DNA of 64,000 nucleotides. It comes from an uncultured Pseudomonadota bacterium. Its GTDB lineage: Bacteria > Desulfobacterota > Binatia > Binatales > Binataceae. Made by a program: the position numbers and the translations under genes. The notes under the pieces are model-generated. The model was not told the DNA's origin and made no database searches. It was given only the letters and a program-made list of their open reading frames with translations. This document shows, piece after piece, positions 1 to 64,000 of the stretch. Each line of letters starts with the position of its first letter. Position 1 is the first letter of the stretch. The DNA is taken from contig CAWDWL010000031.1 in assembly GCA_963805995.1 (NCBI GenBank), positions 4,663-68,662 on the forward strand, read 5' to 3'.

Positions 1-703
1 GCGGAAAGAACGCGCGGCCGAAACCACCCTTGAAGATCACCCGGGGCAGCATGTTGAGGAAATGCCCCTGCCCGAAGGCCCCATCGCTGACCGCCTTGAA
101 CAGCGCCTCCGGCGAAACCCCCGCTTTAACGCCCATGGTGAAGGCTTCGGCCAGCACGGCGCTGGTGCATAGCGCGACCTGGTTATGCACCAGCTTGGCG
201 ATTGTACCCGACCCGATCGGCCCGACGTAACTGACCTTGTCGCCGATCGCGGCCAACGCCGGTTCGGCCTTGCGGAATACCGCCTCCTCCCCGCCGGCGA
301 AGACCCCCAGGCTGGCGCGTTTGGCGCCCACCACGCCGCCGCTTACCGGGGCGTCGAGCACGTCAACACCGCGCTCCTTGAAGACGGCGTGAATGCGCCG
401 GATCAGGGTGGGCGAACTGGTGCTGAGATCGACAAAGATCGAACCTGGGCGAATTCCGTGGATAATCCCGCCGGTTCCCAACGCGACCTGCTCGACCTCG
501 CGCGGACCCGGCAGCGAGGTCATGACGACGTCGTTTTCGGCGGCGGCCTGGGCGGGGCTGTCGGCCCACTTTGCGCCGCCGTCCAGATGCGGCGCGGCAA
601 CCTCGCGGCGCACGTCATAAACCGTCACCTGATGGCCGGCCCGCATGATGTTGAGGGCCATCGGACCGCCCATATTGCCCAATCCAATAAATCCTATTCG
701 CAT
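1..703 (-). CDS. NAD(P)-dependent oxidoreductase, 3-hydroxyisobutyrate dehydrogenase family (3' end outside window)
   Basis: Read manually from ATG at 703: MRIGFIGLGNMGGPMALNIMRAGHQ (Rossmann GxGxxG), later LDAPVSGG and AKLVHN. Absent from the ORF track because there is no stop inside the window. Confidence 0.9.
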   Translation of the reverse strand, partial: MRIGFIGLGNMGGPMALNIMRAGHQVTVYDVRREVAAPHLDGGAKWADSPAQAAAENDVVMTSLPGPREVEQVALGTGGIIHGIRPGSIFVDLSTSSPTLIRRIHAVFKERGVDVLDAPVSGGVVGAKRASLGVFAGGEEAVFRKAEPALAAIGDKVSYVGPIGSGTIAKLVHNQVALCTSAVLAEAFTMGVKAGVSPEALFKAVSDGAFGQGHFLNMLPRVIFKGGFGRAFFP

Positions 704-738
704 GGAGTCGCCTCCCCCGGCACGCCCGAGTGACGGTC

Positions 739-892
739 GCAGGGTGTTGAGAAATTAAGGTTAACGGTGTTTGTAGGGATGCTCGCTCTCAACTCCTGTA
801 TATTAAAGATGGCTCCCTTCCTAAATCCTCTCTCCCTTGGAGAAACAAGAGCGAGGGAGCAGGCTGTGAAAATTCCTTTTTCAACGGCCTGC
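739..892. mobile_element. MITE-like element with imperfect terminal inverted repeats
   Basis: GCAGGGTGTTGAGAAA (739-754) versus TTTTTCAACGGCCTGC (877-892), 13/16 complementary. A second left-end-like copy GCAGGCTGTGAAAA lies at 859-872. No coding capacity. Confidence 0.45.
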
Positions 893-940
893 TGGCTGCC
901 AAGCTTAATCCCACGCGGCGCGATTCGCCAAATCCCGTGA

Positions 941-2152
941 TCAGCGATTCTCGCGATGAATAATGCCTTGGCTTTCGAGTTCGCTGATCCGAACGGGTGA
1001 ATAGCCCAAGTAGGTTTGCAAGATCTCCGCATTATGCTCCCCCAGCATCGGCGCCTGCAGGTCCAGCGCCGGGAACAGCGAAAAGCGCAGCGGAGAAGCC
1101 GGCAGCTCCAGGCTCCCGTACACCGGATCCCTGACCGTCGCGACGGTCCCGCGCTCGCGCAGATGTGGATGGTTGACCGCCTCGGCCACCGATAACACCG
1201 GCGAGACCGGGACATGCGCCTCCTCCAGCGCACGCACGGCGTCATCGGCGCCGGGCAGGCTCTGGAGCCATTGCTGGACCATCTCGACCACCCCGTTGCG
1301 CGCGCGTTTCTCGTTGGTGTTAAAGCGTGAATCCTCTGCCAGTTCGGGGCGGCCCATCACCCGGCATAGCGCGGCCCAGTGAATCGTGGTGACCGCGATA
1401 ATCACCAGATATCGGTCCGCGGCCTTGAAAATGCCGGCCGGACAATAAAATGGGTTGTGATTGCCGGACCGGCGCGGGCTGATGGCGCCTTTGGTGGCGC
1501 TGTAAATATGCACGGAGCGGTCGTGGCAATGGAAGTAAACATCCAGTAGGGAGATGTCGAGATACTGGCCGGCGCCGGTGCGCTCGCGATGCAGCAGGGC
1601 AAAGCCGATCGCGCTGGCCGCGTTGGCGCCGGCGTTGATGTCGCCGACGGCGCCGCCGATCCCAACCGGGGGGCCGTCCGCTTCGCCTTGCATATCGAGC
1701 ATCCCGGAGTAGCTCGCGCCGCTGGTATCGAATCCGGGCTTGAGCGCCAGCGGACCCGATTGTCCAAAGCTCGACAGCGAGCACATCACGATTCCTGGAT
1801 TGATCGCCGCCACCGTCTCATAGCCCAGTCCCATTCGTCCGATCACCGCGGGAGTGAAATTCTCGATAAATACGTCCACCTTGGCGATCAAGCCCTTGAG
1901 GATCTCTAGGCCGGCGGGCGTTTTCGGATCGACGCACAGGCTTTTCTTGCCGCGGTTGTGCTGGACGAAGTAAGCGCTGCGGTTACCTTCAAACGTGGCA
2001 TAGGCGCGCCCGCCGTCGCCGCCCGGTGCGATTTCCACCTTGATAACCTCGGCCCCGAGTTCAGCCAGTATCCGCCCGGCCGTCGGGCCGGCCACGAATT
2101 GCGTGAAGTCCAGGACTTTGTATCCGTCCATCACATGCCGCAAAGGAGCCAT
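941..2152 (-). CDS. CoA transferase family III (CaiB/BaiF)
   Basis: VLDFTQFVAGP, NRGKKSL, ENFTP, catalytic-type GDINAG and C-terminal APMLGEHN. Start moved to ATG 2152, which follows a GGGAGG RBS. Confidence 0.92.
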   Translation of the reverse strand: MAPLRHVMDGYKVLDFTQFVAGPTAGRILAELGAEVIKVEIAPGGDGGRAYATFEGNRSAYFVQHNRGKKSLCVDPKTPAGLEILKGLIAKVDVFIENFTPAVIGRMGLGYETVAAINPGIVMCSLSSFGQSGPLALKPGFDTSGASYSGMLDMQGEADGPPVGIGGAVGDINAGANAASAIGFALLHRERTGAGQYLDISLLDVYFHCHDRSVHIYSATKGAISPRRSGNHNPFYCPAGIFKAADRYLVIIAVTTIHWAALCRVMGRPELAEDSRFNTNEKRARNGVVEMVQQWLQSLPGADDAVRALEEAHVPVSPVLSVAEAVNHPHLRERGTVATVRDPVYGSLELPASPLRFSLFPALDLQAPMLGEHNAEILQTYLGYSPVRISELESQGIIHRENR

Positions 2153-2446
2153 CCAGTTCGCCTCCCGGTCGTTTGGCAATTGGAGTCGGACGGCGGCCTT
2201 CGCCGCCGCACTCGTCGCTCCTTATGGCACAACGGCGTGGATTGGCCAAAATATAATGGGTTGTGAAGCAACTGGGTCGGCCCACAGAGTCTCAGGGGCT
2301 GATTCAGGGAGGTCAGTTGGTCATCTATTCCAAACCCGATGGGTCGCGCTACGTCTTTCAAACCGCAACCGGAGGAAAGATCGTCAACACGTCCAGGATC
2401 GGTTGATACTGATACGACGCAGGTCGTGCGCACTGCCCGGTGTACT

Positions 2447-2821
2447 TCAACACAAGCGGCGCTCTGGGGGCTTCGAATTGCGCTTGAGCAATCCTGCCGC
2501 CTTCGTCTCCATCATCGCTATACCGGAGAGCATCACAGGTTCACGGTCCGGAAACTCAGCGATGATGGACAAGCTGCCGCCCATGGCCTCGACATAGCTG
2601 CGCAGAGTGGAAATCAAGAGGTCGCTGCGCTTCTCCAGCTTTGAGATTCCTTCCTGCCCGATATGCAGGGATTTGGCGATGCTCTGCTGGGTCAGCTTGC
2701 GCGCGCGTCGAAGCTGCTGGAGGGTCATCTCCTCGGCGATCAGTTGCGCTGCGCGAGCCTCGACTTTCCTGCGCCGCGCGGGGCTGAGTTTGTTGATGAT
2801 GTCGTCCACGTTCCTGGGCAT
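2447..2821 (-). CDS. XRE-family HTH antitoxin (HigA-like)
   Basis: LQQLRRARKLTQQSIAKSLHIGQEGISKLEKRSDLLISTLRSYVEAMGG HTH; lies directly downstream of the toxin gene. Confidence 0.9.
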   Translation of the reverse strand: MPRNVDDIINKLSPARRRKVEARAAQLIAEEMTLQQLRRARKLTQQSIAKSLHIGQEGISKLEKRSDLLISTLRSYVEAMGGSLSIIAEFPDREPVMLSGIAMMETKAAGLLKRNSKPPERRLC

Positions 2822-2824
2822 GGC

Positions 2825-3187
2825 TTATTTCCGTTCCTTTTTCAACCGTTGAAGATGGGCGTCAAAACGAGCGTCGGCCTTGCGTATCAACTCACGATAG
2901 AACCGCCTTTGGCCTCCACCCGATTTGTCACCCGCGACAAGCAGGATGGCCTCACGCTTGGGATCGAAAGCAAAGGCCACACGCCATTCGCCGCCAGCTG
3001 CGGCGAAGCGCAGCTCTTTCATGTTGGCATGGCGCGAGCCCTCGAGCGTGTCGACGCGCGGGCGACCGAGCTGCGGGCCGAACTGTTGAAGCAGGCGGGC
3101 CACGGCAAGAATCTCAGTCCGCACGTCTTCGTACAGTTGCGCAAATTCCGGCGCGAACTCGTCGGCAACCTCAACGACCCATCTCAC
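2825..3187 (-). CDS. Type II toxin, RelE/ParE (HigB / phage Gp49-like)
   Basis: GPQLGRPRVDTLEGSRHANMKELR...WRVAFAFDPKREAILLVAGDKSG signature. Likely GTG start at 3187; toxin-before-antitoxin order. Confidence 0.9.
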   Translation of the reverse strand: MRWVVEVADEFAPEFAQLYEDVRTEILAVARLLQQFGPQLGRPRVDTLEGSRHANMKELRFAAAGGEWRVAFAFDPKREAILLVAGDKSGGGQRRFYRELIRKADARFDAHLQRLKKERK

Positions 3188-3193
3188 TATCAG

Positions 3194-3222
3194 ACCATGC
3201 CTTTGATTGCATATTCTGTCAA
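3194..3222 (-). promoter_or_regulatory. TA operon promoter with overlapping palindromic operator
   Basis: Minus strand TTGACA-N17-CATGGT just upstream of the GTG. ATGC-N8-GCAT inverted repeat at 3197-3212 spans the spacer and -10 box. Confidence 0.5.
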
Positions 3223-4104
3223 GGGCATAATCCGACCATCCCGCTTCGGCATCACGCTCTGGAGCCCATTGCGCTGGCTTCGTTCGCACATCGTGTTGGT
3301 GCGCAGCCAGTGATCGACCTGAAAGGCGAACTCGTTGGATCGATGGAGCTGGCTATGAAAGCATACAGGTCCAGGCATCTGCCCTGACGCGGGCGCATTA
3401 CCGGGGAACTGGGGCGCGGGATACGATCAGCGCGTGGCAAGACCGAGAAAGACCGGAGTCAAGCGGCCCATGGTCCGCGATGCGGCGACGACCGAGAGCA
3501 ATGCTTTGCGCCGAGCGGCAGGGGCATGGAGGGTTGTGGTTCTCGACGTGGTCGTCGTCGATCGGGAGCTTTACGTATGCCTCGTGGCCATCGTGAAAGA
3601 GGCCCGAGGAGTCTCGACGTGCTGCGGGCGATCAAGCGCGACGGCGCGGACGACGCGTCGATCGAGTTTACGCCCTTGAGTCGCGACTAATCCCGGCGCC
3701 CTCGGCCACCCCGACGTTGCTCGTTACGCGAGCACGTCTCCACGGCATTGCCGTCGTCGACGTCGGCGCCTTTGAGGGCGCGTCGTGCTGGCTAGCTTGA
3801 TGGAGCGCCGGAAACGATGACGGGGTAGCTTTCTCGACGGCGGGACGCAAAACCTAGCAAGACTTGCCACTTTCGGCCCCACTGTCTGAGCGCGGTTCTC
3901 GCGACGCCAGAGCGACACGCTCTCGCGTCTCCAAACGCGTCCTGGCCGTTCCCTGGACGTCCAGTGAGCGTTTCTGGGAGCGCCGTACTTGCTGTTTTCG
4001 CTCTAAGTTACGCGCAGAATGCCGTTTTTCAGGACGTTCAGCTCAATAGGAAGTGGCTTTTTTCCCGACTGGTAGCCATGATGGGCTAAGAGCAGGGACG
4101 CTTT

Positions 4105-5322
4105 ATGGGAACCATACCGGTGCACGAACTGACTGCCTGCGCGTGTGCGCTCGACTCCCTCGACCGTCTGTTGGCGAAATTCAATTTTTTCGTAGCGGTT
4201 GGCGCTGCACGCAACGAAAGTAGACATTCTGATTTTTTGCGGGTTCTCTTAACGCCGACCGAAAGCCACGGGTTGGGCGATCGCTTTCTCAAAAACTTTC
4301 TTCTCCGCGCGCTGAGAGAAGCGCCCGCTGCAAGTCCTGAGTTTCGCCTCGAACTGGCCCGCGCCTCTCTGCAAGACGCGCTTGAAGAAGGTGAGGAGAA
4401 CCGCATTGATTTTCTGATTGTCAATGAGCGTCTGCGTTTTGGCGTCGTAGTGGAAAACAAAGTGGCTACCGGTGAGCACGACAATCAACTGGAACGATAC
4501 TGGTCAGTCATACATTCCCACTACCCCGGACTCGTGCGCCGTTTTGGGGTGCTTCTATCACCAAAGGGAGTCGTCGCGTCACATCACGAGTACAAGGACT
4601 TCGCGTACGGGGAAATTGGAGCCGTCTTGGAGCAGTCAGTTTCAGCCGGAAACGGGAAACTCGACATAGATGCCACAGTCGTCTTGAGTCATTACATGGA
4701 CCTTCTCAGGAGCGAGTTTATGGAAGATGCTGAGGCCGCTGCGGCCGCTTGGACAATTTGGCATGAACACCGCGGCGCGCTTGATTTCGTCAGAAGGAGC
4801 TCTCCTTCGGCGCAACTCTGTGGAGAACTTAAGCGCCTCATCGACCTGACCCCTATATGCGACTACGAAAAGATCAAGGGTCGTGATGCGCCCTATGAAC
4901 TCGCTTTTGTACTTCGTGGTTGGCGCGAAGATCCGCGTGTCGGTGACCCAAGCGGTAGGTCAGGGTACAAGAGCGCCCTTCTGTTTTGGTTCGACGATTT
5001 TCGCGATCAAATAAAATTGTCCCTGGGTGTTTGGCAACGTCGCGCTGAATTGCTCAAGAGACTCACCGACTTGCCCAACAGCGAGGCTGCCTTCCGAGGG
5101 CACAGGTGGCATCGAGAAGATGAATGGTCTGTCATCTGGTCTCGGCTGTTCGTAAGCAGGCAAGACCTAAGAACAAAGACCCGAGACGAGCTTTTCGATC
5201 AGATACGGAAGCGATGGGTGGCGTTTTGTCAAAAGAATCTCGCCGCAATATCATCCGCTGTGTTCAAATGCCTACCAAAGGAAGACAGCAGGCGGGGTCT
5301 CACCAATATTAGAAACCGGTAG
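4105..5322 (+). CDS. PD-(D/E)XK nuclease family protein (PDDEXK_4-like)
   Basis: E-x-x-HS-x-FL...P...HGLGDRFLKNFL, RIDFLI...VVVENKV...EHDNQLERY motifs; composition more AT-rich than the flanks. Confidence 0.85.
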   Translation: MGTIPVHELTACACALDSLDRLLAKFNFFVAVGAARNESRHSDFLRVLLTPTESHGLGDRFLKNFLLRALREAPAASPEFRLELARASLQDALEEGEENRIDFLIVNERLRFGVVVENKVATGEHDNQLERYWSVIHSHYPGLVRRFGVLLSPKGVVASHHEYKDFAYGEIGAVLEQSVSAGNGKLDIDATVVLSHYMDLLRSEFMEDAEAAAAAWTIWHEHRGALDFVRRSSPSAQLCGELKRLIDLTPICDYEKIKGRDAPYELAFVLRGWREDPRVGDPSGRSGYKSALLFWFDDFRDQIKLSLGVWQRRAELLKRLTDLPNSEAAFRGHRWHREDEWSVIWSRLFVSRQDLRTKTRDELFDQIRKRWVAFCQKNLAAISSAVFKCLPKEDSRRGLTNIRNR

Positions 5323-5357
5323 GACCACCGATTAACATGCTTTGAAACCAACTTGCC

Positions 5358-6150
5358 CTAATCGACGACTTTCCTACCCCGCTCGCGTAACTGTCTCACG
5401 TGGTCAGCGCGGAGCGTTTGCAGAAAGTTCCGATCAGCCACCAGCACCTCGTGAGGAAATCGACGACCCGTGAAGTCCCTGATTATCGGCTCGATGTCAA
5501 ACGGATAAGCTCGTGCCCTGAGGTTCTTCATGACCCCGTATGCGAGAAGATCGGCGGCTTGCAACGCGATAAGGTCCTGGTCGTCTCCAAACGTTACACC
5601 ACCGAGTTTGTAGCGCTCTTCAAACGGTTGATAGCTCTTTTGCCTTGACGTATGCAGAGAGTGCGTCGCGGGCGTGTTCATTTCCCTCATCGAACACGAA
5701 AGCGATCTTCTCTGACTTAAGGTGCTCTTCGGCCCACTTGCCACCGAGCCACCAACACCCCGTGCAGGCAACGGTGTACGGTGTGCCCACGCTCTGTTTG
5801 ACGATGTCGGACTTGGGAAAGGTCTCTTTGTAAGCGTCTTTCCAGACAAGAGAAATAAGCGCTGCGTCGGGCCGGGTTTCGTTGGCTTGAAGGACCGATA
5901 GCAGCTCGCGCACGAAAGACTCGCGGGCATTTTCACTATCCCATTTAGTTCCCAGCCTGAATTCATCTGTGCGGTTATAGAATTCGGAGGCGTGAAAATA
6001 CCGAGCGTCGTTATGCGCGAGAACCAGCTTCCAGTTGGTCTCAAATGATTCCCATCGGGCAGTTGGCGCAAGTAGGCCAGCTACGACCAGAACTTGTGAG
6101 GACTCTTCCTTGCCACTCTCATCGCAGTAGGCTCTGAAAACGGTTGTCAT
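5358..6150 (-). pseudogene. DUF3800-family protein (RNase H-like), split by a single frameshift near 5640
   Basis: N-half AYCDESG...VFDEG (ORF 5620..6150) and C-half LQAADLLAY (frame of ORF 5358..6071). Removing one A from GCAAAAGAG (T-run 5638-5641) joins them. Confidence 0.75.
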
Positions 6151-6387
6151 ATACGTTCCTGAATCTTCTTAAGATTCGGCGTCGAGACACTACTCGAAAG
6201 CAATAGTCAACGCTGATGCCCTTATCGCGAACATCTATGCGGATCGGCTAATGGCTATGCGCCCGCTGCCTCGCGTCTGATAGGTTGCGCTATCGGGGAT
6301 ACCGATCACGTGATCAACTGTCGACGGCTACTCTTGAATTTCTCGTATTAAGGATCTCAGCGCACGAGGTATCCAGGCTTTTAGGGT

Positions 6388-7475
6388 TCAACTCAGGCGG
6401 CGCTCTGAGGTGGAATCGAAAAAATGCAGGGCGCGCTGGGGTGCGTATAGCTGGCGCGTCTCGCCGGGCTCGACTGGGTGATCGAGCAGAGCGGTCAACC
6501 CCTGGCCGGCGACGGTCGCGTAGGCGAGGTACCCCGCACCGATAAACTCGACTCGCGTGAAGGTGGCTTCAAAACCGACCGAGTGGCTATCTGGATTGCG
6601 GCTGAGGTCCTCCGGACGTATGCCGAGCAGGACCTCTCCACCAACCCCGGGCGGCAGCTCCAAGGCCAGTTTGTCGCCAATTTCCAGAGCCGGCGGTAGC
6701 GCCTGCGCATCCTTGGTAGCGCCGGCGCGGGGCTCGCGCTGTCGCGCAAGCGGCAACGCAGGATGTTCATCGGCGGCTGACCGATAAAGGTCGCGACGAA
6801 CAGGTTGGCCGGGCGCTGATAGATTTCGGTCGGGGTACCGAGCTGCTCCACGGCGCCGGCGCGCATCACCGCGATCCGATCGCCCAGCGTCAAGGCTTCG
6901 AGCTGATCGTGAGTCACATAGATGATGGTCCTGCCGGTCCGCTTCTGGAACTCCTTGAGCTCCACCCGCAGCCGTCCGCGCAGCTGCGCGTCGAGGCTGG
7001 AAAGCGGTTCGTCCATCAGGATTACGCGCGGCTCGCGGATCAACGCACGGGCCAGCGCGACCCGCTGGCGCTCACCGCCGGAGAGTTCCGCCGGGCGGCG
7101 CCTGAGATCGATTTGCAGCGCCGCCATCGCCGCCGCCTGCGCGACCCGGCGTTCGATCTCGGGCTTTGAAATCCGCCTCAGGCGCAGTGGGAACGCGATA
7201 TTGTCAAACGCCGTCATGTGCGGGTAGAGCGCGTGGCTTTGGAAGACCATCGCGATCAGGTCGCGGCGGTCGGCAACAGCTTGATCGCCGATGCGGATTT
7301 CGCCGCTATCGGGTTGTTCAAGCCCGGCGATCAGGCGCAGCATCGTGCTCTTGCCGCATCCCGAGGGACCGACCAGGACGAACAGCTCGCCGGTCTCCAC
7401 CGTGATCGAGACCTCGTTGAGTCCGCCGCCCGACTTGAAGCGCCGGCTCAGTTGACAAATCTCAAGTTCCGCCAT
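6388..7475 (-). CDS. CUT1 sugar ABC transporter ATP-binding protein (MalK-like), frameshifted near 6730
   Basis: GPSGCGKS, LSGGERQR, ILMDEP and VTHDQ motifs. The C-terminal TOBE region (LLGIRPEDL...HFFD) is in the adjacent frame (ORF 6388..6756). Confidence 0.88.
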
Positions 7476-7511
7476 GGTTTCAAGATCGAGAATCGATTGC
7501 AGCGCGAAGCG

Positions 7512-8384
7512 TTAGCGCTGGGGCCCCGCAATCAGGCCGGCCTTGAGCATCGGCCGCAACGCGATAATCACCGCTACCGCCGGCACCAACATGATCAGCG
7601 CCAGCGCGCTGGCTGGCCCCACGTCACCGAACACCGTGTAGTAGTATAGCAATGGCGGCAGCGTGCGATGCGTTACTTGAATCAGCAGCGCGAAGCCGAA
7701 TTCGTCCCAACTCATGATGAAGCTGAGCACCATCGACGCGGCGATAGCCGCCTGGGCCTGCGCAACGTCAATGGAAAGGAAAATCCGCAACGTCGATGCG
7801 CCGTCCAGAAACGCGGCCTCCTCCTGCTCCAGGGGAATCGCCACGAACGCGCTGTAAACGGTCAGTGCGGTGGTCGGAATGGCGAGGGCGGCGTGGATCA
7901 GGGCCAGACCCATTCCAGTCGCGGTGTCGTAAAGTCCCAGGCGGATCAGAACCAGCGCGAGCGGCAGCGCCACGGCGATCATCGGCAACAGCCGGGCGGC
8001 CGTAAGCGCCGCCATCCCCGTCCGGCGCAGCCGTTCCCGCCGCGCCATCGCATAGGCCAACATCGTTCCAAGCATGGTCGAGAGCACCGCGGCGACGATC
8101 GCTACCCCGGCGCTGAGGAGTAACGCGGAACGCAGCTCGGCCAACGCAAAGACGCTCTTCAGATGCGCCAGGGTGAGGTTGCGGGGGACCCAAAGCACGG
8201 GCCAGGCAAAGCTCGCGAGTTCGGGCGTTAGCGCCTGCTTAATCAGCAGATAAGTCGGAATTACGGCCGCCACGATGACTGCGGCCTCGGTGATAATCGC
8301 GGCCGGACTCAGGCCCGACCTGGAGGAATCGGCGCGCGCGGAGCCGGAAATCGTGGACGGGGGGGTGGCCGCTGCGCGGTTCAT
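7512..8384 (-). CDS. Carbohydrate ABC transporter permease (MalG-like)
   Basis: EEAAFLDGAS EAA loop, hydrophobic helices; ATG 8384 overlaps the upstream stop (ATGA). Confidence 0.88.
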   Translation of the reverse strand: MNRAAATPPSTISGSARADSSRSGLSPAAIITEAAVIVAAVIPTYLLIKQALTPELASFAWPVLWVPRNLTLAHLKSVFALAELRSALLLSAGVAIVAAVLSTMLGTMLAYAMARRERLRRTGMAALTAARLLPMIAVALPLALVLIRLGLYDTATGMGLALIHAALAIPTTALTVYSAFVAIPLEQEEAAFLDGASTLRIFLSIDVAQAQAAIAASMVLSFIMSWDEFGFALLIQVTHRTLPPLLYYYTVFGDVGPASALALIMLVPAVAVIIALRPMLKAGLIAGPQR

Positions 8385-9238
8385 GGCGCCGCCCCGATCA
8401 TGGAAGCGCGGCGCAATGCCAGCCCGGCCAGCGCGGTCAGGACGATGAGCAAGGCGAGGATGACGGACGCCGCCATCGCCAGACGCGGCTCCTGCGCGTC
8501 GGTCCATAGATGATAGGCGTAGGTGGAGATCACCGGCACGCCTTCGACTCCGGTCAGCACCAGCGTGGTGGAAAAGATGCGCATCGCGTCGATGCCGCGC
8601 AGGACCAGCGCCGCGGCCATCGCCGGCGCCAGCAACGGCAGGGTGATATGGCGAAACATCGCCACGGTACCCGCGCCGTCCAACCGCGCGGCTTCGTACA
8701 GTTCGGTCGGGATGGTTTGCAGGCCGGCGACCAGAATCAGCATCACCACCGGCGTCACATGCCAGGCGTCGACCAGGATAACGGTCACGAATGCCAGCGG
8801 CGAGCCCGGCACCAACCATGGCAACGGGGCGACGCCAAGCAGTCCGAGAGCGCCGTTGAGATAACCACGCGGCATGAAGATGTAGCGGGCCACCGCGAGC
8901 AGCACGATTTCGGGAATTGCGAAAGGTAAAATCGCCGCGATATCGGCGATCGCGGCCATCCGCCCGCGGCCTGCGCTCAGCGTCAGCGCCAGTGCGAGGC
9001 CGATTACGAACTCGACTATCAGGCTTCCCGCCGGCACCATCAGATTGCCGGCCACAGCCCGCCAAAAGAACCGGTCGCGCAGCACCATCGCATAGTTGGC
9101 CAGACTCGGCCCCCCGCGCTCAAAAGACAGTGCGACCCCCTGGATGGCGGGGGCGAAAAGCACAACCAGGGCAAACAGAGTTGGGACCGCGGCGAAGATC
9201 CAAAGTGCGAGAGTGGAGCGTCGAGTCGCGGGATTCAT
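8381..9238 (-). CDS. Carbohydrate ABC transporter permease (MalF-like)
   Basis: LQTIPTELYEAARLDGAG...FRHITLPLL EAA motif. Confidence 0.9.
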   Translation of the reverse strand: MNPATRRSTLALWIFAAVPTLFALVVLFAPAIQGVALSFERGGPSLANYAMVLRDRFFWRAVAGNLMVPAGSLIVEFVIGLALALTLSAGRGRMAAIADIAAILPFAIPEIVLLAVARYIFMPRGYLNGALGLLGVAPLPWLVPGSPLAFVTVILVDAWHVTPVVMLILVAGLQTIPTELYEAARLDGAGTVAMFRHITLPLLAPAMAAALVLRGIDAMRIFSTTLVLTGVEGVPVISTYAYHLWTDAQEPRLAMAASVILALLIVLTALAGLALRRASMIGAAP

Positions 9239-9369
9239 GTCGGGTAAATGATTGGGGATTGGCCGCGGCGAACAAATGGCTAGCTGATTCCGGGCACACC
9301 ACCATCAGGGCCGCGCAGTTGACCCGCGTCAACTCCGCCCGGAACCGGATATCCGCCGCGCCGCTGGAT

Positions 9370-9867
9370 CTATTTGTCCAGTGGATGCTTGAATTTCCGA
9401 TCGGGATGGCGGACGGTCATGACCGGACATGGCGCCTTATGTACGACACGGTCCGCGACGCTACCCAACAGGATATGCGCCAGGCCAGTGCGCCCATGCG
9501 TGCCCATCACAATCAGATCCACACCTTCGGACTGCGACGTGGTGAGAATCTCCATGAAGGCGGCGCCCACTCGCAACAGGCTGCGCGCTTTCAGTCCGCT
9601 CTCCCGCAGCCGGTTCACCGTCCGATCCAGTTCGCGCTGAGCGGCCAGGCGCTGCTCCTCGGCAATTCTGCCGATGGTTTCCAGGGCGAGCGGATCGGGA
9701 GTGATGCCCGGCTCCATGCCGAAGCTGACGGGCGCCAATGCCTGAGCCACGTGCAGAACAATGATCTCGGCACTGAACTTGCGCGCGAATTCCTCGGTGT
9801 ATTGAAGAGCGTGGGCGGAGTCTTCGGAAAAGTCGGTCGGCGCGAGAATTTTCGCTATCGTTGGCAT
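9370..9867 (-). CDS. Universal stress protein (UspA family)
   Basis: KILAPTDFS...DLIVMGTHGRTGLAHILLGSVADRVVHKAPCPVMTV. Confidence 0.93.
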   Translation of the reverse strand: MPTIAKILAPTDFSEDSAHALQYTEEFARKFSAEIIVLHVAQALAPVSFGMEPGITPDPLALETIGRIAEEQRLAAQRELDRTVNRLRESGLKARSLLRVGAAFMEILTTSQSEGVDLIVMGTHGRTGLAHILLGSVADRVVHKAPCPVMTVRHPDRKFKHPLDK

Positions 9868-9969
9868 TGAGGGGAAGATACGCCGCGACGCATCGATCGG
9901 CAAGTCCGGCTGGCGCATTAAAGCGGCGGTCCAGGAAAAAACTGGACCAATGGGCGGCTAACGTCCACA

Positions 9970-10356
9970 ATGAACCTCAAGAGGTCAGTTGTGCCAAAGT
10001 TTCCTTCTCCGACCGGCCAGGATTTCCTGCGCGTCTTTGACGAACTCTTCGATGAGTTGTTGATTGACCCCTGGCAGGTTCCGGCCAGCGAGCAGGAACC
10101 GGCGGTGGTGCTCGAACGCAGCAACGCCTACGAGGTTCGCCTGTCCACCGGCCCGTTCAAGCCCTCCGACGTGGAACTGGTGGTCAGTGAGCACCGCTTG
10201 ACGGCGCGCGCGCGCCGCGGCGACAACCTGTGGGAACGTTCGCTGACCTTCACGGATGCGATCGCAACGGAAAAGGTTACCGCCAAGTGGGCTAACCGGA
10301 TTCTAACGGTCTTGCTGCCAAAACAACCCAAGCGGCCGCGGTCCCGACGTAAGTAG
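9970..10356 (+). CDS. Hsp20 / alpha-crystallin family small heat-shock protein
   Basis: FDELFDE N-terminus; ERSLTF...EKVTAKWANRILTVLLPK alpha-crystallin C-terminus. Confidence 0.8.
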   Translation: MNLKRSVVPKFPSPTGQDFLRVFDELFDELLIDPWQVPASEQEPAVVLERSNAYEVRLSTGPFKPSDVELVVSEHRLTARARRGDNLWERSLTFTDAIATEKVTAKWANRILTVLLPKQPKRPRSRRK

Positions 10357-10390
10357 CGGCTGTCCAATGCCATGATGATGGGTAACACCG

Positions 10391-12925
10391 ATGCCCGGAC
10401 AAACCGATCCGCCTCCAGAGTCCAAACCCGAATTGCAGACCGCGCCGCCGGCGCCGGAGCTGACCGCCGCCGAATTGCGCGGCCTGGCCCCGGTTTCGCC
10501 CGCCGAGCTCGAACGCGCCGCCGCGATTTCTCATGACGAGGAACTGCTCGGCCAGGAGCGCGTGTTCAGCGCGGTTCGGCTCGCGATTAACATCCAGGCG
10601 CCAGGCTATAACGTTTTCGCCACCGGGGTGCGAGGGTCTGCCGAGCGCGAAGCGATCCTGCGCATCTTGCGCGAGAAGGCGGCGACCATGCCGACTCCGG
10701 GGGACTGGGTTTACGTCAACAATTTCCAAACTCCCGAAGCGCCGATTGCTATCTATCTCAAGCCCGGTCAGGGCCGCGACCTGCGCGATCGGATGGCCGA
10801 GTTGGTCCTCTACGTCAAAGAGCAGCTCCCCAAGGCGTTTCGCCAGGAAGACTTCGATCAGGAGCGCAACGCGTTGCGCGACAAGTACAATAAGCTGGCC
10901 CAGGAGCTGTTCACCAAACTGGAAGCGCGGGCCAAGGAAAAAGGGTTCGCGATCAACGCCGCGCCCAACGGCCAGTTGATCTTCATCCCGATGTTCGACG
11001 GCAAGGTGCCGGATTCGCCTGAAATCATGCAGCACGAGATGGAGCGCCTGAGCGACGAGCAGCGCGCCGATCTGGGCAAGCGCCAGGGCGAGTTGCAGGA
11101 AGAGTTTCTGACCGTGATTCGCCGCCAGCAGGAAATCATGCAGGAGCTGGTCAAGGACATCCGGGCGATCGAGCGCTCCTTCGCCAGCCGCGTCATCACC
11201 CCGGCAGTCGAAGGGCTGGGCCGGCGGTTCGAAAACAGCGCGGTAACCAAATACCTCCAACAGGTCGCGGACCACATGCTGACCCACCTGGATCGGTTCC
11301 GCGAGGCTCCCCCCGAGGGGCAGCAGGCGCCTGGCAATCCGCTCGCGATGATGATGGCCTCACAGACGGGGCCGCGCTTTCCGGAGTACCAGGTCAACCT
11401 GCTGGTCGATAACTCCGAGCGCCACGGCGCGCCGGTCATCAGCGAGAACGCGCCCACCTATAGCAACTTGTTCGGCGCCATCGAGCGCTGGGCCGATCCG
11501 ATGGGCCGCACTTCCACCAACTTCACCCGCATCATCGCCGGCTCCTTCCAAAAGGCGCATCAAGGCTTCCTGGTGATCGATCTTGAAGATGCGATCGTTG
11601 AGCCCGGGGTCTGGAAGACTCTCAAGCGCAGCCTCAAAACGGGCTTCATGACGATCGAAACCTTCGAGCCCTATCAATTCTTCTTCAGCAGCGGGCTCAA
11701 GCCCGAACCAATCGAGATTCGCAACAAGGTGGTGGTTCTGGGCACTCGCTACCTCTACAATCTGCTTTACTTTAACGACACGGACTTCCCCGAATTGTTC
11801 AAGATCAAGGCCGAGATTCGGCCCGTGATCGACGCCAAAGACGACGCCGTAAGACATTACGCGGCGCGAGTGGCATGGCTGGTCCGCAACGAAAGCCTCC
11901 CGCCCTTTGATGGCGCCGCCCTGGCCCGTATCGTCGAGTTCGGGATGCGTCTGGCCGGGGAACGCGGCCGGGTGCTGACCCTGATGGAGCCCATTGACGA
12001 CCTGGCGCGGGAGTCCGCCTACTTCGCGCGCGCCGAAGGCGCCAATGAGGTCACCGCGCATCATGTCGAACGGGCGCTGGCCGAGCGCATCCTGCGGCTT
12101 AACTACGTCGAGGAGGAATTGCGCCGCCTGATCACCGAGCGCGTCATTATCGTCGATCTGAAAGGCTCCAAGGTCGGCCAGATCAACGGCCTGGCGGTGA
12201 TCGACGTGGGCGGCTACGCATTTGGACGTCCGTCGCGGGTTACCGCCACCGTGGCGTTGGGCCTGTCCGGCATTATCAATATAGAGCGCGAGGCCCGGCT
12301 TTCCGGATCGACCCACGACAAGGGCATCATGATTCTGTCCGGATTTCTGCGCAATCGTTTCGGCCAGGAGTTTCCAGTCGCGATGAGCGCGAGCATCTGC
12401 TTTGAGCAATCCTATTCCGGAATCGACGGCGACAGCGCCAGTTCAACCGAACTTTACGCGTTGCTCTCGGCCGTGAGCGGGGTGCCCATCCGGCAGGACC
12501 TGGCGGTCACCGGATCGGTCGATCAATACGGCAACGTGCAGGCGATCGGCGGCGCCAACGAAAAGGTCGAAAGCTTCTACTGGTTGTGCAAGGTGGTTGG
12601 ATTGACCGGTACCCAGGGCGTGATGGTGCCGCGCGCCAACATCAACAACCTGGTGCTTCAGGCCGAAGTGGCGGCGGCGGTGCAGCGCGGGGAGTTTCAC
12701 ATCTATCCGATCGATCACATCGACCACGGCATCGAACTCCTGACCGGGATCAAGGCGGGCACGATCACGGAGCCTGGGACGATCAACTACCTGGTCCATC
12801 AGCGGCTCAAGAAGATGGCGGAGCACACGCGTGGGGCACCCGGCGGAGAAATGCGATTTATTGCGGAACAGGCCAGTCCATCCAAGCCACCCGCCCCTCC
12901 CGAGCCCCCGAATCCGCCGCGCTAG
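10391..12925 (+). CDS. Lon-like protease (S16; LonC/YcbZ-type with coiled-coil insert)
   Basis: GQER, DWVYVNNF, coiled-coil insert, VGQINGL, PSRVTA, GIDGDSASSTE (catalytic Ser) and downstream EKVESF (Lys). Confidence 0.9.
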   Translation: MPGQTDPPPESKPELQTAPPAPELTAAELRGLAPVSPAELERAAAISHDEELLGQERVFSAVRLAINIQAPGYNVFATGVRGSAEREAILRILREKAATMPTPGDWVYVNNFQTPEAPIAIYLKPGQGRDLRDRMAELVLYVKEQLPKAFRQEDFDQERNALRDKYNKLAQELFTKLEARAKEKGFAINAAPNGQLIFIPMFDGKVPDSPEIMQHEMERLSDEQRADLGKRQGELQEEFLTVIRRQQEIMQELVKDIRAIERSFASRVITPAVEGLGRRFENSAVTKYLQQVADHMLTHLDRFREAPPEGQQAPGNPLAMMMASQTGPRFPEYQVNLLVDNSERHGAPVISENAPTYSNLFGAIERWADPMGRTSTNFTRIIAGSFQKAHQGFLVIDLEDAIVEPGVWKTLKRSLKTGFMTIETFEPYQFFFSSGLKPEPIEIRNKVVVLGTRYLYNLLYFNDTDFPELFKIKAEIRPVIDAKDDAVRHYAARVAWLVRNESLPPFDGAALARIVEFGMRLAGERGRVLTLMEPIDDLARESAYFARAEGANEVTAHHVERALAERILRLNYVEEELRRLITERVIIVDLKGSKVGQINGLAVIDVGGYAFGRPSRVTATVALGLSGIINIEREARLSGSTHDKGIMILSGFLRNRFGQEFPVAMSASICFEQSYSGIDGDSASSTELYALLSAVSGVPIRQDLAVTGSVDQYGNVQAIGGANEKVESFYWLCKVVGLTGTQGVMVPRANINNLVLQAEVAAAVQRGEFHIYPIDHIDHGIELLTGIKAGTITEPGTINYLVHQRLKKMAEHTRGAPGGEMRFIAEQASPSKPPAPPEPPNPPR

Positions 12926-13272
12926 CCGCGGCGCGGAAGCGACCGTCGTCGCGGGGTTCTCACATCCCGCGCTCCGCGTGAGAGCGTCGAAAAATGGGCT
13001 CGTGCAGTGCGGTGCAGCCGCATTCTCACGAAGGCTTGGGTACCCTGCCTTTGTCCGGGCCGGTCGATAATCTCCAGAAACCTCACCATATCCCACAGTA
13101 TTGGAGGCGGTCGGGAGATGTCCAAAGATAAGCGCGTCCGCGCCTGCGGCTACGGTCCGCCGGCGCACGCCGGGAGCGCTGCCAGCCACAGTTGAAAGAC
13201 GGTTGCAAAAATCACTCAAAAACGATCGTCGTTCTTGACTTGATGTGCGCTGGCAGTCATAGCTGGTTCGCG

Positions 13273-13899
13273 ATGGTTGGCGGGGCACGTTGGATTCTGA
13301 TTGGGACCGCGATGATGCTGGTTGCGGGCGCACTATCATGGAGTTGCGGCGGCGGCGGCAGCAACAATTGCGTGGTTAATAATTCCGGCCTTCCCATCAA
13401 TTTCTGCGGGGCGCCCAGCACCCCGGGTCCAGCCCTCCTGAGCATCGCAATTTGTCCGGGGCCGCCACCTACGCCGACGCCATTCAACACTTCCACCGCT
13501 ACCCCAATCGCCACCGCGACGGAGGTGATCTGTCCATCCCCGGTCTCGACCGCGGTGATTGAAGGAGGTACGGCGTTTTTTCACGCGATTGGAATCTACA
13601 ACAACGCCTCCACTCAGGACCTTACCAACAGCGCATCGACCACCTGGATCACTGACGATGTTGCCGTAGCGATACCGAATTCGACCCCGGCGGGCAGCTA
13701 TTTTGCGATCGGCGCCGGCAGCGCCATGATCAATGCGGTTTCCGGCGGAGTTTCAGGATCGGGAGCTATGCTCGCGGTCACGCCGACTACGACGCCGGCC
13801 ATTACGGCGACCGCCACCCCAGCGGCCACGCCAACTCCCCCAGGTGGCACCGCGGCCGACGCACCATACTCCGACTGGTCGCAGGACCAACAACCATAG
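13273..13899 (+). CDS. Putative lipoprotein with Ig-like (Big-like) domain and Pro/Thr-rich linkers
   Basis: Hydrophobic signal ending LSWS-C-GGGG; FHAIGIYNNASTQDLT...TW Ig-like pattern. Start uncertain. Confidence 0.65.
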   Translation: MVGGARWILIGTAMMLVAGALSWSCGGGGSNNCVVNNSGLPINFCGAPSTPGPALLSIAICPGPPPTPTPFNTSTATPIATATEVICPSPVSTAVIEGGTAFFHAIGIYNNASTQDLTNSASTTWITDDVAVAIPNSTPAGSYFAIGAGSAMINAVSGGVSGSGAMLAVTPTTTPAITATATPAATPTPPGGTAADAPYSDWSQDQQP

Positions 13900-14008
13900 G
13901 CTCATCGCAGGTTCCCGGGCACGTGACTTCAGGATGCGGGCGCTTGAGTGTAACCTTGGACCCTCTTGATCATTGACCTTGCTGCTCGAATAGGCAGCAT
14001 ATGAACTT

Positions 14009-14509
14009 ATGAACGCCATCGACATCATTCGCCGCCGCCTTAAAGAGGATCGCATCCCCGAAACGCCAGAAGATGTGGGAAGGAAGAAGAAGCGTCCGCG
14101 TGAAGTCGCCTTTATGGACGTCAACCTGTGCTTTCCGTGCGGCAAATGCCCGGAGTTCTGTCCCGTGCAATGTATCGAATACCTGCAGCCTGGCAGTGTG
14201 CCGGGACGGGGAGTTCAACCGGTTCAGGACCGTTTCCAGGAGTGTATCGGATGCTACATCTGCGTTGAGGTCTGCGCGTTGCTGACCGATTACGATGCGG
14301 TCCGGATGTATGACACCGACCTGGTCGAGAAGGTGCTCAATGTCAAAATCGGCGATACGGCTCCCCCTGAGCCGATTCCGGCCGAGCCTTACGAGGAGTA
14401 TTTTTCGGAGGGCGGACTTTATCGCCAAGTCGGCAAAGGTTCGCGAATCCGCGAGAAGATGACCGCCGAAGAGCGCGCCATCTTCGCCCGCGAGCGGGTC
14501 AAAGGCTAG
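14009..14509 (+). CDS. 2x[4Fe-4S] dicluster ferredoxin-like protein
   Basis: CFPCGKCPEFCP and CIGCYICVEVC motifs. Confidence 0.85.
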   Translation: MNAIDIIRRRLKEDRIPETPEDVGRKKKRPREVAFMDVNLCFPCGKCPEFCPVQCIEYLQPGSVPGRGVQPVQDRFQECIGCYICVEVCALLTDYDAVRMYDTDLVEKVLNVKIGDTAPPEPIPAEPYEEYFSEGGLYRQVGKGSRIREKMTAEERAIFARERVKG

Positions 14510-14676
14510 GCGCGAGACCGGGTTAAAGCCGAAGTATTTTTCCGGCAGCGGTGCCAAGCCGGCGATCGTGGCAGAACGTTGTTTGTCTGTGGGCTGATAG
14601 CTTGTGGATGCCTCTGTTTGAGCGGTTTGACTACACCTCCTGACGCTTATACCTTCTTAGATGCCCGGACTAACAT

Positions 14677-15297
14677 ATGGAAAAACAAGCGCGGCGGGCG
14701 CAGGTACTGCGGCATGCCAAACGGATTTTCGCGCGTAAGGGTTATCATCGAACCAATGTCGCCGATATCATCAGCCGCGCTCGCATAGCACGAGGCACGT
14801 TCTATCTCTACTTCGAGAACAAGAAAGACCTTTTCGAGGAACTGCTCGAACAAGTGGTGCGTGAGTTGGCGCATCGGATTCAACGCATTCGCTTGGGGCC
14901 CGGCGAGCCCGATCCCGCGGAACAATTGCGGGAAAATCTGCGCCGGGTAATGTATTTTGTGCTTAACGAGCGCGACCTCACCAACATCTTGCTCAGCCAT
15001 GCGCTGGGCTTCGACCCGGAGCTCGACGAGCGCATCCAGAGCTTTTACGATCGCGTGGCGGCGCAAATTCAGCGCTCGCTCGATTTAGGTATCACGATGG
15101 GCCTGGTGCGTGAATGCGACACGCGCACGACGGCCTATTGCATCCTGGGCGGAGTGAAAGAGACCATTGCCCAGCTATCGCGCCACGCGCCCCCCGATAT
15201 CGACCGCCTGGTTGAAGAAATCCTGCGTTTTGGACTGAGCGGAGTGGCGCGGCCGGAGCTACTGGAGACGCTGCGCGCCAGCGTGATCCCAGCATAA
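14677..15297 (+). CDS. TetR/AcrR family transcriptional regulator
   Basis: AKRIFARKGYHRTNVADIISRARIARGTFYLYFENKKDLF HTH. Confidence 0.93.
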   Translation: MEKQARRAQVLRHAKRIFARKGYHRTNVADIISRARIARGTFYLYFENKKDLFEELLEQVVRELAHRIQRIRLGPGEPDPAEQLRENLRRVMYFVLNERDLTNILLSHALGFDPELDERIQSFYDRVAAQIQRSLDLGITMGLVRECDTRTTAYCILGGVKETIAQLSRHAPPDIDRLVEEILRFGLSGVARPELLETLRASVIPA

Positions 15298-15325
15298 GAG
15301 GAGACGCTTTTTTTTCGCGTAACTA

Positions 15326-15341
15326 GACTGACATGTCAGTC
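15326..15341. promoter_or_regulatory. Perfect 16-bp palindrome GACTGACATGTCAGTC, candidate TetR operator
   Basis: Exact inverted repeat containing the ATG (15333) of the HAD gene, immediately downstream of tetR. Confidence 0.65.
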
Positions 15342-16064
15342 CAAAATGGCAATTCCCATCGCGCCGCTGCGTTCTACGATCTGGACGGCACTTTGGTGGA
15401 CGTTAACCTCCTCCACGCCACCGCCTACATGCTGGCTAACGTCGGCGAATGGAAGGGGCGATTTACCCACCTGGCCACCCTGGCGTTGAGGCTGCCGCGA
15501 ATTTACGCCGCCGAACGCCATGATCGGCGTCTGCTTAACGTGACCATGTTCGAGGTCTTCAAGGGCATCTCGCGCGACCGCCTGATGGTGCTGGGCGAGG
15601 AGTACTGCGAGCGGGTGCTGATGAATCGGTTTTATGCTCAGGCCCTGGACCTGCTCGAAGGGAACCGGGCGGCGGGGCTCAAGCCGGTTCTGGTCACCGG
15701 ATCGCCCGATTTCGTCGTCGCCGCGCTCGCGCGCCGCCTGGGCGTCGAAGTCTTTGCGGCCAACCGCCTGGCCTTCAGCCGCAATCTGGCCAGCGGGCGG
15801 CTGCGTGAACCGATCATGGCCGGCGAGGAGAAGGCCCGCTGGTGCGAAGAGTATGCCGGCGGCCAGGGTCTGCGCCTTAAGGACTGCTGGGGGTACGCCG
15901 ACTCTTACTACGATTTGCCCTTTCTGACCGCGCTGGGTCATCCGGTGGCGGTCAATCCGGACCGCCGGCTCGAGGCCACGGCGCGCGACCGCCAATGGCC
16001 AATCATCCGCTTTGCCGGTGTCCGGGCGGCCGCGACCGCGCGGCGGTATGATGGAGAATCTTAA
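15333..16064 (+). CDS. HAD-IB family hydrolase (lipid phosphatase-like)
   Basis: FYDLDGTL motif I, LVTGS motif II, K, and YADSYYDLPFL motif IV, followed by PVAVNPD. Confidence 0.9.
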   Translation: MSVQNGNSHRAAAFYDLDGTLVDVNLLHATAYMLANVGEWKGRFTHLATLALRLPRIYAAERHDRRLLNVTMFEVFKGISRDRLMVLGEEYCERVLMNRFYAQALDLLEGNRAAGLKPVLVTGSPDFVVAALARRLGVEVFAANRLAFSRNLASGRLREPIMAGEEKARWCEEYAGGQGLRLKDCWGYADSYYDLPFLTALGHPVAVNPDRRLEATARDRQWPIIRFAGVRAAATARRYDGES

Positions 16065-17704
16065 TGGCGCAAGCCGAACGCAAACTTAAAGAACTCAAGA
16101 CCGCCGCCCTGAAGCATGAGATCGGGGCGCGCCGCGACCTGGTGGTGACGCTTAATACCCGCTCGCAGCCGCGCCTGATTTCTTACGGCGATGATTTCCT
16201 GCTGGCCAAGCTGCCGCCGGGAACGCGGGTGATCTACCCGCCGCCGCCGCTTGACGCGCTGCCCGATCCAGACGTAGCAATTCGCTACGCGCTGTTGCAT
16301 CCCGAAAACGCCGACCCGCTCTTCGCGCAGCTCAACCCCAACATGCGCGTCACCATCGCGCTTGACGACATCAGCCTGCCGCTGCCGCAGATGCAGCGCC
16401 CCGACTTGCGCGAGCGGATGCTTAACGTGGTGTTGCAGACGCTGGCCGATTATGGCGTTGACGACGTTCACCTGATAGTCGCCAATTCGCTGCATCGCCG
16501 CATGACCGAAAATGAGATTCGCCGGATGGTGGGCGAGCGGGCGTTTAAAGCTTACTGGCCCGACCGGTTGTACAATTTCGACGCCGAGAACCGCGCCGAA
16601 GTGGTGATGCTGGGCAAGACCGACCACAACGAGGAAGTGTGGCTCAGCAAGCGCGCGGCCGAGTCGGACCTGTTGCTCTATCTCAACATCAACCTGGTGC
16701 CGATGGACGGCGGGCACAAGTCGGTGGCGGTGGGGCTGGCCCCGTATCAGAGCCTGCGCCACCATCATAATCCCGCCACCTTGCGCGAGAGCAATTCCTA
16801 CATGGATCCGACCCGCTCGGGGCTGCATCGCAGCGCCGACCGCATGGGGAAAATCGTCAATCGCAACGTCAACATCTTTACCATCGAGACCGCGATCAAC
16901 AACCGCATGTACGGCGGGATGCTGGATTTCCTGCACAAAAACGAGGACCGCTTCAGCGACTGGGACCGGGTGCGCATGAACACCTTCAAGTGGACCCTGG
17001 GCAACCTTTCCGATGGGATGCGGCGCGAAGCGCTGCGCCGCTATTCCTCGCCCTTCGGCATGACCGGGGTGTGGGCGGGCGAAACCGAAGCGGTGCATCA
17101 GAAGGCGCTGGCGCGGGTATTCCAGCAGTACGCGGTTCCGGTCAAGGGCCAGAGCGACATCTTAATCGTGGGCGTGCCCTTCATCTGCCCCTACAACGTC
17201 AATTCGATCATGAATCCGGTGCTGGTCCAGTGCACCGGGCTGGGCTACCTGTTCAACATGTACCGCAACAAGCCGCTGGTGCGGCCGGGCGGTACGTTAA
17301 TCATCTGTCATCCGCTGCGCGACGAATTCCATCCCGAGCATCATCCGAGCTACGTGGAATTCTTTCACCGGTGCCTGGCCGAGACTACCGACGCCGTGGA
17401 GCTGGAAAAGAGCTTCGAAGCGGAATTCGCGCGCAATCCGACCTATATCCACATGTATCGCTACGGCCATGCGTACCACGGGGTGCATCCGTTCTACATG
17501 TGGTATTGGGGCGAGCCCGGCCGCCAGCACGTGGGCCGGATAATCGCGGCGGGATGCGAGGAGCCGGAGGTGGCGGCGCGGCTGGGTTGGGAAGCGGCCG
17601 ACACCCTGGATCAGGCGATCGCGATGGCGACCTCCGATCTGGGCCGCTCGGCCTCCATCACCTACCTGCATCTGCCGCCATTGGTAATTGCCGATGTCGA
17701 ATAA
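16064..17704 (+). CDS. Lactate racemase (LarA / DUF2088) domain protein
   Basis: VTIALDDISLP, IVANSLHRRMT and MDGGHKS match the LarA N-terminal domain pattern. Translationally coupled (TAATG) to the HAD gene. Confidence 0.8.
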   Translation: MAQAERKLKELKTAALKHEIGARRDLVVTLNTRSQPRLISYGDDFLLAKLPPGTRVIYPPPPLDALPDPDVAIRYALLHPENADPLFAQLNPNMRVTIALDDISLPLPQMQRPDLRERMLNVVLQTLADYGVDDVHLIVANSLHRRMTENEIRRMVGERAFKAYWPDRLYNFDAENRAEVVMLGKTDHNEEVWLSKRAAESDLLLYLNINLVPMDGGHKSVAVGLAPYQSLRHHHNPATLRESNSYMDPTRSGLHRSADRMGKIVNRNVNIFTIETAINNRMYGGMLDFLHKNEDRFSDWDRVRMNTFKWTLGNLSDGMRREALRRYSSPFGMTGVWAGETEAVHQKALARVFQQYAVPVKGQSDILIVGVPFICPYNVNSIMNPVLVQCTGLGYLFNMYRNKPLVRPGGTLIICHPLRDEFHPEHHPSYVEFFHRCLAETTDAVELEKSFEAEFARNPTYIHMYRYGHAYHGVHPFYMWYWGEPGRQHVGRIIAAGCEEPEVAARLGWEAADTLDQAIAMATSDLGRSASITYLHLPPLVIADVE

Positions 17705-20700
17705 CGGGAATTCGCAACCTGCCGCCGCGCGCGGCGGCAAGAGCATGCCCACGCTGGAGCGTGCGCTGACCGGCCGGCGTATCCTGCTGACCGGCGCGAC
17801 CGGCTTTTTGGGCAAGACCTTTCTCTACGTGCTGCTGCGCCATCATCCGGAGATCGAGCGCATCTATCTGCTGATCCGCGGCGACCGGCGTTCCAGCCAG
17901 AACCGCTATCAGCGCGAAGTGGTGGATTCTCCGGCCCTGGAGCCGCTGCGCACCGAGATGGGCGCGCGCTACGAGCGCTACCTGGAAGATCGCATCGTGG
18001 TGGTACCCGGAGACATTTCCGAAGAAGGGCTGCTGGCGGAAGGGGTCGAGCCGTTCAAGCGCGGCCAGATCGACGCGGTGGTGCATTGCGCGGGGCTGGT
18101 CAACTTCGAGGCCTCGCTGGAAAAGGCGCTGGTCGCCAACACCCTGGGCGTCGCCAACGTGATCGAGTTCTGCCGCAAGTTGGACGCCAAACTGCTCCAC
18201 ATCTCCACCTGTTACGCGGCGGGCAGCGCCGACGGCCATCGTTACGAAGAAGATATACCGATCGATTGGTGCCCCGACGATCGCCAGACCCACTTCAACG
18301 TGCAGCGCGAGATTCGCGACGCCCGCGCCGCGATCGACCGGATCGAGGCCGCTTCGCGCGAGCAGGCCAACTACGCCGAGTTCCGCGACAGCCACAACGA
18401 CGGCGATCAGCGCGAAGGCCTGAGCGAAGGCCGGCGCAAGCAATGGGTTGAGGACCAGCTCAAGAAGGATGGGCTCGCGCGCGCGGAGCGCTGGGGATGG
18501 CCCAACAGTTACAGCTACACCAAGAGCATGGGCGAACAACTGGTGCTGGCGGCCCGCGGTGAGCTGGAGGTGACGGTGGTGCGGCCGGCGGTGATCGAGA
18601 GCGCGATCACCGATCCTTTTCCGGGCTGGAACCAGGGCGTCAACACCAGCGCGCCGCTCACCTGGTTGTCCGGCGAGGGCTTCCGCTTCTATCCCGCGCG
18701 TCCCGATCTGGTGCTGGATGTGATTCCGGTCGATATGGTGGCCCATCCGATGGTGCCGATTCTGGCCGCCTTGCTACTCGGCCGGCAGGAGCCCATCTAC
18801 CAGCTCGGCAGCTCGGATTGTAACCCGCTTACCATGAAACGGCTGGTCGAACTGTGTGGACTGGCCAATCGCGAGTATCAGCGTCACGGCCGCGGCACCT
18901 TGGGCAAGCTGGCGCCGCATCTGGAAGCGATCGTGGTTTCCAAGCAAACCTACGATTTCGCCAGTCTGACCGCTCCGCAGTTCATCAAGCAGGCGGTAGA
19001 TTTTGCCAAGACCGCGGCCAAGATCGATTCCGCGCGCACCCGCCGCTTCGACGATCGGCTGGACAAGCTGCTGGATCAGATCGAAATCGCCAGGTCGCTG
19101 GTCAACGTTTACCTGCCTTACATCCGGGACCTGGTCTACACTTTTCATTGCCGCAACATCCGCGCGCTTTACGCGCGGCTGGGCGCCGCCGACGCGCGCA
19201 AGCATCCGTTCGCGCCCGAGAAGATCGACTGGCGCGACTACTGGATCAACGTGCACGTTCCCGGATTGCGCAAAGAAATTTTCCCGCAACTGGATTTGCA
19301 CACTCGCGGGCGGGTGCGGGCGGCGCGCCGCCATCGCAACCTGATCGAATTGCTCGAGACGGCGGCCGGCAAATACGGTTCGCGCACCGCGCTGACGGCG
19401 CATTATCAGTCCGGTGAGCACGCCTCGCTCACCTACCGGGAAGTGCGCGACCGCGCGGCGCGGGCCGCGCTGATGCTGGCCAATCGCGGGGTGCGGCCGG
19501 GCGATCGGGTGCTGCTGATCGGCGAGAACTCGCCCGACTGGGCAGTGGCTTTCTTCTCGATCCTTTACGCGGGCGCAGTCGCCGTGCCGCTCGATCAGCA
19601 GGTCTCACCCGATGAGTTGAGTCCGATCTGCAGAATCGCCGAGCCGCGGGCCGCCCTGCTTTCCGAAGCGGTCCATCGCCGGCTCTCCAAGACCATCGCG
19701 GAGATGCCCGGTGACATCGTCCAGCTCGAGTTCGACGAACTGGCCCGTCCATTTCTGATGCGCGGCGGGGCGGCGGCCAAACCCGAGATCGACCGCAAGG
19801 CCCTGGCGGCAATTTTCTTTACCTCTGGCAGCACCGGAGCGCCCAAGGGCGTGATGCTGACTCACGGCAATCTGACCGCCGAGGTATCGATGCTCTCGCG
19901 CGTCTTCGTGCTCAACGAAGACGAGGTGGTGCTTTCCCTGCTGCCGTTGCATCACACCTTCGAATTCACCTGCGGGATGCTGCTGCCGCTGTCGAGCGGA
20001 TCGAAGATCGTACATCCAATTGGCGTGGACGCCGCCAACCTGTCCAGTACGCTGGCACAGGTGCGACCGACCGCGCTGATCGGCGTGCCCGCGCTGTGGC
20101 ACGCAATTCATCGCCGCATCCTGGACGAGGTCGAGTCGCGCGGCGCGCTGGTGCATTCGGTTTTCGACGGCTTGCGCGATCTCAACCGCAAGCTGGCAAC
20201 GGATTTGGGTCTCAACCTGGGCCGGCTGCTGTTCCGCGCCGCCCATCAGGCGTTGGGCGGGCGCTTGCGGCTGGCGGTCAGCGGCGGCGCCGCGCTGCCC
20301 GACCGGGTCGCGGAATTCTTCAACGACCTCGGCCTGCATCTGCTCGAAGGTTATGGACTGACTGAAGCCGGGCCGGTGCTGAGCGCGGCGCATCCCGACG
20401 AACCGCTCAATCCGGGTTCGGTCGGCAAACCGCTGGTGGGCATTGAGGTCAAGTTGCAGACCGAGCCCGATGCGGAGGTCGGAGAAATTCTTGCGCGGGG
20501 TCCCAACGTGATGGCCGGATACTATCGCGATCGGGCGGCGACCGACGCCGCGCTCAAGGACGGATGGCTGCACACCGGCGATTTGGGGCGTTTCGACGAT
20601 CAGGGCCGCCTGTATATCGTCGGGCGCGCCAAGGATGTCATCGTCGATGCGGGCGGGAACAACGTCTACATCGAAGAGGTTGAGGAATCCTACAGCCATT

Positions 20701-22016
20701 CCGCCTATCTGAAGGAACTGGCGGTGGTGGGACTGAAGACTCCCGGCGGCGAGCAGGTCGCGGCGCTGGTGGTGCCGGCATACGCACGCGGACAAAGCCG
20801 CCGTACCGTTCACGATCAGCTTCAGGCCCACTTTGCCAAGGTCGGCGCGAGTCTCAATCCGCATAAGCGCATCCGGATTCTGCGCTTTACCGACAGCGAT
20901 TTGCCGCGCACCAGGACCCGCAAGATAAAGCGCGCCGAGGTCGCCGAGCTGCTGGGCCGGATGATTGCCCAGAGCACCGAAGACCGCCATGCCGAAGTCG
21001 ACGTGGAGCCGTGGCTGGTGGAAACTTTGTCGCAGGTGACCGCGGATGGCACCCGCATCTGCTCGGCCACGCGCCTGATCGAGGACTTGGGACTCGATTC
21101 GCTGGCGCTGGCCGAACTGGGCGAGCACGTGGCGGCGCGCACCGGACGGGAGATGACGCCGGAAGAACTGGGTAATCTGCGCACGGTGGAGGATCTCCAG
21201 CAGGCGATTGCGCAAAGCGCGAAGCGTCCCCGATTGCCTTCCTATGCGCATCTGGCGGAGCCGTACACGCCCCAGTTGCCGGGCTTGCTGCGCCGGCTGG
21301 GCGACGCCGCGGTGCGCGGCGCGCAGCGCGCACTGCTCTCGGGATGGCTGGCGCCGCGGATTATCGGACGCGGCAACGTTCCCGCCAATCGCAACGTGCT
21401 GGTGGTCGCCAACCATTGCAGCCATGTGGATTTCGCGGTGGTGCGCGGGGCGTTGGGTCCGATGGGCGATCAGCTCGTGGTGCTGGCGGCGCGCGATTAC
21501 TTCTTCAACACGCCGATCCGGCGATTCGTTGCGCATAACTTCAGCCCGCTCATTCCCTTCGATCGTGAACGCGCGCAGCTTGAATCCCTCGATCAGGCCT
21601 TGGCGCAGCTCGCCAGCGGACGCAGCGTGCTGCTGTTCCCCGAAGGCACGCGTTCGACCGACGGCGCGCTGCAGGAATTCAAAAGCGGCGCCGGCTATCT
21701 GGCGTTGCGCAGCGGATGCGACGTCTTGCCGATCCATATCAGCGGCACCCACGAGGTGCTGGGCAAGGGCAGCGTGGTGCCGCGGCATCATCCGGTGGAG
21801 GTGCGGATTGGTGGTGTAATCAGTAATCAGCGGCTGCGCGAGATTGCCGAAAGCAGCAGCGGCGCGGGCGCCTATCGCTCGGTATCGGATTTCCTGCGCT
21901 CGACCATCGCGGGCTTGCCCTTGGGTCACAAGAGTTTCAAGGAGCGCACGGGTTTGAAACATCGCGAACCGGTAAAGCATCGCCATCGCGAGCCCGCCCA
22001 CGCCCGCCAGACGTAA
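17694..22016 (+). CDS. elbD: Multifunctional fatty acyl reductase + adenylation + ACP + acyltransferase (ElbD-like ether-lipid enzyme)
   Basis: LTGATGFLGK and YSYTK (male-sterility SDR); FTSGSTGAPKG, EGYGLTE and HTGDLG (AMP-binding); LGLDSL (phosphopantetheine site); NHCSHVD and FPEGTRS (PlsC). Same domain order as Myxococcus xanthus ElbD. Confidence 0.85.
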   Translation: MSNNGNSQPAAARGGKSMPTLERALTGRRILLTGATGFLGKTFLYVLLRHHPEIERIYLLIRGDRRSSQNRYQREVVDSPALEPLRTEMGARYERYLEDRIVVVPGDISEEGLLAEGVEPFKRGQIDAVVHCAGLVNFEASLEKALVANTLGVANVIEFCRKLDAKLLHISTCYAAGSADGHRYEEDIPIDWCPDDRQTHFNVQREIRDARAAIDRIEAASREQANYAEFRDSHNDGDQREGLSEGRRKQWVEDQLKKDGLARAERWGWPNSYSYTKSMGEQLVLAARGELEVTVVRPAVIESAITDPFPGWNQGVNTSAPLTWLSGEGFRFYPARPDLVLDVIPVDMVAHPMVPILAALLLGRQEPIYQLGSSDCNPLTMKRLVELCGLANREYQRHGRGTLGKLAPHLEAIVVSKQTYDFASLTAPQFIKQAVDFAKTAAKIDSARTRRFDDRLDKLLDQIEIARSLVNVYLPYIRDLVYTFHCRNIRALYARLGAADARKHPFAPEKIDWRDYWINVHVPGLRKEIFPQLDLHTRGRVRAARRHRNLIELLETAAGKYGSRTALTAHYQSGEHASLTYREVRDRAARAALMLANRGVRPGDRVLLIGENSPDWAVAFFSILYAGAVAVPLDQQVSPDELSPICRIAEPRAALLSEAVHRRLSKTIAEMPGDIVQLEFDELARPFLMRGGAAAKPEIDRKALAAIFFTSGSTGAPKGVMLTHGNLTAEVSMLSRVFVLNEDEVVLSLLPLHHTFEFTCGMLLPLSSGSKIVHPIGVDAANLSSTLAQVRPTALIGVPALWHAIHRRILDEVESRGALVHSVFDGLRDLNRKLATDLGLNLGRLLFRAAHQALGGRLRLAVSGGAALPDRVAEFFNDLGLHLLEGYGLTEAGPVLSAAHPDEPLNPGSVGKPLVGIEVKLQTEPDAEVGEILARGPNVMAGYYRDRAATDAALKDGWLHTGDLGRFDDQGRLYIVGRAKDVIVDAGGNNVYIEEVEESYSHSAYLKELAVVGLKTPGGEQVAALVVPAYARGQSRRTVHDQLQAHFAKVGASLNPHKRIRILRFTDSDLPRTRTRKIKRAEVAELLGRMIAQSTEDRHAEVDVEPWLVETLSQVTADGTRICSATRLIEDLGLDSLALAELGEHVAARTGREMTPEELGNLRTVEDLQQAIAQSAKRPRLPSYAHLAEPYTPQLPGLLRRLGDAAVRGAQRALLSGWLAPRIIGRGNVPANRNVLVVANHCSHVDFAVVRGALGPMGDQLVVLAARDYFFNTPIRRFVAHNFSPLIPFDRERAQLESLDQALAQLASGRSVLLFPEGTRSTDGALQEFKSGAGYLALRSGCDVLPIHISGTHEVLGKGSVVPRHHPVEVRIGGVISNQRLREIAESSSGAGAYRSVSDFLRSTIAGLPLGHKSFKERTGLKHREPVKHRHREPAHARQT

Positions 22017-22126
22017 AGGGGCGCGGACAGAGTCACGCACGTTCCTTGGGCCATCGATAGCGGTGCATGGTCCGCGGACTACGGCTTTGCTTGCGCCACG
22101 AGTGAGTGGCGGGCCCTACTCACCGT

Positions 22127-25100
22127 TCACTTGAGAACGAAACTTCCATCTGGGCCATCGCCACTGCTGGTGTAAGGTAGGAACGGCGGATTGAGCGCCT
22201 GCAGGTATGATGCGCCGGGCACCGAGCCAGCCGGCGCTACAAAGGTAAACTTGGTGGCGCTTATAATTCTTAGTGGTATACGGGGAGTACCGTCGGGTTC
22301 GATACCTCCAAGATTTTTCACGACACCGGCGAACTGAGTATTGAAGAGGTTGATTACAGTCAGCGGGGAGAAGCCGCTTCCAACAACCGTAATGGTCGAT
22401 CCCGACTGGGCGAGCGAAATTACCGAGATTTTAGCTCCGATCGAAACCGAGACCGCGTTGCTTTTTTTGGTATAGGCATTGGAAGTCCCGGCGTTGCTCA
22501 CTACAAACGAGCCGGGGCCAGTTAGCGGCGACTTGGGCATCCCGGTCGCCGGCAGCGGGAAGATCAGCAGCGAAGCGCTCAGCCCCACGTCACCCGGCTT
22601 GAGGAAGAACGGTCCGACCTTACCACCGGGGCAGGCGCAGAACAGGTCGATCCCTACGCCATTGGCGATGTCAAAACCGCTGCCGCCCAGGTGCACATTT
22701 GTCCCTTGCGAGACCACGGTCTCGACGTTGTTGGTGGCATAGCTCGGATCGCTGCTGGTCGCCGCCAAGGGAATACTGTTGATGGTTTTGATGGTCGGAA
22801 TTCCCGCCGCGGGCGAGCCTTGCAGCAGGGCCGGCACCGAATTGGACCCCAGGTACCCCGCGTCCGTATTGACGACCTGCACATCGACAAAGCCTCGGCC
22901 CAGCGTGGTCGTGGCCGGGACACTGACCGTGAGTTGAGTCGGCAGACTAGTTGTGGTCGGAATCAAGGGACCGGCATTGACAACTCCACCCGACGTGGCA
23001 ATGAAGAAGTTGACCACCGAGCCTTTGGTGAAGCTGGTCCCGACGATATTGAACGTCGAACCCACCTCAACAATTGCGGGGATGTTTGCGATCTGCGGCG
23101 TGCCTGGAACAACCGTAGCGGTTGCGCTGGGTGTTGGAATAGCGGTCGGCGTCGGCGTGCCGGCGGGAGTTTCGGTTGCCGTCGATGTTGGTGTGAGCAC
23201 TCCGGTTGGCATTGGCGTCGGGATCGCTGATGGAGTGGGAGTAGCCGGTACCTGACCAGCTCCGGTCAACATAACCCTACGCGGACCGTTGGCATCGTCG
23301 TCGTCGACGGTCAACGTAGCGCTGCGAGGACCAGCAGCCGCTGGCGTGAAGGTAACAATAATAGTGCAACTCGCGCCTGCCGGTAGGGACGATGGACACG
23401 AATTGGCCTGGGAGAAGTCGCCGCCGGCGGTGATAGTCGACACTGAGAGCGTAGTGGTCTGATGGTTGGTCAAGGTGACATCCTGGTTGGTATGGCTGCC
23501 CAGCGGTTTGGTACCAAAGTCGACACTGGTGGGAAGCGCGGTCACGGGTTGGAACTCATAGGCGCCCATGTCGATGATGAAGGTTTTCTTGCCGGAGCCG
23601 TCAACGACGCGCGGTAGGCCGTCCAGATCGGTGGGTAAAAGATTGGGCGCGGAATTCAGTCCTACGTCGATTCCCGGCGACCCGGCCACCAGACGGTAGT
23701 TGCTTAAAGCCGCGTTCACAAATTGCGGTTGCACCGAAATATTTCCCGATACGCCAACCTGTCCCGCGCAGCTCCCATCAAATGCCGTTGCGCCAACGCT
23801 GAATGCATCGTTATTGTGGAATCCCGGTGGCGTCGATTTTGGATCGCAGAAGACCGCGTTTTCCGTCGCCCTCCCGATCAATAGGTTGTTGACCATCGCG
23901 GCGTCCGCAGAAAAACCTTCTAGATAAACGGCCGAACCTTTACCCAGATTGGCGCGATTATTAACAATTGTATTGTTTACCAAAATCGGAGTTGAACTAA
24001 AGAGCCGCACATATATGCCGCCGCCCTGATCCGCGGTGTTATCAATGATGAGGTTTTGGAGCATTATCGGGTTCGAATCGGATTCCATCGACACACCGCC
24101 ACCTTGAGCAGCGGGAGAAACGTCGCCGACGGTGTTGCCGATGATGATGTTATTTTCGATAATCGGCGTTCCGGCATCGCTCAAATCAATTCCGCCACCA
24201 TTTCCGGGCCAGGAGTTCTCCTCGATGATGTTTGACAAGATTTGGGCGGAGCCGGGGTCGTTCAATTCGATTCCACCACCTCCCGCTCCTCCGATGCATC
24301 CGGTTTGTTGTCCGTTGTTCGAGATGACGTTGTTCATAATTATGGCAGACGATAATTGAGCAAAGATCCCTCCGCCTCCACCGCATCCATTATTATGCGT
24401 GATTACATTCCCGGAGATGGTTGGAGAGCTGTTCACGATATCGATGCCACCGCCGTTAGAGGGGAGGCCTGAAGTCTGACCATTTGTAATAGTAAAACCG
24501 GATAGGACGGAACCGTTCCCCTCGGTTGAGTGAAATACCACCACAGGTCCTTGCTGACGGCCGTCGATGGCTGTCGCGTTGGGGCCGTCCGAGCTGATTA
24601 CGGTGATAAGCTTACCCTCGAAATCGAGGTTCTCAAAATAAGTTCCGGGAGATACTTTGACGATGTCGCCGTTGGATGCAGCGTCAATTCCGGCTTGGAT
24701 GGTGGGAAAGTCGCCGGGAACGTCTAGGACCATGGCCACGGCAGTCGGGGTTGCGGAGGGAGTCGGAATGGGAGTCGCAGAAGCCTGGCCGATTCCGTTC
24801 AGCGCAACCTTACGCGGACCGTTAGTGTCGTCGTCGTCAATGGTGAGCGCGGCGGTGCTGGGACCCAAGGCGGTCGGCGTAAAGATAACCGCAATAGTGC
24901 AACTTGCGCCTGCCGGCAGGAAGGATGGGCAAGAATTGGTTTGGGAGAAATCGCCGCCAGCCGTGATCGTCGACACTGACAGCGCAGCCGTCTGGTGGTT
25001 GATTAGAGTGACGTTCTGGCTGGTATGACTGTTGAGTGTTTGTGTTCCGAAGTCGATACTGGTCGGAAGAGCCGTCACCGGTTGGAACTCATAGACGCCC

Positions 25101-26365
25101 ATGTCGATGATGAAGGTCTTTTTGCCGGAGCCGTCAACGATGCGGGGCAGGCCGTCCAGATCGGTGGGTAAAAGATGGGGCGCGGAGTTCAGGCCCACAT
25201 CGATTCCCGGCGACCCGGCCACCAGGCGGTAGTTGTTTTGGGATTCGTTAACAAATTGCGGCGGGGCCGAAATGTTCCCCGAGACTCCAATCTGACCTGC
25301 GCAGCTTCCGTCAAAACCCTTGGCCAAAACGCTGAAAGCATCGTTGTTTTCAAAATTCGGCGGGCCTGAGGTCGGATCGCACAAGACGGCAGTCTCGCGA
25401 ATCAGGCCAATGAACAGATTGTTTACGAACTCGGCGCCAAAGCCCAGAGTATAAATTGCAGAGGCTTGCCCCTGCGCGGCGGTATTCATGGCTATTGTGT
25501 TGCTCACAAAAGTCGTCGTGGCACCGGAAGGAGCGTCCAAATATATACCGCCACCGATGGCCGCCTCATTGTTGACAATCAGATTCTGAACTATCGTGGC
25601 GTCACTGTCGTAGATGGTCATTGCGCCGCCCTGACCGCTGAAAAGATCGGCGCGGTTACTGATAATCGTATTGCTCTCGATCAGCGGACTCCCAATACCG
25701 ATAGACAAGCCGCCTCCACTGCCATTGCGCACGGAGTTGTTGACAATTAAATTCGACAAAATCATTGGGGAACCACCGCTCAAAGATATCCCGCCCCCTT
25801 CACCTCCCGAACATTCCACGACGCTATTGTTGCTGATGGTGTTGTTCTGTATTAGCGGCGATCCTGATTCAACTGCGATCCCGGCCCCATTACAGGCGCC
25901 ATTGTTCGTAATGACGTTTCCGGAGATAGTCGGGGAAGCATGGTTGATAAAAATTCCTCCGCCGTTATAACCGGTATTGAAAGTTGACGTTCCGTTGGTG
26001 AGTGTAAATCCCGTTAATGCTGCCGCGGTGGTTTCGCCAGAGGTGAAAGTGACCACCGGCGCTATATCGCCCCCGTTTATGGTAGTGATAGCAGGGCCGC
26101 CTGAGCTGATAACCGTGATCCGCTTGCCATTGAAGTTTATATTTTCAACATAGGTTCCCGGCGAGACTTCGACCGTATCGCCGTTGGACGCCAAATCGAT
26201 GCCCGCCTGGATGGTCGGCGCGTCACCTGGAACATCGATCACCTTGGCCCAGCACTCGAGCTGTCCGAGGACAAGTGCCACCGTTGCTGTCAAAAGAGCG
26301 AACAAAAACAGGTTTGGTCGCAAGAGCATGCGCACCTGAATACGCCATCTACTGAATTTAATCAA
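22127..26365 (-). CDS. Large secreted protein: 2x (right-handed beta-helix + choice-of-anchor/ASH-like Ig domain), Pro/Thr linker, ~330-aa C-terminal Ig-like region
   Basis: Signal-like N-terminus; VPGD.PTIQAGID..SNGD.V.VSPGTY.EN occurs twice; GGGI/NN repeats; IDMG.YEFQP twice; TPTPT linker. Start may be downstream (MLLRPNL). Confidence 0.85.
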   Translation of the reverse strand: MIKFSRWRIQVRMLLRPNLFLFALLTATVALVLGQLECWAKVIDVPGDAPTIQAGIDLASNGDTVEVSPGTYVENINFNGKRITVISSGGPAITTINGGDIAPVVTFTSGETTAAALTGFTLTNGTSTFNTGYNGGGIFINHASPTISGNVITNNGACNGAGIAVESGSPLIQNNTISNNSVVECSGGEGGGISLSGGSPMILSNLIVNNSVRNGSGGGLSIGIGSPLIESNTIISNRADLFSGQGGAMTIYDSDATIVQNLIVNNEAAIGGGIYLDAPSGATTTFVSNTIAMNTAAQGQASAIYTLGFGAEFVNNLFIGLIRETAVLCDPTSGPPNFENNDAFSVLAKGFDGSCAGQIGVSGNISAPPQFVNESQNNYRLVAGSPGIDVGLNSAPHLLPTDLDGLPRIVDGSGKKTFIIDMGVYEFQPVTALPTSIDFGTQTLNSHTSQNVTLINHQTAALSVSTITAGGDFSQTNSCPSFLPAGASCTIAVIFTPTALGPSTAALTIDDDDTNGPRKVALNGIGQASATPIPTPSATPTAVAMVLDVPGDFPTIQAGIDAASNGDIVKVSPGTYFENLDFEGKLITVISSDGPNATAIDGRQQGPVVVFHSTEGNGSVLSGFTITNGQTSGLPSNGGGIDIVNSSPTISGNVITHNNGCGGGGGIFAQLSSAIIMNNVISNNGQQTGCIGGAGGGGIELNDPGSAQILSNIIEENSWPGNGGGIDLSDAGTPIIENNIIIGNTVGDVSPAAQGGGVSMESDSNPIMLQNLIIDNTADQGGGIYVRLFSSTPILVNNTIVNNRANLGKGSAVYLEGFSADAAMVNNLLIGRATENAVFCDPKSTPPGFHNNDAFSVGATAFDGSCAGQVGVSGNISVQPQFVNAALSNYRLVAGSPGIDVGLNSAPNLLPTDLDGLPRVVDGSGKKTFIIDMGAYEFQPVTALPTSVDFGTKPLGSHTNQDVTLTNHQTTTLSVSTITAGGDFSQANSCPSSLPAGASCTIIVTFTPAAAGPRSATLTVDDDDANGPRRVMLTGAGQVPATPTPSAIPTPMPTGVLTPTSTATETPAGTPTPTAIPTPSATATVVPGTPQIANIPAIVEVGSTFNIVGTSFTKGSVVNFFIATSGGVVNAGPLIPTTTSLPTQLTVSVPATTTLGRGFVDVQVVNTDAGYLGSNSVPALLQGSPAAGIPTIKTINSIPLAATSSDPSYATNNVETVVSQGTNVHLGGSGFDIANGVGIDLFCACPGGKVGPFFLKPGDVGLSASLLIFPLPATGMPKSPLTGPGSFVVSNAGTSNAYTKKSNAVSVSIGAKISVISLAQSGSTITVVGSGFSPLTVINLFNTQFAGVVKNLGGIEPDGTPRIPLRIISATKFTFVAPAGSVPGASYLQALNPPFLPYTSSGDGPDGSFVLK
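23255..26245 (-). repeat. Intragenic tandem duplication of a ~1.5-kb module
   Basis: Near-identical DNA, e.g. 23548-23702 versus 25081-25235 (offset about 1533 nt, in frame). Confidence 0.85.
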
Positions 26366-26674
26366 ATATTTATTATGTGGGGATAAATAATTTAATCAAA
26401 TGGCACCTTTTCAAGTATCCTTTAGTCCGCTGGTACTTCTTTTTCCAAAGTTCACTCGATCTGTAGGATGAAAAGTTCCTTTGAAGTCAGTCCTCACCGG
26501 CAGAGCACAACAGTCGTCACTTCGTAAGAATGTTTCGAGATAGCCTGATTGATTGGATGAACAGGGGGGATTTTGGCGAGCCGTCGCATCCTGCGCCTTT
26601 CTTTCGATATTCGAAGTCAGCCGGACCTTTCCTTCAATCGCGGTGCTCGTGACGGCAAGCGGCCGTTTTTCCGA

Positions 26675-28078
26675 TCAGCGCTGGCGGTCCGCAGCTTTTA
26701 GTTTTTCGCTGACCTGCATCGCGTTTAGCGCGGCGGTATAGCGGACCTTGTAAACCTCGGGTCTTTCCAGAGACTTGTGCTTCGGATCCAGTTTGGCGAA
26801 GCCGGCGAGAAATTCTTCCCGCGCTTGCCCCAAGGTCTGCGCAGACTCAATCCGGTGCCCATCCTGGACTGCTGGTCTGAGCAACTCGGTGATCTGATCG
26901 GAGGTTGGTCTGAACTCGCGCGCAACCGTGGCGGTGCTCTCTTCGATCGCCCCAATCAAATCGAGATAGGGCGCGCCGGCGCGGCTCCAGGCGCGGAACA
27001 CCTGCTTGCGGCCGGGCAGGGTCAACTTGTTGCGCGAGGTCTTGACCCGCGGTTTCGCGGCGTACTCGACCAGCTTGTAGGTCATGTCGAGCGCCGGCGC
27101 ATCCGCGCTGACCACCATCGCGGTGCCTACGCCGAAGGCGTCGATGGGCGCCTTGTTCCTGACCAGCTCGGCAATCGCGTATTCGTCCAGGTTGCCGCTG
27201 GCGAAGATTGAGGTTTGGGTCAGGCCGTGGCCGTCCAGCGACTTGCGCACGCGCTTGCTCAAATCGGCCAAATCGCCACTGTCCAAACGCACGCCGAGCA
27301 GTTCCACGCCGGTGGGCTTCAGTTCCAACGCCACCTGTGCGGCGTTTTCCGCGCCCTTGATGGTGTCGTAGGTATCAATCAGCAGCGTGCTGAGCTTGGG
27401 AAAACTGCGGACGAAGTTGGAGAAAGCATCGCGCTCGCGGTCGTGCGCCATGACGTAGCTGTGCGCCATCGTGCCGTAGATCGGAATTCCGTAACGCTTG
27501 CCCGCCAGCACGTTGGCGGAGCCGTTGAAGCCGGCCAGGTAGCTGGAGCGCGCGGCGACCAGGCCGGCGTCGGCGCCCTGGCATCGGCGCAGACCGAATT
27601 CAATCAGCCGCCGCCCCGCGGCCGCGCCGTAGCAGCGCGCCGCCTTGCTCGCGATCAGCGTGGCCACGCCGATTTGATTTATCGCCAGGGTCTCGAGCAT
27701 CTGCGCCTCAATCAGCGGCGCATCGACTTCCAGAATCGGTTCCTCGCCGAAGACGAGGGTGCCCTCAGGCATCGCGCGGATATTGCCAGTGAAGCGGAAG
27801 CGGCTTAGGTAGTCGAGGAACTCAGGCTTGAAGAGCTGGAGCGAATCCAGGTATGCGAGCGCGGCGTGGTCGAATCGCAGGGCCTCGATCGCTTGGAAGA
27901 AACGCTCCAGGCCGGCCGCCACGAGATAGCCGCGGCGCTGCGGCAGACGCCGGACCGACAGGCTGAAACAGGCGGGCTCGTTGAAACCGTGCTCCAGGTA
28001 GCTGGCCGCCATCGTGAGTTCGTAAAGGTCGGTCAGCAGGGCAACTTCTTCCTGAGCGAGATGCAAGTCGCTGGTCAT
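26675..28078 (-). CDS. pncB: Nicotinate phosphoribosyltransferase
   Basis: LLTDLYELTM, EFGLRR, GTMAHS, LIDTYD, VRLDSGD, FGVGT and YKLV motifs. Confidence 0.95.
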   Translation of the reverse strand: MTSDLHLAQEEVALLTDLYELTMAASYLEHGFNEPACFSLSVRRLPQRRGYLVAAGLERFFQAIEALRFDHAALAYLDSLQLFKPEFLDYLSRFRFTGNIRAMPEGTLVFGEEPILEVDAPLIEAQMLETLAINQIGVATLIASKAARCYGAAAGRRLIEFGLRRCQGADAGLVAARSSYLAGFNGSANVLAGKRYGIPIYGTMAHSYVMAHDRERDAFSNFVRSFPKLSTLLIDTYDTIKGAENAAQVALELKPTGVELLGVRLDSGDLADLSKRVRKSLDGHGLTQTSIFASGNLDEYAIAELVRNKAPIDAFGVGTAMVVSADAPALDMTYKLVEYAAKPRVKTSRNKLTLPGRKQVFRAWSRAGAPYLDLIGAIEESTATVAREFRPTSDQITELLRPAVQDGHRIESAQTLGQAREEFLAGFAKLDPKHKSLERPEVYKVRYTAALNAMQVSEKLKAADRQR

Positions 28079-28442
28079 AGTGCCGCAATCATGCGTTGCG
28101 GGTCGCGTTTAAATCAACCGGGTCGCGGCGTTTCGAGGCGGCGATATGCCGGGCAAAGATAATCGCGCATTCACATCGTCCGTATGCGCATCGCGAATGT
28201 TTGTATAGCAGTCACCCTCGCGCTCTTCCACGCAGCCTGTGGGCGCCGAATCGCAGCAGGGCTGTAAAATTTTCAGCCTGCAGTGTTAGTCCAGCCGCGA
28301 TGCGCTGTGCGGATTGCGCTGACGCTCATGAAAATCGGCGAAATCGGGCGCTGAGGCGACGCTATTGTGCTCGGCAGGTTCTGACTTCGACGGCATGAGG
28401 TTTGCGTTTCACATCGTGGTGAGGAAGGAAGGAGTGGCCGAT

Positions 28443-29000
28443 ATGATACGGGGGCCGAATGGAGCGACGTGGAAGTCGGCGCGCACCTTGGGACTGGCTT
28501 TATCGATGCGCGAGAACCTCGGCTGTTTGCTCGGGGTATTATCATTGGCCTTGTCGATCCCGGGATGCGCGATGAACTCGAACAACAATTACGCGGCAGC
28601 TCCGCCACCACCGCCATCGCCGCCCCCAGCCGCGATCGCCAAGGTCGCGCCGCCGCCGGTCCCGGCGAAGCCCAAGCCGGCGGAAACTATTGGGCTGGCC
28701 TCCTGGTATGGTCCCGGCATGGAGGGACACAAGACCGCAACCGGAGAGCGTTTCTCCTCCCGAAAGCTGACTGCCGCCGCAAAGAACTTGCCCTTGGGCG
28801 CGCGCGTGATCGTGACCAACCCCGCCAACGGGCGCACGACCAAAGTGAGAATTAACGATTGCGGACCGTTCAAACCGGGCCGGAACATAGACCTGTCAAA
28901 AAAAGCGGCGCGGCAGATTGGGATCATCCACGACGGGACTGCCCGGGTGAAAGTTAACGTGATCGCAGTGCCGCCCGGAGCTTCTACCTGCGATTTGTAG
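28443..29000 (+). CDS. rlpA: Septal ring lytic transglycosylase RlpA family lipoprotein
   Basis: Lipobox-like SIPG-C, Pro-rich linker, GLASWYG...TATGERF...LTAA...LPLG...VRINDCGPF...IDLS. RBS before ATG 28443. Confidence 0.88.
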   Translation: MIRGPNGATWKSARTLGLALSMRENLGCLLGVLSLALSIPGCAMNSNNNYAAAPPPPPSPPPAAIAKVAPPPVPAKPKPAETIGLASWYGPGMEGHKTATGERFSSRKLTAAAKNLPLGARVIVTNPANGRTTKVRINDCGPFKPGRNIDLSKKAARQIGIIHDGTARVKVNVIAVPPGASTCDL

Positions 29001-29059
29001 CCGGCCCGTGCTATCCGCCTCGCGTGAATCAAGCGTTGCCGCAAACACCGCTGTTCCTG

Positions 29060-30220
29060 CTAGCGGCCTTTGGACATCAGCCGATTGCGCATCGCCGGGT
29101 CGACCGCGGCATCAATGGCCGCCCACGCCAAAGCCAGCGCGCCGTCGAAAATGGCTTGGTCGGCATCCTCGGTGACGCAATGCGCGGCGAACTCCGGCTG
29201 ATGGTTGGAGGCTGGCAGCGAGTTGATTCCAATAATCGGATGAATCGCGGGGACCCGATGCGACACGTTGGCCATGTCCGTCGAAGCGGAAAACTGGCTG
29301 GCGATGGAATCGTGGAATTTACGGCCCAGCGTTTGCGCATTGAGCTGATAGAGCGCGCCCAACTCCACATCGTGAATCATGTCGGCGTAGGACCTGTCGC
29401 CGCCCTTCAACTCCACCGTGCAGCCGGTCGCAATCGCACCCGCCTCGAAGCATTGCCGCACCCGGGGCATCAACTTCTCCAATTGTGCCTTGGTCGGCGC
29501 ACGCACCATGTAACGCGCTGAAGTATGCGCCGGTACGACATTAGCCGCGTCGCCGCCGTGCGTTACGATTCCGTGGATCCGCTCAGTATGCCGGATATGC
29601 TGGCGCAGCAACCCGATTGCCGTTTGCGCTACCACCAGCGCATCAGCGGCGTTGATGCCCCGCTCCGGAAAAGCCGACGCGTGAGCTTCCTTGCCGGTAT
29701 AGAAGACGTCGAACGTCGCCGCCGCGATCAATGACGGCAGCAGCGCGTCCACCGGCCCCGGATGCACCATCATCGCCGCGTGCACGCCGTCAAACGCACC
29801 GCGCTCGAGCATCACCACCTTGCCGGCAGCATCGCCAACTTCCTCGGCGGGCGTACCGAGCAGGCTGACCGTGACGCCGGCGTCGTCAGCCACCTGGGCC
29901 AGCGCGAGCGCCGCCCCGACGCTGGCCGCGGCGATAATATTATGGCCGCAGGCGTGACCGATGTCGGGCAGGCAGTCATATTCGGCACAAAAGGCGATGT
30001 GTAGCGGACCCGAACCGAAGCGCGCGCTCAGCGCGGTGGGCAGATCGCATACTCCGCGATTTACCGTGAAGCCAGCCTCGGCGAGCAAATCTGCCACCCA
30101 CGCCGACGCCTTCTCCTCCTGCCACCCCAGTTCGGGATGGGCGTGAATCTTATGACTCAACTCGATCAGGCTTTCGCGAGCGGTCTCGAGTCGCCGGCGC
30201 GCCGCGGTTTTGACGTCCAT
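29060..30220 (-). CDS. M20 family amidohydrolase
   Basis: HAHPELGWQE, AEYDCLP, GHACGHN, GTPAEE, MMVHP and STDMANVS motifs. Confidence 0.92.
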   Translation of the reverse strand: MDVKTAARRRLETARESLIELSHKIHAHPELGWQEEKASAWVADLLAEAGFTVNRGVCDLPTALSARFGSGPLHIAFCAEYDCLPDIGHACGHNIIAAASVGAALALAQVADDAGVTVSLLGTPAEEVGDAAGKVVMLERGAFDGVHAAMMVHPGPVDALLPSLIAAATFDVFYTGKEAHASAFPERGINAADALVVAQTAIGLLRQHIRHTERIHGIVTHGGDAANVVPAHTSARYMVRAPTKAQLEKLMPRVRQCFEAGAIATGCTVELKGGDRSYADMIHDVELGALYQLNAQTLGRKFHDSIASQFSASTDMANVSHRVPAIHPIIGINSLPASNHQPEFAAHCVTEDADQAIFDGALALAWAAIDAAVDPAMRNRLMSKGR

Positions 30221-30411
30221 CAAGTAAACTCCTCTGGACCGCTCAGGGGCCAATTTTCCGAATTCTTCTTATTCCGGTCCGCACCCGTTCGTCCATACTT
30301 ACATCGGCGCGCCATGATCGAATAGCTTAAGACCGCACGCTGGCGAAGTCGGATTCGGTACTTTTTCGACAGTCTGAGTGCGCGTAAATGGTTATACCTT
30401 CCCTGCCAGGC

Positions 30412-30453
30412 GACGTTCGAGCGGCGGAAACGGCCGCGCGCCGCTCGAACGTC
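30412..30453. repeat. Perfect 15-bp inverted repeat (hairpin) in divergent intergenic region
   Basis: GACGTTCGAGCGGCG-N12-CGCCGCTCGAACGTC. Confidence 0.7.
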
Positions 30454-30595
30454 AACCCTAAAGCCATGGCCGAAACATCGATGTGAGGCTAGAATACCGC
30501 GGGGGACGCGATATGGGGGGACCAGGTTTCGTTCGGAATATTGAAAGTTCATTTGCTAGGACGCTCATCGCTATTAGGCGTTTAAAGGGCCTACG

Positions 30596-33500
30596 ATGAG
30601 CGATATTCCGCAATCGAATAGGCAATCATCGCCCGACGGTTCCGGGCAAGCCAGTTCTCTGGTTGTGGGCATCGGCGGTTCGGCGGGCGGCATTACCGCG
30701 CTCAAGGAGTTCTTCAGCCACGTTACCCCGAACGGCGGACCGGCTTTCGTTGTGATACTGCATCTGTCGCCACAGCACGAAAGCAATCTCGCCGCGGTGC
30801 TCCAGACCCACACCGGAATTCCCGTTACCCAGGTCAACGAGACAGTTCGGGTCCAGCCCGACCACGTATATGTAATCCCACCCAACAAGTACCTGGTGAT
30901 CGAGGACGGCAACATCAAGCTGACCGAGCCCGAGCGCGTGCGCGGCGGCCACTCGTCGATTGACCTGTTCTTTCGCACCCTGGCCGACGCTTATGGCAAG
31001 GACGCGGTGGGCATGGTGCTCTCGGGGACGGGCGCTGATGGCACGTTGGGGCTGCGACGGATCAAAGAGCTGGGCGGGTTTGCAATCGCCCAGGATCCGG
31101 GCGAGGCCGAGTACGATTCGATGCCGCGCAGCGCGATCGACACCGGACTGGTCGACCTGATCCTGCCGGCGGCGGAGATGCCTGGTCGGCTGCTCGCGCT
31201 GGGCGAGGGAGCACAGCGCCTGCAACTGCCCGCTGAGGAGGAGGAAAAACCGGCGCCTGAAACCGCACCGGAGGAAGTCCGCGAGGTGCTGGCGCTGTTG
31301 CGCCAGCGCACCGGGCACGACTTCACCCAATACAAACTTCCCACCCTGCTGCGGCGCATCATGCGCCGCGTGCAGGTGCATGGGCTTGCCGACATCAGAT
31401 CGTACCTGAAATTTTTGCGCGACCATCCCGAAGAGGTGCCGGCACTGCTGCGCGATCTGCTCATCACGGTGACCAACTTCTTTCGCGACCGCGAGGCATT
31501 TGAATGGCTTTACCGGGAGGTGGTGCCGAAGTTATTCGCGGGCAAGGGAGTCAACGACCAGATTCGCGTATGGGTGGTCGGCTGTGCCACCGGCGAGGAG
31601 GCATACTCGATCGCGATGCTGCTGTGCGAGTATTCGTCACAGCTGAGCGACCCGCCCCGGATCCAGATTTTCGCCACCGACATCGACGACAAGGCGATCC
31701 AAGAAGCGCGCGAGTGCCGCTACCCGCAGACCATCGCGCTGGACGTTTCGCCTGAACGTTTACGGCAATTCTTCACCAAGGAAGGCGAGGGCTACCGGGC
31801 TAAAAAAGAGGTCCGCGAGCTGATTCTGTTCGCCGGGCACAATGTCCTGCGCGACCCTCCGTTTTCCAAATTGGACCTCGTCAGCTGCCGCAATCTGCTA
31901 ATCTATTTGAATCGCGAGATGCAGGAGCAGGTCCTGGGCACCTTCCATTTCGCGCTGCTGCCCCATGGCTACCTGTTTCTAGGGCCCTCGGAAAGCGCCG
32001 AAGGCATCCCCGCGCTGTTCGTACCGATCGACAAGAAGCGCCGTATCTACACGCGCCGGGCAACTGTCGCGACGGTCCAGACCACGCGCAACGTGCCACG
32101 CCTGGACGGGTGGAGCTATCGACCGGTCGAGCTACAGGAACTCAGCGGCAACAAGGTCTCATCCTATGGTCTGCTCCATCAGAACGTGGTGGAACTGTTG
32201 GCGCCGCCCAGCCTGCTGATCAATGAAGATTACGACATCGTCCACCTGAGCGAACATGCCAGTCGGTTTGTGCGCTTCGCCGGCGGCGAGCCCACCCGCA
32301 ACCTGCTCAGGGTCGTGGATCCCCGTATCCGGCTTGACCTGCAGGCCCTGGTGCTGGCGGCCAAGGCCCGCACCGGTGAGATGGCAAGAACGGCGGAGTC
32401 GCGCCGGATGCAGTTGGAGATCGAAGGCAAGCCGCAGCTAGTCGATGTGACCGTGCGGCGCGTGCTCGAAACTCCTGCCTCGGCGCAGGGGTTTTTTCTG
32501 GTGATCTTCGATGAGACCATCCCCTCGACCGAAGCCGCGCAACACCCGCAGGCCGGACCAAGGCTGGAACTCGTTGGCCAATTGGAGGAGGAGTTGCAGC
32601 GCGCCCGCGACCAACTCCATCTTACGGTGGAGCAGTATGAGACCACCACCGAGGAGTTAAAGGCCTCCAACGAAGAGTTGCAGGCGATGAACGAAGAGCT
32701 GCGTTCAACCACCGAGGAACTGGAGACGAGCAAGGAGGAAATGCAATCGCTCAACGAGGAGCTGACCACGGTCAACCAGGAGTTGAGGGAAAACATCGAA
32801 GAACTGGGCCGCGCCAACAGCGACATGCAAAACCTGATGAGCTCGACCGACATCGGCTCGATCTTTTTGGACCGCGGATTGAATATCAAGCTTTACACCC
32901 AGCGCGCCAAGGAGCTGTTCAACATCACGGCGGCGGACATCGGGCGGCCGCTCGAACATTTCACCCATAAGCTGGATTACGAGTCGCTGGCCGAGGACGC
33001 CGAGACAGTGCTCAAGACCCTGCAAAGCCGGGAGCGCGAAGTGGGCGGCAGCAACGGCCGCTGGTACCTGGCGCACCTGCTGCCCTATCGCACCCTGGAC
33101 GACAAGATCGACGGCGTGGTGCTCAATTTCGTGGACATCACGGAGCATCGGCACGCCGAGGATCTACGCCGGCAGACCGCAGCGTTGCAGGAGCAATCCC
33201 AGATTCTGGGACTGGCCAACGTGTTCGTCCGCGGGCTGGACGATCGGATTGAGCTGTGGAATACCGGATGCGAGCGGCTATACGGCTACACTCGGGAGCA
33301 AGCACTGGGTCAAATCTCTTATGAGCTTCTGGCAACCGAATTTCCGCAGCCGCTCAGTGAACTCAAGGCCCAGTTATTCTCGACCGGGTCGTGCGACGGC
33401 GAGTTGGTCCAGGTGACCCGCGCCGGCAAACGGCTCTCGGTGGCCAGCCGTTGGGTCCTGCACCGCAACGACGCCGGCGAGCCGTCGGCGATTCTCGAGG

Positions 33501-34678
33501 TCAACCACGACCTGACCGCGCGCAAGCGCGCTGAAGATGAGTTGCGCCAGGCCGACCGGCGCAAGGACCAGTTCCTGGCCACGCTGGCTCACGAGTTGCG
33601 CAATCCGCTGGCCGCGACACTGAGCAGTTTGGAACTGCTGAGCGAGGCGGAGGGCGACGCCGGAGCCATCGAGGTAGCGCGCGGCACGATGGAACGGCAG
33701 TTCGAACGGCTGATGCGGCTGGTCGATGACTTGCTCGACCTTGAGCGCCTGGCCCGCGGCAAAATAACGTTGCGCAAGGAGCGCATCACGCTCGGCAGCG
33801 TGATCGAGGCGGCGCTGGAAAGCGGTCGAACCCTGCTCGCGGCTCGGGTTCATACGCTGACTACTTCAGTGCCGGGCGCCGGCGCTTACATCATCGCCGA
33901 CCGCGCGCGCCTGGCCCAGGTGGTGACCAATCTGCTGCACAACGCCGCCAAGTTCACTCCGCCCGGCGGGAAGATCGAAGTCACCGCCGCAGTGGAGGAC
34001 TACCAGGCCGTGCTCCGGGTGCGCGACAGCGGGCGCGGCATCCTGGAGGAAATCTTACCCCACATCTTCGATTACTTCGTGCAGGAAGAACCGCTCTCGG
34101 AGGCCCATCGAGTGGGGCTGGGCGTGGGTCTGGCGCTTGCCCGCCAGTTGGTCGAATTGCATGGCGGCATCATCGAGGCGAAAAGCGCCGGCAGGGGCAT
34201 GGGCAGCGAATTCATCGTCCAGATACCGCTCGCTGCCGAACAAGCTGCATCGCAGGAAGTGGCTGCGGCCGGGCCCGGGGCCGAAGTGAGCGCGCCGATG
34301 GTGGCGCGAAAGGTTTTGGTTATCGATGACGAGCATGACGTCGCCGATTTGACCGCCAGTCTGCTCATGCGCTTGGGTTGCGAGGTGTGGTCCGCCTACG
34401 ACGGCAAAGAGGGCCTGGAGGCCGCTTTGAAGCATCGTCCGGACGTGGCTTTGGTCGATATCGCGATGCCGGACATGGACGGTTACGAAGTGGCGCGCCG
34501 GTTACGCCAGAGCTTTCCCGATATCGTGTTGATCGCGATCACCGGCCTGGTTCAGGAATCCGACCGCGTGCGGGCGCGCGCGGCGGGGTTCAATCATCAT
34601 TTGGCCAAGCCCGCGTCGATCAGCGAGATCAAGAAACTTATCGAGAGCTCCGCCCCGCGGCAGGACCCGCGCAAGTAG
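30596..34678 (+). CDS. CheB-CheR-PAS hybrid histidine kinase with receiver domain
   Basis: GGSAGG/HLSP/GADG (CheB triad); VTNFFRD and GCATGEEAYS (CheR); NEEL coiled coil; PAS; LAHELRNPL; NAAKFT; DIAMPDMDG. Confidence 0.95.
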   Translation: MSDIPQSNRQSSPDGSGQASSLVVGIGGSAGGITALKEFFSHVTPNGGPAFVVILHLSPQHESNLAAVLQTHTGIPVTQVNETVRVQPDHVYVIPPNKYLVIEDGNIKLTEPERVRGGHSSIDLFFRTLADAYGKDAVGMVLSGTGADGTLGLRRIKELGGFAIAQDPGEAEYDSMPRSAIDTGLVDLILPAAEMPGRLLALGEGAQRLQLPAEEEEKPAPETAPEEVREVLALLRQRTGHDFTQYKLPTLLRRIMRRVQVHGLADIRSYLKFLRDHPEEVPALLRDLLITVTNFFRDREAFEWLYREVVPKLFAGKGVNDQIRVWVVGCATGEEAYSIAMLLCEYSSQLSDPPRIQIFATDIDDKAIQEARECRYPQTIALDVSPERLRQFFTKEGEGYRAKKEVRELILFAGHNVLRDPPFSKLDLVSCRNLLIYLNREMQEQVLGTFHFALLPHGYLFLGPSESAEGIPALFVPIDKKRRIYTRRATVATVQTTRNVPRLDGWSYRPVELQELSGNKVSSYGLLHQNVVELLAPPSLLINEDYDIVHLSEHASRFVRFAGGEPTRNLLRVVDPRIRLDLQALVLAAKARTGEMARTAESRRMQLEIEGKPQLVDVTVRRVLETPASAQGFFLVIFDETIPSTEAAQHPQAGPRLELVGQLEEELQRARDQLHLTVEQYETTTEELKASNEELQAMNEELRSTTEELETSKEEMQSLNEELTTVNQELRENIEELGRANSDMQNLMSSTDIGSIFLDRGLNIKLYTQRAKELFNITAADIGRPLEHFTHKLDYESLAEDAETVLKTLQSREREVGGSNGRWYLAHLLPYRTLDDKIDGVVLNFVDITEHRHAEDLRRQTAALQEQSQILGLANVFVRGLDDRIELWNTGCERLYGYTREQALGQISYELLATEFPQPLSELKAQLFSTGSCDGELVQVTRAGKRLSVASRWVLHRNDAGEPSAILEVNHDLTARKRAEDELRQADRRKDQFLATLAHELRNPLAATLSSLELLSEAEGDAGAIEVARGTMERQFERLMRLVDDLLDLERLARGKITLRKERITLGSVIEAALESGRTLLAARVHTLTTSVPGAGAYIIADRARLAQVVTNLLHNAAKFTPPGGKIEVTAAVEDYQAVLRVRDSGRGILEEILPHIFDYFVQEEPLSEAHRVGLGVGLALARQLVELHGGIIEAKSAGRGMGSEFIVQIPLAAEQAASQEVAAAGPGAEVSAPMVARKVLVIDDEHDVADLTASLLMRLGCEVWSAYDGKEGLEAALKHRPDVALVDIAMPDMDGYEVARRLRQSFPDIVLIAITGLVQESDRVRARAAGFNHHLAKPASISEIKKLIESSAPRQDPRK

Positions 34679-34878
34679 ACTTTTCGCCCACCGGTTTGGC
34701 CGCTCGCGGCGCGCGGCCGGCAACTGCGCGCGCTGCATCGCACGGTCCAAGCCATTTATCAACAGGCTCACACGGGAGGGAACAGAATCCTCGCTTCGGG
34801 GCCAACCCTGCGCCCGCGCGCTCCATACATCGCCCGTCATAACTTGAACAAGATGAAGGCAGAGTTTACCGTTCGCTG

Positions 34879-36600
34879 ATGCCTTCGAAAGCCCACCTGA
34901 CCGGCGGCCAGGACTTGGTTAAGGCGGTCAACCCCGCCTGGATCTTCACCACCCTGCGCGGATATCAACCCTCCTGGTTGCCGGCCGATTTGATCGCCGG
35001 CCTGATGCTTGCGGCGATCTCGATTCCGGAACAATTGGCCACCGCGAGCCTGGCAGGGCTCGATCCGCATACGGGCCTGTACGCACTCATCGCGGGTTCC
35101 ATCGGGATCGCGGCGTTCGGCGCCAACCGCTTCGCTTCGGCCGGTGCGGATTCCACTATCGCGCCGATTTTCGCCGGGGCGCTGGCGGCCATGGCGGCCT
35201 CTGGGTCGGCTCAATATGCCGGTCTGGCGACCGCGCTTGCGCTGCTGGTCGGAGCGATCCTGATTGTCGCGGGGGTGATGCGGGCGGGATGGATTGCCGA
35301 CCTCTTGTCGATCCCGGTGACCTGCGGATTCCTCGCCGGTATTTCGGTTCACATCATCGTGGGCGAACTGCCCTCAATCCTCGGCATCGCTGACTCCCAT
35401 GGAAGGCTGATGGACCGGATGGTGGACCTCGTCCGCCACGCATCCGCCGTCAATCCATATGCGCTGGCAATTGGCGGGGCGGTGTTGGCGGTCACGATGG
35501 TATCGGAACAGATCAGCCCGCGGGTTCCCGGCGCCTTGATTGGGCTGGCGGGAGCGGCCGTTGCGGTGGTCGGACTACATCTTGAAGCGCACGGGATTAC
35601 GGTCCTGAAACCGCTGCCCTCGGGTGTCCCTGCTCTGACCTTGCCTACGATAGCGGACGCGCAAAACATTTTCAGTTTACTACCCACCGCGCTGGTGGTC
35701 GCAGCGGTCTGTATGATGCAGACGGCCGCGGTGGTGCGGTCGTTTCCTTCAGACCCGGATCAGCCCGAGGACGTCAGCCGCGATTTCTCCGGCGTCGGCG
35801 CCGGCTGCGTTGTGGCCGGCCTGATCGGCGCCTTCCCGGTGGACTGCAGTCCGCCATGCACGGCGATTGTGAAAGAGTCGGGCGGGCGGTCGCAATTGGC
35901 ATCGCTCACGCAGGTCGCGATGGCGGTTGCACTGATGTTTTTCGCCCCTGGCTGGTCCGCGTATATTCCGCAAGCGGCCCTGGGCGGCCTGCTGATTTTT
36001 ATCGGGATGCGAATCTTCAGATTGCGCGAGATGATCGCCATCGCGCAGCGGGGCGGCTACGAGATCTACCTGGTCGCCGCCTGCGCCGCCCTGGTTATCC
36101 TGATGCCGATCGAAACCGGGATGTTGCTGAGCATCGTGCTGTCGCTGGTGCACAACCTTTACATCGTGGCGCGGCCCTATTGCGTCGAGTTGGAGCGCGT
36201 CCCCGGAACTACGGTCTGGTGGCCTCCGCCTCCCGGCCGCGAAAATGCCGTCGAGCGCGTGCCCGGAGTGATCGTTTTCGCTCCCGCCGCGCCGATTTAC
36301 TTCACCAATGCGGACTACGTGTGCGAAAAACTCAAGCGGATTGTCGCCTCGACTGACCGCCCGGTGCGCCTGGTTGTAATCGAAGCCACCGGCGTGATCG
36401 ATCTCGACTACACCGGAGCGCAGGTCCTCAAGCGGACCATCGTGCAACTGCGCGACGCCGGGGTCGACGTCGCCATGGCCCGGATGGAGGCGCAGCGCGC
36501 CCGGGCGGCCGCCGCCCAGACCGGATTGCTCGATACCGTCGGCGAAGACCACCTTTTCCGCTCCGTCCAGGAAGCCGTCACCGCGCTCAATCCGTCATGA
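34879..36600 (+). CDS. SulP family anion transporter with STAS domain
   Basis: DLIAGLMLAAISIPEQLA...GLYA N-terminal motif; GGRSQLA; C-terminal IYFTNA...IDLDYTG STAS. Confidence 0.92.
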   Translation: MPSKAHLTGGQDLVKAVNPAWIFTTLRGYQPSWLPADLIAGLMLAAISIPEQLATASLAGLDPHTGLYALIAGSIGIAAFGANRFASAGADSTIAPIFAGALAAMAASGSAQYAGLATALALLVGAILIVAGVMRAGWIADLLSIPVTCGFLAGISVHIIVGELPSILGIADSHGRLMDRMVDLVRHASAVNPYALAIGGAVLAVTMVSEQISPRVPGALIGLAGAAVAVVGLHLEAHGITVLKPLPSGVPALTLPTIADAQNIFSLLPTALVVAAVCMMQTAAVVRSFPSDPDQPEDVSRDFSGVGAGCVVAGLIGAFPVDCSPPCTAIVKESGGRSQLASLTQVAMAVALMFFAPGWSAYIPQAALGGLLIFIGMRIFRLREMIAIAQRGGYEIYLVAACAALVILMPIETGMLLSIVLSLVHNLYIVARPYCVELERVPGTTVWWPPPPGRENAVERVPGVIVFAPAAPIYFTNADYVCEKLKRIVASTDRPVRLVVIEATGVIDLDYTGAQVLKRTIVQLRDAGVDVAMARMEAQRARAAAAQTGLLDTVGEDHLFRSVQEAVTALNPS

Positions 36601-36623
36601 TTGCGGTGGTCTATACCTGCTGT

Positions 36624-36666
36624 CCCCTCGCCCACAAGCTTTCCGTGGGAGAAGGTTAGGGTGAGG
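36624..36666. repeat. REP-like hairpin, CCCTC(T/G)CCC...GGGAGA family
   Basis: CCCCTCGCCCAC...GTGGGAGAAGGTTAGGGTGAGG; related to copies at 48.07 and 61.64 kb. Confidence 0.55.
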
Positions 36667-36803
36667 ATGACCCTCGCGCACCAGAACAACCTGAATGCAC
36701 GATCACTTTGTGGGCCCGCCCAATGCTGGAAGAAGTTAGCGGTGGAAACGCCGGCGGCGGCCGTTCTTCCGAAATAACGCGTCGATACAGTAAGCTGAGA
36801 CCC

Positions 36804-37166
36804 GTGCGAGATGACGACGCTATCACTTTGTGGCGGCCGGTTGGGCGGGAGGAACTGCGGTTGATTCGCCAGAGCGGGATGCAGGCTTTTCCGCCGCCCA
36901 ATCAGCCGATGTTCTATCCGGTGCTCAGCGAAGAATACGCCCTGCGAATGGCGCGCGATTGGAACGTCATGTCGGGCGGGGTGGGCTACGTGGTTCGCTT
37001 TCGCGTACGCGCGGACTTCATCAATCGCTATGAGGCGCACTCCGTCGGCGGCAGTGGCCATCCCGAGTATCGGATTCCGGCGGCGGACTTGCCCGCATTG
37101 AACGCCGCCATCGTCGGACCGATAGAAGTCGCGGCCGAGTTCCATCGCCGGCCGGAGGCTCTTTGA
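36804..37166 (+). CDS. Small conserved protein of the family often labelled 'ADP-ribosylation/crystallin J1'
   Basis: TLWRPVGREEL...FPP..QPMFYPVLSEEYA..MARDWN...GYVVRF...VGG..HPEYRIPA. Start uncertain. Confidence 0.7.
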   Translation: MRDDDAITLWRPVGREELRLIRQSGMQAFPPPNQPMFYPVLSEEYALRMARDWNVMSGGVGYVVRFRVRADFINRYEAHSVGGSGHPEYRIPAADLPALNAAIVGPIEVAAEFHRRPEAL

Positions 37167-37530
37167 CCCGGTGAGCTGCCGTTTCGCTGCCGGACTTCGT
37201 CGATGATCGGATTGTTGCTCCGCGGACGGTCGCCATGCGGACCGCTGCGTCAAATTCCGGCAACCTTGAGCCTGATGCATCAGCAACTCTTACAACTGCA
37301 TTCCCCGGGGCGACACCACTTCGGTTTTCGGTCGCGCGGCGATACGTCCGCGAATTATCAGATAGCACTCGGCCGCGACAACCGAGGGCCATTCTACTTG
37401 CGCGGCAACGGCGGCCCCCCCGGCATGGAATGCGGCGCTACCAGCCATTTTTCGACAGACTCCCGAGAGAGCAGGGAATAGAATTATTCTCGCTTCAGGG
37501 CTGATGGCCCAAATTATTTTTGCTGTTGGA

Positions 37531-40011
37531 TTACGCGACGATCTCCGCGCGGCGCAATTCCGCCAATTGCTCGGACGTATAGCCCAGCAACCTGCTCAAC
37601 ACCGCATCGGTGTCCTGGCCCAGGCAGGGCGAGGCGCGATGCAGCTTGCAGGGCGTCGCCGACATCGTCCACGGCACCCCGGCATAAGTGCGCACGCCAA
37701 CGTCAGGATGGTCGAGGTCGACCAGGAAGCCGCGCTCGCGCAGATGCGGGTCGGTCGCGATATCCTTGTTGCCGAAGGTAGGAATCGCGGCCACTCCGGC
37801 GCGCTGCAGGGTCTCGGTTATCGTCCAGCGGTCGCGCTCCGCGGTCCAGGCGGTGATGATTCGATCCAGTTCGTCTTCGTTTTGTTTGCGCAGCGCGGCA
37901 CTTGAAAAGCGCGGATCATCAGCCATCGAGGGCTTGCCGATCGCGCCGCACAGCGCGCGCCATTCATCCTCGGTTCCCACCGCGATCGTCACCCACTGTT
38001 CTGCATCACCCGCCGTCTTGTAACAGTTATGCGGCGACATCCATCGATCGTGATTGCCCATCGCGGGCAGATCGCGCCGATTCATCGCGTATTCCAGCAG
38101 CGCTTCGGGCATCAACATTTCGAGCGCTTCGAGGTTCGACAGATCAATGTACTGCCCCTGTCCGGTACGCCCGCGATGGATCAGCGCCGCGTTGAGCAGA
38201 TACGCGCCGAAGATTCCGATCACCGGATCCCCATAGCTGACACCCAGACTGCGCGGATGGTCGCCGGGATAGGTGGTCAGCGTCTGCATCGCTGAATGCG
38301 CCGCCATGATCGGACCGTAGCTGACGTAATCGCGAAACGGTCCGGTCTGCCCGAAGCCGGCCAGTGAAATCATAATCAGGTCGGGCCGGGCCGCGCGCAG
38401 ACGCTCGTATCCGACGCCCAATCGATTGATAACGCCGGGAGCGAAGTTCTCCGCCGCGATATCGCATTGACGCGCCAGTTGATGGACGATTTCGACGGCT
38501 TCCGGCTTTTGGAGGTTGAGTTGTACGCTGAGCTTGTTGTGATTCTTCTCGTTGAAACTGCCGCCGCGGTTGAGCCCAACCTTGCCATCGGCCTGGGGCA
38601 CAAAGGTGCGGCCCACGCAGGGATGTTTGGCGGTCTCGATCCGGATGACTTCGGCGCCCAGGCGCGCGAGTTGTCCAGTACAAAACGGCCCCGCCCACAC
38701 CCAGGTGAAATCGAGCACGCGGACGCCGTGAAGCGGGCCGAACCTCCGCGGCTGCGAATCGGCGGATGCGCCGTCTTGCTGTGGGCCGCCCATAGGACGC
38801 GCTGAACCTTTGCCCAGGACGTCTGGGTTGTGCTCGCCCAGGCGCGGCGCCGGACTGCCCATCGTCCATGCCATACCGGTCGACTTGAACGGAACACCGG
38901 GCGCCAGGATCGGGCTCGCTGCAGGTTCGCGCATCGGCAGCGGAACGAAAAATTCGCGCGCCTTCAGATGCTCATCGGCGTACAGGTCGCGGGGTCTGCT
39001 GACCGGAGCGGCGGGAATGCGCCGGGATTGCATCTGATGCACGAGGTCTTTCATTGTTCGGGACCGGGTCCACTCCTCAATCAGGACAGTCACGGCATCG
39101 ACGTTCTTACCGCGCACAGTGCGGTCTTTGAAAATCTCCTCCTTCGTCCACTCGGGATTGCCCATCAACGCCACCAGCCGCTGCCATTGCGCCTCTTCGA
39201 CGCAAACAATCTGCACCATGCCGTCAGCGCATTGATGCGCTCCCGAGGGAGCGATAACCGCAAAGCCCAGGCGCGAGGTCTGCAAATTCTGGTAGGTGTA
39301 CCAGACCAGGCTCAGATCGAGCATGGTCGCCATGCATTCCTGCTCCGAGACCTCGATCGCCTGGCCCTGGCCGGATTCGATGCGAAACCGCAACGCGGCC
39401 AATGCCGCCATCGCCGCGTGGATCCCGGCCTGGAACTCGGCTTGAGCGCCGAAGTATTTCAGCGGCGGCAGATCCGGGCTTTCGCACAGCAAGGGATTGA
39501 GGATCGCGGTCCCGCTGGCGTGTACCGTATTGAGTTCGTAGGCCTTGTAGTGGCTGCGCGGACCGACGTCGCCGTAACGCGAGATGCCAGCGACGATCAG
39601 CCGCGGATGGCGCATGGAAAGCGGCGTGCCCTCCATCGCGCACGCCGCGCGCTGCGGCACCGGGATATTGTGGATCAGGATATCGGCGCCCGATACCAAC
39701 TCGTCCAGCGTGGCGCGCTCGCGCGGATCCTGTAGATCGAGCGTGACGCCGCGCTTGCCGGCGTTGAGGTAGAGGAACAACCCACCTTTTTCCGGATCGG
39801 AGGCATCGTTGAAAAACGGACCACGCCGGCGCGTCAGATCGCCTTGCGGCGATTCGACCTTGATCACGCTCGCGCCCAGCAGCGCCATCATCCGGGCGCC
39901 AAACGCGGCGGACACGCCTTCGCCACATTCGACCACGGAAATGCCGGCCAGCGGCAAATTTGTCGGGGCCGATGCGGTTTTCTCATCATGCGCGCGTGCT
40001 GGCTGTGCCAC
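37531..40011 (-). CDS. Fused tandem CoA transferase family III (two CaiB/BaiF domains)
   Basis: Two modules: LAGISVVE...LNAGKRG...APRLGEHN and LHGVRVLDFTWVWAGP...NHNKLS...ENFAPG...SPCLGQDT. GTG 40011 after GGAG is the proposed start. Confidence 0.9.
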   Translation of the reverse strand: MAQPARAHDEKTASAPTNLPLAGISVVECGEGVSAAFGARMMALLGASVIKVESPQGDLTRRRGPFFNDASDPEKGGLFLYLNAGKRGVTLDLQDPRERATLDELVSGADILIHNIPVPQRAACAMEGTPLSMRHPRLIVAGISRYGDVGPRSHYKAYELNTVHASGTAILNPLLCESPDLPPLKYFGAQAEFQAGIHAAMAALAALRFRIESGQGQAIEVSEQECMATMLDLSLVWYTYQNLQTSRLGFAVIAPSGAHQCADGMVQIVCVEEAQWQRLVALMGNPEWTKEEIFKDRTVRGKNVDAVTVLIEEWTRSRTMKDLVHQMQSRRIPAAPVSRPRDLYADEHLKAREFFVPLPMREPAASPILAPGVPFKSTGMAWTMGSPAPRLGEHNPDVLGKGSARPMGGPQQDGASADSQPRRFGPLHGVRVLDFTWVWAGPFCTGQLARLGAEVIRIETAKHPCVGRTFVPQADGKVGLNRGGSFNEKNHNKLSVQLNLQKPEAVEIVHQLARQCDIAAENFAPGVINRLGVGYERLRAARPDLIMISLAGFGQTGPFRDYVSYGPIMAAHSAMQTLTTYPGDHPRSLGVSYGDPVIGIFGAYLLNAALIHRGRTGQGQYIDLSNLEALEMLMPEALLEYAMNRRDLPAMGNHDRWMSPHNCYKTAGDAEQWVTIAVGTEDEWRALCGAIGKPSMADDPRFSSAALRKQNEDELDRIITAWTAERDRWTITETLQRAGVAAIPTFGNKDIATDPHLRERGFLVDLDHPDVGVRTYAGVPWTMSATPCKLHRASPCLGQDTDAVLSRLLGYTSEQLAELRRAEIVA

Positions 40012-40191
40012 TGGAAAACAATCTCCGATGAAGTATCGCTCCCGGTGTTGTACTGCGTCCGGAGGATTTCTGAAAGCGCCATAGAACATTCACCGTGGCG
40101 CGAGAGACACGCGGGTGCGGCTAAGGGTGTAGGGTAGCACTCGCGCACTAGGCCGGGAGGGTGGCGCGAGCCAAACAGCTCGCGCATGCAT

Positions 40192-40216
40192 CGACAGGCA
40201 GGGACGCCTGTCCCAC
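40192..40216 (-). repeat. GTGG-type REP element
   Basis: Reverse complement reads GTGGGACAGGCGTCCCTGCCTGTCG. Confidence 0.65.
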
Positions 40217-40335
40217 TTGGTCAGGCAGTTCCCAAAGCGGCCTTCACTGGATCAGGCCGGGGCTTCAGTTCCGCACACCAAGGTATCAGGAGCCGGTGAA
40301 AACCGGAGAACATCACAGCGAAAATGTTGAGACTC

Positions 40336-40358
40336 GTGGCACAGACTTTCAGCCTGTG
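40336..40358 (+). repeat. GTGG-type REP element
   Basis: GTGGCACAGACTTTCAGCCTGTG. Confidence 0.65.
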
Positions 40359-40445
40359 GTTCGCGCGCCTTAGCCGGCGCGTTGACAAAGGACCCTCTCT
40401 GGGGCGCCAAAGCGGCGCCGGTCTCTCCCTACCGGGAGAGACTGA

Positions 40446-41249
40446 TCAATACGGGGTAGGCACGACGCGGTAGTAAACGCCGTTGGCGCCGTACGACGGC
40501 TGGAACCACGTATTGCCGCACAGATAATAGGTTATGCCGCCGACCGTGGGTGAGGCGCAACCGGCCGGTACCGTCGCATAGATTGCGCCCATCGCATACG
40601 GGGTGTCGGAGGCACCGGCGGCGTAGCCCGACGCGTAAGCGTTCGACGTGGCTGCGCTCGTGTTCGCGGAGGCCACAGCCGCGCCGGCGGCCATCCCGAC
40701 CACGGCGCCCGCGGCGGCGGCACCGGCGGTGTTCCACCCTCCGCAGTTATAGCAGCCGCTGCCGTAATAGTTCACGGTGGCGGGTGGATGATACGTCGGG
40801 TAGTAGGCGCCGTAGTAGGGAGAATGGTACGCGGTCGCGCCGTATGCGTTGGTATGATACGCGCCATACCCATAAGCGCCCGAGGTGGTGCCGCCGTACA
40901 CGTTGGTATGCGTGGCGCCGGAGCCGTAAGCGCCATAGGTGCTGCCGCCATACATGTTAGTATGTTCGGAGCCCCCGCCGTAAGCATGCGCGGAGCTGCC
41001 CCCATACATGTTGGTATGCTCGGTACCCTCTCCATAAGCATGCGCGGAGCTGCCGCCGTACGCATTGGTGTGCTCGGTGCCCTGCCCGTAAGCGTGCGTG
41101 GTGCTACCGCCCCAATCGTTGGAGTGGCTGGTGGACCCATAACTGTGCGACCATCCACCCCCGCCGCCGGCGTGCCCCCAGGCACCGGCAGGCGCGTTTG
41201 AGCACGCGACAATCAGGAAACTCGCAAAGCCAATTGCGCTAAGTTTCAT
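40446..41249 (-). CDS. Secreted Gly/Tyr/His-rich repeat protein
   Basis: Signal peptide; about 11 nine-residue xxxxxYGxG/xxHTNxYGG repeats; CxxC; Ala-rich helix; C-terminal C...YYLCGNTWFQP...YRVV domain. Confidence 0.85.
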   Translation of the reverse strand: MKLSAIGFASFLIVACSNAPAGAWGHAGGGGGWSHSYGSTSHSNDWGGSTTHAYGQGTEHTNAYGGSSAHAYGEGTEHTNMYGGSSAHAYGGGSEHTNMYGGSTYGAYGSGATHTNVYGGTTSGAYGYGAYHTNAYGATAYHSPYYGAYYPTYHPPATVNYYGSGCYNCGGWNTAGAAAAGAVVGMAAGAAVASANTSAATSNAYASGYAAGASDTPYAMGAIYATVPAGCASPTVGGITYYLCGNTWFQPSYGANGVYYRVVPTPY

Positions 41250-41261
41250 GGTTCGATCTCC

Positions 41262-42182
41262 TTACTGGTTCTGGGATCGCTTGGCCTTCGGTGGAGGCGC
41301 AAAGCGCGGCCGAACCCACGGGTCCGGGCGGGCGAACGCGATACGCTTGGCGGCCTGCGCTTTCGCCGAGGTGAAAGCGTCCGCCGGTATGACAGGGTCG
41401 AGTTGCCAGTTGGAGAGCTCCATCTGGTGGCGCAGGCTCAAAGAATCGTTGCGGAACACGGCGCGGAGCATGCGCGGCAGCTTGTCCTGGGCGCCGATCC
41501 AGATCTGTATGAACACGGCATCGTTGGCATAGGCTACCATGTCCGTGGTAATTCCCCCGACCACGTTGGACTGGCCTATATAGAAGGCGATCTTCAGCCC
41601 TTTGGCAATGTCCTTGTAAGGGTCGGTCACGATCACGTCGCTGAAGGGGAAGTAAATCGCAGCATTGTCATAGGCCGCCTTCAGCGCGGCATCGATGGTT
41701 GGCGGCGCGGGAGCGACCGCGACCAAGTCCTCGGCCGGCGCGAAGGCCATCATCGTTTTGCCGTTATAGTAAAAATCAGAACGAGGACCGTCACCCAGGG
41801 TGATCACCCGAAGCTGGTCGGGCCGCTCCATGGTGACCTCGGACCTGGTCATGTAGGCCAGGGGCGGGCCCAGGCGGCTGGGGCTCTCGTAGGTGACCAC
41901 CGACGTGAACGTCATTGAATGGGCGGCGGCCAGGCGGTTGCTGGCGGCCTTCAGGATGTCGATCGCCTTGGGTTCGAGGGCCGGCGCCGCCGCGGTGGCA
42001 GCGGCCTTGCGCGACGACTTGGCCGGTTTCGAAGGATGCGGCGCGTCCTGCGGCTGCTGCGCGTTCGCGCTCGCGGCCAGCAGCACACCCAAAGCGGCCA
42101 GCAGCACCACGCGCCCAGGGCGCTGGTTTCGCGCCATCACAGGTCCCGGAGACGAACCCGGTCGAGGTGTCCGCCCGGTCAT
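41262..42182 (-). CDS. DUF2092 family periplasmic protein
   Basis: Signal peptide; AIDILKA.S.RLAAA, RPDQLRV, FYYNGKTM, APPTIDAAL, P.SD, QIWIG.QDKLPR and LSNW motifs. ATG 42182 overlaps the upstream TGA. Confidence 0.82.
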   Translation of the reverse strand: MTGRTPRPGSSPGPVMARNQRPGRVVLLAALGVLLAASANAQQPQDAPHPSKPAKSSRKAAATAAAPALEPKAIDILKAASNRLAAAHSMTFTSVVTYESPSRLGPPLAYMTRSEVTMERPDQLRVITLGDGPRSDFYYNGKTMMAFAPAEDLVAVAPAPPTIDAALKAAYDNAAIYFPFSDVIVTDPYKDIAKGLKIAFYIGQSNVVGGITTDMVAYANDAVFIQIWIGAQDKLPRMLRAVFRNDSLSLRHQMELSNWQLDPVIPADAFTSAKAQAAKRIAFARPDPWVRPRFAPPPKAKRSQNQ

Positions 42183-42472
42183 GGTATGAGCCCGCATTCA
42201 AACATCTTGTTGGCAATCGGCGCCGCCACTCTGTTGATGAAGGCGGCGCGCATCTGCGGATCGTTGCGCATAAACTGAATGACTTGCTGTTCCCTCTGGG
42301 ATGGCGGTTGGCCCTTCTTTTTCCACAACTGCTCGCAGGACGATTCCTGGTATTTCTGGATGACTTTGTCGGCCACCCGGTTCATGATCGGGTACTGGGC
42401 GCTGGCGACGCCGGCGAACAGGAGCAGCGCGGGCCCCAGTGCAAGAAGGCAAGAACGAAGACATTTGCTCAT
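42179..42472 (-). CDS. Small secreted helical protein with two Cys
   Basis: GAAGGA RBS; signal peptide ending ASA-Q; YQESSCEQLW...IANKMFECGLIP. Confidence 0.8.
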   Translation of the reverse strand: MSKCLRSCLLALGPALLLFAGVASAQYPIMNRVADKVIQKYQESSCEQLWKKKGQPPSQREQQVIQFMRNDPQMRAAFINRVAAPIANKMFECGLIP

Positions 42473-42673
42473 GGCTTTTCCTTCTACAGGTTATCGATGG
42501 CGCGAGAGGGAATTTTCACGCCACTTTCGGATCCAATCGGCGTCACCGCCCTTGGCTTCCCCGCGTCGCTGTTACACCGTCCCGAGCTAACGGACCGTGC
42601 GAAATGAACAATCAGAAACAGCGCAGGTCGGCAAAATGATGGCAGAACGAGCACGCTGCTGATATTGGACTTT

Positions 42674-42717
42674 GGTCTTATACAAGGTCTTTATACCATT
42701 ATGCCAGGTCTTTATAC
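42674..42717. promoter_or_regulatory. Triple direct repeat GGTCTT(T)ATAC, candidate regulator boxes
   Basis: Copies start at 42674, 42686 and 42707, upstream of the three-gene secreted operon. Confidence 0.45.
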
Positions 42718-42746
42718 AAAATGAAGGCCGCGATGTCGTGGCTTCC

Positions 42747-43214
42747 TCACCGCTTGGCCACGCCGCTGGTCATTGCCGCGAACGTGCGGCCGGTATGAAG
42801 GGTGACGTACTTCTCCGCGACAATCCGCATCACCTCGCGCGACGGCGTATCCAGATGACTCAGATAATGCTCGCGCAGCTCTCCCTCGACGCCGACACCG
42901 TCTGCCATCGCGTCAAGCACGCGGCGCCGCAGTGCCGGGTCGTCGTCGAACTCCACCCGGCCGATCACCGTGACTCCGCCTTTGAGCGGAGCCTCGAATA
43001 TCGCCGCCGTGCGCGGATCCCGCCGCCAGGCGATGTTTTTGCCCCGGTCGGCGGTCGAGGTCACATAGATTTTGCCCTCCAGCACTACACTCTGTACGTA
43101 AGCGCCGGTGGGATGACCGTCGCGGCGGCACCAGGTGACCATGCATCCGGCGGCGGCGCGGATAACTTCAGCGGTTTCCTCGGGCGTCATGCGAAACGGG
43201 TCGAGATTTTCCAT
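42747..43214 (-). CDS. Pyridoxamine 5'-phosphate oxidase-like (PPOX, flavin/F420 split-barrel) protein, copy 2
   Basis: RRDGHP...DRGKNIAWRRDPR...VTVIGRVEF. Confidence 0.8.
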   Translation of the reverse strand: MENLDPFRMTPEETAEVIRAAAGCMVTWCRRDGHPTGAYVQSVVLEGKIYVTSTADRGKNIAWRRDPRTAAIFEAPLKGGVTVIGRVEFDDDPALRRRVLDAMADGVGVEGELREHYLSHLDTPSREVMRIVAEKYVTLHTGRTFAAMTSGVAKR

Positions 43215-43254
43215 CGTGATAGGACCTTGATTTTGAGGCGGCCGGACCCCGCGT

Positions 43255-43722
43255 TTAGCTGACCATCGCGACACCGACCTTGCCCGTGTGCAAGGTAACG
43301 TATTTCTCCGGGATGAGCCGCATCACTTCACGGCCCTTGGTATTGATATGGGCGATAAACTTCTCCCGCGCCGCGCCTTTCATATTGACGGCGTCAGCCA
43401 TGGTGTTGAAGACGCGCAGCTTGAAGGCCGGATCTTCCTCGAATTGCACCCGTCCAATCACGGTCACGCCGCCCTTGCCCGGGACGTCGAACACCCATGC
43501 GGTGCGCGGGTCGCGCCGCCAGGCCTTGTTCTTGCCCCGATCGTCGGTTGAAGTGGTATAGACTTGGCCGTCCACTACGACGGTCTGCACGTACGCACCG
43601 GTGGGATGTCCGTCGCGGCGCGACCAGATGACTGTGCCGCCTCCGGCCTCCCTGATCACGTTGGCTGTTTCTTCTTCCGTCAGCTTGAACAGCGCCAGAT
43701 TTTCCATCGGTTCTTCCGCCAT
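43255..43722 (-). CDS. PPOX-like (flavin/F420 split-barrel) protein, copy 1
   Basis: AAAGGAG RBS; RRDGHP...DRGKNKAWRRDPR...VTVIGRVQF. Confidence 0.8.
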   Translation of the reverse strand: MAEEPMENLALFKLTEEETANVIREAGGGTVIWSRRDGHPTGAYVQTVVVDGQVYTTSTDDRGKNKAWRRDPRTAWVFDVPGKGGVTVIGRVQFEEDPAFKLRVFNTMADAVNMKGAAREKFIAHINTKGREVMRLIPEKYVTLHTGKVGVAMVS

Positions 43723-43927
43723 CGTCTGATCTCCTTTGGCTGGGACTTCCCTTTCTGTACCGTTGTCGCGAATAGCATTATTGGCGCCTACCATGCCTCA
43801 AACCTGACCGGTTGTAAAAGTGGCGGAGGGTCTGCGTAATTCGGGAGAAGCCATCGACTTCTGATGCGCTACGGCTCTTACGTGGACCTTTGTCGAACGG
43901 TCGTGCTGGTATACTAGTAGGGAGACG

Positions 43928-44932
43928 ATGGGCAAAATTTATCAAAATATCGTTTTAACGATTTTTGCGTTTATCCTGATGGCTGGATTCGGGTTTGGTC
44001 AGGAGACCGCGCCCAAGCGGCAAGCGGTTCCCGTGCGCCATGAGATCTCGGGCGATCGCTTCGAATATCAGGTTGGCGATGACGACACCTCACGCTCGAT
44101 TGCGGCCAGCTTCGGCGAGCCCGACGAAATCATGCTGCTCAACGGCGGCGATCCGGAGCCGGGTACGAAAATAATCGTCGATAACCGCCATGTGGCGCCC
44201 GAAGTAATTCCCGATGGGGTGGTGATCAACATTCCGCAGCGGATGCTGTTCGTTTTCAGCGGTGGCAAGCTGGCTGCGGCCTGGCCCGTCACCGTCGGGC
44301 GGCCGGATTGGCCTACGCCCTTAGGCAGCTTTTACGTTACCTCGCGACGGCTCAATCCGACCTGGCACGTTCCGCCCGCGATTCAGGACGAGATGGCCGA
44401 GGAAGGCGTCGACGTACCCGATGAAGTCAAACCGGGTCCGAAAAACCCGCTGGGCAAGAACTTCCTCGGCTTGGACCACGGCGGTATCGGGATTCATGGC
44501 ACCAACCGCCCGCTCAGCATCTACCTGTTCGGCTCCCACGGATGCATCCGGCTATCTCCGGATGCGGCCGCCAAGCTGTTCAAGATGGTGTCGAATTCGG
44601 AAGCGGTCGAGATCATCTATCAGCCGGTGGCGCTGGCGGTGCTGAACGACAGCCGCATCTTCCTGGAGTCGGATGCCGACCCCTATGGGATGGGAATCCC
44701 CCATCTTGATGATGTGCGGGCCGCGGCGCGCGGGGCCGGCGTCGAAAACTCGATTGATTGGGATCGCGCCTCGCGAGCGCTGGTGATGGTCGAAGGGGTC
44801 GCCCGCCGGATCGACAAGGGCTGGCAACCGGCGGTGGATGCCGCACCGCGGCCGAAGGCGAGCGTGCAGCCGACCCCGGCATCCGATGCTGCGGCAGACG
44901 ACGGGCAATCCGATCCGGACGATCACAACTGA
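43928..44932 (+). CDS. L,D-transpeptidase (YkuD/ErfK family)
   Basis: VVINIPQRML, WPVTVGR, TPLGSF, NPTWHVP, GPKNPLG and GIHGTN...SHGCIRL motifs; extended -10 TGGTATACT at 43907-43915. Confidence 0.92.
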   Translation: MGKIYQNIVLTIFAFILMAGFGFGQETAPKRQAVPVRHEISGDRFEYQVGDDDTSRSIAASFGEPDEIMLLNGGDPEPGTKIIVDNRHVAPEVIPDGVVINIPQRMLFVFSGGKLAAAWPVTVGRPDWPTPLGSFYVTSRRLNPTWHVPPAIQDEMAEEGVDVPDEVKPGPKNPLGKNFLGLDHGGIGIHGTNRPLSIYLFGSHGCIRLSPDAAAKLFKMVSNSEAVEIIYQPVALAVLNDSRIFLESDADPYGMGIPHLDDVRAAARGAGVENSIDWDRASRALVMVEGVARRIDKGWQPAVDAAPRPKASVQPTPASDAAADDGQSDPDDHN

Positions 44933-44992
44933 ACCAGGCAGCCGCCGCGCGCGGTCTTGACCGCACCGTCCGCGCCCCGCTATCGAGATGCG

Positions 44993-46186
44993 ATGGACCT
45001 CAGCTTCACCGAAGAGGAAGAACGTTATCGCCAGCGCGTGCGCGCTTTTCTAAAGAGCAATCTGCCCGAAGGATGGGGCACTCCCGGCTATGAGCTGCCG
45101 AAGGGCTGGGCGCTGGTCGAAGTGCTGCGCGACTGGCAGCGCCGGATGGTGAAGCACGGCTTCGTGGCGTTGGCATGGCCCAAAGAGTACGGCGGCCAGG
45201 GCGCCAGCGCGATGGAGATGGCGATCTTCAGCGAGGAATGCGCGCGCGTGCGGGCGCCCGGCGCACTCAACTCGCTGGCGATGTCGCAGGTCGGTCCCAC
45301 CATCATCCAGCACGGCACCCAAGCGCAGAAGCAGCGCTACCTGCCCGCAATCGTCAACGCCGACGAGATCTGGTGCCAGGGCTTTTCCGAGCCCAATGCG
45401 GGCTCCGATCTCTCGTCGCTGCGGACCCGGGCCGAGTTGGTCGGCGACGAATTCATCGTCAACGGTCAGAAGATTTGGACCTCTTACGCGCAGTACGCCG
45501 CCTGGTGCTACCTGCTGGTCCGCACCGACCCGGCCGCGCCCAAGCATCGCGGAATCAGCTACCTGCTGGTCGACATGAAAACCCCTGGCATCACGGTCAA
45601 GCCGCTCAAACAGATGCATGGCGGGCAGGACTTCAACGAGGTCTTTTTCGAAAACGTCCACGTCCCGCGGGAGAATCTGCTGGGGGCGCTCAACGACGGC
45701 TGGCGCGTCAGCATGACCACGCTGGCCAACGAGCGCGGCACCAGCGCGCTTTCCCAATACGTCCGTTATGAGCAGATTTTCAACGACCTGGTGCAACTGG
45801 CGCGCACGACGCGCAAGAACGGCAGGCCGGCGCTGGAAAACCTCGTAGTCCGCCAGGAACTGGCGCGCCACTACGTCGATCTGCAGAGCTTCAAGTACGT
45901 TTGCTTCCGGGTCTTTTCGGCCATCATCAACGGCGGTACCCCGGGAGCTGAAGGCTCGATTCTAAAGCTGCTGTGGTCCGAGCTTAACCAGCGGATGCAG
46001 GAAACCGCGATGTCGCTGGAAGCGATGGCGAGTCAGGTGGTCGCGGAATCTGCGCACGCGATCGAGGGCGGACGTTGGCAGGTTTCGTTTTTGCGCTCGC
46101 GCGCCAACACCATTGAGGCCGGCACCTCGGAGATCCAGCGCAACATCGTGTGCGAGCGGGTGCTGGGCCTGCCGCGCACTCGGTGA
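44993..46186 (+). CDS. Acyl-CoA dehydrogenase
   Basis: WPKEYGG, WCQGFSEPNAGSDL, NGQKIWTS, FNEVFF and TIEAGTSEIQRNI motifs. Confidence 0.95.
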   Translation: MDLSFTEEEERYRQRVRAFLKSNLPEGWGTPGYELPKGWALVEVLRDWQRRMVKHGFVALAWPKEYGGQGASAMEMAIFSEECARVRAPGALNSLAMSQVGPTIIQHGTQAQKQRYLPAIVNADEIWCQGFSEPNAGSDLSSLRTRAELVGDEFIVNGQKIWTSYAQYAAWCYLLVRTDPAAPKHRGISYLLVDMKTPGITVKPLKQMHGGQDFNEVFFENVHVPRENLLGALNDGWRVSMTTLANERGTSALSQYVRYEQIFNDLVQLARTTRKNGRPALENLVVRQELARHYVDLQSFKYVCFRVFSAIINGGTPGAEGSILKLLWSELNQRMQETAMSLEAMASQVVAESAHAIEGGRWQVSFLRSRANTIEAGTSEIQRNIVCERVLGLPRTR

Positions 46187-46269
46187 ACTGATGGTGCCGT
46201 TGAATGAGGTTTCTCATTTACTGTATGGGTCGGCTTCCCGTTTGAGCTTTAATCCCAGGGTCCTAAACA

Positions 46270-46359
46270 GTAGGACGGGCGCCCCTGCCCGCCGCGTCCG
46301 CCGCCAGTTAGTCTAAATTGGTACGCTCGGCACACGGCGGGCAGGGACCCCCGCCCTAC
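46270..46359. repeat. GTAG-type REP doublet (inverted pair)
   Basis: GTAGGACGGGCGCCCCTGCCCGCCG ... CGGCGGGCAGGGACCCCCGCCCTAC between convergent genes. Confidence 0.75.
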
Positions 46360-46402
46360 TGAATCTTCCTCGAATCAGCAGTGCTACATGAAGTGGCAGA
46401 TA

Positions 46403-47146
46403 TCACTTCCGGCTGCTGAAGGCGGCCAGGCGCTCGCGGATATCGGGGGCCGTGCCCGGTGAACGATAGACCTCGTGCGCCAGTCCCTCGCGCAGCGTCA
46501 TCCCCTCGGTCTCGCGCAGCAGCCGTTTGTTGCCGCGCAGGGTATGCCATGAGTTGGCCAGGATCGTTTCCGTGAGCTTGCGCAGTTCCTCATCGAAGAC
46601 TGCGTCCGGAAAGCATTGATTCACCAGCCCCATCGCCAGGGCCTCGGCTCCGCTAAAGGGGCGCGAGGTGGTCATCATCTCGATCGCCTTGGCCGCGCCG
46701 ATTCGCCGGGGCAGCCGCTGACTCATCCCCCACATCGGGATGAGGCCCAATTTCGCATGGGTGTCGGCGAAACGGGCCGATTCCGTTGCGACGATCATGT
46801 CGCATGCCAGCGCCATTTCCAGGCCGCCGGTGTAGCAGACCCCATGCACCGCGCAGATCACGGGTTGCGGCAACTCCGCCAGCATATCGACCGTCTTGCC
46901 CTTGAAGTTGGGTTCCGGCTGGCGCACGCGCTGGCTCATTTCCGCGATATCATTGCCGGCGCAAAAGCCCTTACCCGCGCCGCGCAAGACCACCAGTCCG
47001 ATCTCGCCGGTCTGGCGCGCGATATCGTCCAGATGGATGCGTAACTCCTGGCACAGCGGCTGGTCGAGCGAGTTGAGCTTATCGGGGCGGTTCAGCGTAA
47101 GCGTAGCCAGCCCATCGTGGTCGTGGCGAAGCACCAGTTCGGCCAT
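46403..47146 (-). CDS. Enoyl-CoA hydratase/isomerase family protein
   Basis: LTLNRPDKLNSL, FCAGND, GGLEMALACD and FADTHAKLGLIP motifs; AGGAGGAG RBS. Confidence 0.93.
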   Translation of the reverse strand: MAELVLRHDHDGLATLTLNRPDKLNSLDQPLCQELRIHLDDIARQTGEIGLVVLRGAGKGFCAGNDIAEMSQRVRQPEPNFKGKTVDMLAELPQPVICAVHGVCYTGGLEMALACDMIVATESARFADTHAKLGLIPMWGMSQRLPRRIGAAKAIEMMTTSRPFSGAEALAMGLVNQCFPDAVFDEELRKLTETILANSWHTLRGNKRLLRETEGMTLREGLAHEVYRSPGTAPDIRERLAAFSSRK

Positions 47147-47298
47147 CGTTGTCTCCTCCTGGCGGAATTGAACCATAGCGTTATCGTATCGAGAGCGAAA
47201 GTCACTTCGCATTCATTTTGAGGGAGCATTTTTATCCGGCGCGGCGGGTTGCAAGTCTCGATCGAAAAGTGAAATGAGATTGATAGAGGTTTCAGTGG

Positions 47299-48051
47299 AT
47301 GAGCGAGCAAGCGGTCAAGCAGAGGAAGGTCATGCAATTCATCGCCTGCGCAGCGGGGCGCGATCGCGCGCAGTTCCGCGAGCATTACTTGCGCCAGCAC
47401 GCGCCGCTGATGCTGACGCATTGCCCGCGCCTGCGGCGTTACGTGGTCGATCTGGTGGACGTGAAGGCGTCGATCAAGCATCGCGCCGGCCGGGCGCCGC
47501 TCAATCGCGAAGTGGACCCGCCGCCCTTCGAAGTCGTGACCGAGATGTGGTTTGACAGTTTCGACGACTTCAAGGAGCCCGCGCGCCGGTACGACACTGC
47601 GGCGGGCGGCCAGCTGATTGGCGACGACTTGCGCGCAATGGGCGCCCAGGTCTTCGATTATCTGATCTCCGAGACCGTCCAATGGAATCGCACGCCGCGG
47701 CCGGCGGCCGGCCAACGCACTCCCGGCGTCAAGCTGCTCGCCCTCACGCGCCGCAATGAGAACCTGCCCAACAAGGAAGTCGAGGCGATGTGGCGCCGGC
47801 ACACGATTGCGGCGTCGAAATATCATGCCTTCGCGAGCAGTTATGTCCAGGACGGCGTCATCACCGCGCTTACTGCGGACGCGCCAGTCGTCCATGGATT
47901 GGCGGAGCTGTTTTTCCCCACCGTGGAGGACCTCGAGGAGCGATTTTACGGCGGCACGATCGAGGGCGAAGAAGCAATCTACGCCGATGCGCAACCGTTT
48001 GTGGCCGACGCGATCGGACTGCCCACGAGTGAATATGTGTTGCGGCCCTGA
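47299..48051 (+). CDS. EthD family protein with two tandem EthD domains
   Basis: FREHYLRQHAPL...RYVV...VTEMWFDS and WRRH...SYVQ...GLAELFF. Confidence 0.75.
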   Translation: MSEQAVKQRKVMQFIACAAGRDRAQFREHYLRQHAPLMLTHCPRLRRYVVDLVDVKASIKHRAGRAPLNREVDPPPFEVVTEMWFDSFDDFKEPARRYDTAAGGQLIGDDLRAMGAQVFDYLISETVQWNRTPRPAAGQRTPGVKLLALTRRNENLPNKEVEAMWRRHTIAASKYHAFASSYVQDGVITALTADAPVVHGLAELFFPTVEDLEERFYGGTIEGEEAIYADAQPFVADAIGLPTSEYVLRP

Positions 48052-48066
48052 ATGAGAGGCGCTTTA

Positions 48067-48128
48067 TTCTGTTCCCTCTCCCACATTCGAATGTGGGGAG
48101 AGGGTGATGGTTCTGATACACCTCAAGT
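48067..48128. repeat. Dispersed intergenic repeat (hairpin plus TGATACACCTCAAGTA tail), copy A
   Basis: TTCTGTTCCCTCTCCCACATTC...GAGGGTGA...TGATACACCTCAAGTA, shared with 61635-61702. Confidence 0.75.
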
Positions 48129-48195
48129 AATAATAAATGCATTGGCGCAGAAGGACAATTTCCTCCGTGGGACCGGCCTTCCGGTCGTGCGGCAC

Positions 48196-48223
48196 CTGAC
48201 ATTTTCCGGTCCGGCGCTATAAT
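48196..48223 (+). promoter_or_regulatory. Sigma70-type promoter
   Basis: CTGACA-N16-TATAAT followed by a GAGGAGG RBS. Confidence 0.55.
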
Positions 48224-48253
48224 GAGCCCGGGCATTCGAGGAGGTCTAGCGCA

Positions 48254-49480
48254 TTGAAAATTTCAGTCTTCACCGAGCTTCAGATTCCCCGCCCGTGGGA
48301 ACCCGGGATCGAACTCAAGATCTTCCAGGAAGGCTTGGCGCAGGTCGAACTCGCCGACCGGCTGGGCTATCACGCGGCCTGGTGCGTGGAGCATCATTTC
48401 CTCGAAGAATACGCGCACTGTTCCTCGCCTGAAGTTTTCCTCGCGGCGTGCAGCGGGCGCACCAGGAACATCCGCCTGGGGCACGGCGTGATGCTATTGC
48501 CGCCGGCCTTCAATCCGACCGCGCGCGCGGCCGAGCGCATCGCGACGCTGGACCTGGTCAGCAACGGACGGGTGGAATTCGGCACCGGTGAATCGTCCTC
48601 CGAGTTGGAACTGGGGGGATTCGGCGTTCCGCGGGCGGAAAAGCGCGACATGTGGCGCGAAGGGCTCGGCGCAGTCTGCCGCATGATGGTTGAGGAGCCG
48701 TTTCGCGGGCATGAGGGCAAATACCTGAACATGCCGGTGCGCAACGTGGTGCCCAAGCCGGTCCAAAAGCCGCATCCGCCGCTGTGGGTGGCCTGCTCCA
48801 AGCGCGAAACGATTCTGCTGGCCGCCAAGCTGGGGATCGGCGCACTGACTTTCGCCTTCGTCTCGCCCGAGGAATCCCAGAAATGGGTCCACGACTACTA
48901 CGAAACCTTGGCCAATGAATCCGAGCCGATCGGCTTTGCCGTCAACGCCAATATCGCGTTGACCCAGATGATGATGTGCGCGCCCACGCGTGAGCAGGCG
49001 ATAGAGATGGATCGCGACGGCAGTAACTTCTTCGTCTATGCGGTCGGCTATTATTACGTCTTCGGCGAGCACGAGCCGGGCAAGAGCAGCGTATGGGATG
49101 CCTATGCGAAGACTGTCAGGGGCACCGACACCAAGATAAACACCGGCTTTGGCGATACCTCTACCGGTATGGTCAGCCCCTGCGTCGGCAGTCCCAAGGA
49201 GATCCGCGAGGCGCTGCGGGTGTACGAGGAGCACGGTGTTGACCAGGTGCTGCTGCAGACCCAGGGCGGGCGCAACAAGCACGAAATAATCTGTGAGTCG
49301 CTCGAGCGGTTTGCCCGCGAGGTAATGCCGGAATTCCAGGAGCGCGACGTCAAGCTTTCCAAGCAGAAAGCCGAGCGGATGGCGCCGATTATCGAACGGG
49401 CGATGAAGCGCAAGCCCGAGCCGAAGATTCCCAAGTCAACCGGCCCGACCATCGTCAGGTCGGCGGGCGGGCTGCTTTAG
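48254..49480 (+). CDS. LLM class flavin-dependent oxidoreductase (luciferase-like)
   Basis: WCVEHHF, IRLGHGV, AERIATLDLVSNGRVEFGTG and PKPVQKPHPPLW motifs; TTG start with strong RBS. Confidence 0.93.
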   Translation: MKISVFTELQIPRPWEPGIELKIFQEGLAQVELADRLGYHAAWCVEHHFLEEYAHCSSPEVFLAACSGRTRNIRLGHGVMLLPPAFNPTARAAERIATLDLVSNGRVEFGTGESSSELELGGFGVPRAEKRDMWREGLGAVCRMMVEEPFRGHEGKYLNMPVRNVVPKPVQKPHPPLWVACSKRETILLAAKLGIGALTFAFVSPEESQKWVHDYYETLANESEPIGFAVNANIALTQMMMCAPTREQAIEMDRDGSNFFVYAVGYYYVFGEHEPGKSSVWDAYAKTVRGTDTKINTGFGDTSTGMVSPCVGSPKEIREALRVYEEHGVDQVLLQTQGGRNKHEIICESLERFAREVMPEFQERDVKLSKQKAERMAPIIERAMKRKPEPKIPKSTGPTIVRSAGGLL

Positions 49481-49666
49481 CAAGGTGTTGTTGAGAGCCG
49501 GATTACACGGACCACGGCGCGCGGCGCCTGCAGGCGCGCGGACACGCGGGCTGGCTCGAAAGAATCAATTCCAGTACAAGTGTTCAGAACAGTACCGACG
49601 CTGATCCTGGACGCACCGGGGTATGCAAAAATAGCGGCAACGCCGGTACGAAATTAGGAGGCAATT

Positions 49667-64000: not shown

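Follow-up and report, generated by a model that had tools for sequence, protein, structure and literature searches.

An elb-type operon of Binataceae led by a TetR-family regulator: a probable further case of the bacterial ether-lipid gene clusters

We found an operon consisting of a TetR-family regulator gene followed by elbB-, elbC- and elbD-type genes in a 64,000 nt stretch of DNA, hereafter the window, from an uncultured member of the Binataceae (assembly GCA_963805995.1, contig CAWDWL010000031.1). Our preferred reading, which we hold to be probable, is that the operon represents the Binataceae version of the aerobic bacterial “elb” ether-lipid pathway, that it is inherited within the family and that it lacks elbE. 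Its ether-lipid output is something we infer from sequence. As a copy of the three core myxobacterial ether-lipid genes led by a putative repressor, the operon adds one more member to a known system, since elb-like clusters outside the myxobacteria have already been published. They have been described in Acidobacteriota, Poribacteria and more than 150 organisms (Loureiro et al., 2026; preprint 10.64898/2026.06.23.733905), including Acidobacteriota subdivisions 4 and 6 (Sinninghe Damste et al., 2018, as cited in that preprint), and ElbD homologues are reported from many phyla (PMC11868695).

Organization of the operon and its counterparts

The three genes occupy positions 15333–22016 of the window (forward strand) as same-strand open reading frames. 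They encode the HAD, LarA-family and ∼1440 aa proteins already recognised in the preliminary description, and the frames overlap. The first, elbB (15333–16064, forward), encodes a HAD-IB phosphohydrolase of 243 aa (Pfam HAD PF12710, E = 7.6e-29; NCBIfam TIGR01490 HAD-IB, 113.6 bits against a cut-off of 98.3). Its TAA stop codon at 16062–16064 shares a nucleotide with the ATG of elbC at 16064. The elbC gene (16064–17704, forward) encodes a LarA homologue of 546 aa that is putatively a nickel-pincer-nucleotide enzyme with a single catalytic histidine. Its stop codon (17702–17704) lies downstream of both possible starts of elbD, TTG at 17688 and ATG at 17694; elbD (17688–22016, forward) encodes a multidomain enzyme of 1442 aa.

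The gene 5′ of elbB encodes a TetR-family regulator with TetR_N and TetR_C_24 domains (Pfam; 14677–15297, forward), and no elbA, the second NAD-dependent epimerase/dehydratase gene, is found there. This regulator gene, which was absent from the earlier gene list, is the first gene of a conserved four-gene unit. On the 3′ side of elbD lies a convergent gene for a beta-helix protein. A promoter and terminator scan of 14400–22400 yielded two promoter-like and five terminator-like sites, no more than shuffled sequence. No TetR operator was identified, the sole inverted repeat of 10 nt or longer between 14500 and 15400 being located inside the TetR coding region. The NAPRTase gene at 26675–28078 was considered as a linked supplier of cofactor precursor and rejected as a coincidence, as it is not kept near the operon in any of six relatives.

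The order TetR-elbB-elbC-elbD is kept in the 20-kb regions of all six of these relatives, with differing flanking genes. ElbC (above the family cut-off) and ElbD (E ≤ 1e-100) are both present in 17 of the 18 other family genomes, where the two genes abut in every case; together with the source genome they co-occur in 18 of the 19 Binataceae genomes examined. At the same thresholds neither was found in 12 genomes from other families of the class. Judged by sequence identity, ElbC is the best-conserved gene of the unit: within the family (six relatives’ regions) it shows 82–92% identity versus 62–81% for ElbD, and across phyla 52–58% versus 37–41% (among the loci listed).

For comparison with other phyla we used a generic-pattern scan that kept at least 80 loci. 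Of these, 13 with a full-length or near full-length ElbD were used; the remaining 67 of the 80 kept loci, ordinary ligases or shorter matches, were left out of the counts. Among the matches listed, HAD, LarA-like and ElbD genes are directly adjacent in 7 of the 13 named loci, which come from Polyangiaceae (L031, L042), Myxococcales (L035), Bradymonadaceae (L032), Deltaproteobacteria (L041) and Acidobacteriota (L034, L039), the last two in the same B-C-D order as the window. ElbC lies directly 5′ of ElbD in 10 of these 13 listed loci; the other three genomes carry an ElbC-family protein elsewhere (823, 524 and 510 bits), so that the two proteins co-occur in 13/13 named genomes among the matches listed. 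Loci from Myxococcota metagenome-assembled genomes share 52–56% (ElbC), 37–40% (ElbD) and 42–44% (ElbB) identity with the window. Taking Myxococcota and Acidobacteriota loci together, the HAD gene 5′ of elbC/elbD encodes a protein 36–44% identical to ElbB of the window, and the ElbC homologue of Haliangium ochraceum is 59% identical. The TetR gene precedes elbB in all six short Binataceae loci and in none of the 13 listed loci from other phyla, and is thus Binataceae-specific among the loci examined.

In Myxococcus xanthus, elbABCDE corresponds to MXAN_1531 to MXAN_1527 (MIBiG BGC0000871; Lorenzen et al., 2014, via PMC9131029, PMC13012113 and preprint 10.64898/2026.06.23.733905), and elbA is reported as dispensable. 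As described in PMC9131029, that cluster has a HAD gene (elbB), an “unknown” gene (elbC) and a FAR-ligase-ACP-acyltransferase gene (elbD) arranged on one strand in the order seen here, whereas the Binataceae operon lacks elbA and elbE and has a TetR gene leading instead. The M. xanthus-type order of genes and domains put forward in the preliminary description therefore agrees both with that account and with the named Myxococcota and Acidobacteriota loci. The proposal of a myxobacterial-type cluster in a non-myxobacterial genome stands as regards the host. The nearest homologues (81–92% identity) are labelled Candidatus Binataceae or Binatus, which NCBI places in Candidatus Binatota, and since the source labels of the closest ones read Candidatus Binataceae the organism is not a myxobacterium. 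As a novelty the proposal does not stand, given the non-myxobacterial clusters in print. Published variants retain part of the five elb genes, of which gene-cluster families 5–10 have kept elbD and elbB only (10.64898/2026.06.23.733905). The Acidobacteriota and Poribacteria clusters resemble the present one as non-myxobacterial carriers of elbD with elbB, but an ElbE-type SDR gene follows elbD directly in all three Acidobacteriota loci scanned (L033, L034, L039) and is lacking in Binataceae.

Domains of ElbD and the expected products

Pfam places five domains in ElbD in the order NAD_binding_4, AMP-binding, AMP-binding_C, PP-binding and Acyltransferase. The N-terminal FAR1-like fatty acyl reductase region (17787–19280, forward) comprises NAD_binding_4 (residues 34–353) and a Sterile match below the Pfam cut-off (468–531). 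It is followed by the adenylation domain, an acyl-AMP/acyl-ACP ligase (19353–20924; AMP-binding 556–946, AMP-binding_C 997–1079), an acyl carrier domain (21012–21200; PP-binding 1109–1171, serine S1138) and a PlsC/AGPAT-type acyltransferase domain (21360–21743; Acyltransferase 1225–1352, H1243...D1248), all on the forward strand. The best solved relative of the reductase region is 7eoz, “Fatty acyl-CoA reductase” (E = 5.4e-48, aligned over 7–513 of 521 residues), and that of the acyltransferase domain is 5kym, a 1-acyl-sn-glycerol-3-phosphate acyltransferase (E = 8e-16). This order, together with these relatives, is that of an ElbD-type protein, as previously proposed, and the catalytic motifs expected in each domain were found as well. 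In an alignment of 37 full-length homologues the following columns are invariant or nearly so: G36, T38, G39 and F40 of a glycine-rich stretch, Y275 and K279 in the reductase; T712/G714/P719/G721, G888-Y889-G890-E893 and G979-R980-K982 in the adenylation domain; S1138 in the carrier; and H1243...D1248 and P1318-E-G-T-R1322 in the acyltransferase. The genome encodes only one full-length ElbD copy. For the M. xanthus protein, ligase and carrier activities have been demonstrated in vitro according to the review PMC9131029, which describes the reductase and acyltransferase activities as not demonstrable in vitro and these two, like the ether-forming step, as never reconstituted.

Disruption of elbE in M. 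xanthus lowers ether lipids (PMC9131029). The earlier observation that no stand-alone ElbE-like SDR follows elbD holds at the locus and extends to the genome: a profile of eight ElbE proteins detected no orthologue in the 96.2%-complete assembly or in 18 family relatives. The sole match in the source genome (G000:C5, 225 bits) was rejected as an ElbE candidate; it is HpnA (453 bits on TIGR03466) and lies in a hopanoid operon. The same profile gave 209–245 bits in 17 of the 18 relatives and no match at E ≤ 1e-40 in the other (G004). HpnA is 32% identical to an ElbE and could substitute for it. A CarF/PEDS1-type desaturase, with which M. xanthus-type clusters yield vinyl ethers, was also searched for, and PF10520 had no match in the source genome. 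The search works, since it did find matches in two of five other elb-bearing genomes. Without such a desaturase, the operon would be expected to yield saturated 1-O-alkyl (plasmanyl-type) glycerolipids or alkylglycerols rather than plasmalogens.

An alternative that we judge unlikely, though it deserves serious weighing, is that the product of the operon is a fatty alcohol, a wax-type ester or some other neutral acyl lipid, with ElbD reducing one acyl chain and esterifying it with another while ElbB and ElbC serve an unrelated head-group step. The full-length alignment of the FAR1-like region with a solved fatty acyl-CoA reductase fits this idea, as do the absence of ElbE from the Binataceae genome, the missing reconstitution of the M. 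xanthus activities and the report that no ether lipids were detected in a cultured Pontiella with an ElbD homologue (PMC11868695). However, the acyltransferase is of the PlsC/AGPAT type, its best solved relative being a lysophosphatidate acyltransferase, and not of the wax synthase type. Moreover, the strict co-occurrence and adjacency with ElbC and the phosphatase are as in the clusters that genetics has linked to ether lipids in M. xanthus, which argues for the same product class.

ElbC as a candidate nickel-pincer enzyme

ElbC looks like a nickel-cofactor enzyme that has kept the residues for tethering and ligating the cofactor. It matches Pfam Lar_N (PF09861, E = 8.3e-34) and NCBIfam NF052592 “LarAH14/15/16” (824 bits, cut-off 740), a family named “hydroxyacid isomerase”, and is the only PF09861 match in the genome. 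Its AF2 model has a pLDDT of 91.9, and each of the 19 highest-ranking Foldseek matches (E ≤ 0.001) is a chain of the LarA family, the best being 9q3k_A (E = 3.9e-33, TM 0.86 normalised to target). Among solved structures, ElbC comes closest in both sequence and fold to the single-histidine LarA-like enzymes 9q2u, 9q3k and 9q3j, and the best solved-sequence match is an enzyme of this kind (E = 5.7e-29).

From the sequence alignment we predict H144 (codon 16493–16495, forward) to be the catalytic histidine, K219 (16718–16720) the cofactor-tethering lysine, H235 (16766–16768) the nickel-ligand histidine and D102 the ribose-binding aspartate; K219, H235, D102 and H144 align with Lys195, His211, Asp73 and His115, respectively, of LarA(Sp) (PMC12611868). 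Two ligand-side residues, Y377 and H475, are also kept. In the ElbC family H144 is conserved in 40, K219 in 43, H235 in 42 and D102 in all of 46 members, so that K219, H235 or H144 varies in 3 to 6 of them. At the position of the second catalytic histidine ElbC has V212, with N208 and N210 nearby. This histidine (His174 of Lactobacillus plantarum LarA) is needed for racemisation of 2-hydroxy acids. The finding of V212 agrees with the description of LarAH groups 14 and 15 (Desguin, 2020) as lacking it (PMC12611868). Also lacking is the Arg/Lys that binds the substrate carboxylate, replaced by L105.

Thus ElbC shares with LarA(Sp) and LarA(Bw) (9q2u, 9q3k, 9q3j; PMC12611868) the single catalytic histidine, the tethering lysine, the nickel-ligand histidine, the ribose aspartate and a C-terminal YRYxHAxHxxH motif. 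It differs from them in sequence, with 18–21% identity in structural alignment. V212 of ElbC aligns with the Asn that LarA(Sp) has instead of the second histidine, P376 with His306 and L105 with Lys76. The gene neighbours differ too, being lipid genes for ElbC and sugar metabolism genes for LarA(Sp) and LarA(Bw) (PMC12611868).

LarB (285.9 bits, cut-off 175), LarC (209.5, cut-off 90) and LarE (325.5, cut-off 150) are all encoded in the genome, by genes located away from the operon on contigs C4 and C40. We considered whether their presence makes ElbC their client. This argument is weakened, and the cofactor genes are not specific to ElbC, because LarC occurs in 30 of 31 relatives, among them each of the 12 from the class without ElbC; further nickel-pincer clients exist (PMC13524815). 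A predicted complex of ElbC with ElbD residues 1095–1442 (carrier-acyltransferase), run without controls, scored 0.00 against a mark of 0.32, which speaks neither for nor against an interaction. Among the matches listed in a literature search, no paper was found that brings nickel-pincer enzymes together with either ElbC or ether lipids.

The family name of ElbC would suit a different reading, in which the operon carries out Aas-like recycling or re-acylation of membrane lipids with an added reductase, and ElbC, an epimerase of the usual kind for 2-hydroxy acids or sugar acids, just happens to lie beside it. Like ElbD, Escherichia coli Aas (acyl-ACP synthetase / 2-acyl-GPE acyltransferase) joins an adenylating ligase and a PlsC-type acyltransferase in one polypeptide and handles ACP-bound acyl groups. 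ElbD differs from it in the reverse order of domains, an additional reductase and a carrier domain of its own. NCBIfam acyl-[ACP]--phospholipid O-acyltransferase models do match ElbD (218 and 182 bits), but these scores fall far short of the models' cut-offs (1221 and 1349 bits), and ElbC lacks the second histidine and the carboxylate-binding basic residue. The co-occurrence with ElbD described above and the strong conservation of ElbC are not expected of a chance neighbour. We therefore find this reading very unlikely.

Descent and proposed working of the operon

Identity of ElbD to the window protein drops with kinship, from 81–84% within the genus (full-length matches; one split copy shows 88–90%) to 62–69% in other genera. 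In the ElbD tree the nine Binat sequences form one clade (SH-aLRT 100) outside a clade of Myxococcota, Acidobacteriota and Bradymonadaceae (97). A recent transfer from a myxobacterium or a mis-binned contig, with no bearing on Binataceae biology, could be imagined from the 47-contig assembly with its 4.26% estimated contamination and from the patchiness of elb clusters across phyla, but is extremely improbable given the rRNA operon in the same window, the even G+C of 0.60–0.65 across the operon, the presence of the unit throughout most of the family and the separate Binataceae ElbD clade. Our search of a literature library found no paper pairing Binat* with elbD.

For the ether-lipid pathway that we favour, the following order of events can be proposed. 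By homology, the adenylation domain of ElbD would activate a long-chain fatty acid and load it on its own carrier domain. Reduction of the tethered acyl group by the FAR1-like domain would then give a fatty aldehyde or alcohol, and the PlsC-type domain would acylate a glycerol-phosphate-type acceptor. ElbC with its nickel-pincer nucleotide might, speculatively, perform a redox-neutral “hidden hydride” step on the secondary alcohol of a glycerol-phosphate intermediate and so help to swap the ester for an alkyl ether. ElbB would remove phosphate from an intermediate or the product. Going by its family, the TetR protein may keep the operon repressed, with binding of a lipid or acyl-CoA ligand as the signal that lifts the repression.

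The eukaryotic peroxisomal ether-lipid route runs through FAR1, GNPAT, AGPS and acyl/alkyl-DHAP reductase. The window resembles it in having a FAR1-like reductase and a glycerolipid acyltransferase, and the shared logic would be a fatty alcohol plus an acylated three-carbon phosphate. In contrast, the operon has no AGPS-type flavoenzyme and encodes a nickel-pincer LarA homologue where an ether-forming activity would be needed. A bolder idea, which we consider a long shot, is that the aerobic bacterial pathway has its missing ether-forming catalyst in ElbC. The enzyme would borrow a hydride from C2 of 1-acyl-glycerol-3-phosphate to give an acyl-DHAP-like ketone within its active site, the fatty alcohol from the reductase domain of ElbD would displace the acyl group and the hydride would be returned; TetR-elbB-elbC-elbD would be the minimal gene set and ElbE an accessory. 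If so, ElbC would do in one redox-neutral step what AGPS and acyl/alkyl-DHAP reductase do in eukaryotes.

The retention of elbB, elbC and elbD in a family in which no elbE was found narrows the set of genes to be considered for the ether-forming chemistry, and the most conserved of them, as a homologue of one-histidine nickel-pincer enzymes, is a putative lead. Binataceae are widespread uncultured soil bacteria. With an elb operon present across the family, they are candidates for producing the non-isoprenoid alkyl glycerol ethers of soil and peat, which bears on source assignments of lipid biomarkers. Contigs from one soil metatranscriptome library (at least 98.8% identical) map to the TetR gene, to the junction between elbB and elbC, and to elbD in three places; they are a weak hint of expression, no proof of a transcript, and may stem from contaminating DNA. 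Stretches of the window that the library leaves uncovered carry no information. Of the 24 sequencing runs listed, 20 hold part of the window, none as much as half of its words and the best a share of 0.32, and these runs are labelled soil, peat, rhizosphere or plain “metagenome”.

Gene content and identity of the operon

The region 15333–22016 of the window contains three ORFs, all on the + strand. The first encodes an elbB-type HAD-IB hydrolase of 243 aa (PF12710, E 7.6e-29; TIGR01490, 113.6 bits, cut-off 98.3). The second encodes an elbC-type LarA homologue of 546 aa (Lar_N, E 8.3e-34; NCBIfam NF052592 "LarAH14/15/16 family", 824 bits, cut-off 740), and the third an elbD-type protein of 1442 aa whose domains run, from the N-terminus, reductase (FAR-type), adenylation, carrier and acyltransferase (PlsC-type). 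The frames of elbB and elbC overlap by 1 base at 16064, those of elbC and elbD by 11 or 17 bases at 17688/17694–17704. The best solved relative of the ElbD reductase part is the fatty acyl-CoA reductase 7eoz (E 5.4e-48, end-to-end alignment) and that of the acyltransferase part is the lysophosphatidate acyltransferase 5kym (E 8e-16). The catalytic motif columns of ElbD are invariant or nearly so in an alignment of 37 full-length homologues. The preliminary description had proposed a three-gene operon; the three ORFs carry the domains it stated, but the unit consists of four genes, as a TetR gene (14677–15297, +) is located 35 bases upstream of elbB. The operon is real and intact.

Downstream of elbD lies a convergent gene for an unrelated beta-helix protein (22127–26365, −). 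This 1412-aa protein combines a right-handed beta-helix with ASH/HYDIN-type Ig domains. The G+C around its gene is lower (0.54–0.58 vs about 0.62), and the gene is not conserved beside the operon in relatives.

The elbABCDE cluster of M. xanthus is described as encoding a dispensable SDR (ElbA), a HAD protein (ElbB), a protein of unknown function (ElbC), a multidomain protein (ElbD) and a further SDR (ElbE), where ElbD, and possibly ElbE, is required for alkyl and vinyl ether lipids (PMC9131029). Scanning a single genome per species yielded at least 13 named ElbD loci of full or near full length. Among the named loci listed, the HAD, LarA-like and ElbD genes adjoin in the order seen in the window in 7 of 13 (two Polyangiaceae, one Myxococcales, one Bradymonadaceae, one "Deltaproteobacteria" and two Acidobacteriota). 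ElbC is encoded immediately 5′ of ElbD in 10 of the 13 listed, and in the remaining three the genome encodes an ElbC-family protein elsewhere; the two proteins occur together in 13/13 named genomes among the matches listed. Based on this conserved adjacency and co-occurrence, we conclude that ElbC, the "unknown" member of the published cluster, is a LarA homologue and that the three genes of the window are elbB, elbC and elbD. The Binataceae unit, an orthologue of the published system with a new family as host, is distinguished by a TetR leader and the lack of elbE. In the 13 listed named loci of other phyla, no such TetR gene was found.

Clusters resembling elb are in print for Acidobacteriota, Poribacteria and more than 150 organisms, with some variants described as retaining elbD and elbB alone (preprint 10.64898/2026.06.23.733905). 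ElbD homologues are reported from many phyla, including one cultured carrier without ether lipids (PMC11868695). The main Binatota genome paper (PMC8262859) does not mention ether, plasmalogen, wax or fatty alcohol. No literature pairing Binat* with elbD was found, though supplementary taxon tables may name Binatota, and in the literature matches listed ElbC was unused and ether lipids were never joined with nickel-pincer enzymes. The value of the Binataceae operon lies in its minimal gene set and in a testable nickel-pincer hypothesis for ElbC.

ElbC as a candidate nickel-pincer enzyme

The solved sequences nearest to ElbC are 9q2u/9q3k (E 5.7e-29) and 9q3j (E 6.5e-27), and the best fold match to its AF2 model (pLDDT 91.9) is 9q3k_A (E 3.9e-33, TM 0.86 normalised to the target). 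In the phmmer alignment with LarA(Sp), a single-histidine LarA-like enzyme, ElbC keeps H144 (His115), K219 (Lys195, the cofactor tether) and H235 (His211, a nickel ligand), along with D102 (Asp73), Y377 (Tyr307) and H475 (His401). The positions of Asn185, Lys76 and His306 are occupied by V212, L105 and P376. Among 46 ElbC-family proteins, H144 is conserved in 40, K219 in 43, H235 in 42 and D102 in all 46. The name "LarAH14" has been used for an inactive Frankia protein (PMC7583248) and "LarAH15" for a Phytophthora gluconate epimerase (PMC11770544). As this numbering is ambiguous between papers, we assign ElbC by its NCBIfam score and its residues rather than by that name.

ElbC is the only Lar_N protein of the genome, which also encodes LarB, LarC and LarE, each over its cut-off. 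LarC is found in 30 of 31 relatives, including, apart from G012 (see below), all those without ElbC, and another, unrelated nickel-pincer enzyme family has been described (PMC13524815). The cofactor genes are therefore not a specific pointer to ElbC. ElbC is the best-conserved gene product of the unit. This conservation, along with the joint presence of ElbC and ElbD in each of the 13 named genomes listed, favours a core catalytic role over an accessory one. The present analysis covers domain and residue content, conservation and genomic context, and we can only infer what the substrate of ElbC would be.

A nicotinate phosphoribosyltransferase gene is located 4.6 kb from elbD (26675–28078, −). 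This enzyme makes nicotinate mononucleotide, the source of the nickel-pincer cofactor. The gene was not kept near the operon in 6/6 relatives, and its proximity as a linked cofactor supplier is thus probably a coincidence.

The missing elbE and the expected product

The preliminary description had noted that no ElbE follows ElbD. A profile built from eight ElbE proteins gave one strong match in the genome (225 bits). This protein is HpnA, scoring 453 bits on TIGR03466 (cut-off 367.65); the ElbE proteins score 230–240 bits on that model, under the cut-off. Its identity to an ElbE is 32%, compared with 42–57% between the other seven ElbE proteins and the reference ElbE (from locus L035). Its gene ends an operon encoding a squalene-hopene cyclase, Dxr, two members of the squalene/phytoene-synthase family and an amine-oxidase-family protein. 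Given the TIGR03466 score, the low identity and the operon context, we rejected HpnA as an ElbE orthologue, though it might still stand in for one. In the other family genomes the profile scored 209–245 bits in 17 of 18, and in G004 no match was found at E≤1e-40. With the only strong match in the window's genome being HpnA and the relatives scoring in this range, the absence of ElbE holds across the family as sampled. Among the loci of other phyla, no candidate ORF was found right after elbD in L032, and the sequence of L041 stops within elbD. A match of 416 bits, far above the HpnA level, was seen at G029:C46:45268–46254 in another family of the same class; ElbC and ElbD were not found in G029 at the thresholds used.

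The operon that carries the HpnA gene (L118, G000:C5:474000–491000; genes at L118 7922–16436, −) also includes a zinc-type alcohol dehydrogenase gene. From its gene content we read it as a hopanoid operon, and this Binataceae genome would therefore probably make hopanoids, which are not mentioned in the main Binatota genome paper (PMC8262859).

For M. xanthus ElbD, ligase and carrier activity and a genetic need for elbD are reported (PMC9131029). As PF10520 (CarF/PEDS1 family) had 0 matches in the window's genome, though it was matched in 2/5 other elb-bearing genomes, we would expect the product to be alkyl rather than vinyl ethers. In one soil metatranscriptome library, short contigs match the TetR gene (14881–15062), the elbB/elbC junction (15931–16096) and elbD (18007–18185, 19124–19392 and 19788–19974) with 1–2 mismatches over 166–269 bases. 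Neither the strand nor the level nor the existence of one single transcript can be read from such contigs, which may stem from DNA carry-over; they are only a weak hint that the operon is expressed.

Host, inheritance and genomic surroundings

The assembly measures 7.34 Mb in 47 contigs (96.2% complete, 4.26% contamination). The nearest labelled homologues of ElbD and ElbC (81–92% identity) come from Candidatus Binataceae or Binatus, the former placed in Candidatus Binatota by NCBI. By these source labels the host is not a myxobacterium, in line with the preliminary description. The window also holds a complete rRNA operon (16S, two tRNAs, 23S, 5S; 55578–61066, +), with the 16S gene at 55578–57143.

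Presence was defined as ElbC over its cut-off and an ElbD match at E≤1e-100. Both are present in 17 of the 18 other family genomes, and the two genes abut in every one. Of the 31 genomes, LarC is lacking in just one, and this is the same exception, G012 (92% complete); it is a single case. Neither protein was found at these thresholds in 12 genomes from other families of the class, and the ElbC cut-off (740 bits) was passed by 0/150 additional genomes from the host's GTDB phylum, nine of which encode weaker ElbC relatives (460–560 bits). The arrangement TetR-elbB-elbC-elbD is kept in 6/6 fetched 20-kb regions (two same-genus and four other-genus relatives) with differing flanks. A quick maximum-likelihood tree was made from 21 ElbD rows, of which 12 are named loci and 9 are Binat proteins, leaving out the partial L041 and unlabelled representatives. 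The Binat rows form one clade (support 100), outside a clade (97) of all Myxococcota, Acidobacteriota, Bradymonadaceae and "Proteobacteria" rows; the tree carries a long-branch warning, including for the join of L037, an ElbD locus from another phylum, with the Binat clade. The family-wide presence, the kept four-gene unit and the separate ElbD clade fit long residence in Binataceae rather than recent import.

Elsewhere in the class and phylum, outside this family, ElbC-like proteins of 460–560 bits are found at G022:C17:36086–37594 and in genomes G042, G072, G074, G083, G111, G119, G142, G144 and G176. ElbC scores near this range accompany a divergent ElbD type of 30% identity in L038 and L040, two loci from other phyla.

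In two other Binataceae genera, same-strand genes for a zinc-phospholipase-C-like protein and a dual-specificity phosphatase directly follow elbD (L122 14259–15692, from G008; L124 13733–15210, from G017). Both are absent 3′ of elbD in the window; their products may catalyse additional steps on lipid head groups in this pathway.

Elsewhere in the window, a PD-(D/E)XK nuclease-family ORF (4105–5322, +) lies in the stretch of lowest G+C (0.534 at 4001–6000), a region that may be foreign DNA. A 1360-aa fusion of CheB methylesterase, CheR methyltransferase, PAS domains, histidine kinase and receiver is encoded at 30596–34678 (+). Two family-III CoA-transferase genes are found at 37531–40089 (−) and 941–2179 (−), and one of the products, 852 aa long, matches the domain in two stretches.
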